In this document: positions 1 through 64,000 of the stretch, piece after piece | Layout: each line of letters starts with the position of its first letter | How positions within the stretch are numbered: position 1 is the stretch's first letter | Source of the DNA: Leucoraja erinacea | Lineage: Eukaryota | Length of the DNA: 64,000 bases | Reading direction: 5' to 3' | Assembly (NCBI RefSeq): GCF_028641065.1 | Contig: NC_073398.1 | Coordinates: forward strand, 11,036,001-11,100,000 | Position numbers and translations under genes: made by a program | Notes under the pieces: generated by a model | The model's database searches: none | What the model saw: only the letters and a program-made list of their open reading frames with translations | Told to the model about the DNA's origin: nothing

Positions 1-109
1 CACCCCATCTGTAACCTCATTCATTTCCTCTCCACCAGAGCCCCATGCCTGCAGTGTGAACTGTGTGAATGTGTACAGAAGCATTGCAGTGGCTCATCCA
101 GGCCACTCT

Positions 110-372
110 GGTAATATGTTTAAGGTGAGAGAGGAAATATTTATTAGGAACCTGAGGGGTAACTTTTTCACACAAGGTGGTGGGTATATGGAATGGGCTG
201 CCAAATAAGGTAGTTGAGGCAGGTACTATAACAACATTTAAAATACATTTGGACAGGTACATGGATAGGAAAGGTTTAGTCAGATATGGACCAAATGCAG
301 GCAGGGGGGGGGACTAGTGTGGTCTGCATGGATGAGTTGGACCGAATGGCCTGTTTCCGTGCTGTATGACTC
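110..372 (+). mobile_element. CR1-clade LINE 3' end
   Basis: Encodes a degenerate GNFFTQ.VVGIWN.LP.KVVEAG C-terminus, followed by the gggcc..gcctgtttccgtgctgtatgactc tail. Confidence 0.75.
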
Positions 373-644
373 CGTGAACTCCCCACCAACAACCGCTACC
401 AAGTACAGAGCTAAAGGCAGCAGTTCGATGGGAACACCATCACTCACAGGTTGCCCTGCAGGTCACGCACCATCCTGATTTGGAAATCTGTCGCCATTCT
501 GTGTCATCTCTGGAACTCAGTATGCAAAGGCATTAAATGTCTGCCATATTCCTAGAGATAGATAGGGGTGAACACTGAATGCTAGCGTTGCCAGGGTGGC
601 CCCGATCATGAAAATGGTAAAAAGTGGTAAATCCATGCAGCGGC

Positions 645-915
645 TATCACAGTGCCTGCTGATCCCACTGTGGACCACTGAGGGTGGCATAGTCTGTGTT
701 GTGTTGTGCTCAAGTATTTTCACTTGTGTGTCATTATCTTTTGTGTTACCTGTTGAGTTAGTTCCCTATTTAAGTGCTGACATTTGTCTGTCATTGCTCA
801 GTCTTGGATTGTCCCATGCTGAGCCTTGTACTCTTGTTTATCAGGAGTCTAGTAAAAAGATGTTTGAGTAACTTACTTGTCTTCTCTGTGCTTGGGTCTT
901 CTCATCTCTTGATAT
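645..915 (+). mobile_element. Possible degenerate solo LTR (Gypsy-like)
   Basis: TATCAC...TTGATA ends resembling TGT...ACA, internal TATTTAAG and AGTAAA, and a ctctgtgcttgggtc 3' segment like fish Gypsy LTRs. No TSD seen. Confidence 0.3.
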
Positions 916-1892
916 GAGGCTTATTCCAGCTGATGAAGTCAGAGGCTGCAATACCAGTTCCATAGTCAGCTTCTGCACTGCCTCCAATAGAGGTTCTGTA
1001 TTAGGAGCACAGCCAGCTTGCACTTGTAAGCGAGAGTCAGACAAAAAATACTGGACTGCTCAGCAGGTCAGGCAGCATCCATGGGGAAAGAAACAGACAA
1101 AATGTTTTCAGAGCTATCTTCTTTCCCAACCTGAATATAATGAACTTTATTTCTCTCTATACATCTGCTGCCTGACCTGTTGCACATTGCCAGCATTTTC
1201 TGTACAATATCAGATTGCTAATATTTGCAGTATTTTAGTGCTGGATGGCATTCTTAGCGAGTGATGGTTTCCAAGTTAAATGAACCGTTAAATTAATTGA
1301 CTGGTAGTTGTGAGGGCAAGTCACAAATGGAGGGAGTTAGGTTGGTGTATTGCCCCCATTTTATGGTGCTGTCCATTTCTCCACACTTCTTAAAATGAGC
1401 CTTTCATAACTGCAAAAATAGTTGTTGCAGATAGCATGTGACAGCTAAAGGGTCTATTTTTAAAGCTGAAAATATCATTTTACTTACAAAATTGACACGG
1501 GAAACCAAAATTGGAAGCTTTAGTGATGAAGTATTTCACCATTTACATGGTGTGCTTCCATTTCAAGCAACACTTTGCTTGGAACCTTCCTGAATTGATA
1601 GTTGTGATGAAAACAAGGCTTCAAACTACTCACTGTAGCTTCACAATCTGCCTTTAGGAAAAGCTATTTTGGTCTCAAGAATTTATTTTACTTATAACTT
1701 GCACATTCCGGTGACAAATCTCCCAAATGATTACTTAACAGTTTTGAAATTAAAATTAATAATGGTGTGAAAATAGCATCCAGACTGCACTTTGTGGACA
1801 GAAATCATTAATAATCTTGGAAGTTTGCATTCCTCTGCTCAATGATAAATATAGAGCAAGGGAAAGATAGTTTCTGGGATAATATTCCTGCT

Positions 1893-2197
1893 GGGCAGCA
1901 CAGTGGCATAGCAGTAAAGTTTCTGCCTTACAGTGCCAGAGATCTGGGTTTGATCCTGACTACGGGCGCTGTCTGTACGGAGTTTGTATGTTCTCCCCGT
2001 GAGCTGCGTGGGTATTCTCCGGGATCTCTGATTTCCTCCCATACTCCAAAGACGCACAGGTTTGCAGCTTAATTGGCTTTGGTAAAATTGTAAATTGCCC
2101 CTAGTGTGTGTAGGATAGTGTAAGTGTGTGGGGATCGATGGTCGGCATGGGCTCGGTGGACCGAAGGGCCTGTTTCCGTGCCCTTTCACTAAACTAA
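1893..2197 (+). mobile_element. tRNA-derived SINE (HE1/V-SINE-like)
   Basis: A/B-box head, central ggagtttgtatgttctccccgtg...ctccaaagac domain, CR1-like tail and (ctaaa)n end. Confidence 0.85.
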
Positions 2198-2269
2198 GCA
2201 TCCTGGAACTAAATGCAGATTGATGAGTTAGTTTGTGTTGCATTGCCAGAAGTGGTGTTGAATAAATTG

Positions 2270-2660
2270 AATACATTTCATTAGCCAAGTATGTATACAT
2301 ACAAGGAATTTGCCTTGGTGCTTTGCTCACATGGATAAAAACACAATATACAGTAGACAATTAAAAATAAAACATTATTACTTAAAATTATGAAAATAAA
2401 ATACCAGAGCAAAAAGAGGCTAAAGACTTTTGGCTGTTGAGTAGAGTTACTGCTCGTGGGGAAAAAAGCTGCTTTTATGTCTGGCTTTGATGGTCTGGAC
2501 TCGCCTTCCAGAGGAAAGTGCTGCAAAGAGTTTGTGGCCAGGGTGAGAGGGGTCCGAGATGATCTTGCCCGCTGCTTTCTGGCCCTTGCAGTGACCAGTT
2601 CGTCAATGGGGGGAAGGTTGCAGCCAACAGCCTTCTCAGCTGATCGAACAGTGTTGGGCA
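2270..2660 (-). mobile_element. Rex1/Babar LINE 3' fragment
   Basis: Minus frame gives VRSAEKAVGCNLPPIDEL...ARARK, followed by an AATAAA-type tail. Confidence 0.75.
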
Positions 2661-3468
2661 ATAAGGCATCCAACAAACAGGGACAAATGAAACTGCAGAT
2701 GCTGCTTGACAAAAAAGGACAGAGTGCTGGAGTAACTCGGTTCAGGCAGCATCTCTGGAGAACATGGACGGGTGATATTTTGGGATGGGATTTGAGGGCC
2801 CATTGAAAGGAGTAGGATGAATGGAAAATTACGGTGGACACCAGTGTCCTTGCTCATCCTGCCGAACCTTCTGTATAATGTGCTGGAGAAACTCAACAGG
2901 TCAGGCAGCATCTGTTGAAGGAACAGTCAGGTGATGTTTCAGGCCAGGATCTTTCTCGAGACTGGTTGTAGTAGAGGTTTGCCTAGTCATCTTGCGTATC
3001 TGTCGTTTTGCCTTTTTCCTGGCCTTTTCTGACAGGCACCTAATATATTGCTACACTAAACTATATTCTCAGAGATGATTGAGGATTAGACAACAATCAT
3101 TTGAGGTTTAAAGTACCAAATTGCTTATGTTAATTTAATAATCATTCAATGGCCAAAGGCAATCATAAGCACTAGCCTACTTTGGCTCCGCAGGAGTAAT
3201 TACAACAGCGCACAGCTACAGATAAAATAGACCGACATTGGCACCACAGATTTTATAATAGCATGTCTGTATGAACAATTTACAGGATGTTGTAGCTTGC
3301 ATTATTTATCACCATGAGCTGACAAGAAAGAATAAATGGTGATTGTACATACAATGGCTGCAGTCGGAGGTCTATCACAGATGGGTGCACAGACAGGGCA
3401 GAAAGTCTTCAAAGAAGCACTGAGAGTATCACAAGCAAGAAAAGTCTTAGGAACAACCAAACTCTAAA

Positions 3469-3610
3469 TTTGTGTTGGAAGGAATGGCAGATGCTGGTTT
3501 GAACCGAAAATAGAGCAAAAAAAGCTGGAGTAACTCAGCGGGTCAGACAGCATCTCTGGAGAAATGTAATAGGTGATGTTTCGGGTCGAACTGAAACGTC
3601 ACCTATTCCA
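3469..3610. mobile_element. Penelope-derived fold-back insert with 10-bp TSD
   Basis: aaactctaaa at 3459-3468 and 3611-3620; arm sequence shared with other copies. Confidence 0.7.
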
Positions 3611-4612
3611 AAACTCTAAACTTCCCAGTAACACAGATTCTCAAGATATTTTGATGAATGGTTAGGGTACATTCAGTCATAGCAATGTGCAATGTATGGT
3701 TGACATAACACTTAACATTGTCAATGTTTATATTCTGATTAAAATGTTGATCAAAAAGTGATGTAGACTATCCTATGGATTGTCAACCTATGGATTCTTT
3801 TATGAAACATCCAACATGAATTGTAGTCAGTTTACCCTCCAGATATCAATGGCCATTTTAAACAGCTGCAGCCTCATCACATATTTGTCAGGTCAATGAA
3901 TTGGAAAAAATAAATTCTGTTCCACTGCCAACAATCTGTTTTCATCATCTTAATCCTGACTCTGTGACTCTTGACCGACTAGTCTAAGTAACTCGAATCT
4001 TTATAAATTCCATGTAAGGCCTATATTAGGATTACTTGGATAAACTTGTGTCTATCTTCGATTTAACCCAGCTTTTTGCAGTTCCTTCTTATACACATTA
4101 GGATTACTTAGAACAGGCTTTTTCCAGAATCAATGAACAAGATGAATTTCATAAATACTCCAACGAAGCTAATGTTCCCAATACTCCTGATGTTCATATA
4201 TGGGTAATGTGATACGTTCATGTGATAGGAGCGGAATTAGGCCATTCTGTCCATCAAGTCTACTCTGCCATTCAGTCATAGCTGATCTATCTCTCCCTCT
4301 TAACCCCATTCTCCTGTCTTCTCCCCATAACCCCTGACACCCGTACTAATCAAGTGTTGCTCCTGTAATACACTAATTCAGAGCTTTACCATAAAACTGC
4401 ACCAAACATTTGGGATATGGTTCAGTTTAACCACTATTCCGGGCAGTGGGTGTTGGTCTGAAGGAGTAGACCCATCAAAGAGGAGATTTTCCACGGGCTA
4501 CACTGGGCCTCGAGCTTGGACAATTTACAGTCCATATTTGGCAGATCTAGTTGTCATCTCTCAGGGATCCCCAGAAATGGTCTTTGGAAATACGATGCAC
4601 AGCATTCTGAAC

Positions 4613-4746
4613 CAGTCTGAAGAAGGGTCCCAAACCAAAATGTCACCCTTCCTTTGTCTCCAGAGATGCTGCCTGACCCACTGAGTTACTCCAACATTTC
4701 GCTTCTATCCACAGTATAAACTAGCATCTGCAGTTCCTTTCTACGC
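4613..4746 (+). mobile_element. Penelope-derived terminal arm with degenerate hammerhead motif
   Basis: ctgaagaagggtcccaaaccaaaatgtcacc...ccagagatgctgcctgacc...gcatctgcagttcctt. Confidence 0.7.
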
Positions 4747-7700
4747 ACCATGAACCCAATACAGATAGCACATTTATCCGGCACCACTCAGTACACCAGG
4801 TCTCATCACTCAACCACCAACAATCACGATTAATAAGGGCATGTTCATAACTTCAAATGCTTCACTCTACCTTTCTACATGTTATAGTGGTACAAGTTTA
4901 ACACTCATGACCTACAGCCTGCTGTGAATATACAACAGCCACATTAATCAAATGCATTAATGTTGCTCCCAGGTTTTATCTCACCTTATAGTCAGAACAC
5001 AGGAGGTCATTCAGTCGACTAGGTCAATGCTGGTTCTCAATGAACTATCCAATTATTCCCACTGCCGCATCCTTAATTCCCTCTACCCTGCAGTTCATTA
5101 CCCTTCCCCTATGACCATCAACTCCTCTTTAAGCAAAACACAAACTGCTGGTGAAACTTTGAGTTCCTCCAGCACTTTGTTTTATTTCTCAAGCTTCAAG
5201 CATCTGCAGTCTCTTGTGTCTCCATTTGCCGGACACAAGACAATTGAATATCACATTACAGCCAAGGGCAAGCCGACCCACACTAGGAATGGGAGACGGT
5301 TAGTAGAAAGTCAGGGATTCACTCCGATTATCGGTCTTCTTGTCCATCAAATCATATCCAAACAATAATTAAAACTGTTACAGATAAATAAAATACCTCA
5401 GACGTAATAAAATGCAAAAAGATGAAAGGCACAAGAAGCCACCCCAGAAGCAACTGCTGCCGAACAGAGCCATGTTTAAGAGACTACTGCTTAAAGGCTA
5501 AAGTATAGGGTTGCGAATATCAGAATGCCTATTCAAAAGATATAGAAGTGGACGTTGCCGGATCGAGTAGGCTAAGTTTTCCTATGTCGAACCTGAGTGC
5601 TGTGTACAATATATTCAGGACTTTCTTACCTGAGCTGCGCAAGAGTATATAGCCACCATAGCATAGCTCTACTGGCATATAGAAATCGATTCATTCAATA
5701 GTGCACAAAGCACTCTACTCGAGTGTGATTTTTTTTTCCAAAAAAACCAATCACAATAAGTGGACAAATGAAACAGTACGTGGAGTAACGCCCGAGAGGC
5801 TCGTGCGCCACGAGACGTCACACTATAAGACATGGACAGCTCGTAGCACGTTTGCTAAAACGGCCAGGACTCAGCGAAACGCAAGACGTACGTCGACAGG
5901 ACTATTTATACACTATGTTGCAATAAAATGTCCGTTGAAGCGCAGAAGACCGAAGGTCTACCCATACTGATAAAGACGGCCTACTCACCAAAGATCGTGA
6001 TACGTTGTATGTGCGATTCATTCAAGCGCCGCCAGACAGCCTCGTGGAAGACTACTTAGAATGAAATCGCAGTAAAGTGAGACAGCTTACCGACTTTGAA
6101 ATGAGTGCAAATCGGTTGGCCAGGCTATGCAATCGTGCGGCCGTCTCTGATCGACCGCCGCTGCTTATTATGAAGACATGCTCGCACCTCTTTTTGTTTC
6201 CTCATATAGAATCCCTTGATGCGTGAAGGAGGTCTAGTCCCGTGAATGAGAACCAAGCAGCACCTGTTCACCCCCCCCTTTTTTTTTATCTCTCCCTGTT
6301 ATGTACGTATAGTCTCTTTACATATTCACATAATTCTGTCTCCCCCCTTTATACTGTGTGACCCTGCAGCAAAGCCAAGAAATCTCATTTTCCTCATCCG
6401 AGCCGACATTAATGACAATAAAACACTACTGCAAGCTACGTTTTCTAGAAAGAATTTGATCTCGACTATGACCAATAGTCACCCATTCTTCACTATCCAG
6501 ATGATAAGCCTAGCCTGTGGCTACCCACTGAGATTACTCCGCATTCCTGTGCCCCTACCACATTTTGTAACCCTCCTTTACCCTTCCTCGATAGTAGTTC
6601 AGCCTGCTTGTACAGAAGAAACAGGCAATAGCAAAGCTCGTGAAACCAGTCAGACACGCCTCCTAACTGTACACTATTAGAAGCGTTCAAGAGCACGTAA
6701 TTTGTACTATTCATTCCTATTCAGAAGATGTAAATTGCCAGCACATTGCCACCTCACAGTATATGAATTGAGCACACTATATGTCCTCGCTTTATAACCC
6801 AGACCCGGGACTCAACTGTTGCCCACGACAGGGCCCTACCGCACTGTATATTGCCCAGACTCGTATGTATAAAGACGGAGCCTATATATATGATAATACA
6901 CCACTAAAAAATGTGCTTAGCAACCTAAATAAAATAAGGTGGTTACTAACTAATTTGCCAAGATATGCGGCAATTTAAGCGCTAGAAGCCTTGGTCAGCC
7001 GTAGCCAACATGCCTACAATGGTACACTGCTTCTTTTCTCTTAATGGTGCTAGATAGATATTCACTCCTTGACCTGTCCTCGATGTCATGATTTCAAGCT
7101 CATCGAATGATGCCCCTGATATATCAAGATCACTCCAGCACCCATTTGACGCTATCACCACGGTATTCTCCAAACCTGGCGCCAAGGCAAGATGATGCGT
7201 TGACTCAGGAGACCCGCTCAGAATGTGCAAGATCCAAGACGGCGCCTAGGAAGCACTTTGGTGAGCATAGTCATTCAGAACCAGATGTGACCACCGCTGC
7301 CCACAGCCCTGCCGCCCTGTAAGTGTTGAGCCAGTAGCACCCCTTTCCCTGCCCTCGAACTTTCTCAATGATAAGGATGGACCTCTGCCCCCCCTAGTTT
7401 CACTCATTGCAGATGGCATGCCCATGCGGATTACCAGAAAGGGAGCCCCCGTTAGATACAAAGGCATGTCTCCAGTGCTTGCCCCATTGTACCCACGAAC
7501 CCCAGATTGCCGATGACAATATATCTGCTTGCTACTGCAAAGATTAATTCTCGTGGTGCCCGAAGGACATTGGCCTATGCATGAATCTATACCTTCAACC
7601 CACTCTTCATGCATACCAGGTACTCTGCCTACTGAAATCCGACTACTCGTATACACACCTTTAGCTCGCAAAGGATATCGGCCGAGTAAGCCGACGTATC

Positions 7701-10629
7701 CATCCCCATGCCCTCTACCCGAAACTACTGGCTCGCTAGGAACACTATCACCTTACCAAACTAACATACCTGGCGTATAAGTTCTACCTTATAAACTAGC
7801 CATCAACTCCTTGAGCAGCAGATTATGAGCAAGAATATATCAGGCCTAGGTATTCTTATAGACCCTGATAAGATTAGATAATCCAATAGGACATATATTG
7901 ATCATATGACTCCTGCCCAATTATTACATAATTCCATAATAATCATAATAATAATCAAGCCTCCACTACACTGTGCACTGTTATGCGCTCAGTAGCGTAA
8001 CTCCAGCATAATCAATTGACCAGGCAGCCGTTCACTCTGCATACTTCGACCCGTAAAAATACCCAAAGGCGGAGGGCCACAACAGTAAGAAGAACCGTTG
8101 AAACAGCCACTAGCTCCTAGGTTCAGAGCAGAACAGTATTATGCTTCCATTCGGTACGTACTAAGCCGCAATTAATCTGATCGCTAACTCACAGCTCAAA
8201 GCAGATTGCGGTGCCGGTCAGATGCCCAACCATTTTCTACCTCCATTGGCCAAGTACCTAACGTTATAGCCAAATGCCTAGTCTAGCACGCGGTCTTTTG
8301 CGTGTACTAATTCTGGGGGCTTGATGATAGATCCACAGATATGACAATCATACTACTGATAGGAAGTTCTGACAGTCCATCTTATGGGGTATAAATAAAC
8401 AAGCAAACTGCAGATAATGAGCTGCGTATCTATAACCAAAGAAATATACAAAACAGATGGATGTAACATGTCAATTGTCAGTGCCAGATTGTCTTACCCC
8501 TCCCCTACCCCCCCGACCTTAACATTCAGACTCTGAAGAAGTGATCCTGAGGTCAAACTGTCCACCTATCCATAGCCCACTAATAATCAATAGATGCGCC
8601 TGCCACCATAGGCGTCTTTGCTGAGTGAAATCCAGCACTTTAGTTCTTTTCTATTTAGCCTAATCATGTTAGGTTCGAGGTTTTATTTATTGTCGATGCT
8701 GCACCCACATGTCAAGGTACCAGGCATGCAACCGCTGGTATTAAACTGCCCTTTTGTGGCGCCTATCTATATCATATATGATAATATGTATGTTTTTTTA
8801 ATACAGGCCCAAGTGTCAAACCAAGTGTTGATACCATCGGCAGTGAAGCCCGCGCTCAGTAACTGAGGACAATGATTGCTAAGAGAAGCTATACGAGACA
8901 GCATGGACACTATGTACATAAATCATGGATGAGTTGCTGCAAAGCACTCCTTCCATCAAACCCCTGAAAATACCCCTAATTATTGATCTATAGGTGCAAA
9001 TCAATGTACTCACTGCCAAGGTAGTGCCAGGACGGCCCCCGTAGTTAACGTTGAGCCAGAGATGACAACCAATAAACGTAACCAAAAGCAGAATCGGGCA
9101 GACTATGAACTCTTGAAATTCTGATCAGTATAACATCTCTTCGTCTGCCAAACAATTATACGCCAATTGACAAGACATTTATTTAGAAGAAGGCACATCC
9201 GGGTGATGGCCATCTTTTTAGAGAGTGTGACATTGAGCCCCATTGTATAAAGGAGTGCTAACAGGCTATGCAAGTTCATTCAATGCCAAGCAATAATAAA
9301 ATAAGACCTACCAGTAGAAAGCAGCAGAACTAAAAAATATTGTTTTGGTTGTTATATTATAAATATTTTACTGTCCACAATAGCGCTCTATTATTTATGG
9401 TTTTCTCCATACATCAGAGGTATGAGAACTACAGCTAATTAACCAGCGTTTGCAGATCATCCAATACCAACTATATTGATCGAGTTTGATCGGATACCAT
9501 TTAAGCATTAGCTTTATTTCCTTACATCAAGGCGCTTGCGAAGCGTTGGAACCAAGAACGCAAGCCTTTCCTCTTATGACATACAACCGAACAGACATTC
9601 ATATGATTCTTATCATCCTTTTTCTGTATTTGGTCGACTCCATGTAATTCAACCATGTATTTTTACCATTATCACTTCCACACCTCATAAAAGATAGAAA
9701 GCTACAACACCTTAGGCGCAATCAGGCCCTTCAGCTCCGCTAACATGTGTGTTTTTAAGCTCTGACATAGATAGCCCCAAGTTGTTAAAATGCACTCGTA
9801 CCATGATCCATATGCCGTTCCCTATGTCTGCACTAGCCACCCATCGACCTTATCTAAAAGATCTCTAAATGCTCACAATGGTAATCTCGCCTCCAGCCTA
9901 TGCCCCCTATCAGGCCCGCAGCAGATTCAGACTACTCAAATCCACTACATCTGTAGTAAAAAAAACTTGCCATCACCTCTCACATCGACATTAAACGCTT
10001 ACCCCCTCGGCAACTTATAAAACTATGCCCCACTATGTGTATGGACATTTCCTCCTGGGCAACAAAGATACCACAGATGTACACCCTCATTATATATGCC
10101 CTTTCAAATTTCAAATGCAAAATGTCATCCTATGAAATCCAACAATCAGCGCTGCAAAAGGTGCTTAACATTGCTTTGCGGGACAATACAATCTTCCCTT
10201 CCCAACTGCCCCCCCTCCTACGATGAAATATCTTGAAACTAAATTAAACTAAAAATAAGCAGAACTGTGCTGGAGCCTGTTTAGGATGTTAGCTATGCCA
10301 GTCCCTCCGTGTGATGTGTGGAGTATTCACTGTTCTAGTCCTACTCACCTTTTTTCCTCAACGCTCTCTCCAGTAGAACGGGAGGTGTGTCAGTAGGTAG
10401 TTTCCTACTCTCACCCTGAAGTAGAAAACATCCTGTGAGTCTCCAGCTTTGACTCAAGGGCCACAGCTGATTTTACCTTGTGATCAATTTTGATGTAACA
10501 CATTCATAAAATTAAAGCCCGTCTGTCACGCACTGCTGAGTCTCCCCAGCTGTTACTGTAAACACCAGACTGCATCTCTGTTTCTCAAATGATCTGACCT
10601 AGCCTCCTCTTCTGAAACAACATTTATAC

Positions 10630-11115
10630 GTTAGTTTATTGTCACGTGTACCGAGGTACAGTTAAAAAGTTTTTGTTGCATGCTAACCAGTCAGTGGAAA
10701 GACAATACAAAATTACATTCGAGCCATCCAGAGTGTACAGATACGTAATAAGGGAATAACGTTTAGTGCAAGGTAAAACCAGTAAAGTCCTATCAAGATA
10801 GCCAAGAGTCACCATGAGGTAGATAGTAGTTCAGGACTGCTCACTAGTTGTCATAGGGTGATTCAGTTGCCTGATAATAACTGGGAAGAAACTGTCCCTG
10901 AATCTGGAAGTGTGCATCTTCACACTTCTATACCTTTTGCCCGATGGGAGAGGGGAGAAGAAGGAGATGCTAGGGTGCGACTCATCGTTGAATATGCTGC
11001 TGGCCTTGCCGAGGCAGCATGAGGTGTCAATGCAAGGGAGGTTGGTTTGTGTGATGGTCTGGGCAGCATCCACATTTTGCTGCAGTGTTCCCAAACCAAG
11101 CTGTGATGCTTCCTG
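10630..11115 (-). mobile_element. Rex1/Babar LINE 3' end
   Basis: ORF 10831-11094 reads SPLPSGKRYRSVKMHTSRFRDSFFP; tail gtgacaataaactaa. Confidence 0.85.
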
Positions 11116-11394
11116 ACACGCTCCACATTCACATTTCTTGGGCTCGATAGTTAATTATTCACCACCCATCCATTGCACAGCCCAAAATCAGAACTTGCCC
11201 AGTTACCACGTGACGGTTCTTTGCTGTTCAAATTATCACACAATGGCAAAATCCTCCACTTGTTTCTGTCACTTGGCCCCCAGCACTGGGGGTTGTGAAT
11301 GTATGTTTTCAAATGTATAAATCATTTATAAATGTATAGGGGACAAATCATTCTCCACAATAATCCAAAACACTTGTGCTCTGCATGGATGATT

Positions 11395-11820
11395 TCTCAG
11401 CCCCCTTATTTATCCACCTCACCCACGACTGTGCAGCCAAGTACAAAGCCAACTCCATTTACAAATTTACGGACGACACCACCATAATGGGTCGGATATC
11501 AAACAATGATAAGGAAGGAGATTGAGAATCTCATAACCTTATGTCGGGACAACAACGTGGGCTAGGTAGAGGAGGTAGTGATTGAGTTCAGGAAGCGAAG
11601 CACTACACATGTCCGGGTATATACTGACGGTGCCAAAGTAGAGATGGTTGAAAGCTTCAAGTTCCTAGGAATAAATATCACCACCACTTGGCCTGGACTG
11701 CCCATATCGAAACAATGACCAAGCATGCACACCGATGCCTCTGCTTCTTTAGAAGGCATCGGAAGTTTGGCATGTCCCCTACAACTTTTACCAACTTCTA
11801 CAGATGTGCTGTAGAAACCC
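11395..11820 (+). mobile_element. Rex1/Babar RT fragment
   Basis: Encodes SIYKFTDDTT (FADD-like), EMVESFKFLGI and RLCFFRRHRKFGMSPTTFTNFYRCAVE. Confidence 0.8.
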
Positions 11821-12149
11821 AGAAATGTAACTGGACCAGCCATTTAATCAAGTTGGCTACAAGAGCAGGTTACAGATTGGGCCCTGCACCAAGTAACTCA
11901 CCTCTTACCTTCTCAAACCCTTTTCCACCATGGACAAGACATGTCAGATGTGTGATTAGATAACTACTCTAAACATATACTTGGCATCACCCTGGACAAT
12001 TAGTTTGAGTTGGTCACACAATAAATGTGCATTCCTTCCACTGCAGATGCATCATTTGTGTAGTATGTAGCATAAAGAATATACCACTGAGGCTTCTCAG
12101 ACAGGGCAATCCAAACCCATGTCTTCATTCTCTGAGAAGGAAAATGCAT

Positions 12150-13140
12150 CTCTGAGATGGTCTGTAGGGGCACAAGGCATCCTGATCAAAGTGGCTACAC
12201 CACTCTCAATGTCAAAGTGGAGCATCAGAAGCCCACCATTCTCGAGAGCCTTTGCAAACTGTGTCTTTAGTAGTATCCGTTTTGTCGGTTGTCTTTCTCC
12301 AGCTTTTCCAATATTCCTGATCTGAGGAGCACGGAACAACTTCAGCTTCCTCTTTTTTACAGTATTTCTTCTGGCATTTTTGTCCTCCATACACTCGCTC
12401 CTTTCAGCAGATTCCTCTCTGGGGAATGCCTCAGGCATGATCTCAGTTTGGATGCATCTACCTGGGGATTGTTCGGCCGACCATTGTGAACCCAATGACA
12501 GCAGACAGCAATATGTGTACAAGCCTTAACACAATGCTCAGTCTGTGTCTTCAGTGCTATTAAATGTTGAACATACTGAGAATGAGCAGCACCATTCATA
12601 CTTCAGATCAATGTGATTGAAAATCTCACCAGGAATGCAGTTTGGATGCTACCTTCCCATTGACAATATCTGGGAGCTCTGGATGCCAGCATAATAGCAC
12701 TGGGCAATGAATTTCTAAAGCTAAGAAGTCCACGCTTGCTAACAGCCCAGAAATGTTCACAAAGCTCTTCAACACAAAAGCAATGCCCTGTTGGCTGCAC
12801 AATGCTGTTGTTTTGATGGCCACTAACCAGATGAATTTCTAATCCACAGGTCTTTCCTCCTGCTATCCATTTTCCCCCTATATTAGTTGACAAGTATTGA
12901 CATTGCAAGATGACACTAAGTGATGGCATTGTAATCAGTTACAAAGGGTTTATGAATCGGTGCATGCCTGAGGATGAATTCAATGATTCCCACACTCCAG
13001 ATGCAGTGCAGACAAAGTGTGGGCCTGGGTACAGCGTTTGCTCTGGTTCCTGGTGGAAGCTTTCTGGTATTCTGCCGTGATCAGAGGCTTTCAACAAACT
13101 CTCAGCAACCGTGCTAACTTTCCACACAACATTGGAAGCG
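12150..13140 (-). mobile_element. Highly degenerate RTE-like LINE RT fragment
   Basis: Colinear frameshifted remnants (GIPE..., GLEI, NGKVASKL, IALKTQ..CVKA, VDASKLR, TVKKRKLKLF) resemble the C-terminal half of RTE-clade RT. Recognised by eye. Confidence 0.5.
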
Positions 13141-13142
13141 CA

Positions 13143-13438
13143 GGGTGGCACAGTTGCGCAGCGGTAGTTGCCTTACAGCGCCAGAGACCCAGGCTCAATC
13201 CTGACTATGGATGCTGTCTTTTCATGAGTTTGTACGTTCTCCCTGTGACCTTGTGGGTTACCTCTACATGCTCTTGTTTCCTCCCACACTGCATAATGTA
13301 CAGGCTTGTAGGTTAATTGGCTTCGGTAAAATTGTAAATTGTCCCTAGTGTGTAGGATAGTGTTAGTGTACAGGGTGATTGTTGGTCAGGGTAGACTAGG
13401 TGGGCCGAAGGGCCTGTTTCTGCGCTGTATCTCTAAAA
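13143..13438 (+). mobile_element. tRNA-derived SINE (HE1/V-SINE-like)
   Basis: Same family as 1893-2197. Confidence 0.85.
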
Positions 13439-14289
13439 CAAGGAGCACTGTACAGGAGGAATATTAATTAGACAGCAAGCACCAAGCAAGTGCTTCTCTG
13501 TGAATCTGTTGCCACTTGATCAGCTGGGTCACACCTGCCGTATCTCCATAAGGCTGTACAAACAGATCAAGGCCAAGATGTGATTCCATTTCAGTGAGGA
13601 TCAGGTGTCAGCGATCACTTCCATCCAAATAATGAAATATGGTAAATACAAGGGCAGCTTTTATTATTCATCATTTCTAGATCGGATTGCACAGGGTCCT
13701 GAGGTTCTTTAGTCCATCTGGTGAGCAAAGCCATGTTGTTGCGAGTATTTACATGTAGGATAAATGTAATATAATGAAGTGCTGCAGGTTCGGACTGTGA
13801 TCTCCAGGCATGAAAGTTAGATCGCCGTTACTTCGATATCGACTCTCAATACATTTATCAGGAAAGAGGCTAATACAAATCTGTAAAGCTGTAAATCAAA
13901 TTTGGTTGGATTGAAGAAAGAAGACAAAGTGCTGGAGGAACTCAGTGGGTCAGACAACGTCTCTGAAGAACGTGGCTAGGTGACATTTCTGGGTTGGGAC
14001 CCTTCTCAGATAGAAGCTTGGTTTAACTTCTCAGCTTTAAGGGTGTATCTCTGACACTATAGCTCTCTCATAGTATTGTAGTGGAATCAAGTCACTGGAG
14101 TAGGGCAGGAACACACAGTCTACTGACAGAGCCAAAGCTGCTTTACAGCACAACGACATATATGGCAGTTTAGTTGCATGTAACTCGTTAGAACTTAATG
14201 TCCTTTCGCTATTCAACAGAACATTCATCCATCAAGCCTCTTCCATTCGGGAGGTACACACTCCTGCATTACAAAACAATATCACCAAT

Positions 14290-14597
14290 TAGAGTTAGAG
14301 AGTTTTACAGCACAGAAACAGGCCCTTTGATCCAACCCTTAGTCTATCGGAAGGAATTTGAGGGATACGGGCCAAATGCAGGCAAATGGGATTAGCCCAA
14401 TAAGACAACTTGGTCGGCACGAACAAGGTAGGCCGAAGGCCTGATTCAGTGTTGTACAGCTCTATGTCTCTGTAAGACTCAATGACTCTCTATGACTAGT
14501 CTATGCTGCCCAAGGGTCTTCCTGAGGTGGTCCCATTTCCCTGCATTTGCCCCATATCACTCTAAATCTTTCTTATCCATGTACCTCTCCAAATGGT
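14290..14597. mobile_element. Nested, oppositely oriented CR1 3' tails
   Basis: Minus-strand tail interrupted by a plus-strand tail at about 14345-14497. Confidence 0.65.
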
Positions 14598-15103
14598 CAC
14601 TGAAAACAAAATTACTTTAGATACGACTTATTTTACGCACCTAGATGATGATTAGCAAATCTTAAAATTATGTATTCAAAGCCCGGCATTCTTACTCTGA
14701 TGGGAAATTAGTGCAAAGTTAAAGCAAGTACTCAGCATTGATTCATATGTGGAAAACATTTAATTTAAATATAATTACCTATAACCACGTCAAACTATTT
14801 GATCACATTGTCATGGTCAACTTGCTTTTATGAACTAGAGATTGGAAGCAGAGCACGGATGTTCTCAGCTCTTTGCAGTTTTCTTAACGCTACAAATGTT
14901 TATCTAGTTCACACTCAGAACTATAAATAACTTTGGAATAACACTGTAATTAGACAGAGCATTCATCAATCAAACCTCTTACAGCGCAGAGGTACACTCT
15001 CCAGCATTACAACACATTATCACCAATTCTTCAGCTCATTTTACCTTTAACTGTTGGGAACACCAGAGATGTTACATTCAGCCCTCACTTTAAGTTCCAT
15101 TGC

Positions 15104-15310
15104 TAAAGGGCCTGCCCAACTTGGCCGTAATTTACGCAACATCATTTACGCGTCACGACGCATGACGTGCGTGTCGTGTCGCACATGGTGCGTGGTGACA
15201 TAGGCAGTCATGCGTGGTCGCGCGCTGCACCCCAGGATTTTGGGATAGACAAAATCTTTGCGGCCATATGTGTGACGCGCAAATGATGGCCAAGTGGGAC
15301 AGGCCCTTTA
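15104..15310. mobile_element. PIF/Harbinger-like MITE
   Basis: TIR agggcctgcccaacttggcc / ggccaagtgggacaggccct, flanked by TAA and TTA. Confidence 0.75.
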
Positions 15311-15737
15311 GTCTCTGACTCTAATCCATTCGTGTCCGCACTTCACCTGCTGCGACTACACTTGCCAGCGATGAATTATCGCTGGTGCTGGTGAAAATAA
15401 AACTGTATGGTGCTGGGTTTTGGGTGATTCCAGGCTGTGCCAGCCCCACGGCTGAACTACACAGATCCACACAGACAAAGGGTCTTGTGGGCATTGCAGC
15501 CACAAACCTTCCATGTGATACGATGGGCAGAGACAACCCACCCATCCCCCATCACTACTGCCTACCTTGGCAGTAGAGCCCCATAGGATCTTATGACACC
15601 TGGCATGTTTCTGAATCAGTGATTGCTCATGGTTTTCAACCTCAAACCTTTATCTTGCACAGAAGATCAGAAAAAGTTCAGATCCATGCCCAGGTCTACA
15701 TCCCTATTGGGCTTTGAGTCTGAGAACGATTGTGTTG

Positions 15738-16267
15738 AGGAAATACATTCTTGCCATAGAGGGAGTACAGAGAAGGTTCACCAGACTGATTCCTGGGATG
15801 TCAGGACTTTCATATGAAGAAAGACTGGATAGACTAGGTTTGTACTCGCTAGAATTTAGAAGATTGAGGGGGGATCTTATAGAAACTTACAAAATTCTTA
15901 AGGGGTTGGACAGGCTAGATGCAGGAAGATTGTTCCCGATGTTGGGGAAGTCCAGAACAAGGGGTCACAGTTTAAGGATAAGGGGGAAATCTTATAGGAC
16001 CGAGATGAGGAAAACATTTTTCACACAGAGAGTGGTGATTCTCTGGAATTCTCTGCCACAGAAGGTAGTTGAGGCCAGTTCATTGGCAATATTTAAGAGG
16101 GAGTTAGATGTGGCCCTTGTGGCTAAAGGGATTAGGGGGTATGGAGAGAAGGCAGGTACAGGATACTGAGTTGAATGATCAACCATGATCATATTGAATG
16201 GCGGTGCAGGCTCGAAGGGCCGAATAGCCTACTCCTGCACCTATTTTCTATGTTTCTATGATTCTAT
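15738..16267 (+). mobile_element. Young CR1 LINE 3' end
   Basis: Open C-terminus ILAIEGVQRRFTRLIPGM...RRLRGDLIETYKI...FFTQRVV.LWNSLP; (ttctatgt)n tail. Confidence 0.92.
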
Positions 16268-16514
16268 GTGTTCCATTGGGCATGAGGTTTGAGAATGTGC
16301 CATTTTGCCTAATTAAATCCTGTGTATAAGGCCAAGTGCAAGCATCCAAATACATCTGGGAGAAGCTTCCAGAAATCCCAGAGCCAAGTAGTGAGAGTGG
16401 TCTTGCCATGATGGGACTCAAACCCACTTTCTTTCTTCAACACCCAAGGAAACCATTTCCCCCAGCACAGGGTTCTACCTTGTAGTCTTTACAATGACAT
16501 AGCAAGTAGCAACT

Positions 16515-16700
16515 TTCAGACTTTAGAGATACAGCACGGAAACAGGCTCTTCAGCCCATCGAGTCCACGCCAACCAGCAATCACCTGGTACACTAACACA
16601 ACCCTACATACTAGGGGCAATTTATCATTTTACGAAGCAATGGGGAAAATTATACGCTTTCCTTTTAATTTTACCGAAGCTAATTAACCTACAAACTTGA
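16515..16700 (-). mobile_element. SINE 3' half (HE1-like)
   Basis: Reverse complement of the SINE tail and central domain. Confidence 0.7.
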
Positions 16701-17949
16701 TTTTGTTCTTCTACTTGGAGTTGTTTGGACAATATCAAAAATGGTGACAGTGGTAGAAACCATGGTATTGAAACCAATGAAACCAATGGCAGAAATCATT
16801 CCTGGCAGCAGTTTTCAGGAGAAAAGAAGAACATGGTGTCTTTTTGTGCATTAATAACCTGAGAAGCTTTAAACAACAGTTGTAACCATGGCAACTCCTT
16901 CATTGTATGGAGAGAATATGTATAATTTTCCCATTGCTTTGTTTTTTGTGAATATACAGTTTTATTGATGAGAATAAACATTATTCACCCTGGAAAGCAC
17001 ATTAAATGACCAAAGCAAAACAAAAGCATCTCAGTAGGAAAATGGTAATTGATTTTGTTGTGGCTATGATCATATCTAAAGGGTGAATTAATTTCAATGC
17101 TCACCAGCTATTATTAACAGGGTGTCAAATAACAGAATAATATACAAATCAGTTCCTTGGCAAGCCCTACACTTAGTGCCACAAAAGGCTAAATAGTCCG
17201 TCTTGGGTGTCACAAGCAAGGGCAATATTTATTAATCACCCCCTATCCAAGACAAAGCGATGAGCTGCCTTCTGGAACTGCTGGATCAGAAGGTGCAAGA
17301 TTTGGACCTACTGATGATTTAATTATAGAAATATATTTCCAAGTGAGGATAGTGCATGACATGAATAAAACATTGCCAAAGGTTGGGGGTATATTTACGT
17401 GATAATTGCAAGCATCTGATGACCATATCATCGTACACAGTAGAACACAAGTCTACTATTGAAATGAGTTGCAATCCATTTTTTAGGTATTACACCCAAT
17501 GCACAACATGTGCTACTATTGGTAAAAGTTAACGTTTACATCAGTGGATGGTATTGAGTTCCTTGAGAATTGTTAAAGTTGCATTGAGCTGGGCATTCCT
17601 GACGTGTGTCCAACAGATGGTGAGTGATTTAGTGCGGGCTTGTTTAAAAAAGACCGCGTTTCAAAAGTACATTACTTTTAAAGGACATGTTTCTTTTTTA
17701 AGGAAGCTTGAGTCTGATATTTGGACACAGGCCTGTGGAAGAAGGTCAATTGGAAACTTAGTTCTGGGATGCAGTCGCAGACTTAAATATTAAAATACTG
17801 AAGAATTTGTCAACAGAGCGATGGGAGGAATATAACGATGAATTGAATATCAAGGAGTGATTTACATCGGATGAGCCCCAGTCTTCACATTTGTTCAACA
17901 GTTATGAATTTCTTGTATCCTGTATGCATGAGACCCCAGAGGAGGTAGC

Positions 17950-20900
17950 CAAACTGACAAATTGTCAATATGTGGTTATTGAAGATAGTGGGGTTTAAAG
18001 CAATGTAGTAGTGAACAGATTAGTTAGGTGCTGATCTGTGTAGCTGAAGGCTGAGTTGCCTGCCCTGCTGTGTCAGGACTGGAAAGGAAACTTGAAGGGA
18101 CAGATCCAGTTATCATGGTCCATTTGTAAAGCAATGATATAAACAAGACCAAAAAGCAGATTCTACTGAAGGAATTCAGGCAGCTAGGGCTCAACGTCAA
18201 AACCACAAAGTTAATAACCTCTGAATCACTAGCTGATCCTCATTTGGCATAAGGCCAATCAGGCCACAAAGTAGAAATCTTGGCTCAAAGACTGGCATGG
18301 GAGAAATGGATCTCAAATGATGAGTACTGGCATCAGACTGGGGATAGGAGGAGTATTCTGATGGGATCAGTGCCCTCAAAATCAATTAAGGAAACGCACC
18401 ATCAAGGCTTTAAAACAAAATAGTGGGCTGTTGACATGGATGTGTGGGAGTTCCAGGTGAGGGGACATTGAGAATGATAAAGATTTCAAAAATACAGGGT
18501 AGCAAATCGGGAAGTGATACTCACCGTGTCAGTAAGGAATGGAGCTTAAAATGGCTATAAATATTTCCAATTAGTCAGAAAAATGGTCAAAGAAGGTAAA
18601 ATCAAAGTCTCTTTATTTAAATAAAGTCTCTTTATTTAAATGAAGGCAACATTGGAACAGGATGGACAAATAATCACACAAGCAGCACAGAATGGGTACG
18701 ATCTCATTGTTATTAACGGATGTGAAGAAACCATGGTCGAGAATTAAATATTCGAGTGATTTTAAATTTGGAAGAGATTAGCAAAATGGAATGAGAGAAC
18801 GGGTAGGCTGGGTAAGAGAGGATAAGGGTGGCAGAAGGAGAGGAAGTCAGTTTGTAAATCAAGCAGTGGAGTTAGTTTAAACAGAGTTAAGGAACAGCCA
18901 GGGACAGAAAACATTGCCGGGACCTGGTCATCGGCTCCCAAGTTGTTGGTAATGTGGCCATCATGTAAATCAGGAAATTTGACATTCACCTAATAACAGC
19001 AATACAAGAATCAAGAGGGATTCCAACCCACATCTCAATTGGCAAATCAACAGTAACAGAGTGCAGAACAGATTCATGAAGTGCCTAAGAAAGGGGTTTT
19101 TAGATCAGTCATTCTTTGCAACGTCGAATGTTGAAGGGAGACAATAGATATGTAAAATGATGAGAGGCATAGACAGGGTAGACAGTCAGAACGTTTTTCC
19201 CAGAGTGGAAATGTCCAACTCTAGAGGGCCTGACGATAAGGTAAAGGGGGAAAGTTTATTGGAGATGTGCATGGCAAGTTTTTTTAAACAGAGAATGGTG
19301 GAAACGCATTACCAGGGGTGGAGGTGGAGGCAGATACGATTGTGGTGTTTAAGAGGCTTTTTGATTGGCACATGGAAGTGCAGGGAATAGAGGGATGTGG
19401 ATCACGTACAGACAGATGAAACCGGTTCAACTTGCCATCATTTTCAGCACATTATATGCCAAAGGGCCCGTTCCTGTTCTGTGCTGTTCTATATTCTAGT
19501 GCATTGTGGAACCAAACAGACAAGAGGCTATTTTAGATCCATTATTGTGCGATAAGAAAGGATTAATAATATCACCGTTAAGGGACCTTTATGTGAGAAT
19601 GATCATTGATAACTGCTCACTGATCAATGATCATTCTTACATAAAAGCCCTTAATTGGGATATTAATAAACCCTCATTGCACAATAGTGCAAAAATAATT
19701 GCAAAAATAGTATGATAGAATTTAATGTTAAGATTTAGTTGAATCCAAAGGTCCAAACATAGTAGACTACAATGATGAGGCATGAACAAAGGCAAGCAAA
19801 GGTTAACATTAAAAGAATCAATACATTGTTTCCAACAGTTCGGTTTCATTTTTAGGTACAAAACCAAACAAGAAAAGCAGTCTGCTCATGGCTGATAAGT
19901 TAGATCAAACAAAATGATATCATGTTGCCAGAAAGAGCAGTGAATCTGATCGGATGATTTCAGATTTCAGTAAACATAGATAATGATGCTAAAATAGAAT
20001 GCGGGAGTAATCCTATAAAAAGCATAGACACAGAATATAAAAGATTATGCACACACATAAGCGGGAAACACCAGCTAAAGCCAATGCATGTCCTTCAGTC
20101 TGAGGCAGGGTGGGTAGAGTGGGGAATAAGGAGAGATGGTGCGTGTTTGTCTTCATGGAAGAGGACAATGCAAAGCCCAGGAAATAGCAGAGAACTGGTC
20201 AGGTGAATGAAAAGCTGAAAGAAGTCAGTGGGAGGGAAAGGAATTGCTTGAGATGAATTAACGCGACTTGCTGTCAATAGGTCTCCAGGACTTGGTGATC
20301 TGCACCCAAGCGTACAGAGGGAATGGGCTATGCGGAGGAGGATACACCAGCTCCTGTTTAAGAAAGCAGGGAGAATGAAATTAGAGAATAGAAATGTCAG
20401 CACAACCTCGGTAGTGAGGAGAATGCTGGGACCAATGATAAAGGAAATAGTATCAGAGCACTCTGTAAACAATAATAAGATGGGGGCAGATTCGGCATGG
20501 GTCTACCACAGGTAATCAGGACTAATAATCTGGTGGAGTTTTTGGAAGTAGAAGCTGGCAGATTAGATGTAAGAGAAATAACAGATGTGTATATTTGAAC
20601 TTCCAGAAGGCCTTCATTATATACACTACACACAGTAAACAAAATTGGAGCCATGGGATTGAGGGTAAGCCAGTGCCAGGGACTGAGGGTTGGTTCATAG
20701 GCAGACCGCAGGCAGCAGGAATAAACACATTACATTAGGTTGGGAAGCTGCACTTGGTGGGTGCTGCCGAGATTGAACTGGAGATGTTTGAATGACGGGA
20801 CCGAGTACAATATATCCAAGTTGGCTAATGATACCAAGGTGGCCAGCTTGTGAGGTGGATACAGAGAGGCCTCAGGTGGATGTGGGCAGATTAAATGAAT

Positions 20901-21195
20901 GAACTACTGTAGGTTAGATGGAATATTTATTAGGATAGAGAAATGAACATGGTTAGTCATTGAAAGATGTTGGTGTTCAGATCAACCTTGCGACACTTCC
21001 ACACAAAACACAGGAAGTTAACATGCAGGTAGAGTAAGGAATTAAGAAGGCCAATAGTGAGTTGACCTTCATTGCGGGAAGATTTGAGTAGAAAATGTCT
21101 TTCGCCACTGAACACTATGTGCAGGTTGGGTCTCCCAACAGAAGTAAAGGTTTTCTTGCAATACAAGCTGTGCAACAAAGGTTCCTGAAATGGAG
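17950..21195 (+). mobile_element. Ancient, near full-length degenerate CR1 LINE with a younger CR1 tail nested at ~19110-19500
   Basis: Colinear relics: ORF1-like DPVIMVH (~18102), ORF2 start SLYLN (~18626), EPNRQEAILD (19506), SPG..DLHP (~20280), TSVV (~20405), DVYLNFQKAF (~20584), ISKLANDTKV (~20812, FADD region). Confidence 0.7.
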
Positions 21196-21197
21196 TT

Positions 21198-21690
21198 AGA
21201 CAATAGGCAATACATAATAGGTGCAGGCGTAGGCCATTCAGCCCTTCGAGCCAGCACCGCCATTCACTGTGATCATGGCTGATCATCCCCATTCAATACT
21301 CTGTTCTTGCCTTCTCACCATCTTACCATTTAAGAGAGAGTTAGATAGAGCTCTAGGGGCTAGTGGAGTCAAGGGATATGGGGAGAAGGCAGGCACGGGT
21401 TATTGGTAGGGGACGGTCAGCCATGATTATAATGAATGGCAGCGCTGGCTCGAAGGGCCGAATAGCCTCTCCCTGCACCTATTTTCTATGTTTCTATATC
21501 CCCTGATCCCATATATCCTCTATGTTTATAGAGTCATGGAGTCATACAGCGTGGAAACAGACCCTTCGGCCTAACTTGCTTACACCAGCCAACACTAGTC
21601 CCACCTTCCTGCGTTTTACCTATATCCCTCTATACCTGTCCTATCTATGTACCTGTCTAACTGTTGCTTAAACGTTGCGATAGTCCCTGT
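21198..21690. mobile_element. Cluster of CR1 3' tails in mixed orientation
   Basis: Minus tail at 21198-21320, plus tail at 21328-21497, minus tail at 21530-21690. Confidence 0.75.
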
Positions 21691-23227
21691 CTCTGAGAAT
21701 TATTCAAAGAAAAAAGTGAGTGTAAATGTCCCAAAATCTCTTGTTTATGATGAGGTGGCCCACTGGGCAAGAATAATATTGTGTTAATTCTGAATCACGA
21801 ATGATGAGATGCATCTACTGAACTCTGAATCGGATCACAAGTAATTAGTCATCACAGGACATCTCAGTCTGGAAGGAAGAGGTCTAGAGGCAATCTAGAA
21901 ATGCCGAAGAAACTACTGAAACATATTCATCTGAATTGCCGCAAGGAAATGAGTGCATCGCAGATAAAATTCATGGGTAAAGTGTTTCCGAATCAAGTTG
22001 CTGACAAAACCAAATGTGGCCCAATTTATATGTGCCCTATATAATAGTAACCTGCAACTGAAAATGTGGGGGTTTGAGTATGTATCTCCAGCATCTGCAT
22101 TGATAACAACATACACCTGGAGCAATTCATCCATAATATGCATATTACAGGCTCAAAAAATGGAGAGAATTTTTATAACATGTACTGGCCTAATTATTTT
22201 GCATCCTAATAACTGTACTTTGCTTCCAGGCTATATTTGGTCTTCAACCATCATGCGCAGTGACTTAAAATATTGGTCAGTTTCTAGTGAAATAGCAAAA
22301 CTTATGCCAAGGAATCAGTAATAATAAAGGCTAGAAATTCAAAGCCCCTCAAGTGGTTTGATCTTGCTTCAGTTATTTTCACAATATTTGTAAATGATTT
22401 GCTCCCATCTCCACGCTAGAGGAAGCATACAGATGTTAATTGCCAAGCTATAAGACATACATTTCTGAAAAAGTGAAGGCAACTTGAATTCATCAATGTG
22501 AAAACTACCAGAATGTCAAGGTCACCCTGTCAGTACAATTCCATCCTCAACATCACAATATGGGGAGGTGCTTCATGAGGGTACACAACCCTTTGTGCCT
22601 GTTCTGCCATTCACTATCATAGCTAAACATCTGCGCCAGGTATATGTTTCTGTCCTACTTATAGATCCCCTGAGCTCCTTAAAGCCCAAAAATCCGCTCA
22701 TCTCAAATATATTCAGAGATGGAGCATCCTCGATTCTCCAAGGTGGAGAATTCCAAATATTTTGTCATTTTTCCTCATGTTTGTAATCATTTATTGTCTT
22801 TATGCTGGCGGCGTAGCACATAACATAAGCTTTTCACTGTACCTTGGTACACGTGACAATAAACTAAACTCAAACTGAAACTAAACTCAAAATTATCAAT
22901 TCCTTTTCCCGAGATTCCATTCCCCGGTGCCTGAAGAAGGCTGTTTACCCGAAATGACCTATTCCTTTTTCCCCACAGATACTGTCTGACCCACTGGGTT
23001 ACTCCAGCACTTTGTGTCTGTCATTCCCGGGTTCAAGATTGTTCAGCCAGGGGTAACATCCACTCGCCATCAATGATGTCAACCCTCAAACTGATCTCCA
23101 AGAAGCACCTCGGCATTGCAGAGGGTGACGTGTCTACCTGAACAAATGCTGCACATTGATCAAAAAGGACACTACAAGATATGCTATTTTTAACACATTG
23201 TGAAGGATGACATTAGTGATTATGATC

Positions 23228-23800
23228 AGAGCTGCCAACATGGCACTGACCGGAACGTGCCTGACTCACCCCACAGGCAACCCCAGGAGACTGTGGAGAA
23301 GCTGGGCGGCGAGGCCTGTCTGGGCTGAGGGAGCCTCAGCGGCGGTGGCGATGGGAGCCTCGCCGGTGATGAGGCCTTGGCGGCGGTGGGGCCTCTGTGG
23401 CAGCGGGAGCCTTGGCGACACCGGGGCCACAGTGGTCGATGAGCGTGGGGGGGGGAGGGGTGGACAATGGGGATCCAGTGTGGGGGAGCCACCCTGAAGA
23501 ACAATGGAGGGGACCGCCATGGCGGGGGACTGTTGTGAGGGACAGTGGGAGAACAAAGGGAGACCCTGTGTGGGGGAGAGGGGGGCACTCTAGTTTTGGA
23601 ATCCTCTGCCCAGGGGATAAATCTGGGTTTGTTTGTTTGTTTGTTCGTTCCGGTTAAGGCGCTGTGCACATGGCAGACAGCCAACAGTCACTTGTCTATT
23701 TTCTCACTTTTAATTTCAAGTTTTTCGTGTAGCTTGTTGTGTGTTGTGACTGTTGACAGACCAATTTCCCTCCGGGGAAGAATAAAGTTTTATCGTATCA
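23228..23800 (+). mobile_element. GC-rich non-autonomous retroposon
   Basis: CpG-rich body ending in a short stem-loop, AATAAA and (tatcg)n; no coding similarity recognised. Confidence 0.6.
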
Positions 23801-24929
23801 TATACAATGAGCAGGCAGAACCCTGAGAGGAAGGATTAAAACAAGCTGTTATCCTGAACAGGTTGGCAGCAACAAGGAGGTTGTTTACTTTTGAGAGGGG
23901 CAACTATGTCATGTTGCAGAAGGCATGGGAGGAAGAGGAAAGATACAGCAGCAAAGTGTGAGCACTGCTCAGCCAGGGGGATCCATAGGATGGGAGGGGG
24001 GGGGGGGGGGGGTGCAGAGAGAGAAAGAGAGGCAGCTAGGTATGTAATCAGCAAGCCTCAATGTCAATGAGCAAGATGCCATGAAGTCTATAGTATTTTT
24101 TTTAAAGGTGTCGGTGGAGGGGTAGAACGAGTTGTGAAAAACAGCCAAGTTCATGCTTGGAATGGTAAGCAACTAGTTTCTGAGGGGCAGGCACCAGAGT
24201 AATATATTTGGTGTATCCAGATATGTCGGTGAAAGTCCACACCAGTTGCCCGCCTCGTCGATTGCATTGATTCAAGATGAATATTATGAATATATTGCAG
24301 ACACTCTCCATAAAGATTAAAACAAAATCAAAATGACACGTTTGGATCAATACCAAAGTCATATTTCTTAAGTGTTGTACATTTATTTCCTCTTCCCCTC
24401 ATGCCTCCAAAACTGCACAAACACCAACAATGGCCTTCACCTCTCCCAAATACTCTTTTTAAAATGAGCAGCTGCAAACTTACATTCAACAAAAACTTGT
24501 CACAAGTCCCGTAAATTTGTCAATTTATTTTTTTTAAAAAGAACACGTGGATTTAATGAATATTTATAGTAAAAAGAGTGCCCAAATTTCTGAAATATTC
24601 CAATAAGCTGCATTTATTAATTTTAAGCCTTAAAAGGGAAAATTCATTCAAGACTCATTTTATAGTTTCATTTATTACTCGCAGTGCATGTTCCCCTCTC
24701 TAAATGATATCAGTAGTGTGTTCTCTGGGGCAATATGACCATCAAGAGTCTATGCTCTTACATTTATTATATGCAGTCTGTACTTGGACAACATGACTAC
24801 TATTTGAGATGTTTGTGAGAGCAACTATCAACTGTTGTGTTGCTGTTGTGTTTTTGGGTTGACTTTAACCTTGTTCCTCAGGGAAGATTTGAAACAAAAC
24901 TCTGGCCTAAAAAAGAACTGAGCTAAGCA

Positions 24930-25272
24930 TAGAACACAGAACAGCACAGCACATGAAGAGGCCCTTCGGCCCACAATGCTTACGCCGAGTTAAACTGATC
25001 TCATCTGCCTGTACATGATCCATATCCCTCTATTCTCTGCACTTCCATGTATCTATCTAAATGCCTCTTAAACGCCACTTTTGCGTCTATAGTATCGCCA
25101 TTTTGCAATACATTCCAGGCCCCAACCATCATTTGTGTAAAGAAATTTGCCCCGCACGTCTCCATTGAATGTTTGCCCTCTCACCTTATAGCTATGTTGG
25201 ATATTTCCATCCTTGGAGAAAGGCTCCAACTGTCTACCCTATCTATGACTTGCATAATTTTAGATACTTCTA
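24930..25272 (-). mobile_element. CR1 3' end
   Basis: Reverse-complement CR1 tail and C-terminus. Confidence 0.7.
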
Positions 25273-25274
25273 TT

Positions 25275-25500
25275 AATTGTATTGTATTGTATCCAAATTT
25301 ATTGTCTTTGAGACAACGAAAGGCCCTCCAGGCTGTCTACCCTATCACAAAAAAAATGACTTACATAATTTTAGAAATACTTTGAAATATTAAGCCTCCC
25401 ACAGAAAGTCCACGACACAACATGACATTGGCACAGAGAAAACATAGTCTAAGCCTCTCCAATCTCTCCCTGTCGGGGCCTTCCGAAACCGCCGCTAATG
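25275..25500 (-). mobile_element. Non-autonomous retroposon, same family as 61660-62042
   Basis: cacagaaagtccacgacacaacat and ttgtattgtatccaaatttattgtc match the reverse complement of ~61870-61893 and ~62013-62040. Confidence 0.7.
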
Positions 25501-26361
25501 GCTAGAGTGTGGACAACAACTTTTCTGAAAGTCAAACATATCAAACATGATTAGAGGGAAAGATTCAGGGGGGAACTGACCACCATCAGATCCTTGATCT
25601 GCACGTAGGGAAAAGCTCAGAATATACAAGTGTAGAGCAAAGGCTTACAGGTAGCTGTGGGTGGAGGAGGGGGGGGGGGGGGGGGGAAGGAACGGGCGAG
25701 GACGCGACTCGAATAATAGTCGCGCCCTCACCAGGAAGCGGCTGAAGGACGGTATTACATTCTCACTGGTCATAAGGCCGCCAGCCCCCGCGAGGCTGTC
25801 CCGCCGCTGCTGGAGCTCCCGTCGATCCCGGCAGGAAAGGCCGCGCCAATTTCATGATTCATTTTGTCCTGCTTAATTTGGAGGAGGACGAGAATCATTG
25901 TTCCTCCTGCTCCTGTTGGTTTTGAGACGGAAGGAAAAATAATGAGAAGGAAAAACAGAAATTATAAAACAGACAAAAAAAATTATTCACACAAGCACTT
26001 CTGTAATCAAATAATTCAGTGTTTGGTTACTTTCCATAAATTGAATTGGAGAGTACTGCCTTCAAATGACCAGCCGAGTGACATTAATCCACTCCTGATT
26101 CTCAAAATGATTTGGGCAGAAGAGGAAATAGACAAAAAAGTTCTCTGTCATTTTCACAGTAATCATACTTATTTAACAGGAAGATATTTATAGAGAAACT
26201 GATTAATGTTACATTTATCACCAAAAGCGTTGTTAATAACACCTGCCCTTCAAAAATAAATAAATATTAATAAAGTAAGAAATACCTAAAGATGGGCATT
26301 TTACTATGATGTAAGTTAGTGTCCAAAAGATCTGACTGCCGTGCCTTACTCAGCACCAACT

Positions 26362-26535
26362 GTGTGTCGGAAGGAACTGCAGATGCTGGTTTAAACCAAA
26401 GATAAACACAAAAAGCTGGAGTTACTCAGCGGGTCAGACAGCATCTCTGGAGAAAAGGAAGGGCCTCGACTCGAAATGTTACTTATTCCTTTTCTACAAA
26501 GATGCTGTTTGACCCGCTGAGCTACTCCAGCTTTT
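26362..26535. mobile_element. Penelope-derived fold-back insert
   Basis: Inverted arms gctggagttactcagcgggtcagacagcatct / agatgctgtttgacccgctgagctactccagc. Confidence 0.75.
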
Positions 26536-27506
26536 ATACCTGCTGTATACCTGTGCTATTCCAGTCGGACCTCCACAGTCCTTTGTGGCAGAGTTAGTTG
26601 ATTGAAGGCACAAGGGCCAGCTCAACAACCCGGGTTAGAATGGTAAATAAGCCAAGTTTGTGAACCTTTTCCTATTTTAATTTCCATTTGATTTACCACC
26701 TGTGGGACACACAGATGGCATGGTGGCGCAGCTGGAGAAACTCAGTGGGGAAAGCAGATAGTTGACATTTTGGTCGAGACCTTGTATCAAGACTGAGTGT
26801 AGAGGGAAGATAGTCATTGAGAGGAAAGGAGGGGAGACAGGTATAGTCAAGAATGCCAACCACCCTGGTCATTCCCTTTTTTCCCTTCTATATTCTGGGG
26901 AGAAGGTGCAGAAGCTTGAAAACTCGGATGTCAAGTCTTAAGAACAGCTTCTTCTTGCCCACTGCTCTCAGACACCTGAACCAATCACCTGCTCCTAAAG
27001 GTGCTGCCACACACTCTTAACTCTACCTTGTTTGGTTATTCCATTATTGCACTGTAATATTCTTTAAACATTTCTGAGGGTAAACACAAAATGCTGGAGT
27101 AACTCAGCGGGTCAGGCAGCATCCCTGGAGAAAAGGAGGAGGTGACGTCTCAGGACGGAAACCTCCTACAGAATTTTGGATAAAGGTGGGGGAGGGACTG
27201 GAGGAGAGAAACTGCTTTGTTGGCTGGTTTTTACATGTTGTGACCTATATTCTTCATTTCAATTTTTGATTATTTTTTTTATGTTTCTGACACCGTTTCT
27301 CGGGTATTTCCAGGGCCAGGGCTCCTCCTCGCATCACCAGAGTCCCTGAGCTGTTCACAGGTTGTCTCTGGATTCAGAGCAGTAAGACCGGCCCTCGATA
27401 TCCAGATCAGATCAGTTTGGAATGTGATGATTAGTGTCAGGGAAATGCTATTAAATAAGAATGAACGTTAATTCTGTCACTAATGTGCTGTGTGAAATAT
27501 CCCATT

Positions 27507-27808
27507 AGCATGGCGTAACGGTAGCAAAACGTCAGAGACCAGGGTTCGATTCTGTCTACTGGTGCTGTCCGTACAGAGTTTGTACATTCTCCCCGTGATC
27601 TGCGTGGGTTTTCTCCGAGTTTTACGGCCTCCTCTCACACTCCAAGGATACTGCATACAGGTTTATAAGTTAATCTGCTTTGTCAAATTGTAAATTGTCC
27701 GAAGTGTGTGTAGGATAGTGTTAGTGCACAGGGATCGCTGATCAGCGTGGACTTGCTGGGTCGAAGGGCCTTTTTCCACGCTGTGGCTCTAGACTAAACT
27801 AAACTAAA
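27507..27808 (+). mobile_element. tRNA-derived SINE (HE1/V-SINE-like)
   Basis: B box gggttcgattc, central domain and (ctaaa)n tail. Confidence 0.85.
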
Positions 27809-30042
27809 GACACAAAAGTTGGTAAGTTAATTGGCTGCTGTAAATTACCCCCAGTATGTAGGTGAGTGGTAGAATATGGTGGGAATTAATGTGAATGGGA
27901 CAAGAATGGGTTACATGGAAAATTATGTGAGGGGGTGGGGAGGAGAATGGGATTGTCCCGAGAGCCAGCATAGATTTGATGGGCCGAATGGAAACGAGGA
28001 AAAACGAATTGTCTTAGTAGAGAGTAAGTGCAAGAACCTTCAGTTTACTTGTTCCTCGGTGAGATGAGTTTTTCACTGTCAAAAAACTTTGAATCAATTT
28101 TTCAGAAACAATACATTGAAGTTACAATAATTCAATAATTTAAGAACAGCGTGACGTTAACCACATTAATAAATGGGTAAACCTTGCTCCATCCCCCTCC
28201 TGTTCTCTGCAAGAGTTTGGTGAACAATTGTTTGAAGCACTGATGCACCAGGCTCTACTCAGAAGCTGAAGCAGGAACAGATGGTGAATCAAGTGTACGA
28301 TTAGGCTCATTATTTGACCAACATGGTTACTTCTTCCAATTACTTAATTTGCTCAATATCTCAAAAACATACATTGTACATGACGTGAAATAGTAATGTC
28401 ATTTACGATTTAATCGTCCTGCTGTTCAAACCTGTTCTAAGTCAAATAACCAGGTTCACGAACTTCAACAATCAGGATCTTAAACCACACTGCACAACCC
28501 TACCTCCGCACTGTTCTACTCTGGATTTTATGTAGATTGCACTGCATGCGTTGGCTTGTACTGTTTTGATGTACGTACCTAGCATTACAGATTATTGATC
28601 GTTGCCTATCTATTTGTTGTGTTGTTGCACTCATGTGCCTCGAAAGCTGTAGCACGTCAAGGTGTTATTGCAATGTTCCCAGTGCATGCAACAATTAAAC
28701 ACTCTTGACTCTTGACGTTACTATGAACCCACAGAAATAGCCAGTACGCCTCACATTGACCTGAGCAACTTCAAACTTCAACCACTCTGATGCTTGGCAG
28801 ACAACACTGACTAACGTTGACATTGTAATGCATATTTAAAAACAGTGGCACAAAAATCATTGCAATAGAAGCTAACGTCTAATTTCTTACTTTTTCCACA
28901 AGTTATTTTGGAAATGATCCTACTGATCTTCCTTACCACATTGGATATAAAGATTTGACTTAGCCATCATATTCATTTTCAAACTGGTGAATCTGAAGGA
29001 ATCTGAATTCCTTCTCTCCAGAGATGCTGCCTGTCCCGCTGAGTTACTCCAGCATTTTGTGTCTTTCTTCGGTGAATATGAATGTAGGTTTAGCAAGTTA
29101 TAATATCTGCACCGCTGTATGCAACTCTTTTTCTTGGGCTTTATAGTAATTGGCTTTATGCTGAAACTAATGGGTGAAGCAATTAGACTTCTTACCTGCC
29201 AACTCAAATAATCAATGATACAGCAAAAAAGATCACATCTAACGATGGAACACAGCACTTTGTGACACTTTCATTGATACAGTTTACCATTGTAACTATG
29301 ACTGGTGTGAATTGGTGACTTCAGCAGCCATACATGCCCAGGCCGGTTAACCGGTTACCACTGCAGTCAGAATAAAAGCATTGCTGCAAACCAACTTCTC
29401 ATGGCAACAAATAGGCTGGAAAAATCAGCCACCCATTTATTCTAGAAGTTGACACTGTGATATTGGAGCGACCAGATTACTCCGGCCTATTTGAAACTTT
29501 TCATTATGCAAACAGCTCGTATATGTAAGACTAGATCTACATTTGACAAGAGTGAAAAATTGTCTCCTTAATGGATATTATTCCATTAATTTAACACTGC
29601 AAAACCATCTAGTCAGCTAATTACAGCTAACTGTGTTTTAAGATGAGAAATGTTGCAAATTACTGCACAAAAAAAAAAAATCAGAGTTTCCAAGAAACCA
29701 TAAACTAAAATAGATTTCAGCACACCACATTGTGTGAACAATAAATTTTAGTTTGGTATGTGTTTTATGCTTAGCAAAATACTTCCTTGACAAGTTATGG
29801 TGTCAGCTGAAGTGAGTTTCAGAACTGGCAGCACATCACAGCTAGGGGAGACATTTTCTGGACAGATACACCAACGGAGTTCCATCAACAAATAAAAAAT
29901 GCACACCCATCATGTCTGACAGCATGGAGGTCACAGACAATATTAATGGCCAAGGCAAATGCAGGATAGAATCTCCCAGGGCATGTAATTAATGCAATTT
30001 TAACCCTTCCCCACTGCATCCCTTGATAGAGCTTTTATGTAT

Positions 30043-30325
30043 GGGCAGCACACTGGCGCAGCGGTAGAGTTGCTGCCTTATAGAGCCAGGGACCGTACTA
30101 TCTGGAGTGCGGAGTTTGTACGCTCTCCAAGTGACCTGCATGGGTTTTCTCTGGGATCTCCGGATTCCTCCCACACACCAAAGATGTACAGGTTTGTAGG
30201 TTAATTGGCTTCAATAAAAATTGTAAATTGTCCCTAGTGTGTAGGATAGCATTAATGTGCGGGCATCGCTGATCGGCACGGCCTGTATTTGTGCAACATC
30301 TCTAAATGAAACTAAAACTAAACTA
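30043..30325 (+). mobile_element. tRNA-derived SINE (HE1/V-SINE-like)
   Basis: Same family as 1893-2197. Confidence 0.85.
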
Positions 30326-30602
30326 ATGTCATAAGTATATACACAGACCCCATGTTATGGAAGAGTACTGTTTCTGAGAGCTGTCTATGAGCTTAGTTCT
30401 CCCCAGTTCACGAAAGTCTATTTTCTACTGTGATCCATGTTGTATCACTCTACATACACTTGCTGGAACTTTCCATTTCATTCATTACTCACCCGAAAAC
30501 TATGTGTAAATTAAACTACTGGAAGTGATACTGTATCCAGTCATTAATGAATACCACAAAACAATTTATTACTGAGCAAAATACAAAGTGCTGGGGTAAC
30601 TT

Positions 30603-31061
30603 AGAAACATAGAAACATAGAAATTAGGTGCAGGAGTAGGCCATTCGGCCCTTCGAGCCTGCACCGCCATTTAATATGATCATGGCTGATCATCCAACTC
30701 AGTATCCCGTACCTGCCTTCTCTCCATACCCTCTGATCCCCTTAGCCACAAGGGCCACATCTAACTCCCTCTTAAATATAGCCAATGAACTGGCCTCAAC
30801 TACCCTCTGTGGCAGAGAGTTCCAGAGATTCACCACTCTCTGTGTGAAAAAAGTTCTCCTCATCTCGGTTTTAAAGGATTTCCCCCTTATCCTTAAGCTG
30901 TGACCCCTTGTCCTGGACTTCCCAAACATCGGGAACAATCTTCCTGCATCTAGCCTGTCCAACCCCTTAAGAATTTTGTAAGTTTCTATAAGATCCCCTC
31001 TCAATCTCCTAAATTCTAGAGAGTATAAACCAAGTCTATCCAGTAAACCAAGTCTATCCAG
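30603..31061 (-). mobile_element. Young CR1 3' end inserted into a Penelope-derived fold-back element (~30575-31278)
   Basis: Near-identical to 15738-16267; the host arm is split (gtgctggggtaac | ...gcggtaaggcaccatcta). Confidence 0.9.
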
Positions 31062-32106
31062 GTGCCAACTTGGCGGTAAGGCACCATCTATGGAGGGAAT
31101 AGATAGGCAACTTTTCAAGTCGGGACCTTTCTTCAGATCAATTCAGTCCAATCGGTTTGAAGAAGGGTCCTGATCCAAAAGAACATCTATCCATTTCTTC
31201 CACAGATGCTGCCTGACCTGCTGAATTATTCTGGCATTTTGTGTTTTGCTCAAACTCCATTATCTGTAGTTCTTTGTGCCAATATTTTATTATTGCTATT
31301 ACTAGCTTAAAAATACTTCAAAAATGTACAGAGCAATTTGCATCATTGGCTTTCCAGAAGTTGGGTCATTCGTAACCTAAGGAGTGCCTGTGAACTATAT
31401 GTATATGCAGCTTTGATTTATTCTATATTGACAAGGCTATTCCGCAGAAACATGATTTTACCGGGTTCTGTGCAAAACAAAGCATTTCACTGTACCTACA
31501 GTAGGTACATGTGACAATAAAGTATCGTTGAATCATTGAATCATTCATATGAAAACAAAATTGCAATGGAATATATGTTATTCATTGATCTCTATGTGAA
31601 TTCACTTCAGACTCTGAAAACTATATTCACTATTGGAACAGTACTTTGGACATATGAAGTATGAAGTTTGGGCAAATTGATGCAACGTTAACAATTGTCA
31701 GAGAGGTGTACACAACTGTCATTATGCAAAATGAAGAAAGGTTCTCGGTGATGTTGTTAGATCAGAGCTTGAGGGCAATGCACTTGGATTCAGAGCAGTT
31801 CGAGCTGCATCCTACATCTGATCAGGTGCACATATATCATCTCCCGAATTAACGACTAATATAAGGGCCTCATTGTCCTCTCCCATGTCTTCTAAACCCC
31901 CCTCCTCACCGATATTTCCTGAAACCTGCAGGATGGTAGCGGTCAAATGAATCCCTCTTTGTCAGATCCCCACGAATCAATAAATTACATTCCCATTGGC
32001 CGAACATGGTAGCCTCCCACATATAGCAACGGGAAGGACCTAATGACCCCTGAGGGGCTTTATCTCAATGCTTCCCTTCAATGCTAGCCTCCTCAATTGA
32101 GCTGTT

Positions 32107-32355
32107 TAAGAAGGAACTGCAGGTGCTGGAAAATCGAAGGTAGACAAAAATGCTGGAGAAACTCAGCGGGTGAGGCAACATCTATGGAGCAAAAGAAATA
32201 GGCGATGTTTCGGGTCGAGACCCTTCTTCCAAAGGATCTCCTGCGAACCTGTGCGTCTTTCCGAAGAAGGGTCTCGACCCGAAAGGTCGCCTATTTCCTT
32301 CGCTCCATAGATGCTGCCGCACCGGCTGAGTTTCTCCCAACATTTTCGTCTACCT
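32107..32355. mobile_element. Penelope-derived fold-back insert with 17-bp TSD
   Basis: tcctcaatWgagctgtt at 32090-32106 and 32356-32372; inverted arms with hammerhead-like cores at 32201-32229 (-) and 32261-32290 (+). Confidence 0.85.
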
Positions 32356-32829
32356 TCCTCAATAGAGCTGTTGCCTGCAATGGAGCTTTGCATGAATCTG
32401 TGGGTACTATCTTTGGCTCCCATCTCCCCAAACACTCAGAATCACCAGTAGGCACACCACTGCTGATTAAAACCATCATTAGGAGCCTGCTACGGATATA
32501 TACTCACCATTAATTCAACAGACAAGACAAGGTCATAGCAAGCTGGAGGATATAGACATAAAATCCACCTCAAATATCTAACAGCATTTGATAATGATAA
32601 GAAGCTACAGAAACCTGGCACATGTACTGTGTAGCATGTTCTGAACAAGATAATTCATTCTTCACTGTGCAATCACCTTAGTAGCCATATGAACTCAGAA
32701 GGTAGGACAGAGGAGTGAAAAGAGTAGGAGGTGAGAAATGATGGATGTTTCTGTACATGGTCTAAATTGTTTATGCTCAATGGAAGGTTTATAGCTGAAT
32801 TAGTTATCTCACCTAGTAAAAAGAAGCTA

Positions 32830-33050
32830 GACTTTAAACGTTAAAGGTACAGTGGTGGAAAATGTCCTTTGGCCCAATGTGTCTGCGCCGACCAGCGATC
32901 GCCCCGTACACTAGCACAATCCTACATACCAGGTACAGTTTATAATTTCCAGAAGCCAATTAACCTACAAACCTCTGCGTCTTTGGAATGTATGAGGAAA
33001 CAGGAGCACCCGGGGAAAACCCACATGGTCACAGAGAGAATGTGCAGAAC
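32830..33050 (-). mobile_element. SINE (HE1-like), 5'-truncated
   Basis: Reverse complement of the family consensus. Confidence 0.75.
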
Positions 33051-33077
33051 TGTGCCGCCTGGAAAAAGGAATCTACT

Positions 33078-33320
33078 TACAATAGACAATAGCCAATAGG
33101 TGCAGGAGTAGGCTGCACTCCCTCAATAGCAAGAATGTCCTTCCTCAAATTTGGAGACCAAAACTGCACACAATACTCCAGGTGTGGTCTCACTAGGGCC
33201 CTGTACAACTGCAGAAGGACCTCTTTGCTCCTAAACTCAACTCTTCTTGGTATGAAGGCCGACATGCCATTTGCTTTCTTCGCTGCCTGCTGTACCTGCA
33301 TGCTTACTTTCAGTGGCTGA
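33078..33320 (-). mobile_element. Internally deleted CR1 fragment
   Basis: LYRALVRPHLEYCVQFWSP...ILAIEGVQ joined directly to the terminal cctactcctgcacct(attgtct)n tail. Confidence 0.85.
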
Positions 33321-34599
33321 TATCCTGTTACAACTAATATCCTTGGCTCTGCGGTGATGGGAAAGTCAGCCATCCAACCCCAATCTTGGAAAGTGGCTGC
33401 TACCAAATGGTGAAATTGGACCTCCAATGAGAGCAGGACCGAGCTGGCATGTAACACCCTCCATCCACATCTGAACGACTCATTAATGCCCTTTGTCAGG
33501 CCTAAAGTGAGAGAAATGGCCACTGTGATGATGGTGCAGGACAGCTGGTACCCACACACAGACTCACCAACCCTGGACAGGGACGGGTGGGGGGGGGGGG
33601 ATGTAACCACAAACAAGATGGCCAAGGAAAAAGCAGGAAAACCAGGAAGGAACAGGATTAAAAAAGAGGATATTTCTAATAATGTCATGATTCTGCAGCA
33701 TGGAATGATGCGACCATGAGTCTATTTATAGGATAGAAATAGGAACTTTGGTTTAATTTCCTGTTTGCTTACTAGATCATAAAATTAGAGCACCCAAGTA
33801 GGCCACTGGGCATTGAACCAGTGCCAGCATTACCTCGAATCGGAAATGTTCATTCACTCCTGTCCACCAGTACTGTCCCCCGCACTTCTCAGCTTCATAT
33901 AGTGCAACAATTGGTTGTGAAATGATGTTACAGATCTTACCTCAGCAACCTTTAATTCCTAATAACTTTCTACTTAAAAATAACCAAATATGCTAACTTC
34001 CTTCAGTCTTCATAAAATCATAAGAGATAGGGTTAGAATTAGGCCATTCGGTCCATCAAGTCTACTCCTCCATTCAATCACGGCTGATCTAACGCCCTCC
34101 CAACGCCATTCTCCTGCCTCCTCCACATTGTCCCTGACGCCTGTACTAATCAAGAAGATCAAGAAGTTCCTAAATAACTTACAATAATGGAATGGTCAAT
34201 CTGTGAATATAGCCCGCATCAGCTGCCCTTTAAAAAAAACTGCTTTACTTTTAAATCATTCACCAGTTCATGAGGAAATCACTCCATGTGGGAGCCAAAC
34301 AATGCTCGACTGAAGCTCACATACAGCCCGAGGTGTTCTGGCAACATGTTGTGAAGGATATTTATGCATTTAGCACTTATGCACCCCTAAAGTAAGCAGA
34401 TAATGCTGACATTCATTATCTAGTGTGGTATTAAGTTCAATGGTGCTAAAGTAAGGCTCCCTGCTACAGCCGACATTATCCGATACATTTGTACAGCTGA
34501 ATTTGCACTTAGCTGCTTGAAGGACTCTTAACAGCAAGTAGGGTGATCATCAGCTATTTTCAGGATAGTTCTTGATAGATTTCTAGCGGCTATTAGAGC

Positions 34600-34820
34600 C
34601 ATAGTCATAGAATGATACAGTGTGGAAACAGGCTCTTCGGCCCAATTTGCCCACACCGGCCAACATGTGCCAGCTACACTAGCATTTGGTCCATATCCCT
34701 CCAAACCTTTCTTGTATATATACCTGTCTAACTGCTTCTTAAATGTTGGGATAGTCCATGCCTCAACTACCTCCTCTGGCAGCTTATTCCATACATCCAC
34801 CACCCTTTGTGTGAAAAAGG
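34600..34820 (-). mobile_element. CR1 3' end
   Basis: Minus frame gives FFTQRVVDVWNKLPEEVVEA. Confidence 0.8.
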
Positions 34821-35084
34821 GTAGCAATGCGATAAGTTGTCTTCTGAAGTTCTTTGAAATTGCTTCTCTACAGGGAAGCATGTGTCAGATACTGACAGAT
34901 ATCCATCATCCAGGTTACTGCACAGACCAGTTGCTTCCAGACATGAGTGTATAAGAGGACAATTACTTGACCAATGGCATGACTGGGAAAATAAGGAGAA
35001 GGAAGGCAGAGCAGGAGCCCCAGGCAACGGGGCACAGATAGGACCACTGGGAAGGATGCCACACTCATCCCAGCGAGTTCAAGA

Positions 35085-35375
35085 GATGGGGTAACTCAGC
35101 GGGTCCACCATTTCTGGAGAACATGGTTAGGACTGGAGAACATGGATGTTTCGGGTCGAGACCCTACTTCATGAGTTTGAAGAATCTATTCCTTTTTTCT
35201 AGAGTTTCTGCCTGACCCGCTGAGTTACTCCAGCTTTTGTGTCTAGCTTCAGTGTAAACCAGCATCTGTAGTTCCTTCCTATACATGGATAGGTGATGTT
35301 TTGGGTTTGGACACTGTAGCAGGGGGGAGAAACCCAGAAGAAAGGTGTGGAGCGGGACAAAGCCTGGCAAGTAAT
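35085..35375. mobile_element. Penelope-derived fold-back insert(s)
   Basis: Arms plus gatgtttcgggtcgagaccc core. Confidence 0.7.
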
Positions 35376-35820
35376 TTAGATACAATGCAGAAACAGATAC
35401 AGATACGATGGATACAGATGTTCAAGAAGCAATTCTAGTTTCTGGAACCTTAATGAGAAATAACATTTGGATATATGTCCTACTCCAGGAATTCTAGCAT
35501 GAACCTGGTGGTATTTGCAACATGTCATAGTTTGCCACCAATTATTTGATACAGGAAATTGTAGGATAAATTTTAAATCAGTTAAAACATTATTTTCTAT
35601 ATTTAATTCTTCATTGCTATGGAACAACATCAGTTTGATCACAATACTTCCTGAGGATTGCAGCTTACGGACATAAGATAATAGCAGCAGGAGATGGTTA
35701 CTTGGTCAGTCCCATCATTCAGTAAGACGATGGCTGGCGTATCCCAGGCCTTGCTTCATACATCTGTAAATACAGTCTGCAGGGACATTGAAGCAAGAGA
35801 TCAGAGGGTGAGGGTGCGGT

Positions 35821-35919
35821 TGGTAGTGAGCTTGAGAGCAGAGTTCAGAGGGCAAGAATGGTACTGAGTTTGAGGGCAGGGTTCAGAGACAGCGGGTGGT
35901 CCTGAGTTTGAGGGCAGCA
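35821..35919. repeat. 38-bp minisatellite, about 2.6 copies
   Basis: Units start at 35821, 35859 and 35897 (tggtNNtgagYttgagRgcagRgttcagag...). Confidence 0.8.
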
Positions 35920-36157
35920 CAGTCATTATTTTGGATTCTACTTGAGCTTTGCAATGGTCTCAGGATAGCTCAGTTAGTTATTTCTTCTACACTTGATTGG
36001 AGTGTGGCTTCCTGTGAAACCGGGGTGAAGAAGGGTTTTAGAACCACTGCTTTTACCAGATATCGTTCTACTGGTTCTTGGTCATTTCTCACCTGATGAA
36101 CATTGAGCGACATCTCTTGTTGCAAGGTTATGTATGGCATTTCTGGACTGCATATTT

Positions 36158-36464
36158 TATTTTAGTTTAGTTTAGAGATATAGCGCAGAAATAGCCCCTT
36201 CGGCCCCCTGGGTCCTTGCCGACCAGCGATCCCGCATATTAGCAAATATCCTACACACACTAGGGACAATTTTTACATTTACCAAGCCAATTAACCTGCA
36301 AACCTGTACATCTTTGGAGTGTGGGAGGAAACCGCAGATCTCTGAAAAATCCACGCAGGTCACGGGAAGAATGTGCAAGCTCCGTAGCCAGGATTGAACC
36401 CGGGTCACCGGCGCTGCAAGTGCTGGAAGGCAGCAACCGTACTGGTGTGCTACTGCGCCACCCC
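36158..36464 (-). mobile_element. tRNA-derived SINE (HE1/V-SINE-like), full length
   Basis: Reverse complement with A/B boxes and (ctaaa)n tail. Confidence 0.88.
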
Positions 36465-37901
36465 TTGCCAGGGAGCTCGCTGAAACATCACTTAATTCCT
36501 CCATATAGACATGAATGGTTGTATTATTTCCCATGATAAACAGATGTGAAGAATTGGCCCCAGCATGTTGGCCAGTCGACAAGCCTTGTGAAGAGACCTT
36601 TTTACTCTTTAAACAGCATCTATTATTCAGGCAAGAGGCAAAGCTTAGGCATGAAACGGATTCAAAATGTTTTGTATTATGAGTCAGGGCTGGCTTTTGA
36701 TTTTTGATGATAGCGTGCAGAAACACCGGCCGCTAGTTTTACATCTTTGTGGATCTTTGTTTCCTCTGACTTGAGTTGAGCAGATATGAAAGGGGCCATC
36801 GGTTGGTCAATCTGTTTTACACTATTGTACCAAATTCCGCTCATGTGGTCTACTTTACATGGGTAAAATGATGGCATTCATTTCTGCATCCCACCAAATT
36901 ACGGAAGAGATATCCCCATTTAAAAAAATATTAACATTCAAATCTGGAATAGCCTATAGTAATGGATTTCCAGGAATTTCAAATTAATTATTGACAAACT
37001 AAAATTGTAATAAATGGGAGAATTAACATTTGTAATAATTAATGCCTAAGTAGCTAGATGGTTTCAATTAAATTTAATTGGGCAGTAATAAATATGTGAA
37101 TACATTTATCAAAAGAAAGCATAATTAACTTGTATCATGATTTTCCATTACTTTTATTTGGTTACTATGGAGATGATACAGTGACCTTGGAATGAGTAAT
37201 CTTTAAAGTTACCACAATTTAGACTTCAGCTTTCATTTCCAGAAATAATGTTCTCATTTCCTAATGTGTGAGAATTTGATTTAGACATGAAGACAACTGC
37301 TGCATTATTATTATTCAACATTTGTTTTAAAAGTCATAACCTTAACCATTGATTCAGTCATTCTCAAATTTCAATAATAAGCAACGTGTTTATATTGAAG
37401 TATTATCATTCAATATCATCTGGTAAAACCATGCACCGTTTGAGAATTGTAATTGCTATTATTATGCGGGTACGATGGACACTAAAACCAATTATACAAA
37501 TGCAATAAATTAGTAAGGAGGATAAAGCACCAAGATGTTGAGCATAGCACAATAGCAATGAGAATTGATTACTAGACTGAGAGTGAACAATAGCAAGCAG
37601 GCGCAAGGTAAGGAGAATGAATATAATGCTTTTGCAGAGAAAGTAATACATCAAGAAGGTGCAATAAATACAAAAACATCAACAAATAATTTTTACGCTT
37701 GATCCCACTGCTAAAGCACGAGTCAAAATCAGTGAATGTTGATGTTTCACAAAGAAACTATGAGTATTAACTGAAGAAAAGGCAACAGTGAGCACTGATG
37801 CTTGTTATTACTACCAGACAATTCCAAATATTCCAGGCAAACACTTTTCTACAATGGGTGAGATACAAGGTCCTCAAAGCACTAAATTGGGGGATTTGTA
37901 T

Positions 37902-38095
37902 CATAGAAACATAGAAATTAGGTGCAGGAGTAGGCCATTCGGCCCTTCGAGCCTGCACCGCCATTCAATATGATCATGGCTGATCATCCAACTCAGTATC
38001 CCGTACCTGCCTTCTCTCCATACCCTCTGATCCCCTTAGCCACATCTAACTCCCTCTTAAATATAGCCAATGAAGCCAATGAACTGGTCTCGACT
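37902..38095 (-). mobile_element. Young CR1 3' tail
   Basis: Near-identical to 30603-30800. Confidence 0.85.
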
Positions 38096-38413
38096 ACATT
38101 TGATCATTTGTATCTACATTTGATCATTTGTAACACAGAAGGGAAAATTCATACAATATGATTAACAACCCTTTCAGAATAGGTCTACATTGGCCCAAAG
38201 TTCTAGAAAGATTTACATACGTTAAAGGTACAAAGATTAAGATTGAGCACTTAGATGAGATACAACGTGCATTCCCTGATGGACAATGAATGCTTATAAC
38301 TCAATTTTAAGAATGATTCATGATGTAAAATTATGGCAGATTATGTAAAACTCTGCTCCTGAGAATGGGTCCTGGAAATCTGTTTGGGTTAAGGTACAGG
38401 CTGCTTTGTTCTG

Positions 38414-38654
38414 TAATGCCCCTGTCCCACTTAGGAAACCTGAATGGAAACCTCTGGAGACTTTGCGTCCCACCCAAGGTTTCCGTGCAGTTCCCGGAGG
38501 TTCCCGGAGGTTTTTGTCAGTCTCCCTACCTGCTTCCACTACCTGCAACCTCCGGCAACCACCTGCAAGCTCCGGGAACCGCACGGAAACCTTGGGTGGG
38601 GCGCAAAGTCTCCAGAGGTTTCCGTTCAGGTTTCCTAAGTGGGACAGGGGCATT
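38414..38654. mobile_element. PIF/Harbinger-like MITE with long TIRs
   Basis: About 80-bp near-perfect TIRs (tgcccctgtcccacttaggaaacctgaa...), flanked by TAA and TTA. Confidence 0.85.
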
Positions 38655-39515
38655 AACTCACCATCACTAAGGTTGGCGACAGCAAGAGAAGGTCCAACCC
38701 TCACTGCACCATAAAGAATAAAAAGAGAAAGAAATGTGCCCATGGGGACAGCACCAAATACAGTAATCATTATTGTGCAGTCACCTGTCAAACAACCTGG
38801 TTGATAATTAGTCTTTTGAAGCCATTGGGACTGAATGTACTCATGGAGTTTAGCATAGATCCACACCAATATCTCAAAATCATCCAAAATAACAGGCAAT
38901 GAGAGTTATTTTATATATTCCCTTTTAATGTATCTACATGAATCATGCCTTTATTTTTTTTACTGACTATGCCTTCATTAAAAGGGCCACTTATGTGTTC
39001 ATTTAAATGATAATTTAAGTAGGGCAAAACCTTGGCTGCTTTCATGGTACTTATGTATAATGGGCAGCTGAAGTTTGTCCTTCACTGTGAGGTCTACATT
39101 TAATAGACTGTGCTTAAAAGAGAGTGCAGGGAGATAGTCGTGACTGAAATTGGTGACACTGGGAATTTAACATTGATGAAAAGGATGTTCTTGTATTACA
39201 ATATTATCGTGATAACTAATTGAGCAACAGATAGAAGGCCATACTAAAACATATATGTAAATAAAATATAATGATGGGACAACTGAGACCTACAGCCTGT
39301 GTTGTGTAGTTACTCCAAGATTCTTCCTGCATCTGAATGACCAAAAAGTAGGAATACCTCCAGTTGCTCACACTCAGGTTCAGAGCTTTTAAAGGACTGA
39401 CTAGGTATATTGTATACTGCAATATTACATGTTTCAAGACACATTGCAGCAATACTAAGAATGAAAGGCTGGTTATGTGGAAAGATCAGAGGCTGTTTTT
39501 TGTTCAAGTTAGACC

Positions 39516-40327
39516 TTTTTATTTTATTTTAATTTTATTATTTATTTTGAACAAAATAAAAGAATAAAAAGCAAGTGTGAAACAGCATACAAAAAAGGAA
39601 ACAAAAATATTTATAAAGTGTCATAAACAATATCTATAAATAAATTAAATCGTATGTGTCCGAAAAGGAGCAGGAAGAAGCCAAAGCTTATTAATTCCCA
39701 CCCCTTATTCAACTGCTTGTAATTATCTTATACAAATTTAGCAGCTATATGTACACCATATGTACACCAGCCACTATATGTACACCAAATTATTTACATT
39801 TAAACACTAATCAAATATTTACAAAGCCATACAGAAAAGAAAAAAACCCTCATATACTATATACATACAACCCCACTCTATAATCACCCTTCCCAATACA
39901 ATCAGTATAACAAATATCCCACTCACAATCACCTATCCTCATCCCAATATCCTTTTAAACAAGTGTTTTTGTACATCTTTTTAAACTGAATTATGCTTGT
40001 GCTAAATTGTATCTCCTGTTCCAGACCATTCCACAAATTCACACCACAGATTGCTATGCACATACTTTTAAGAGTTGTTCTGACATTGAGTTTTTTTTAA
40101 TTATGTTCCCCTCTCAAATTATACCCACCCTGTCTTTCCATAAACAGTTTTTGTATATTTCTTGGAAGTAAATTATTTCTTGCTTTGCATATGATTTGCG
40201 TAGTCTTAAATTTAACCAGATCAGTGAACTTCAGTGTATGTGACTTTAAGAATAATAAATTGGTATGTTCAAGATATCCAACGTTATTGATAATTCTTAT
40301 TGCTCTTTTTTGTAATGTGCATAACGG
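39516..40327 (-). mobile_element. L2/Crack-like LINE 3' fragment with 3' UTR and A-rich tail
   Basis: Minus frame: PLCTLQKRAIRIINNVGYLEHTNLLFLKSHTLKFTDLVKFKT...GGYNLRGEHN*KKLNVRTTLKSMCIAICGVNLWNGL, with one stop and no frameshift. Confidence 0.8.
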
Positions 40328-40334
40328 CCTTAAA

Positions 40335-40640
40335 CTAGCTTTGGACCTTAAACGTTAGAGATGCAGTGTGGAAACAGGCCCTTCGGCCCACAGAGTCTGC
40401 GCCGACCAGCGATCATCCCAAACACAAATACAATCATACACATGAGGGACAATTTACAATTTTTACCAGTGTCAATAACCTGCAAACCTGTACATCGTTG
40501 GAGTGTGCAGCAAACCGGAACACCCAGAGAAAACCCACACGGTCACAGGGAGACCATGTAAACTCTGTAAAGACAGCACTTGTAGTCAGGATCAAACCTG
40601 CATCTCTAGTGCTGTAAGGCAGCAGCTCTACCACTGCGCG
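40335..40640 (-). mobile_element. tRNA-derived SINE (HE1/V-SINE-like)
   Basis: Reverse complement of the family consensus. Confidence 0.82.
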
Positions 40641-41140
40641 ACTGGTTCAAAGCATGAACATCTTTGAGCGTGTACATGAAGCAGAATGTAGAAATAAGGA
40701 ATTGCAGATGCTGGTTTACAAAAAAATGACACAGTCCTGGAGTAACTCAATGGATCAGGGAGCATCTCCGGAGAACATAGGCCGGTGACATTTTAGGAAG
40801 GGGACCCTTCCTCAGACGTAAAGCAAAATAATTTTCAAGATCAGATTGGTCACCACCAAAGGAATCACATTTATGGATATCATTCAAATAATCTGAGAGA
40901 AATGAGGAAACTACTGTGCTACTTTATGAGAGTGTTCTCCATTTAACTCTTTAATTGGGTGTGGGGGCAGAAGTCATTATAATTTTCAAAGAGAACTAGC
41001 ATTTGTAGGGGGAAACAAAGCAAGGCTTTAGAGATAGAGCAGGACATTGGGTGTAGTCAGATCATTCTATCAAAGGAATTTTACAATTAAATGCATCAGT
41101 AAACAAGGTGAAAACTCTAAAGGATACCAATGATTTTTGA

Positions 41141-41347
41141 AGATAGACGAAAAATGCTGGAGTAACTCAGTGGGACAGGCAGCATCTCCGGAGAGAAGAA
41201 AAGGTGACGTTTCAGATCGAGACACTTCTTCAGTCTGAAGGGTCTCGACCCGAAATGTCACCCATTCCTACTCTCCAGAGATGCTGCCTGGCCCGCTGAG
41301 TTACTCCAGCATTTTGCGTCTATCTTCAATTTAAACCAGCATCCTGC
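41141..41347. mobile_element. Penelope-derived fold-back insert with perfect 15-bp TSD
   Basis: accaatgatttttga at 41126-41140 and 41348-41362; inverted arms meeting at back-to-back hammerhead-like cores. Confidence 0.88.
41203..41233 (-). ncRNA. Minimal hammerhead ribozyme-like motif (core intact, stem II decayed)
   Basis: Minus strand reads CTGAAGA A GTGTCTCGATCT GAAA CGTC ACC. Confidence 0.5.
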
Positions 41348-43129
41348 ACCAATGATTTTTGATATGCACAAATGATATCCTAAAACATAAGAACTGAATA
41401 TTTGATTTTGGAAGCATCCAACTTTTAGAACTTTCAACCCAATAACCTAATTTCCCAAAACCTGCTTATCCTAGAGCAACATTGAAAAACCAAAGGTCCG
41501 TGTGCTACCAAAGCCTGGACTAAACTAACCTCAGCTTACTCCTTATGTTTAGTGTCCAGCACCCAAACCAATCCAGGAGTTAACAACAGAACGAAAGCAA
41601 AGTATAGAGTGAACATTAAATTGTTAAATTAACATTTCTTGTACAGTTATTCTAAACACCCCAATTAAAATGAACTATTTGAATATTCTACAGAACAAAT
41701 TATAAGATCCTCAACAATAACCAAAATCAACATCCTTTCATTTGTTTGATTGCTGTTTCAAATCAAATTAAAATTAAAATCTAAAAGCAAAGCTGAATAT
41801 ATGATTAATATGGATGTAAAAATCAGAGCACAAGACAAAACCAGCCTGTTAAACAGAGAGTAACAGTTTCGGGAGACAGCAAAGTGGGTTGTGGTAGACA
41901 GTGAGTTCTGGGGAATTAATGCTGGCAGGGAAGGAGATGGTAGATAAATTAAGCAGGTATTTCACATCAGTCCTCACCTCAGAGGAAATATGTAGTATCC
42001 CATAAACAATTGTAAATTAAAAATTGGAAGGGGTGGAGAGATTCACCAAGGAAGTGGTGCTGAGCATACTATCAGAAATGCACGTTCCTTGTCCCCAGGT
42101 CCTGAAGGACTATTCCATTCTATTACTCTGGAATGGTATCTCAGTATGGTGGATCATTTCCCACACTCACTTGAGGCCACCAAGCCAAGGATTTTACTGT
42201 TTAATTGGGGCCTCATTATATGCTTGTTAATGACCTTGGAACTGCCCGCCTCCGTCAATGTTACATCAAGAAACGATAAAGACTTTGGATTTAGGATCCG
42301 GGCAATTCCCAAATATTCGGCAAGCAACTCAGTGTCTCCCCACATCTTTCCCAGTGTAATCAAAAGAATTCAGTGACTAACAAGACGTGTAGGGATTTGG
42401 AAACTACTTTCACTGCAAGATCGACTGAAAATGTTATGTGTATTTGCAGCAGCAAGCGAGTTTACAATGAAGTACAAATATTAGAATGGACAGGCACATA
42501 GTGCTGGAGTAACTCAGCGGGTCAGGCAGAGATGGGGGGGAAAGAAAGCTTGAGGAGTTCCTCCCACCCCAGCATCATTCTGAAGAAGGGTCACGACCAG
42601 AAACGCCACCTCGATGCTGCCTGAGCCGCTGTTAGCATTTTGGTAACCAGATCATCTGCATTTCGAATGATATTCCTCTATTCGCTATTATAACGCCTGA
42701 TAAATTAGTGCAAAAGTAGGTTTATTTATTAATTTATCTTGCTTAGAATTGCAAGGTTTTAAATTGTGACCAATACATTTTTGCAGTATCTATGAACAAG
42801 ACTAAAGTTTTTTTTTTTTTCCCCACGGTTGGAATGGCGCAAATGCAGGATCCCTTTGAGGTTGCTGCCTAATACAGCCATGCCACAGCAGCCACCAGAG
42901 ACCCTGAGTAGTTCGATCCCGATTTAAATAGGATGAAGAATATTATAAATGGATACGGAGTTTTTTAGTGATTATTACGTTCCCCTTTACCGTGATGGTT
43001 TTGTTCATCCGATGAGGATGACGTACCAGATCAGTTGAAGGTTATTCCTCTATTGGCTATTGGCCTGAAATGTAAAAGTAGGTTTATTTTATTAATTTAT
43101 CTTGCTTAGTCCCCAATAGTATTCAACAA

Positions 43130-43376
43130 GGGTCACGGTGGCGCAACGGTAATAAAGCAGTGCCAGAGAACCCGGGTTCGATCCCGTGCGGGTTTGTACG
43201 TTCCCCCTCGTGACCTTCGTGGGTTTTCTCCGAAGACGTACAGGTTTGTAGGTTAATTGGCTTGGTAAATGTAAAAATTGTCCCTAGTTGGTATATTAAT
43301 GTGCGGGGATCGTGGGTTGGAGCGGACCCAGTGGGCCGAAGGGCCTGTTTCCGTGCTGTATCTCTAAAACTAAAAC
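43130..43376 (+). mobile_element. tRNA-derived SINE (HE1/V-SINE-like)
   Basis: gggttcgatccc B box and family tail; internally shortened. Confidence 0.8.
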
Positions 43377-44436
43377 AATAAACTATTAACACATTCTAGT
43401 CTTGTTATCTTAAAAACAATAAAAGCCAAAAGAAGAATGTTCCACTGATCAAAGCTTTATATTGCCTTATACATCATGCACCATATTCCCCACGGAGAGC
43501 TCAGATGCTGCTTGCCTGTATCCGTGCAGGAGAACAATCAGCTACAACTCCTGGTTACAGCTACTTATTGGCACAAAAATAGTGCTGGAAATCTAAAGTA
43601 AATAAAGTAAAGTTCCATTCGGGGTCTGACCGTAAGTACTGACCTAATATTGTCCTTCAGAGACTTATCAACTTATCAATGGAGAAGTTCCTGTGAATTA
43701 TGCTTGCATATGCTAGCTCATGATTCCCTTCATAATCTGAACAGCTCATTATACATAAAGCACTCATATTATATTTCAATATATCGTTTTGCATATAGAG
43801 CAGATGATCAAAATGTTAATGTATTCACTTCATTTAAAAATGTTCATCAATTCAAAGTTGTAAATAAAGAACACAATGTGATATAGAATTTACACGAGTT
43901 GTGAACTCAGCCGAGGATAATACAAATATGACTTCATCCTTCAATATAACCAGAAGCACTCACTGTATAAATATACAGCAGTAACACTCATGGGACATCT
44001 CCTTGTGATGGCAATGACCAGATGTCAGGGGCTGAGAAAGCAGGAAGGGAGAGGAATGGAGAATATGAGCAAATACAGGAACCATCCAGGCGAAAAACAA
44101 AATAATAAAAATGTTTAGCAAAACAAATGCAAGAATGTAATTGTCAAACTTAAGAAAAATAGGAAAGGAAGAAAAATAAATAGTATATTATAAATAGATG
44201 AGGGAAAAATTAAACAAAATGAAAATCTGATAATATTTGAAACTTGCATTGCTCATTCATGTTCAACACCTTTTTGCTCTAAATATTTACATGAGTTTTC
44301 AATGAAGATAGCCTGTTTATAATTTTTGCAGTGCAACTAACTCCCATTGAATGTGCTAGAGTACACTAATGTTGGAAGAATAATCATGGTGGTAAAAGTG
44401 ATGGCAAAGACAAAGGCATGTACCAATCTCCCAAAA

Positions 44437-44595
44437 TGTGTAGGAAGGAACTGCAGATTTATACCAAAGATAGATAGAAAAAACTGGAGTAACTCAGCGG
44501 GTCAGGCAGCATCTCTGGAGACCCGAAATGTCACCTATTCCTTTTTGCATGAGATGCTGCCTGATCTACTGAGTTATTCCAGCTATTTGTGTCTA
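44437..44595. mobile_element. Penelope-derived fold-back insert
   Basis: Inverted arms; caatctcc on both flanks. Confidence 0.75.
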
Positions 44596-45216
44596 ACAAT
44601 CTCCTAATCTTTGTGAGGATGAATATCAGTTCGTTGGAGAGCTATCTCCATTTCACTTTCAACTTTTCATCTTTTACCTATTTCTGCCCACTGCTTCAGC
44701 TCACATCTTTGACTTCTGTTTTAATCCTCAGTCTAGGCATTGGAGCAGCGTTCAGCTTGCTCCTTTTCCTATCGTTGGTAAAATCTTCAAATAAATCATC
44801 TTGCCAAAGCAGCGATTGCATCAAATGACACATTTGTAATGGCAATTTCAATTAGAGGAGTAGGCAGATATAGGAATTTAAAGTACTTGAAAACAACGTC
44901 TGATCTGAGAATGGTAAATGAGCTGCAGTTCTGCACCTGCTAAACAAATCCCTTTTCATAATCAGTCACACAGCACGGAAACAGATCATTCAGCCCCAAC
45001 TCATCCAAGCCTAACACGATGCCCCATCTATACACGACCCATGTGCCTGCATTTTCCAATATCCCTTGAAACCTTTCCTATCCATGCACCTGACTTATGT
45101 CATATACATGTTGTTATTTATTATACCTGCCTCAACTACCTCTGCTGACAGCTCTTTCTTTGTACCAAAGTTTCAAAGATTCACCACCCTCTGAGTGAGG
45201 ACATTTCTTTCTGTTT

Positions 45217-45403
45217 TAGGTACACAAAAAAGCTGGAGAAACTCAGCGGGTGCAGCAACATCTATGGAGCGAAGGAAATAGGCAACGTTTCGGCCCGAAA
45301 CGTTGCCTATTTCCTTTGCTCCATAGATGCTGCTGCATCCGCTGAGTTTCTTCAGCTTTTTTGTGTACCTAAGATTTTCCAGCATCTGCAATTCCTTCTT
45401 AAA
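45217..45403. mobile_element. Penelope-derived fold-back insert, near-perfect palindrome
   Basis: Centre ggcaacgtttcggcccgaaacgttgcc with ~75-bp arms; follows a CR1 tail at 44960-45205. Confidence 0.85.
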
Positions 45404-46089
45404 CTCATTTTGTTTTAGTCCTGAATCGCTTATTGTGAGATTCCCACTACTGCCAGGTGAAACACTGTCTCAATTTAAGAAGAATTTTGTATGTTTAAAT
45501 GAGGTCGGCCCCCATTTATCTAAACTCAAGACAGTATACCAGCCCACTGTGGAGGTTGCTGGAAGGGGAATTCACAGTAGGAATTCTGGCTGGCCATTTG
45601 TTCCACCTGACGAGTATGGCTAAAATTCCTGGGAGCGAGATGTGGAAAAAGACATAAATCATAGCTTGCAACCTTACTTGGCTACTTTGAAACAGGCATT
45701 GGCCATCAACAGGTGTTACAGAGAAGATTGCAGAGTCGATAAGACAAGGACTAGAAGCCCAAGGGGTTTGTTAGTGGGATCAATTACAGCAAATTCCAAC
45801 AGTCTGTGAATACTGGCCCAAACTGTCTTTAGTTTAGAAGAATGAGATTGCCCCTGCGGCGAGACTTCAGCTGCATGTGGAGCTAATGTTTTGTTTGGCT
45901 TTCATATTTTACAACAAAATAAAACATTTTTTTTGGTTCTATGACACCTTTATATATAATCACCCCAAGGCACCCACAAAGTTTGTTTATCAAACAACCA
46001 GTCACATAAAACCACATTAGGGCAGATAGCCACACATTGGTCAAAGAGGTAAACCTCTAAAAACGAGAAGTTTAGGGAGGTAATTCCAG

Positions 46090-46255
46090 TGTAGAAACAA
46101 GGAACTGCAGATGCAGGTTTACAAAAGAAGGTACAAAGCACTGGAGTAACTCAGCAGGTCAGGCAGCATCTCTGCAAGACATGGATAGGTGATGCTTTGG
46201 GTCAGTACCCTTCTTTAGACTAGCGAAACAGTCTGAAGGGTCCCAATCCGAAACA
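46090..46255. mobile_element. Penelope-derived arm(s)
   Basis: Family arm plus degenerate core on both strands. Confidence 0.7.
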
Positions 46256-47847
46256 CTCACACAGAGTAAGTCAGCAAGACCAGCCAGGAGGGTTTTACCA
46301 AGATCAGGTCTGGAGATAACATGCGGACTAGGGTTTCACCAGCTAATGATAAAAAGTAGGTTGGAGCCTGGCATACATTGAAGGAGAAAATAAGCAGTTG
46401 TACTGATTGTGAAAATACACAGTTATATGTTCACCTCAGAATCAAGTATTACTAAAGTTGTAAATAGTCTGATTCAACTTCCAGTAGCAACTAGAGGAGG
46501 CTTAGAATCAGTGGCCAGAGAGCAGTGAGTGTAGAATGCTTCACCTGGACAATTACAGCCTCAGAATTTTAGGTATAATCTGCAGTCTTTCTGTCTTGTT
46601 CACTGGTATTGGGCTTTTTATTCCTCTGATCAGTAATTTGTTGTTTTTTTTACACAGAATTTTAACATGCCAAATGGTTTCATTCGGCAATTACTTTCCG
46701 GTTAGAATAACTTCTTCATAATACATTCTGCCATCTGAAACAGTGCTACACATCCCTGTAGAATTCATATCCACCACACATCTGCACATCCTGATCACAT
46801 TTTCTGTAAGCCTATAAAAAGGCAATCTCTTTAAAAAGAATTTATACAGGAAGTATAATCCAACCGAGTTGGTTGTTTACCAAATACAGAAACCAGAATC
46901 TTAATAAACTCCCACTGGGTTTACTAAAGCAATTAGCAAGAGTTAAAGTAATGAAATGTACTCTGAATACTATGTATAGTCTGATCTTAGCCAATATATT
47001 GAACCCAATGTTTACTTAATAGTAATTTAACACTGTCATCTTTTAATACCATATTTTCACTTTAGCAGCAATCTAGCAGAATGTCAATTGCATTATGAAA
47101 TGCTATAATCTTTATGCCTTAGAGATAAGTATAAAAGCAAAAGCAAACAAGGAAAGCGCTGTCCAGATTACAATGAATGACTTTACACAATCAGTACTAG
47201 TCATAATATGGTAGGCATTGCATGTATAGCTTTTTCAATGGACCACCCTGCTGTGAGATTATGGCATTTCCCTGTGAGTCTGATGAAATGTTATTTTAAA
47301 GAAGCCTTGACTGTCAAAGGTTTCAGTGCTGGAAAATGGAACACATTTTCCGGTTTAGGTATCCAAAAGCATCATCGAACATTCCCAAAGTTACCAATAT
47401 GATTCACTAGTGCATACATTAGCCCATTTAGCCTACTTCCTGAGCAGGCCTTAACATCAGTATGCTTTGTGTTATTACACACTTTCTGTTAATATCTCAC
47501 ACAGTAAATTTCTCCATCTACTGCAGAGCAAATGCAAGTTTAGTAACAGACTCAGACTGTTTGCGCTGCGGACTTTAACCTTGGGGGTGAATTGGGGGAA
47601 GGTAGGTAAGAGATAGGCTCTAATTGTTTCTGTTTAATGATAACAGAGATTTGATTGTCGTATTACAGATTGTTCATTCATAAACTCCCCATGATTAACG
47701 GAAAATCTGAAGATTCAGAAGTTGCATTAAAAAGGTCCAAAATTGTGACCCTTGTAACCAAAGATGTCTGAGCTGGGTTTGGGATGCATGAATTGAACGG
47801 GCAACAACACCATCTAGCCAATTGATCTGATGGACTGATATGAGCAA

Positions 47848-48102
47848 AATCTTCTTCACCGAGAGAGTTGTGAATCTGTGGAATTATCTGCCACAGAAGG
47901 CAGAGTAGACCAATTCACTGGATGTTTTCAAGGGAGAGTTAGATTTAGCTCTTAGGGCTAAAGGAATTATGAGATATGGGGAAAAAACAGGAGTGGGGTA
48001 CTGATTTTAGATGATCAGCCATGACCATACTGAATGGCGATGCTGGCTCGAAGGGCAGAATGGCCTACTCCTGCACCTATTTTTCTATGTTTTTGTGTTT
48101 CT
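47848..48102 (+). mobile_element. CR1 3' end
   Basis: Encodes FFTERVVNLWNYLPQKA, followed by the tail. Confidence 0.82.
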
Positions 48103-48446
48103 AACACCATCTAGGTACTTGATCTACTTGTTAACAAATATTTTGAAGCTATATGTTGACATGGAACATTCTACATATAATTTTGTTTTGAATTAAAATT
48201 TAATTTGGGGGATAAAACACATCAATTGCTCTAAATAAATAAATTGTATCAATTAATAAACCATCAGCAACATTTTAAAGACAAATATTGACAAATAATG
48301 AAATCCAGTTGAATTCAGCACATCAGTAATGAAAAGTATATTTAATAAATGTGTCTGGAATATGTAACAACGGAACACAAACTTACAATCTAGATTGACT
48401 GGAAATTGGGATATAACTTCCAAATCATAAAGAAATTACAACATTG

Positions 48447-49284
48447 CTCTGGCAGCAGCCATGTCAGCAGTGCGTCAGTTTTTTTCAACCTTTTTTTATT
48501 TTTTAGTATGTTTTAAAGTATGTATTTAATGTTCCTTCGTGTGTTTTGTGTGGGGGGTGGTGTGGGGGGGTAAGGGGGAAACCGCTTTGGTCGCCTCCTC
48601 CATGGAGAGGCGAGTTTTTCCAGGTCGCCTCCCCCGTGGCCTAACATCAAGGATCGGCGCGGCCTTTCCCGGAGACACGCCCGGGGCTTCAGCGGCGGGC
48701 GCAGCGTGGACTCTCGTTGTGGAGCGGGTGAGCCCTCGCTGGGGCTCGCTGGAGGGCAGCGCTCCGTATCGCTGGCCCGGGGCTGCCGGCAGCCTGAAGC
48801 CGCGGTCTGCAGAGTTCCAGCTGGCGCGGCGTCTACAGCCCGGGATCCCTCGTGGGGGACCCGGGGGAAGAAGAAGCCATCACTGCCGGCCCGCGGCCAA
48901 CTTCTACCGCGGGTCCGGCATGGACTCACCATCACCCCTGGAGGGGAGCTTCGACCGCCGGCCCTGCAGTCTACGGTGCTTCTGGCTGCGGCAGAGTCTT
49001 TAAATCTCGACCGATCGGCCTACACCATCTTAAAGCCGCGGTCTCCGGTGAGGAAGAGCCGATCCTGGACTGACTCTGGACTCTGGTCCTGCCCACGGGG
49101 GGGAAATGGAGGAGGACTGGCCAAATGTTGTGCCTTCCACCACAGTGATGAATGCTGTGGTGGATGTTTGTGTTAGTTTTATTGTGGTTGTGTGTTCTTT
49201 ATTATTGTACTGCTGCTGACAACCCAAATTTCCACCGACCCTGGTTGTGTGGCAATAAATTATATCTTATCTTATCTTATCTTC
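48447..49284 (+). mobile_element. GC/CpG-rich non-autonomous retroposon
   Basis: CpG-rich body, TG-rich 3' region, stem-loop, ggcAATAAA and (atctt)n tail. Confidence 0.65.
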
Positions 49285-49559
49285 TTTTGATTAATATTCC
49301 AAACAAAATGTGAGGTGCGTTATTTTAAAGTTGATGTATGGTTTCAGTGAAGGACAGAAAATCTGTTCATGCTGTGACAATGATATTACAATCTCATCAG
49401 GTTCAAAGCAGCTTTGTCCTGCAATGTTTAAGTAACCTGGATCGATATGAAAGCTGAGGTAACGGATCTGAGCTTGGTGCAGAGTGGACATTTATATTAA
49501 TACATTGCTGCAAGCCAAATGGGATTTAAGGGTACATACAGGGATTAGAGTTGGTGAAA

Positions 49560-51783
49560 TCCAGAGAAAATCTTTATTATGAACCATGTATTTGGCTCAT
49601 ATAATTAGAAAGAAACTCCAACAACTAGGAGCTTTGATGTTTGGTGAATTTCAGTTCAGGTTAAGACAATGTTCCAAAGTTTGACTTTCTGAACACTAAG
49701 AAAGTTATTACTGGTAGTAATTGGATATTCATTCTATATCACACGTGTGTTTGTAAGTCGTTCCCAAATAGGTTTTAAGATGTTGTCACGGACCAGTTAA
49801 CAAAAATCATCAATCCCATTTCTGTACATATGGCTGCAGAAAATTTCAAAAGTTAATATCAGACTCAAAGGCATTATGAACCATTTATGAACTTGACATG
49901 AAAAACCATTCATACCATGTAACCAAAACTGGAAAATAACAAAAAGGTGTTTCAGGCCCAATGCAATGCCTTTTTAATCAACAGAGGGCTACATGCAAAT
50001 CAAAGGAATGTCATTCAGTAAAGGAATACCCTCTACATTGAGATCACAGTGAAGTTGGCATTACACAGTAGCTCTTTGCTGATTCTCATGACAAATCCAG
50101 TGATCATCTGCACTTTAAATGTCAAGAAAACAGCTGCAAATGCAAGGTTGTGCATACAGTGGATGTCATGCATGTAAATAGTGTAGTGAGAAATGTTTTA
50201 ACTTTGTATGTTAACAATAAAGTATGTTGTATAAAATTAGTTTCTAAATTCTGTAGCTCAACGGATCTATTCACTTTTAGGGTAATCTGTTAAACAGAAT
50301 CAGTTGTATTGCTTTATCTACTTATCTGCTTAAAACAAAGGTAAACTCACCAGCAAAAAATAATGTGAAAGACTCACCTTTGATCCTTCGCTTGTTACTG
50401 TGTCACTCGCACAAGTCTAGGATGTTGTCCAATTGAAGATACAGATGTTCTTGTAATCGATTCAGAATCATTTCCATCTCAGGACTTTTTGTTTCATGGA
50501 TATGGGTAGTCTGAAGTCCCTGATTTACCATGTGGTCCAAAAATCAACTTTCTCAATGCATTTTCAAAAGGTAAATGAGGAGTCCCAGTAAATACCAATC
50601 CAGAATATTTTGCTGAGATTATCTAAAAGGAGCATTCCAGTTCAACGATGAAATGGTAATTTTTAGTTTTTTTCTTTATTCAATGCATTTTTTTTGTGAC
50701 AACTGTTATCATTCAACAGTTAGTGGTACTTTATCTCAAGCTTCATTTGTTGTAGCCAGTTTTCTGATTTAATGTTCAGGATGAATAGGCGGACTTAAAA
50801 TTAGTTTCTTACAGCAGTAATGTAAAAGTGCGTTCATTTAGGTCTTTGTACAAATGTGTAGGACGGACATCGTCCATTGAATTCCGTGGGGGTAGCACAT
50901 AAAATTGGTTTGTATTTCCACAAACTGTTTTCCAACTCTACCAGGAACAAGACAGTCTAGCGCTTCGCCGATTGAGTATATTCTATACAAAAAGCTAAAT
51001 TTGCTGGTCTCAGTTTCCAGTACACTGGAGCAAAATGATTATCTAAATATTCTGTTCAGTGATTAATGCATGAATATTTTATGCTTTGTTTGAAAAAATA
51101 TATTGTAAATAGATGTATATGCCGTAACATCGACCAAATCCGTAACCCGTTTTTGTTTTCGTTACCAACAGATTCATAAAACGAACACCTAGATTGTTTC
51201 CCTGCTCAATTCTAGAACGGTTGCTCACAAACAAACAATAGAAACACTACTGCAAAACCCTTTCACTGCATGTATCACTCTGCATTTCGCCATCTTCTAG
51301 CTTCCCCTTTCACCTGCTACATTGTTTTGAATACTTTGAGGACATAAAGCAGAAAACCCAAGTACAAACAGTCCACAGCCTCTGTCTTCACTGCAAAGTT
51401 AAACAAAGTACTTCACGCACTTCCCTTCTGAAATAACAAATCAAAAAATACTTATGGAATTTGAAGACCACGTTTGCTTTCTATTATTTGAAGACACTGC
51501 AAATGCAACACAGAACTGTTAAATATGCAAATATTGATGGGCTCCTGGAGAAAATAGCTGGCCATCAATCTCTTCCCCCCCAAGTTAAGGCTGTAGTGCC
51601 AAGACATACACCCAATCTTCTTGATATTTTCTTTTGTAGAATAAAGTATGTTGTATAAAATTAGTTTCTCTTCCGACCCAACTAACCTAACTTTTGTAGT
51701 TTGTACAAATGATATGTCTTTAATTCAAAATAAGTCCTTCTATGGATAAAACTAATCTGTAATGTTCAAACAATTTGCTGTGA
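49560..51783 (-). other. Probable long KCNA5 3' UTR
   Basis: AT-rich stretch without recognisable repeats directly after the stop codon. Candidate minus-strand AATAAA at 50675-50680 and 49573-49578. True end unknown. Confidence 0.45.
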
Positions 51784-53310
51784 CTACAAGTCTGTTTCAG
51801 TGTTGGGAATCATACAAAGTGCGTATAATGACTTCCTGATGTCCGGGGTGCTGTTGGCTTTGCAGTGTGTCCCTGGGCCATGATTCACCCCATCGCCGTT
51901 CTCTAAATGGTTGCCAATGGAGTTTCTGCTCTTCTTCAGATCTTCTGAGATGCTGCTCTCAACTTCGACTTTGTCGATAAGGTACTTGGCTTGTTCTTCA
52001 TTGTCGTTCTCCCGGTGGTAGAAGTAGTTGAAGTTGGACACGATGACGGGCACGGGCAGCGCGATGGTCAACACCCCGGCGATGGCGCACATGGACCCCA
52101 CGATTTTGCCCGCCACGGTGATGGGCTTCATGTCCCCATAGCCCACGGTGGTCATGGTGACCACTGCCCACCAGAAGGCGTCGGGGATGCTGGAGAAATT
52201 TGACCTGGGGTCATCGGCCTCGGCGAAGTAGACAGCGCTGGAGAAGAGGATGACCCCGATGAAGAGGAAGAAGATGAGAAGACCCAGCTCCCTCATGCTG
52301 GCCTTGAGGGTCTGGCCCAGGATCTGGAGACCCTTGGAGTGCCTGGAGAGCTTGAAGATGCGGAACACTCGGACCAGCCGGATGACCCTGAGGATGGCCA
52401 AGGACATGGCTTGTTGCCCGTTGGCTTGTTGCTCAGCCATCTCGGTGCCCAGGGTGATGAAGTAGGGGATGATGGCCACGATGTCAATGATGTTCATGAT
52501 GTCCCTGGCGAAGACCGGCTTGCTGGGGCAGGAGAAGAAGCGCACCAGCAGCTCCATGGTGAACCACACCACGCAGGTGGTCTCCACGATGAAGAAGGGG
52601 TCGCTGAGGCTGTCCCCCGTCGAGCCCCTGGTTCCGTTGGCCGTGCGGTTGTAGTTGTTGTGCCTGTCGTCGCGGAACTCGGGCAGGGTCTCCAGGCAGA
52701 AGATGATGATGGAGATGACGATGACCAACACGGACACGATGGCGATGCAGCGGGCCGGGTTGGAGCTCTCGGGATACTCGAACAGGAGCCACAACTGCTT
52801 CTGGAACTCGCGGCGAGGAAGCTGCCGCTCCTTCTCCTTGATGAAGCCCTCGTCCTCCCCGAAGCGCTCCATGGCCTCGGGTCCCAGGCGGTAGAAGCGG
52901 ATCTCGTCGGCGAACATGTCGATGGAGACGTTGACGGGTCTGCGGACTCGGCCGCCCGACTGGTAGAAGTAGAGGATGCCGTCGAAGCAGGGACGGCTGC
53001 GGTCGAAGAAGTACTCGTTGCGCAGCGGGTCGAAGTAGCGCAGCCGCTGCAGCGGGTCGCCCAGGAGGCTGTCCGGGAACTGGCTGAGGGTAGCGAGCCG
53101 GGTCTCGTAGCGCAGCCCCGCCACGTTAATCACCACCCGCTCGCTGCACTCGTCCGGCCGCCCCCCAGCCCCAGCCCCAGCCCCTGGCTCGCCCATGCCG
53201 CCCTCCTGCTCCCACCAGATCCCTCCTCCTCCGCCGCTGCCCGCACACCTGCCGCCCGCCGCCGCCGCCGCCGCCTCGCCCTCCTCCAACCTCAGCAAGG
53301 CGATCTCCAT
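51784..53310 (-). CDS. KCNA5: Voltage-gated potassium channel Kv1.5 (Shaker family), single coding exon, 508 aa
   Basis: T1 domain ([14 protein letters not shown]...[13 protein letters not shown]), S4 ([25 protein letters not shown]), filter TTVGYGD and S6 PVPVIV. N-terminal MEIAL and C-terminal SLYALC...ETDL PDZ ligand are characteristic of Kv1.5. The ORF track starts at a GTG (53319); the first in-frame ATG is 53310 in strong Kozak context (AGCATGG). Confidence 0.95.
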
Positions 53311-53900
53311 GCTCGACACATTAAATATTCATCGGCGGCGCCGCCTCGCTCAATCCGCCGCAGCGAATGGTCGGCAAGAGGCAGGAGAGAGGTGGGTGAG
53401 AGGGGTAGAGAGAGAGAGGGGGGGGAGGGAGAGGAGGAGGGGGAGGGGAGGAGAGGGGGGGGGGGGGGGGGGATGGAGAGAGGGAGGGGATGGAGACAGG
53501 TGGAGAGATGCGACAGGGAGAGAGAGAGACGGAGGATTGAGAACCGGCTCCCAGCCAGGACGAGACAAACTCACGGGCTATCCCAGTGCCCGGCGATGTA
53601 AACACACGAGATGAGTTTGACAGAAACCTGGTCCACTTCTCTCACTGTCTCCCGGCCAATCATCCACCCCACGTCCACGTCCTCTCCTCGACACGACACC
53701 TGTCCCGTCCCACAAGGTGCAGCCTCTCTCCCCCTTCCCGCAGCTTGAACACAGCACTTGCTCCCTGGCTGAAGCCACCCCGTTCCTGTAGCCTGTTCCT
53801 CCCGAACCCTACCTCCGCTCGCTGTTAACCCCGACTTCAATCAGCCCGCCAGCTCCCCAATCTCCTCGCCTCCCTTGTCCAAATCCCGGACCCTGCTAGT
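52000..53900. promoter_or_regulatory. CpG island over the KCNA5 5' region and most of the CDS
   Basis: Very high GC and CpG density against a CpG-depleted background; GC drops in the last ~200 bp of the CDS. Confidence 0.75.
53375..53535. repeat. Polypurine (G/GA-rich) low-complexity tract in the KCNA5 leader/promoter
   Basis: gaga/ggga runs and a long G homopolymer on the + strand. Confidence 0.85.
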
Positions 53901-54026
53901 AGCAACGAGCAAAATCAGCAGCGTTGCATTTCCAGGAGCCAACCTTCCTGCTACTTGTCAGTGTGGAATAATTCAAATGACAGCACGAACAGCCCGACCG
54001 CAATACCCAGGAATCAAACTGTGTCA

Positions 54027-54230
54027 GACACAAAACGCTCGAGTAACTCAGCGGGTCAGACAGCATCTCTGGAGAGAGGGACGAAATGACGTTTCGGGTC
54101 GAGCTCGAGTCTGAAGGGTCTCGACCCGAAACATCACCCATTCCTTTACTCCAGAGATGCTGCCTGTCTTACTCCAGCTTTTTGTGTCTATCTTCGGTTT
54201 AAGCCGGCACCTGCAATTCCTTCCTGCGCA
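54027..54230. mobile_element. Penelope-derived fold-back insert upstream of KCNA5
   Basis: Inverted arms; centre gacgtttcgggtcgag...ctgaagggtctcgacccgaaacatc. Confidence 0.8.
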
Positions 54231-54268
54231 CCAAACTATTACTGTGTTTGCTTAGCACGCTGATTGAA

Positions 54269-54295
54269 GGGGGGGGGGGGGGGGGGGGGGGGGGG
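54269..54295. repeat. G homopolymer (27 nt)
   Basis: Read directly; shorter G runs occur near 24000, 25675 and 33595. Confidence 0.9.
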
Positions 54296-55244
54296 TAGAT
54301 TGTTATTAATGTGCCACCGTCTCGTGATGATTCATGAAACAGAACTGTCCAAAGCTGGAGCAAAATACTCAATTCCCTGACCCACTGCTATTTATAATGT
54401 CACTAGGTGTTTCTAAGCACACTGTCGCTGGACCAGTTCAGTTCAAACCAGCCTTCCCCTCTGCAGAAAACAGATAAACACGGCTACTTCCTGGTAAGAT
54501 TACATAGTTGACAGCTTTTAAGCCTGGGGGCTTTAGAAAGTAGAATCTATGTGGCATGAGATTCCGACAAGCTGCAGGCTTGGCTTTGCAGAGCAAATTC
54601 CTGCTTACATCCCCGGCTCAGCAAAGATTCTTCAAAGGCTATCTGGCACGCTCCAGATCCGCACACAGTATGGTTTAGACATTGTTACCCAATGATCCTC
54701 CATTCTCTATTCTGTAGGGCACAGACGCCGTGCATTATTGCGAGGCAATATGTATCAGCCTCCTAAAACGACCAATCGCATGAATAATATTAACGTATCA
54801 GACTGAGGACATTCGTGGAATAAAGAACCGTTTTCGTAAACATCGCGTTTCCAGTGGAGAGAGTAAATAACCCGGAAATGATGGACAGATTTTACTGATT
54901 TTTCCAACATGCTAGCGGAGGACTTCACCCAACAAGTACGGAGTGCAACCGAGGAGTGGATTTGGAACAGTTATGAGTGAGAGCTCTGTCAATGATGGTG
55001 GCTGAGAAACCATCCATAAGGAACAAGAAACACTTTGAAATAGGAGGATGTTGTTGCCAGAACGGATTTGAGGGAGTCAAAGAGAATGTAATGGAATCAT
55101 TTCAGGAAGTAAGTAATGAGAAGTTGTTTCCGGGAGAACCCTGGGAGTTTGTGAACTTATAATGGAGGACTAGTACCACCTGAGATGGAAGTATAGGTAT
55201 ACCTTATAACGACGAGGATACCAAGGATCAACGTGGAGAAGGGA

Positions 55245-56232
55245 AAGCACAAGAAACTGCAGATGCTGGAATATTAAGCAGAAATGCAAAGTGCAGGAGG
55301 AACAAAATGGGTCAGGCTGCAGCTGCAGAGGGAATAGACTAATGATGTTTCAGGACTGGACTAGGTTGGTAGGATGGGGTGGTGGGGGCTAGTTGGAAAA
55401 TATGTTGTAAGCTACCCAAGCAGAAGATGAAGAGCTGTTCCTCCTGTTTTCATGTCACCTCCCACCTGCAACTGGATCTCCTGGATGCTAGCCATTTTAA
55501 CTCTGTTTCCCATTCCCATACTCATACCCATTGTCTGGCATCTCAACAATGTGAGAGTGAGGCCACACACAAGCTGGAGGAACAGCACCTCATATTCCAC
55601 CTGGGTAACTCACAGCCAATAGTATAAACATCTAAACATTCAAGTAATACCATCCCCTATGCACCTTTTGTTTCCCATGCTCCTACTCAGTGCACACACA
55701 TTACTCCCACTATCTCCCACTCCCCCCATCATCCTGCTGCCTTGTCCTTCTTCATACACACATCATTGGTGAAACCCATAATAGCAGGCAGATCCTCATA
55801 TTTTACTTGGGTAGCTTACCACCCAGTGGTGTGTACATTAGGTGAACAACTTCTGTCATCACCCCCGCACCCTTCTTTACCTCCCTTCCCTGTGCCCCAC
55901 CTGGACGTGACCCATCTTTCCAATTCCTTCCTCTGGCTTTGCACATCATGCATATTCTATACATTACACTTATTGTCTTTTCGTCGATGGCCTTTGTCCA
56001 ACCATCTGCCAAACATATACCCCCCTCACCTGTATCCACCTATCACCCGCTGGGCAATGTCCTTCCCCCACCTCTCTTCCTGCTTTCTCTACACCAAAGC
56101 AATCAGTCTGAAGAAGGGTCCAGACCAAATGGTCGCTTCTCTATGTTCTCCAGAGATGCTGCCTGTGGCTGAGTTCCTCCGGAACTTTGTGTCTTCTTTG
56201 GTAAACCAGCATCTGCAATTCCTTGTGTCTAC
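55245..56232 (+). mobile_element. Penelope-like element 3' end with inverted 5' arm
   Basis: GIY-YIG C-terminal remnant ASHFNS.SHSH...EATHKLEEQHLIFHLG, pyrimidine-rich UTR, hammerhead-like motif at 56108 and terminal arm; antisense copy at 55245-55450. Confidence 0.8.
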
Positions 56233-56459
56233 ATCAGTAGAACTGTTCTGTCCACTGCATCATTCTTGCTATCAGTGAGCAGAACATGCTACAGCCTAGA
56301 GGTACCTCATCACTTAAAAGTGAATGAAGAGAAGTAGGATTCTGGCTGAGATAGTGAACAGAGCACAGATGGGAAGTACTCACAGAGACTAATAAGACAA
56401 GTTATACAAAAAATAATAATCTTAGATGAGGTGGCTTTCAGCAGCTCCTGGGTTTGTTA

Positions 56460-57089
56460 GCTGCCACCAGCGACTCTACTTCTTGCGGCAGCTTAAAAAA
56501 TTCAGGGTCAGTCGACCAGCCATGACCCACTTCTATAGGTCTACCAGAGAAAGCATAGTCACATTCTCTATGCTTGTCAGGTATGGTCACACAACCTCGC
56601 AAGATAAGATTCGGCTGGAGAGAATAGTGCGCCGAGCTTCTAAGATCATCGGTTGCAGCAGACTTCCCTCAGTGACATCACTTTACTCAACAAGACTCAC
56701 CAGAAAGGCCAAAAAAATCATAGCAGATCACTTTCACCCGGCACATTACCTCTTTAATCTCCTCCCATCAGGAAGGAGATATAGAAGCATTAAAAGTAAA
56801 ACATCTCGCTTCAGAGACAGCACCTACCTCCAAGCCATCAGATATTTGAATTTGCACTAATCACTTTGCACTTTCTTTTGCACTTGCACTTATGCTTAAT
56901 ATGACGCTGCTGGGTACTGTCCTTCCTGTATATATTGTCCTTCGTACGGTATTGTCTGTATTATCTATTGTGGTGTATGTGGTGGTTGTATTGTACTGTT
57001 TTGTATCTGTCTGAGAGCGAACCAAGACACATTCCTATCAACTTGTTGACATGGCAATAAATTTCTTGAATCTTGAATCTTGAATCTTG
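56460..57089 (+). mobile_element. Rex1/Babar LINE 3' end, well preserved
   Basis: HQRLYFLRQLKKF...HPAHYLFNLLPSGRRYRSIKSKTSRFRDS; AATAAA and (tcttgaa)n tail. Confidence 0.9.
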
Positions 57090-57299
57090 GTCTGCTATAA
57101 GCAGCATTTATTTCACATTCAATCAGTCACAAACAATATTGGGAAAGAAGATTCAAAGAGCCAGCTTCCTACTGGACCCAACAAAGGAACCAATGCCTGT
57201 TTCCATAGTAGTCTTCTGACTTACTTAAGGAAACCAGTGCAGCAAGCTGTGAACTACCGGCGCGGAATGTGTAAATCCGCACACCTTGCCTTACTACAA

Positions 57300-58130
57300 A
57301 GGAACACAAGAAATAGAAGAGAAGGTAGTTTGGTTCTTCATGCTGACTCCACTATTCAATAAGAGTCTGAATAATCATTTACTGCACTGATCTTCTGTTT
57401 TAATTCCCTTAACATCCAAAAAAATCCACCCATATCTGTCTTAAATATATTGAGTGTCCAAGCCTCTTCTATATCTTGAGTAGTGAATCCCAAAATTTCA
57501 CTTACTCTTTCGATGAAGAACTTCCTTCTCACTTCTTTCATAAATGGGTCATCCCTTATTAATCTCTTATTAAGTATAATCCCAGGTCCTAGATAGCCCA
57601 GCCAGGTGAAGCATCATCCATGCATCTATTCTATTAGGAATTCTATTTTTGAATGTTTGAATGAGATAATTTCCCATTCTTTCTTTACCTTTCCTCATCC
57701 AAGCAATCAATCTAGTGACTCGTCATTCCCTTCCTTCTATCATAAGTATCTTCTTCCTTAAATGGGGTGACCAGAAGTACATAATATTCCTGATGTGGTC
57801 CCACCAGGGCCCAATATAATTCCAGAAAGACTTTGTCTTGTGTTCAAATCCCCTTCCAATAAAAGTTAACCTAACTTTGCATTCCTAATTGTTTGTTGAT
57901 CCTACAAGTACAAGGGCACCCAGGTCTCCCTGAACACCAACAACTTTGAATCTCTCACCATTTAAAAAGTACCATTATATACCATCTGCAATGTCCTCAC
58001 CTGTTCACTTATTCCAGTCTATATTCCCTTGCAGCCTCTCTGCACTCTCCTCCCAGCCAATCCTGCTACACAGCTTTGTAAAATGAGTAAACTTGGATAT
58101 ATTATACTTGATGCCTTCATTGAATATGTT
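57300..58130 (-). mobile_element. Old CR1 fragment
   Basis: Minus-strand relics VRRKFFIERV and ALVGPHQEYYV.FWSPHLRK. Confidence 0.7.
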
Positions 58131-58269
58131 GATATGGAGTGTAAACAGCCGGGGTCCAACACCAATCTCAGCAGTGATGACTTTTCGCAGACTCCTGGTC
58201 TATTTATTCCTATTCTATATTCATCTGCTAATCGAACCTCAGTTCAAGCAAGGTATTGCCCCCAATGTC

Positions 58270-59110
58270 TTGTGTAGCACCTATCAACGACCTTCTGATT
58301 GTTCAGATAAACTACAGATACACCACATATACCTCAACTGGATTTTCCAAATATGATTTTCTTTTCATAAATCCAAATACTAATCCGACTAAATTTATGT
58401 TCACAGATGACACCACCGTAGAGTGCTGGATTTCAAATACTGTAACAATTACGAGACGGAAAACAGAAAGGAGATTGAGAACCTGATAACCTGGTGCCAA
58501 GGCTACAACCTCGCCCTCAATGTCTGCAAGACAAAAGAGATTATGATTGACGTCAGGAGGCAAAGCAGTATACATCCCCGCAAGACTTTGTTGGTGCTGA
58601 ATTAAAGATGGTCGAAAGCTTCAAGTTCCTGGGAATAAATATCAGCAGCGATTTATCCTGGTCCAGCTACATTAGCTATGGCCAAGAAAGCACACTAATG
58701 CTTCTACTTCCTTAGAAGGCTTAGAAAATCGGGTATGTCCCCAACAACCCTCACTGACTTCTACAGATGCGCTGTAGAAAGTATTTTATCGAGATGCATC
58801 ATAGTCTGGTTTGGGAACAGCTCCATCCAAGGCCACGAGAAATTACAGAGAGTTGTGGACGTAGCCCAGTCCATCATGCAAACCAACCTCCCTTACATTG
58901 ACTCCATCTACACTTCCTGCTGCCTCGGCAAGGCTACCAGCGTAATCAAGGACCGGTCTCACTCAGTCACTCCCCCTTTTCCCCTCTCCCATTAGGCTAG
59001 AAGTTTGAAAATGTATATCTCCAGGGACAATTTCTTCCCAGCAGTATCAGGTAATTGCACTATCCTCTTATCAGCTGCAATATGGTCCTGACCTCCCATC
59101 TACCTAATTG
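58270..59110 (+). mobile_element. Rex1/Babar RT fragment
   Basis: MFTDDTTV, WCQGYNLALNVCKTKEIMID, FYRCAVESILSRCIIVWFGN. Confidence 0.85.
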
Positions 59111-59254
59111 GAGATATTGCTGCCTGACCCACTGAGCTCCTCAAGCATTTTGTATTTTTCTCATGATTCCAGCATCTGCTATTTCTTGTATCTCCGTAGT
59201 TCCCCATGTTCTCCTCCCCATTTCTCGCATAATAGGGTTAAAATTATCTCATGC

Positions 59255-59470
59255 CCAGAATAGGTGAATCAAGAACCAGACAACATAGGTTTAATGTGAA
59301 GGGGTAAAGATTTAATAGGAATCTGAGGGGTAGCTTCTTCACACAAAGGGTGGTTGGTGTATGGAACAAGCTGCCGGAGGAGATGGTTGAGGCAGTAACT
59401 ATCGCAATATTTAAGAGACAGATAGGCAGGTACATGGATGGGACAGGTTTGGAGTGATATGGACCAATTC
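59255..59470 (+). mobile_element. CR1 3' fragment
   Basis: Encodes RNLRGSFFTQRVVGVWNKLPEE. Confidence 0.8.
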
Positions 59471-59954
59471 TGAGGGGAAGTCTGTCTATGATGTCAACAA
59501 ATTGTCACTCAAGAATAATTTATGTCCCAGTTATTAGGGCGCCTGGAGATTCATGAGAAGCTAAAGATCACATGTTATATCCTAATAATTTCTCTATTGT
59601 AAAATCTGAATCGTGATTGGTTTGTAGACTTGCTTTCTATCTTTGTATTTTGTTTCTGTTATTGTATAGTTCTTATTTTCCCACCTGTTTCATCTTTCAA
59701 AGTAGACACAAAGGAGGGAAACCTTTGAGCAACATATCTTACAAACTTCTGCAGGTTGCAGCACACGTCAGTCAGGTTGCATCAAAACTTAATTCGGGAA
59801 TATCTTTGGCCAAGACCATAAAAAATAGCAGAGAATTGATGACGTGGCCAAGTCCATTACACAGACGACTCTTTGCACCGTTGTCTCCATCTACACTTCA
59901 TGCTGCCCAGGATGCTGCCTAGGATAAGACTTGTCCCACAACAATCATTCCTTC

Positions 59955-60290
59955 ATCTCCCTTCTCCCATCTTGCGGAAGGTACAGAAGCTAGAAAGTGC
60001 GCACCAACAGACTGAGGAACAGCTTCTTCCCCTCTATTTTCAGGCTTCTGAATGGTCCTTCCATTAGCTAGGTTCACTTATACCCCATTGAGAACATTGA
60101 AATTTGTCTAAGGAACTGATGCATTACAATGCTGAGAACTATATTCTGCACTCTGTATCTCCTACTTTGCGCTACCTACTATACTTGAGTTTGAACAGAT
60201 TTTATCAATGTGTGGTATATCTGATTTGTTTGGATAACATGCAAAACAAAGCTTTTTACTGCATTTCGGTGGACGTGACAATAATAATCC
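59955..60290 (+). mobile_element. Rex1/Babar 3' end
   Basis: LP..RRYRS...RLRNSFFP-like remnant with tail gtgacaataa. Confidence 0.65.
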
Positions 60291-61014
60291 TAAGGTCAAC
60301 GATGGTTCGCTGGCGATCTGGATGGAGACAACTGCTGCAACAAGCCATTAGGGCCAGCCATAACGAAGATGGCAGAAAAACCTGGCGACTCTTGCATATG
60401 GACTTGGTGAGCTGTTTTGTTGCATTTGGTACTTAATGTGAGATTGTCCTGGTGTATAGCAATGATCTTACCCATCTGTATGCAAAAAAAGGCATTTAAT
60501 TCATTGAACAAATGAAATTGGCCATAGTGATAGTAAAATAACCATTTTTGCAAAGCAAGGCACCTTCAGTTTTCTGTCACTAATCTAACATCAAAAGTTA
60601 AATGTCAATTTCTTGTCGTTAGTTTTGTTGGCTGTAAGAATCAGAGATCAGCTGGTGTTATTCATTGAATGATGCTTCCACTGCAAGCTCATCTGTCCCC
60701 GCTGAACTCCAAAAACGTCTCTCAACATTGTCGCCGACCCGAGACAGTGTTAACCTGGAGAAGGCAGCTTCTTATGGTAAATGTTACCATTCTCATGGGA
60801 CAGCTTGCAGTTATAAACAGCTGTGGCTAATGGACAGTGGGCTATTAATGGTAAACTCCCAGGCCACGTGGTATGTGGCCTCATGTTCTCTCAGAAGTCA
60901 CCAGGGAACTCAAAGTAAAGAAATTGACCCAAAAAGGTAAAAGTTTCTTTGCATTTCATATTTTAGTTTGTGTTCGTGTTTTTTGAATTAAACTATTTTA
61001 CTTTTCTAAAGTCT

Positions 61015-62895
61015 GGATGTAGATCACCGTTTCTCTGATGCTCTGTCACAATTTCTGGATACGCGTGGCTGGAAATGGAAATATACCTGTATGCTGGATA
61101 CATGTACACTTCACTTCTTCTTCTGGACCTCTCTGGCTCATCCCAGGAGACAGACTTGCCACTGACATTTTCTATAAACCCACTGCCTCCCACAACTGCT
61201 TTGACGAAATCTGCCTCCATTCTGACTCCTTTAAGGATGCTTTTCACTCAAATTCTCCATCTCCACTACATCTGCTCTCAAGACCAGGCCTTCTCCTTTA
61301 GAGCTTCTGAAATGCTTTCCCCCTTCCGGAACATGGACCCCCCCCCCCCCCATCCTCTGCTTGATGGCTCCATCACACACATGTCCTCCATTATCTGCAC
61401 CTCTGCTCTGACCACACCCCAACCCCTTCCCCTGACATAATAGCAATAATAGCATAATAGCAGAGACTAAGACTTTTGCCTCCATCACAGTGAGGAGGTG
61501 CTTGGTGAACTCACTGTGGTGGATCTTAATTTGTGTTTATTGTATGTTTTGTTATTTATTATTATATGTATGACTGCAGGCAGCGAAATTTCGTTCAGAC
61601 CGATAGGTCTGAATGACAATAAAGGAATGTAATCTGATTAGATTAGATTAGATCTATCTAATTAGGAGGTCCGGGCCGCTGAGGAGGATTTTCACCGTCG
61701 GGGTTCGGCGTTGGCGTTCCATCAGCCCGGCGAGAGGGCCTGAGCATCGGGCCGCCCGGGGTGGCGACTGCGGGTGCTCAGAAGGCCCCAACCACGGGTG
61801 AACATCTGGGAAGATCGGAGGGGAGGCTGGCTGGACTATGGTGCCTTCCTCACCTTGGTGCCATTGTGTTATGTTGTGTCGTGGACTTTCTGTGGTTGTG
61901 CTTTTTTTTAAATTCTATTTTATTTTTAATATGTTTTATTATTTATTATTTATTTATTTTTATGATACTGACTGTAAAGGGAAATTCATTTTGTTACCTC
62001 TAATTGAGACAATGACAATAAATTTGAATACAATACAATACTAATCTAATAGACATTCCTTGGTGTTCGCCTTTGAAGCTACTTGCCTCTGCATGCAACA
62101 CTTATCTGCCATCATTTCCACCAGCTCCAATCAATCCCACCATCAGTTACATGTTCCCCTCTTCTCCTCTTTCTGCTCTCTTCGGGACTCTCTGTTCCAT
62201 TTGCCTTTTCCCACCCACCCCAGCGCCTCTCCCTGCAACTGTAAGAGATGTCATGCCTATCCTTCACTATCTTCCGTGGACCCATACAGCCTTTCCAGGT
62301 CAGGCAGTGGTTGACCTGTATTTTTCCAACCTGGTCTACATGCATTTGGTTCTCACGGTGTAGCTTACTGGACATTGGCAAGACCAGGCACAGACTATAT
62401 AACGGTTTTGCAGAGGACCTGTGCTCTGTCCACAAAGGCCACCTAGCTTGGCCAGCTGCATATCATTTTAACTCTCTTCCCACTCCCATACCGACCTGTC
62501 TCTCCTCAACCCTCATCATTTTTTATTGGAAAGCCAAATACAAATTGGAAGAATGTCTCATATTCTGCTTTTATAGCCCATAACGCAACAATATGAATAA
62601 TTAATTTTCCAATTTCACCTCCAGTGCTCTTCTCCCACACACACTCAACTGACCGCCCAGTTTTCTTCTCCCTTTGTTCACCTTTCCCATCCCCTCCCTC
62701 CCTCATTCCATCTGCCCGTACCCCCCTCCCCATCTGGTCCACCTGTAACCTCTATCTGATCCTCCTTTATACTGCTATAAACTGGCAAAAACTGGCAATC
62801 TTTCCTGTTCTCTCTCAGTCCTGATATCAGGTCTCCACCTACACCTTTTGCCTCCACAGACGCTGTTTGACCGGTTGAGTTCCTCCAACAAGGGT
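61015..62895 (+). mobile_element. Degenerate Penelope-like element (RT thumb + GIY-YIG), interrupted at ~61445-62045
   Basis: GDRLATDIFYKPTASH (RT C-terminus) and GPIQPFQVRQWLTC...RCSLLDIGKTRHRL...FAEDL...YHFNS...KLEECLIF (GIY-YIG endonuclease), followed by a degenerate terminal arm. Confidence 0.8.
61445..62042 (+). mobile_element. Two tandem non-autonomous retroposon 3' parts
   Basis: Each ends in a stem-loop, gacAATAAA and microsatellite ((gatta)n at ~61636, (aatac)n at ~62027). Confidence 0.65.
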
Positions 62896-62929
62896 TTCAT
62901 GTTCCATTTTTGAAGAGATCTTTGGAATA

Positions 62930-63238
62930 CTTGTCACCCTGCTGGCTACGCTCTCATTTCACTCCTATCATCGGGAAGAATGTATAGAAACTGAAAACTG
63001 CTCCAGTTTCAGGAGCAGCCTCTTCCCTACAACCATCAGGCTATTAAACACCACAACCTCCAATTAGCTCTGAACTACATAGACTTGGGCGCATAAATAT
63101 ATATATATATAAACTGAACTATTTTGTTGTTTATTATGGTGTTTACAGAGTACTATGTTTACAAATCTGTTGTGCTGCTGCTGCTAGTAAGAATTTCATT
63201 GTTCCATAGCGGGACATATGACAATAAAACACTCTTGA
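62930..63238 (+). mobile_element. Rex1/Babar 3' end
   Basis: HPAGYALISLLSSGRMYRNLK...FRSSLFPTTIRLLN-like remnant with tail. Confidence 0.7.
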
Positions 63239-63247
63239 TCTGCAGCG

Positions 63248-63568
63248 TTAAAGCTCTGTCCCACTGTACGAGTTCATTCAAGTGCTCTCCCGAGTTTAAA
63301 AAAAAATAAACTCGTGGTGAGCACGTAGAATGAACGTAGCAGGTACGTCGGAGCTCAGGGACGTCTCTTAGCGGCTCGTAACGCTAACGGCAGGTACTCG
63401 GGAAACGTGGTAAGCTCGGGAAGACTCATGAAGATTTTTCAACGTTGAAAAATGTCCACGAGAGCCCCGAGTACTTATGAGCGACAATTACCGTAAATCT
63501 CCGAGTTTGAATCTGGGCAAACTCAGGAGAACTCTTGAATGAACTCGTACAGTGGGACAGGGCTATTA
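63248..63568. mobile_element. PIF/Harbinger-like MITE
   Basis: TIR aagctctgtcccactgtacgagttcattcaag / cttgaatgaactcgtacagtgggacagggcta with TTA on both sides. Confidence 0.85.
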
Positions 63569-63589
63569 GGCTGTTTATAGACACAAACT

Positions 63590-64000
63590 AGAGTGCAGAG
63601 AATGTTTACAAGGGTGTTGCCAGGATTGGAGTGCCTGAGCTATAGGGAAACATTGGGCAGGTAAGGACTTTATTCCTTGGAGCGCAGATCACAGATGGGT
63701 GATTCTTTTTATCCTTTTTATTCTTTTATCTTTTATCTGGAAATCAAGAACCAGAGGACATAGGTTGAAGATGGGAGGGGAAAGATTTAATAGGAACCTG
63801 AGGGGCAACTTTTTCACACTGAGTGTGGTAGGTATATGGAATATGATGCCAGAAGAGGTCGTTGAGACGGGTCTAATAACAGCATTTAAAAGACATTTGC
63901 AGAGGTACATGGAAAAGAATGATTTAGAGGGATATGGGCTAAATGCAGGCAGGTGGGACTAGTGTAGATTGGGCTTTTTGGTTGGCATAGGTAGACGCAA
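63590..64000 (+). mobile_element. CR1 3' end
   Basis: SRTRGHRLKMGGERFNRNLRGNFFTLSVVGIWN... Confidence 0.82.

Follow-up and report, generated by a model that had tools for sequence, protein, structure and literature searches.

Head-to-head hammerhead repeats in Leucoraja erinacea as likely by-products of Penelope-like element insertion

The insert at 41126-41362 and its surroundings

We analysed a 64,000-nt stretch of Leucoraja erinacea DNA (the window; NC_073398.1, forward-strand positions 11,036,001-11,100,000), to which all positions below refer. Its surroundings include one channel-type frame:

51784..53328, minus strand: single long ORF of Kv1 type, read from the sequence

This ORF presumably encodes a Kv1 (KCNA)-type potassium channel, and an Rfam K_chan_RES RNA-editing signal lies within it at 52033-52146, above its gathering score. 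The open frames at 15615-16169 (+), 30699-31142 (-), 33077-33721 (-), 56426-56860 (+) and 2281-2853 (-) appear to be CR1/L2-like fragments of LINE RT tails. Palindromic MITE-like elements at 38414-38655, 15103-15311 and 63243-63573, with a short CTGTCCCACT-like terminal motif, are unrelated to the hammerhead repeat described here, and inverted-repeat inserts of other families occur at 21210-21489 and 19583-19650.

The sequence at 41126-41362 is a single insertion, in which two head-to-head arms (minus then plus) of a repeat of ~135 nt stand between 15-nt target-site duplications (TSDs). The original prediction had placed its limits correctly: they coincide exactly with the far ends of two flanking 15-nt direct repeats that match perfectly. 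From left to right the insert comprises:

41126..41140, plus strand: left TSD, 15/15 identity with 41348-41362, a pairing that beats all 300 random position pairs
41141..41239, minus strand: left arm, putative pLTR end in antisense (nhmmer E 3e-28)
41206..41233, minus strand: minimal hammerhead motif of the left arm, both boxes and C-G/UC intact, stem II damaged at 3 positions
41229..41239, no strand: junction palindrome where the arms overlap, TTCAG-T-CTGAA, 11 nt, containing TCAGT
41229..41347, plus strand: right arm, putative pLTR end in sense (nhmmer E 8.5e-33)
41235..41259, plus strand: minimal hammerhead motif of the right arm, box 1 with a 3-nt deletion, CpG change at C15.2
41348..41362, plus strand: right TSD, same pairing test against 41126-41140

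By inspection, the element end also matches the final ~4 nt of the left TSD (microhomology). The left arm terminates at a 'short' 3' site, about +95 counted from C3, and a one-sided tail of ~19 nt is present on the right arm (41329-41347). Across 102 columns the two arms are 86% identical. For the insert as RNA, folding predicts a single hairpin of -133 kcal/mol (z -19) that leaves ~20 nt unpaired at its 3' end, in agreement with the long hairpin originally expected of a read-through transcript. The further claim that this hairpin masks the ribozyme fared less well: stem II is indeed absent from the predicted fold-back (probability 0.00), yet it reaches just 0.01 in the isolated arm, so the comparison argues only faintly for specific masking.

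Contigs from four public sequencing runs concur with the family consensus, and 166,000-183,000 family contigs were aligned per DNA-type run, counts and summed depth here being signs of great abundance and not of copy number. In the family contigs of run X14, stem-restoring letters account for 65% (41224), 82% (41216) and 38% (41214) of summed depth. Position 41256 reads C in 50% of the summed depth of family contigs, which at 41236/41237 carry an inserted GAA or a loose end. The insertion is apparently common to organisms D and E, the 31-letter bridging rule being passed only by the right junction in D, and no empty-site allele was found among the joints listed from the sequencing-run contigs.

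The repeat family and its arm ends

An HMM of the repeat, built from 10 window copies and reaching just 8 nt upstream of box 1, gave 43 matches in the window at E<=1 and 34 at E<1e-5 (0, 0 and 1 in reversed and shuffled controls). The repeat occupies 3,725 bases, or 5.8% of the window. Neighbouring matches no more than 120 nt apart form 15 pairs, 13 of them head-to-head, one tandem and one tail-to-tail, the last attributable to a nested insertion. The description as a high-copy fold-back repeat is borne out, and the motif sites originally listed were all recovered (4617, 32261, 41233->41206 on the minus strand, 41235, 42580, 54111 and 56108, with 22932 corrected to 22931). Family members outside the 41.2-kb insert and the two long copies treated below are:

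3459..3623, no strand: fold-back centred on stem II, with TSD, box 1 absent from both arms
4612..4751, plus strand: solo copy (nhmmer)
22928..23040, plus strand: solo copy (nhmmer)
26362..26535, no strand: fold-back, junction with short overlap (nhmmer, centre analysis)
31075..31287, no strand: fold-back, both arms beginning ~9 nt ahead of box 1, with the least damaged motif, 31136 (-)
32084..32372, no strand: fold-back flanked by a TSD, its arms separated by 30 nt of unrelated sequence
35145..35287, no strand: fold-back inserted into an earlier member of the family, TSD of 8 nt, short arm ending at the GUC position (by eye)
42464..42642, no strand: degraded fold-back containing the 42580 motif (nhmmer, centre analysis)
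44433..44598, no strand: fold-back, both arms without box 1 (nhmmer, centre analysis)
45224..45403, no strand: fold-back centred on stem II, arm identity 93%
46085..46254, no strand: fold-back, right arm very short with box-1 deletion (nhmmer, centre analysis)
54020..54234, no strand: fold-back containing the 54111 motif, box-1 deletion on the right arm (nhmmer)

The sites at 4617 and 22931, which had been counted among the fold-backs, are both solo copies. Nor does each fold-back place one motif on each strand, as had been supposed: by eye, the first-box region is present on both arms in about 5 of 12 (31.1k, 32.2k, 35.1k, 41.2k and 46.2k), and in many box 1 is missing from at least one arm. 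One LINE-like fragment abuts the 31.1-kb fold-back and has probably cut its left arm. An identical 3-nt box-1 deletion is found at 41235, 46233 and 54111, all in fold-backs, with a full box on the partner arm in two of the three; it may mark a subfamily or reflect slippage.

Arm ends are not evenly distributed. Among 34 arms, the 3' end lies at +121 or beyond in 16, at +93 to +103 in 7 and elsewhere in 11, giving two main classes ~33 nt apart, and fold-backs often combine a long with a short arm. Short-arm ends off the +95 site fall at +27, about +30, +36, +61 and +82. Family contigs are consistent up to the long 3' end, beyond which the consensus is lost. TSDs are about 13-16 nt in length. 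Of 12 fold-backs, 3 have a TSD that outscores every one of 300 null pairs, 2 reach p 0.067 and 7 show none above noise. For solo copies, TSD scores of 8-9 were obtained in 2 of 13 stretches, scores also attained in the null set, by 20 and 10 of its 300 pairs.

At the 5' side, 18 of the 34 arms reach +3 or farther upstream, and 14 of these 18 stop at about -9 to +3 (by eye). A crude constant-hazard test on 11 of the 18 gave p 1.6e-9 for this pile-up. The pile-up itself may be inflated, because the UTR upstream is of low complexity and difficult to recognise and the HMM stops 8 nt before box 1. The pentanucleotide TCAGT precedes box 1 in ~2,000 contigs in each of 3 DNA-type runs; farther upstream these show merely an AT-rich plurality, and the consensus of run X7 upstream of TCAGT is C-rich, like the copies that continue. 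We take TCAGT, placed just before box 1, to fit the initiator consensus; following a pyrimidine tract, it fits a splice acceptor as well. An Inr-like TCACT has been described in a rotifer pLTR (PMC3846280), and the Penelope element of D. virilis has an intron whose end falls at helix I (PMC4209133). Completion of stem I by splicing, as in D. virilis Penelope, was considered here and found no supporting evidence. No pile-up of 5' ends was seen at the cleavage site: only 2 of 34 arms start 3 nt or less from it (about chance), and cleaved RNA is for this reason seemingly not the usual template. The identity between partner arms ranks anywhere from 1 to 32 (the 35.1k pair being chimeric), which does not separate one template from two.

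The hammerhead motif and its link to a Penelope-like element

Column majority across the family reproduces the consensus of the original prediction, namely CUGAAGA, an extra A, a 4-bp stem II, GAAA, C-G and UC. Stem II opens in the majority with G10.1-C11.1, and its loop is a mixture of CUCG and CCCG. The family majority likewise fits the proposed Penelope-type minimal hammerhead of type I, in which helix III is palindromic and dimerisation is predicted to be needed. The full set of minimal elements (CUGANGA, stem II, GAAA, palindromic 15.2-16.2 and UH) is present in the family majority and in 0 of 18 single copies. Stem I amounts to 2 contiguous bp in the window majority (UG/AC side: U-A, G-C), below the expected 4-5 bp, with a possible further 3 bp beyond a 2x2 loop; the original prediction had not mentioned this shortness.

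That every copy in the window would be defective was also correct, with all elements retained in none of the 18 core-spanning arms. Box 1 survives in 7 of these, four stem II pairs in 8, GAAA in 12, and GAAA together with C-G-U in 1. A relaxed test is passed by one arm of the 18, 31136 (-), which is without the ACGU palindrome and without G10.1. In the window a strict hammerhead descriptor found 0 intact motifs, its sole relaxed match being at shuffle level (5/30 shuffles), and an Rfam search found no hammerhead families at E<=5. The motif is real at the level of the family and not in individual copies.

Decay is concentrated at CpG. Two CpGs lie in the core, C11.1-G12 and C15.2-G16.2, and at the latter 6 of 25 copies read CG, 7 CA and 7 TG; over all CpG columns 83 of 235 cells are altered. 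Non-CpG changes in the core (13/179) do not differ significantly from those in the best downstream block (117/1074, p 0.18), whereas they are fewer, at 7.3%, than the 17.7% (409/2305) of all other non-CpG columns pooled (p 1e-4). We read this as a core better kept through selection in source lineages, with copies that would then decay neutrally, a pattern compatible with some selection on the copies too. Stem variants in the window are mostly decay. In an energy model without core terms, the predicted dimer fold reaches -12.7 kcal/mol, whereas a competing dimer reaches -20.8.

Motif pattern scans returned 0 in viral contigs (two scans), 0 in prokaryote genomes and one distant locus only in metagenomes, and a protein-based locus search of viral contigs also gave 0. 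The metagenomic locus (L001, 191-645, minus strand) carries a distant Penelope-like endonuclease end followed by an intact minimal hammerhead, with the same core and the same C-G-U-C, different stems and a stem I of 4 bp. Rfam did not detect this intact motif as a hammerhead.

Minimal hammerheads have been described in the pLTRs of metazoan Penelope elements, including Neptune, Poseidon and Xena of fish (Cervera and De la Pena 2014, PMC4209133), where motif pairs lie on opposite strands ~100-700 bp apart and most copies are truncated and solo. The present motif resembles those in having both boxes, the extra nucleotide at 9/10.1, G10.1-C11.1, palindromic 15.2-16.2 and no helix III, and is unlike them in its stem II (4 bp versus 7-8) and stem I (2 bp versus 4-5). 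Cartilaginous fish are not named in the parts of that study covered by our search.

Two longer copies connect the repeat with coding sequence:

55460..56237, plus strand: decayed endonuclease C-terminal end, pyrimidine-rich UTR, hammerhead at 56108, tail
61140..62890, plus strand: second long decayed copy with RT thumb region, cysteine linker, GIY-YIG region, pyrimidine-rich UTR and degenerate hammerhead

The first copy is preceded by an inverted arm at ~55249-55461, and its motif at 56108 lies ~480 nt downstream of the EN stop. A tblastn search with a shark RT-GIY-YIG protein (P0026) matched 55469-55618 at 52% over 50 aa (E 9e-9). The second copy, which includes an arm at 62844-62890 and is interrupted by another insertion at about 61440-62100, was matched by a shark RT-GIY-YIG protein across 61140-62580 (E 4e-14 and 6e-8). 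RT followed by C-terminal GIY-YIG is present in the window only as decayed remnants, and no intact ORF was seen. With the 55.5-kb peptide, phmmer returned 24 matches, 22 of which appear to be elasmobranch-type PLE ends as judged from 6 inspected; the inspected relatives include proteins of Rhinoraja, Hypanus and Rhincodon, and the closest named ones are from sharks and rays. In Rhincodon and Stegostoma, longer relatives match both RT and GIY-YIG and contain a linker of the form C-x4-C-x2-C.

The Pfam scan covered 22 of the 24 phmmer matches, the other two (P0002 and P0004) matching in a His-rich stretch only. P0026 was matched by RVT_1 (E 9e-5, below cut-off) and by GIY-YIG (23.2 bits, cut-off 22.6), and its C-x4-C-x2-C linker, of which a degenerate version lies at 62.2 kb, fits the C-x2-5-C-x2-C of Neptune type, which also occurs in Nematis (PMC8557442). 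Pfam did not recognise the 40- and 54-aa remnants, a word-based protein search with the remnants found nothing, and no solved structure matched P0026 below E 0.1. Since the repeat lies twice behind the decayed end of an RT-linker-GIY-YIG ORF (55.5-56.2 and 61.1-62.9 kb), it is, on sequence grounds, the pLTR of an EN+ Penelope-like element, one that appears Neptune-like when judged by its linker.

Two further proteins also touch on this element. A predicted neuromedin-U receptor of a skate (P0006, XP_078266213.1) ends in the element's endonuclease tail, through either exonisation or a gene-model error. At its C-terminus, a Stegostoma PLE protein (P0027) continues across the UTR into residues consistent with translation of a hammerhead motif, which hints at the same layout in sharks.

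Origin of the fold-back inserts

EN+ Penelope insertions have been described with an inverted pLTR overlapping the direct one, a palindromic junction, a 31-bp tail and a TSD (Arkhipova 2013, PMC3846280), and with an 'inverted 5'-truncated copy' and a '30- to 40-bp tail' (Craig 2021, PMC8557442). The inserts studied here share with these (PMC3846280, PMC8557442; Schostak 2008, PMC2377424) the truncated inverted copy, palindromic junction, tail, TSD and initiator-like motif, and the window shows that form in 13 of 15 neighbouring pairs that are head-to-head, in two end classes and in a firm TSD for 3 of 12 fold-backs. Unlike the published EN+ inserts, they mostly consist of two arms of ~100-135 nt without ORF, at a very high density of 5.8% of the window, and their TSDs measure about 13-16 nt versus 8-10. 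We hold with high confidence that the fold-backs are a by-product of pLTR insertion. The TSD, the head-to-head arms, the link to an ORF end and the defect in every motif were observed directly, and the insert at 41126-41362 is likely to be two head-to-head hammerhead pLTR copies left as the dead by-product of one integration event, their motifs decaying passengers. As both the motif and its back-to-back layout are already described for Penelope, the hairpin is most likely such a dead product and not a new RNA system. Regarded as a ribozyme, the find is unremarkable: Penelope pLTRs have been known to carry minimal hammerheads since 2014, and inverted tailed copies were known earlier still.

How the two arms came to face each other is less certain. 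In vitro, the anole Poseidon element PAc cuts and extends both strands, and a dimer has been predicted (Frangieh 2024, PMC11167929). The tail of PAc is set by two internal start sites of reverse transcription, hammerhead cleavage is unnecessary for insertion, and its ribozyme cuts only with protein (PMC11167929). The two end sites downstream of the present hammerhead match the two RT starts of PAc, whereas PAc belongs to another clade and has an ORF that begins in stem II, no ORF start being seen in the arm here. From this in vitro behaviour we infer priming from both target ends and joining of the two cDNA ends, a reading to which we give about an even chance. The element protein would nick both target strands ~15 nt apart, possibly as a dimer like that predicted for the anole element. 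Each nick would prime reverse transcription at one of two internal sites ~33 nt apart, yielding a tailed and a tailless arm. On transcripts initiated in the pLTR, copying would reach the 5' end of the RNA within ~100-135 nt and stop there, just before the hammerhead and probably at the initiator-like TCAGT; with such a start site, the short copies would be run-off products. The cDNA ends would then be joined through a short palindrome, either TCAG-N-CTGA or stem II, or via filler DNA. Only for the source element would the ribozyme be relevant, cutting weakly as a dimer or with the help of protein, and no intact source element was found in our searches.

A self-primed fold-back, in which the first cDNA (or an antisense RNA) folds at the palindrome and primes the second arm, has been proposed for rotifer Penelope elements (PMC3846280) and is a possible, less probable origin here. 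It would account for the 7 of 34 arm starts that lie in stem II (+10 to +16), for the palindromic centres of several fold-backs and for a 4-bp DNA hairpin that is predicted where the cDNA of the right arm at 41.2k would end. The variable ends of the short arms, also expected from DNA-templated copying, favour it over two-ended priming. The 7 of 12 fold-backs with no TSD above noise speak against the integration model given above. Self-priming sits poorly, however, with unrelated spacers between the arms at 32.2k (30 nt), 31.1k and 46.2k, and with a box-1 deletion confined to one arm at 41.2k and 46.2k. Solo copies at 27.1k and 29.0k terminate at the short site too, which therefore looks like an independent priming site.

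Readings that grant the repeat a life of its own are weaker. Non-LTR retrozymes consist of tandem direct repeats with a complete hammerhead per unit and a circular RNA, and are present in one sampled chondrichthyan (PMC7229834; bioRxiv 10.64898/2026.07.22.740005). The family resembles them as short non-coding pLTR-derived repeats with type I hammerhead motifs, and differs in that its repeats are inverted, single and defective. That the ~135-nt unit is a non-autonomous SINE- or retrozyme-like element, with its own promoter, dimer self-cleavage and regulatory masked-ribozyme or dsRNA fold-backs, seems improbable to us. Its defined 5' and 3' ends, the very stable hairpin, the descent of animal retrozymes from pLTRs (bioRxiv 10.64898/2026.07.22.740005) and the 166,000-183,000 family contigs per DNA-type run (abundance, not copy number) would suit such an element. 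So would head-to-tail joints from 41321-41327 to 41237, found in 3-16 contigs per joint and DNA-type run with the intervening sequence not covered, so that tandem forms may occur elsewhere. Against this stand the 0 of 18 intact motifs, a stem I of merely 2 bp, arm starts near the cleavage site at about chance (2/34), box 1 missing on at least one arm in many fold-backs, and 13 head-to-head pairs versus 1 tandem; this same-strand pair, the only one among 15, has both motifs defective. The abundant retrozyme-like dsRNA or self-cleaving system of the original prediction thus finds no support in the window, where motifs are not intact (0/18), CpG decay is neutral-like, repeats are non-tandem and box 1 is on both arms in ~5 of 12. 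Far less probable still is a MITE-like DNA element whose hammerhead likeness is coincidental. The failure of Rfam to report a hammerhead, a window without intact motif and the genuine palindromic elements of another kind nearby speak for it, yet Rfam misses even the intact motif of L001. The motif is also placed where Penelope hammerheads lie, the arms are asymmetric with variable centres, and two long copies tie the repeat to an RT-GIY-YIG ORF, which largely refutes this reading.

Returning to priming from both target ends, we tentatively suggest that the fold-backs are the footprint of an undescribed in vivo Penelope route in which a dimeric RNP primes both strands at two fixed internal sites and makes a strong-stop-like copy of the RNA 5' end alone, up to a start site that lies within stem I of the hammerhead. 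If so, the 5' ribozyme would be crippled in RNAs that the element's own promoter produces, a fuller stem I being confined to read-through or spliced copies. What may be new is the geometry, with arms that start at an initiator-like TCAGT before the ribozyme and end at two fixed sites. The available portions of PMC11167929 do not derive fold-backs from two-ended priming, and neither the family in cartilaginous fish nor two-ended priming of Penelope fold-backs is described in the literature covered, which lay largely outside subscription journals and Repbase. The inserts being abundant, short and sharp-ended, genome-wide counting could separate self-priming from two-ended Penelope priming and could reveal whether cleaved RNA ever serves as template. 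If the novel route is true, the origin of inverted Penelope junctions would be resolvable by such counting, given the very many inserts per genome.

The very short arms 35145-35173 (-) and 46229-46260 (+) end at or near the predicted cleavage position and resemble copies of 5'-cleavage-product templates; they are two cases only, one of them blurred by microhomology. Weak Rfam miRNA matches fall on the hammerhead fold-backs, and in such genomes hairpins of this kind may, as a side effect, yield much dsRNA and prompt many false miRNA calls.
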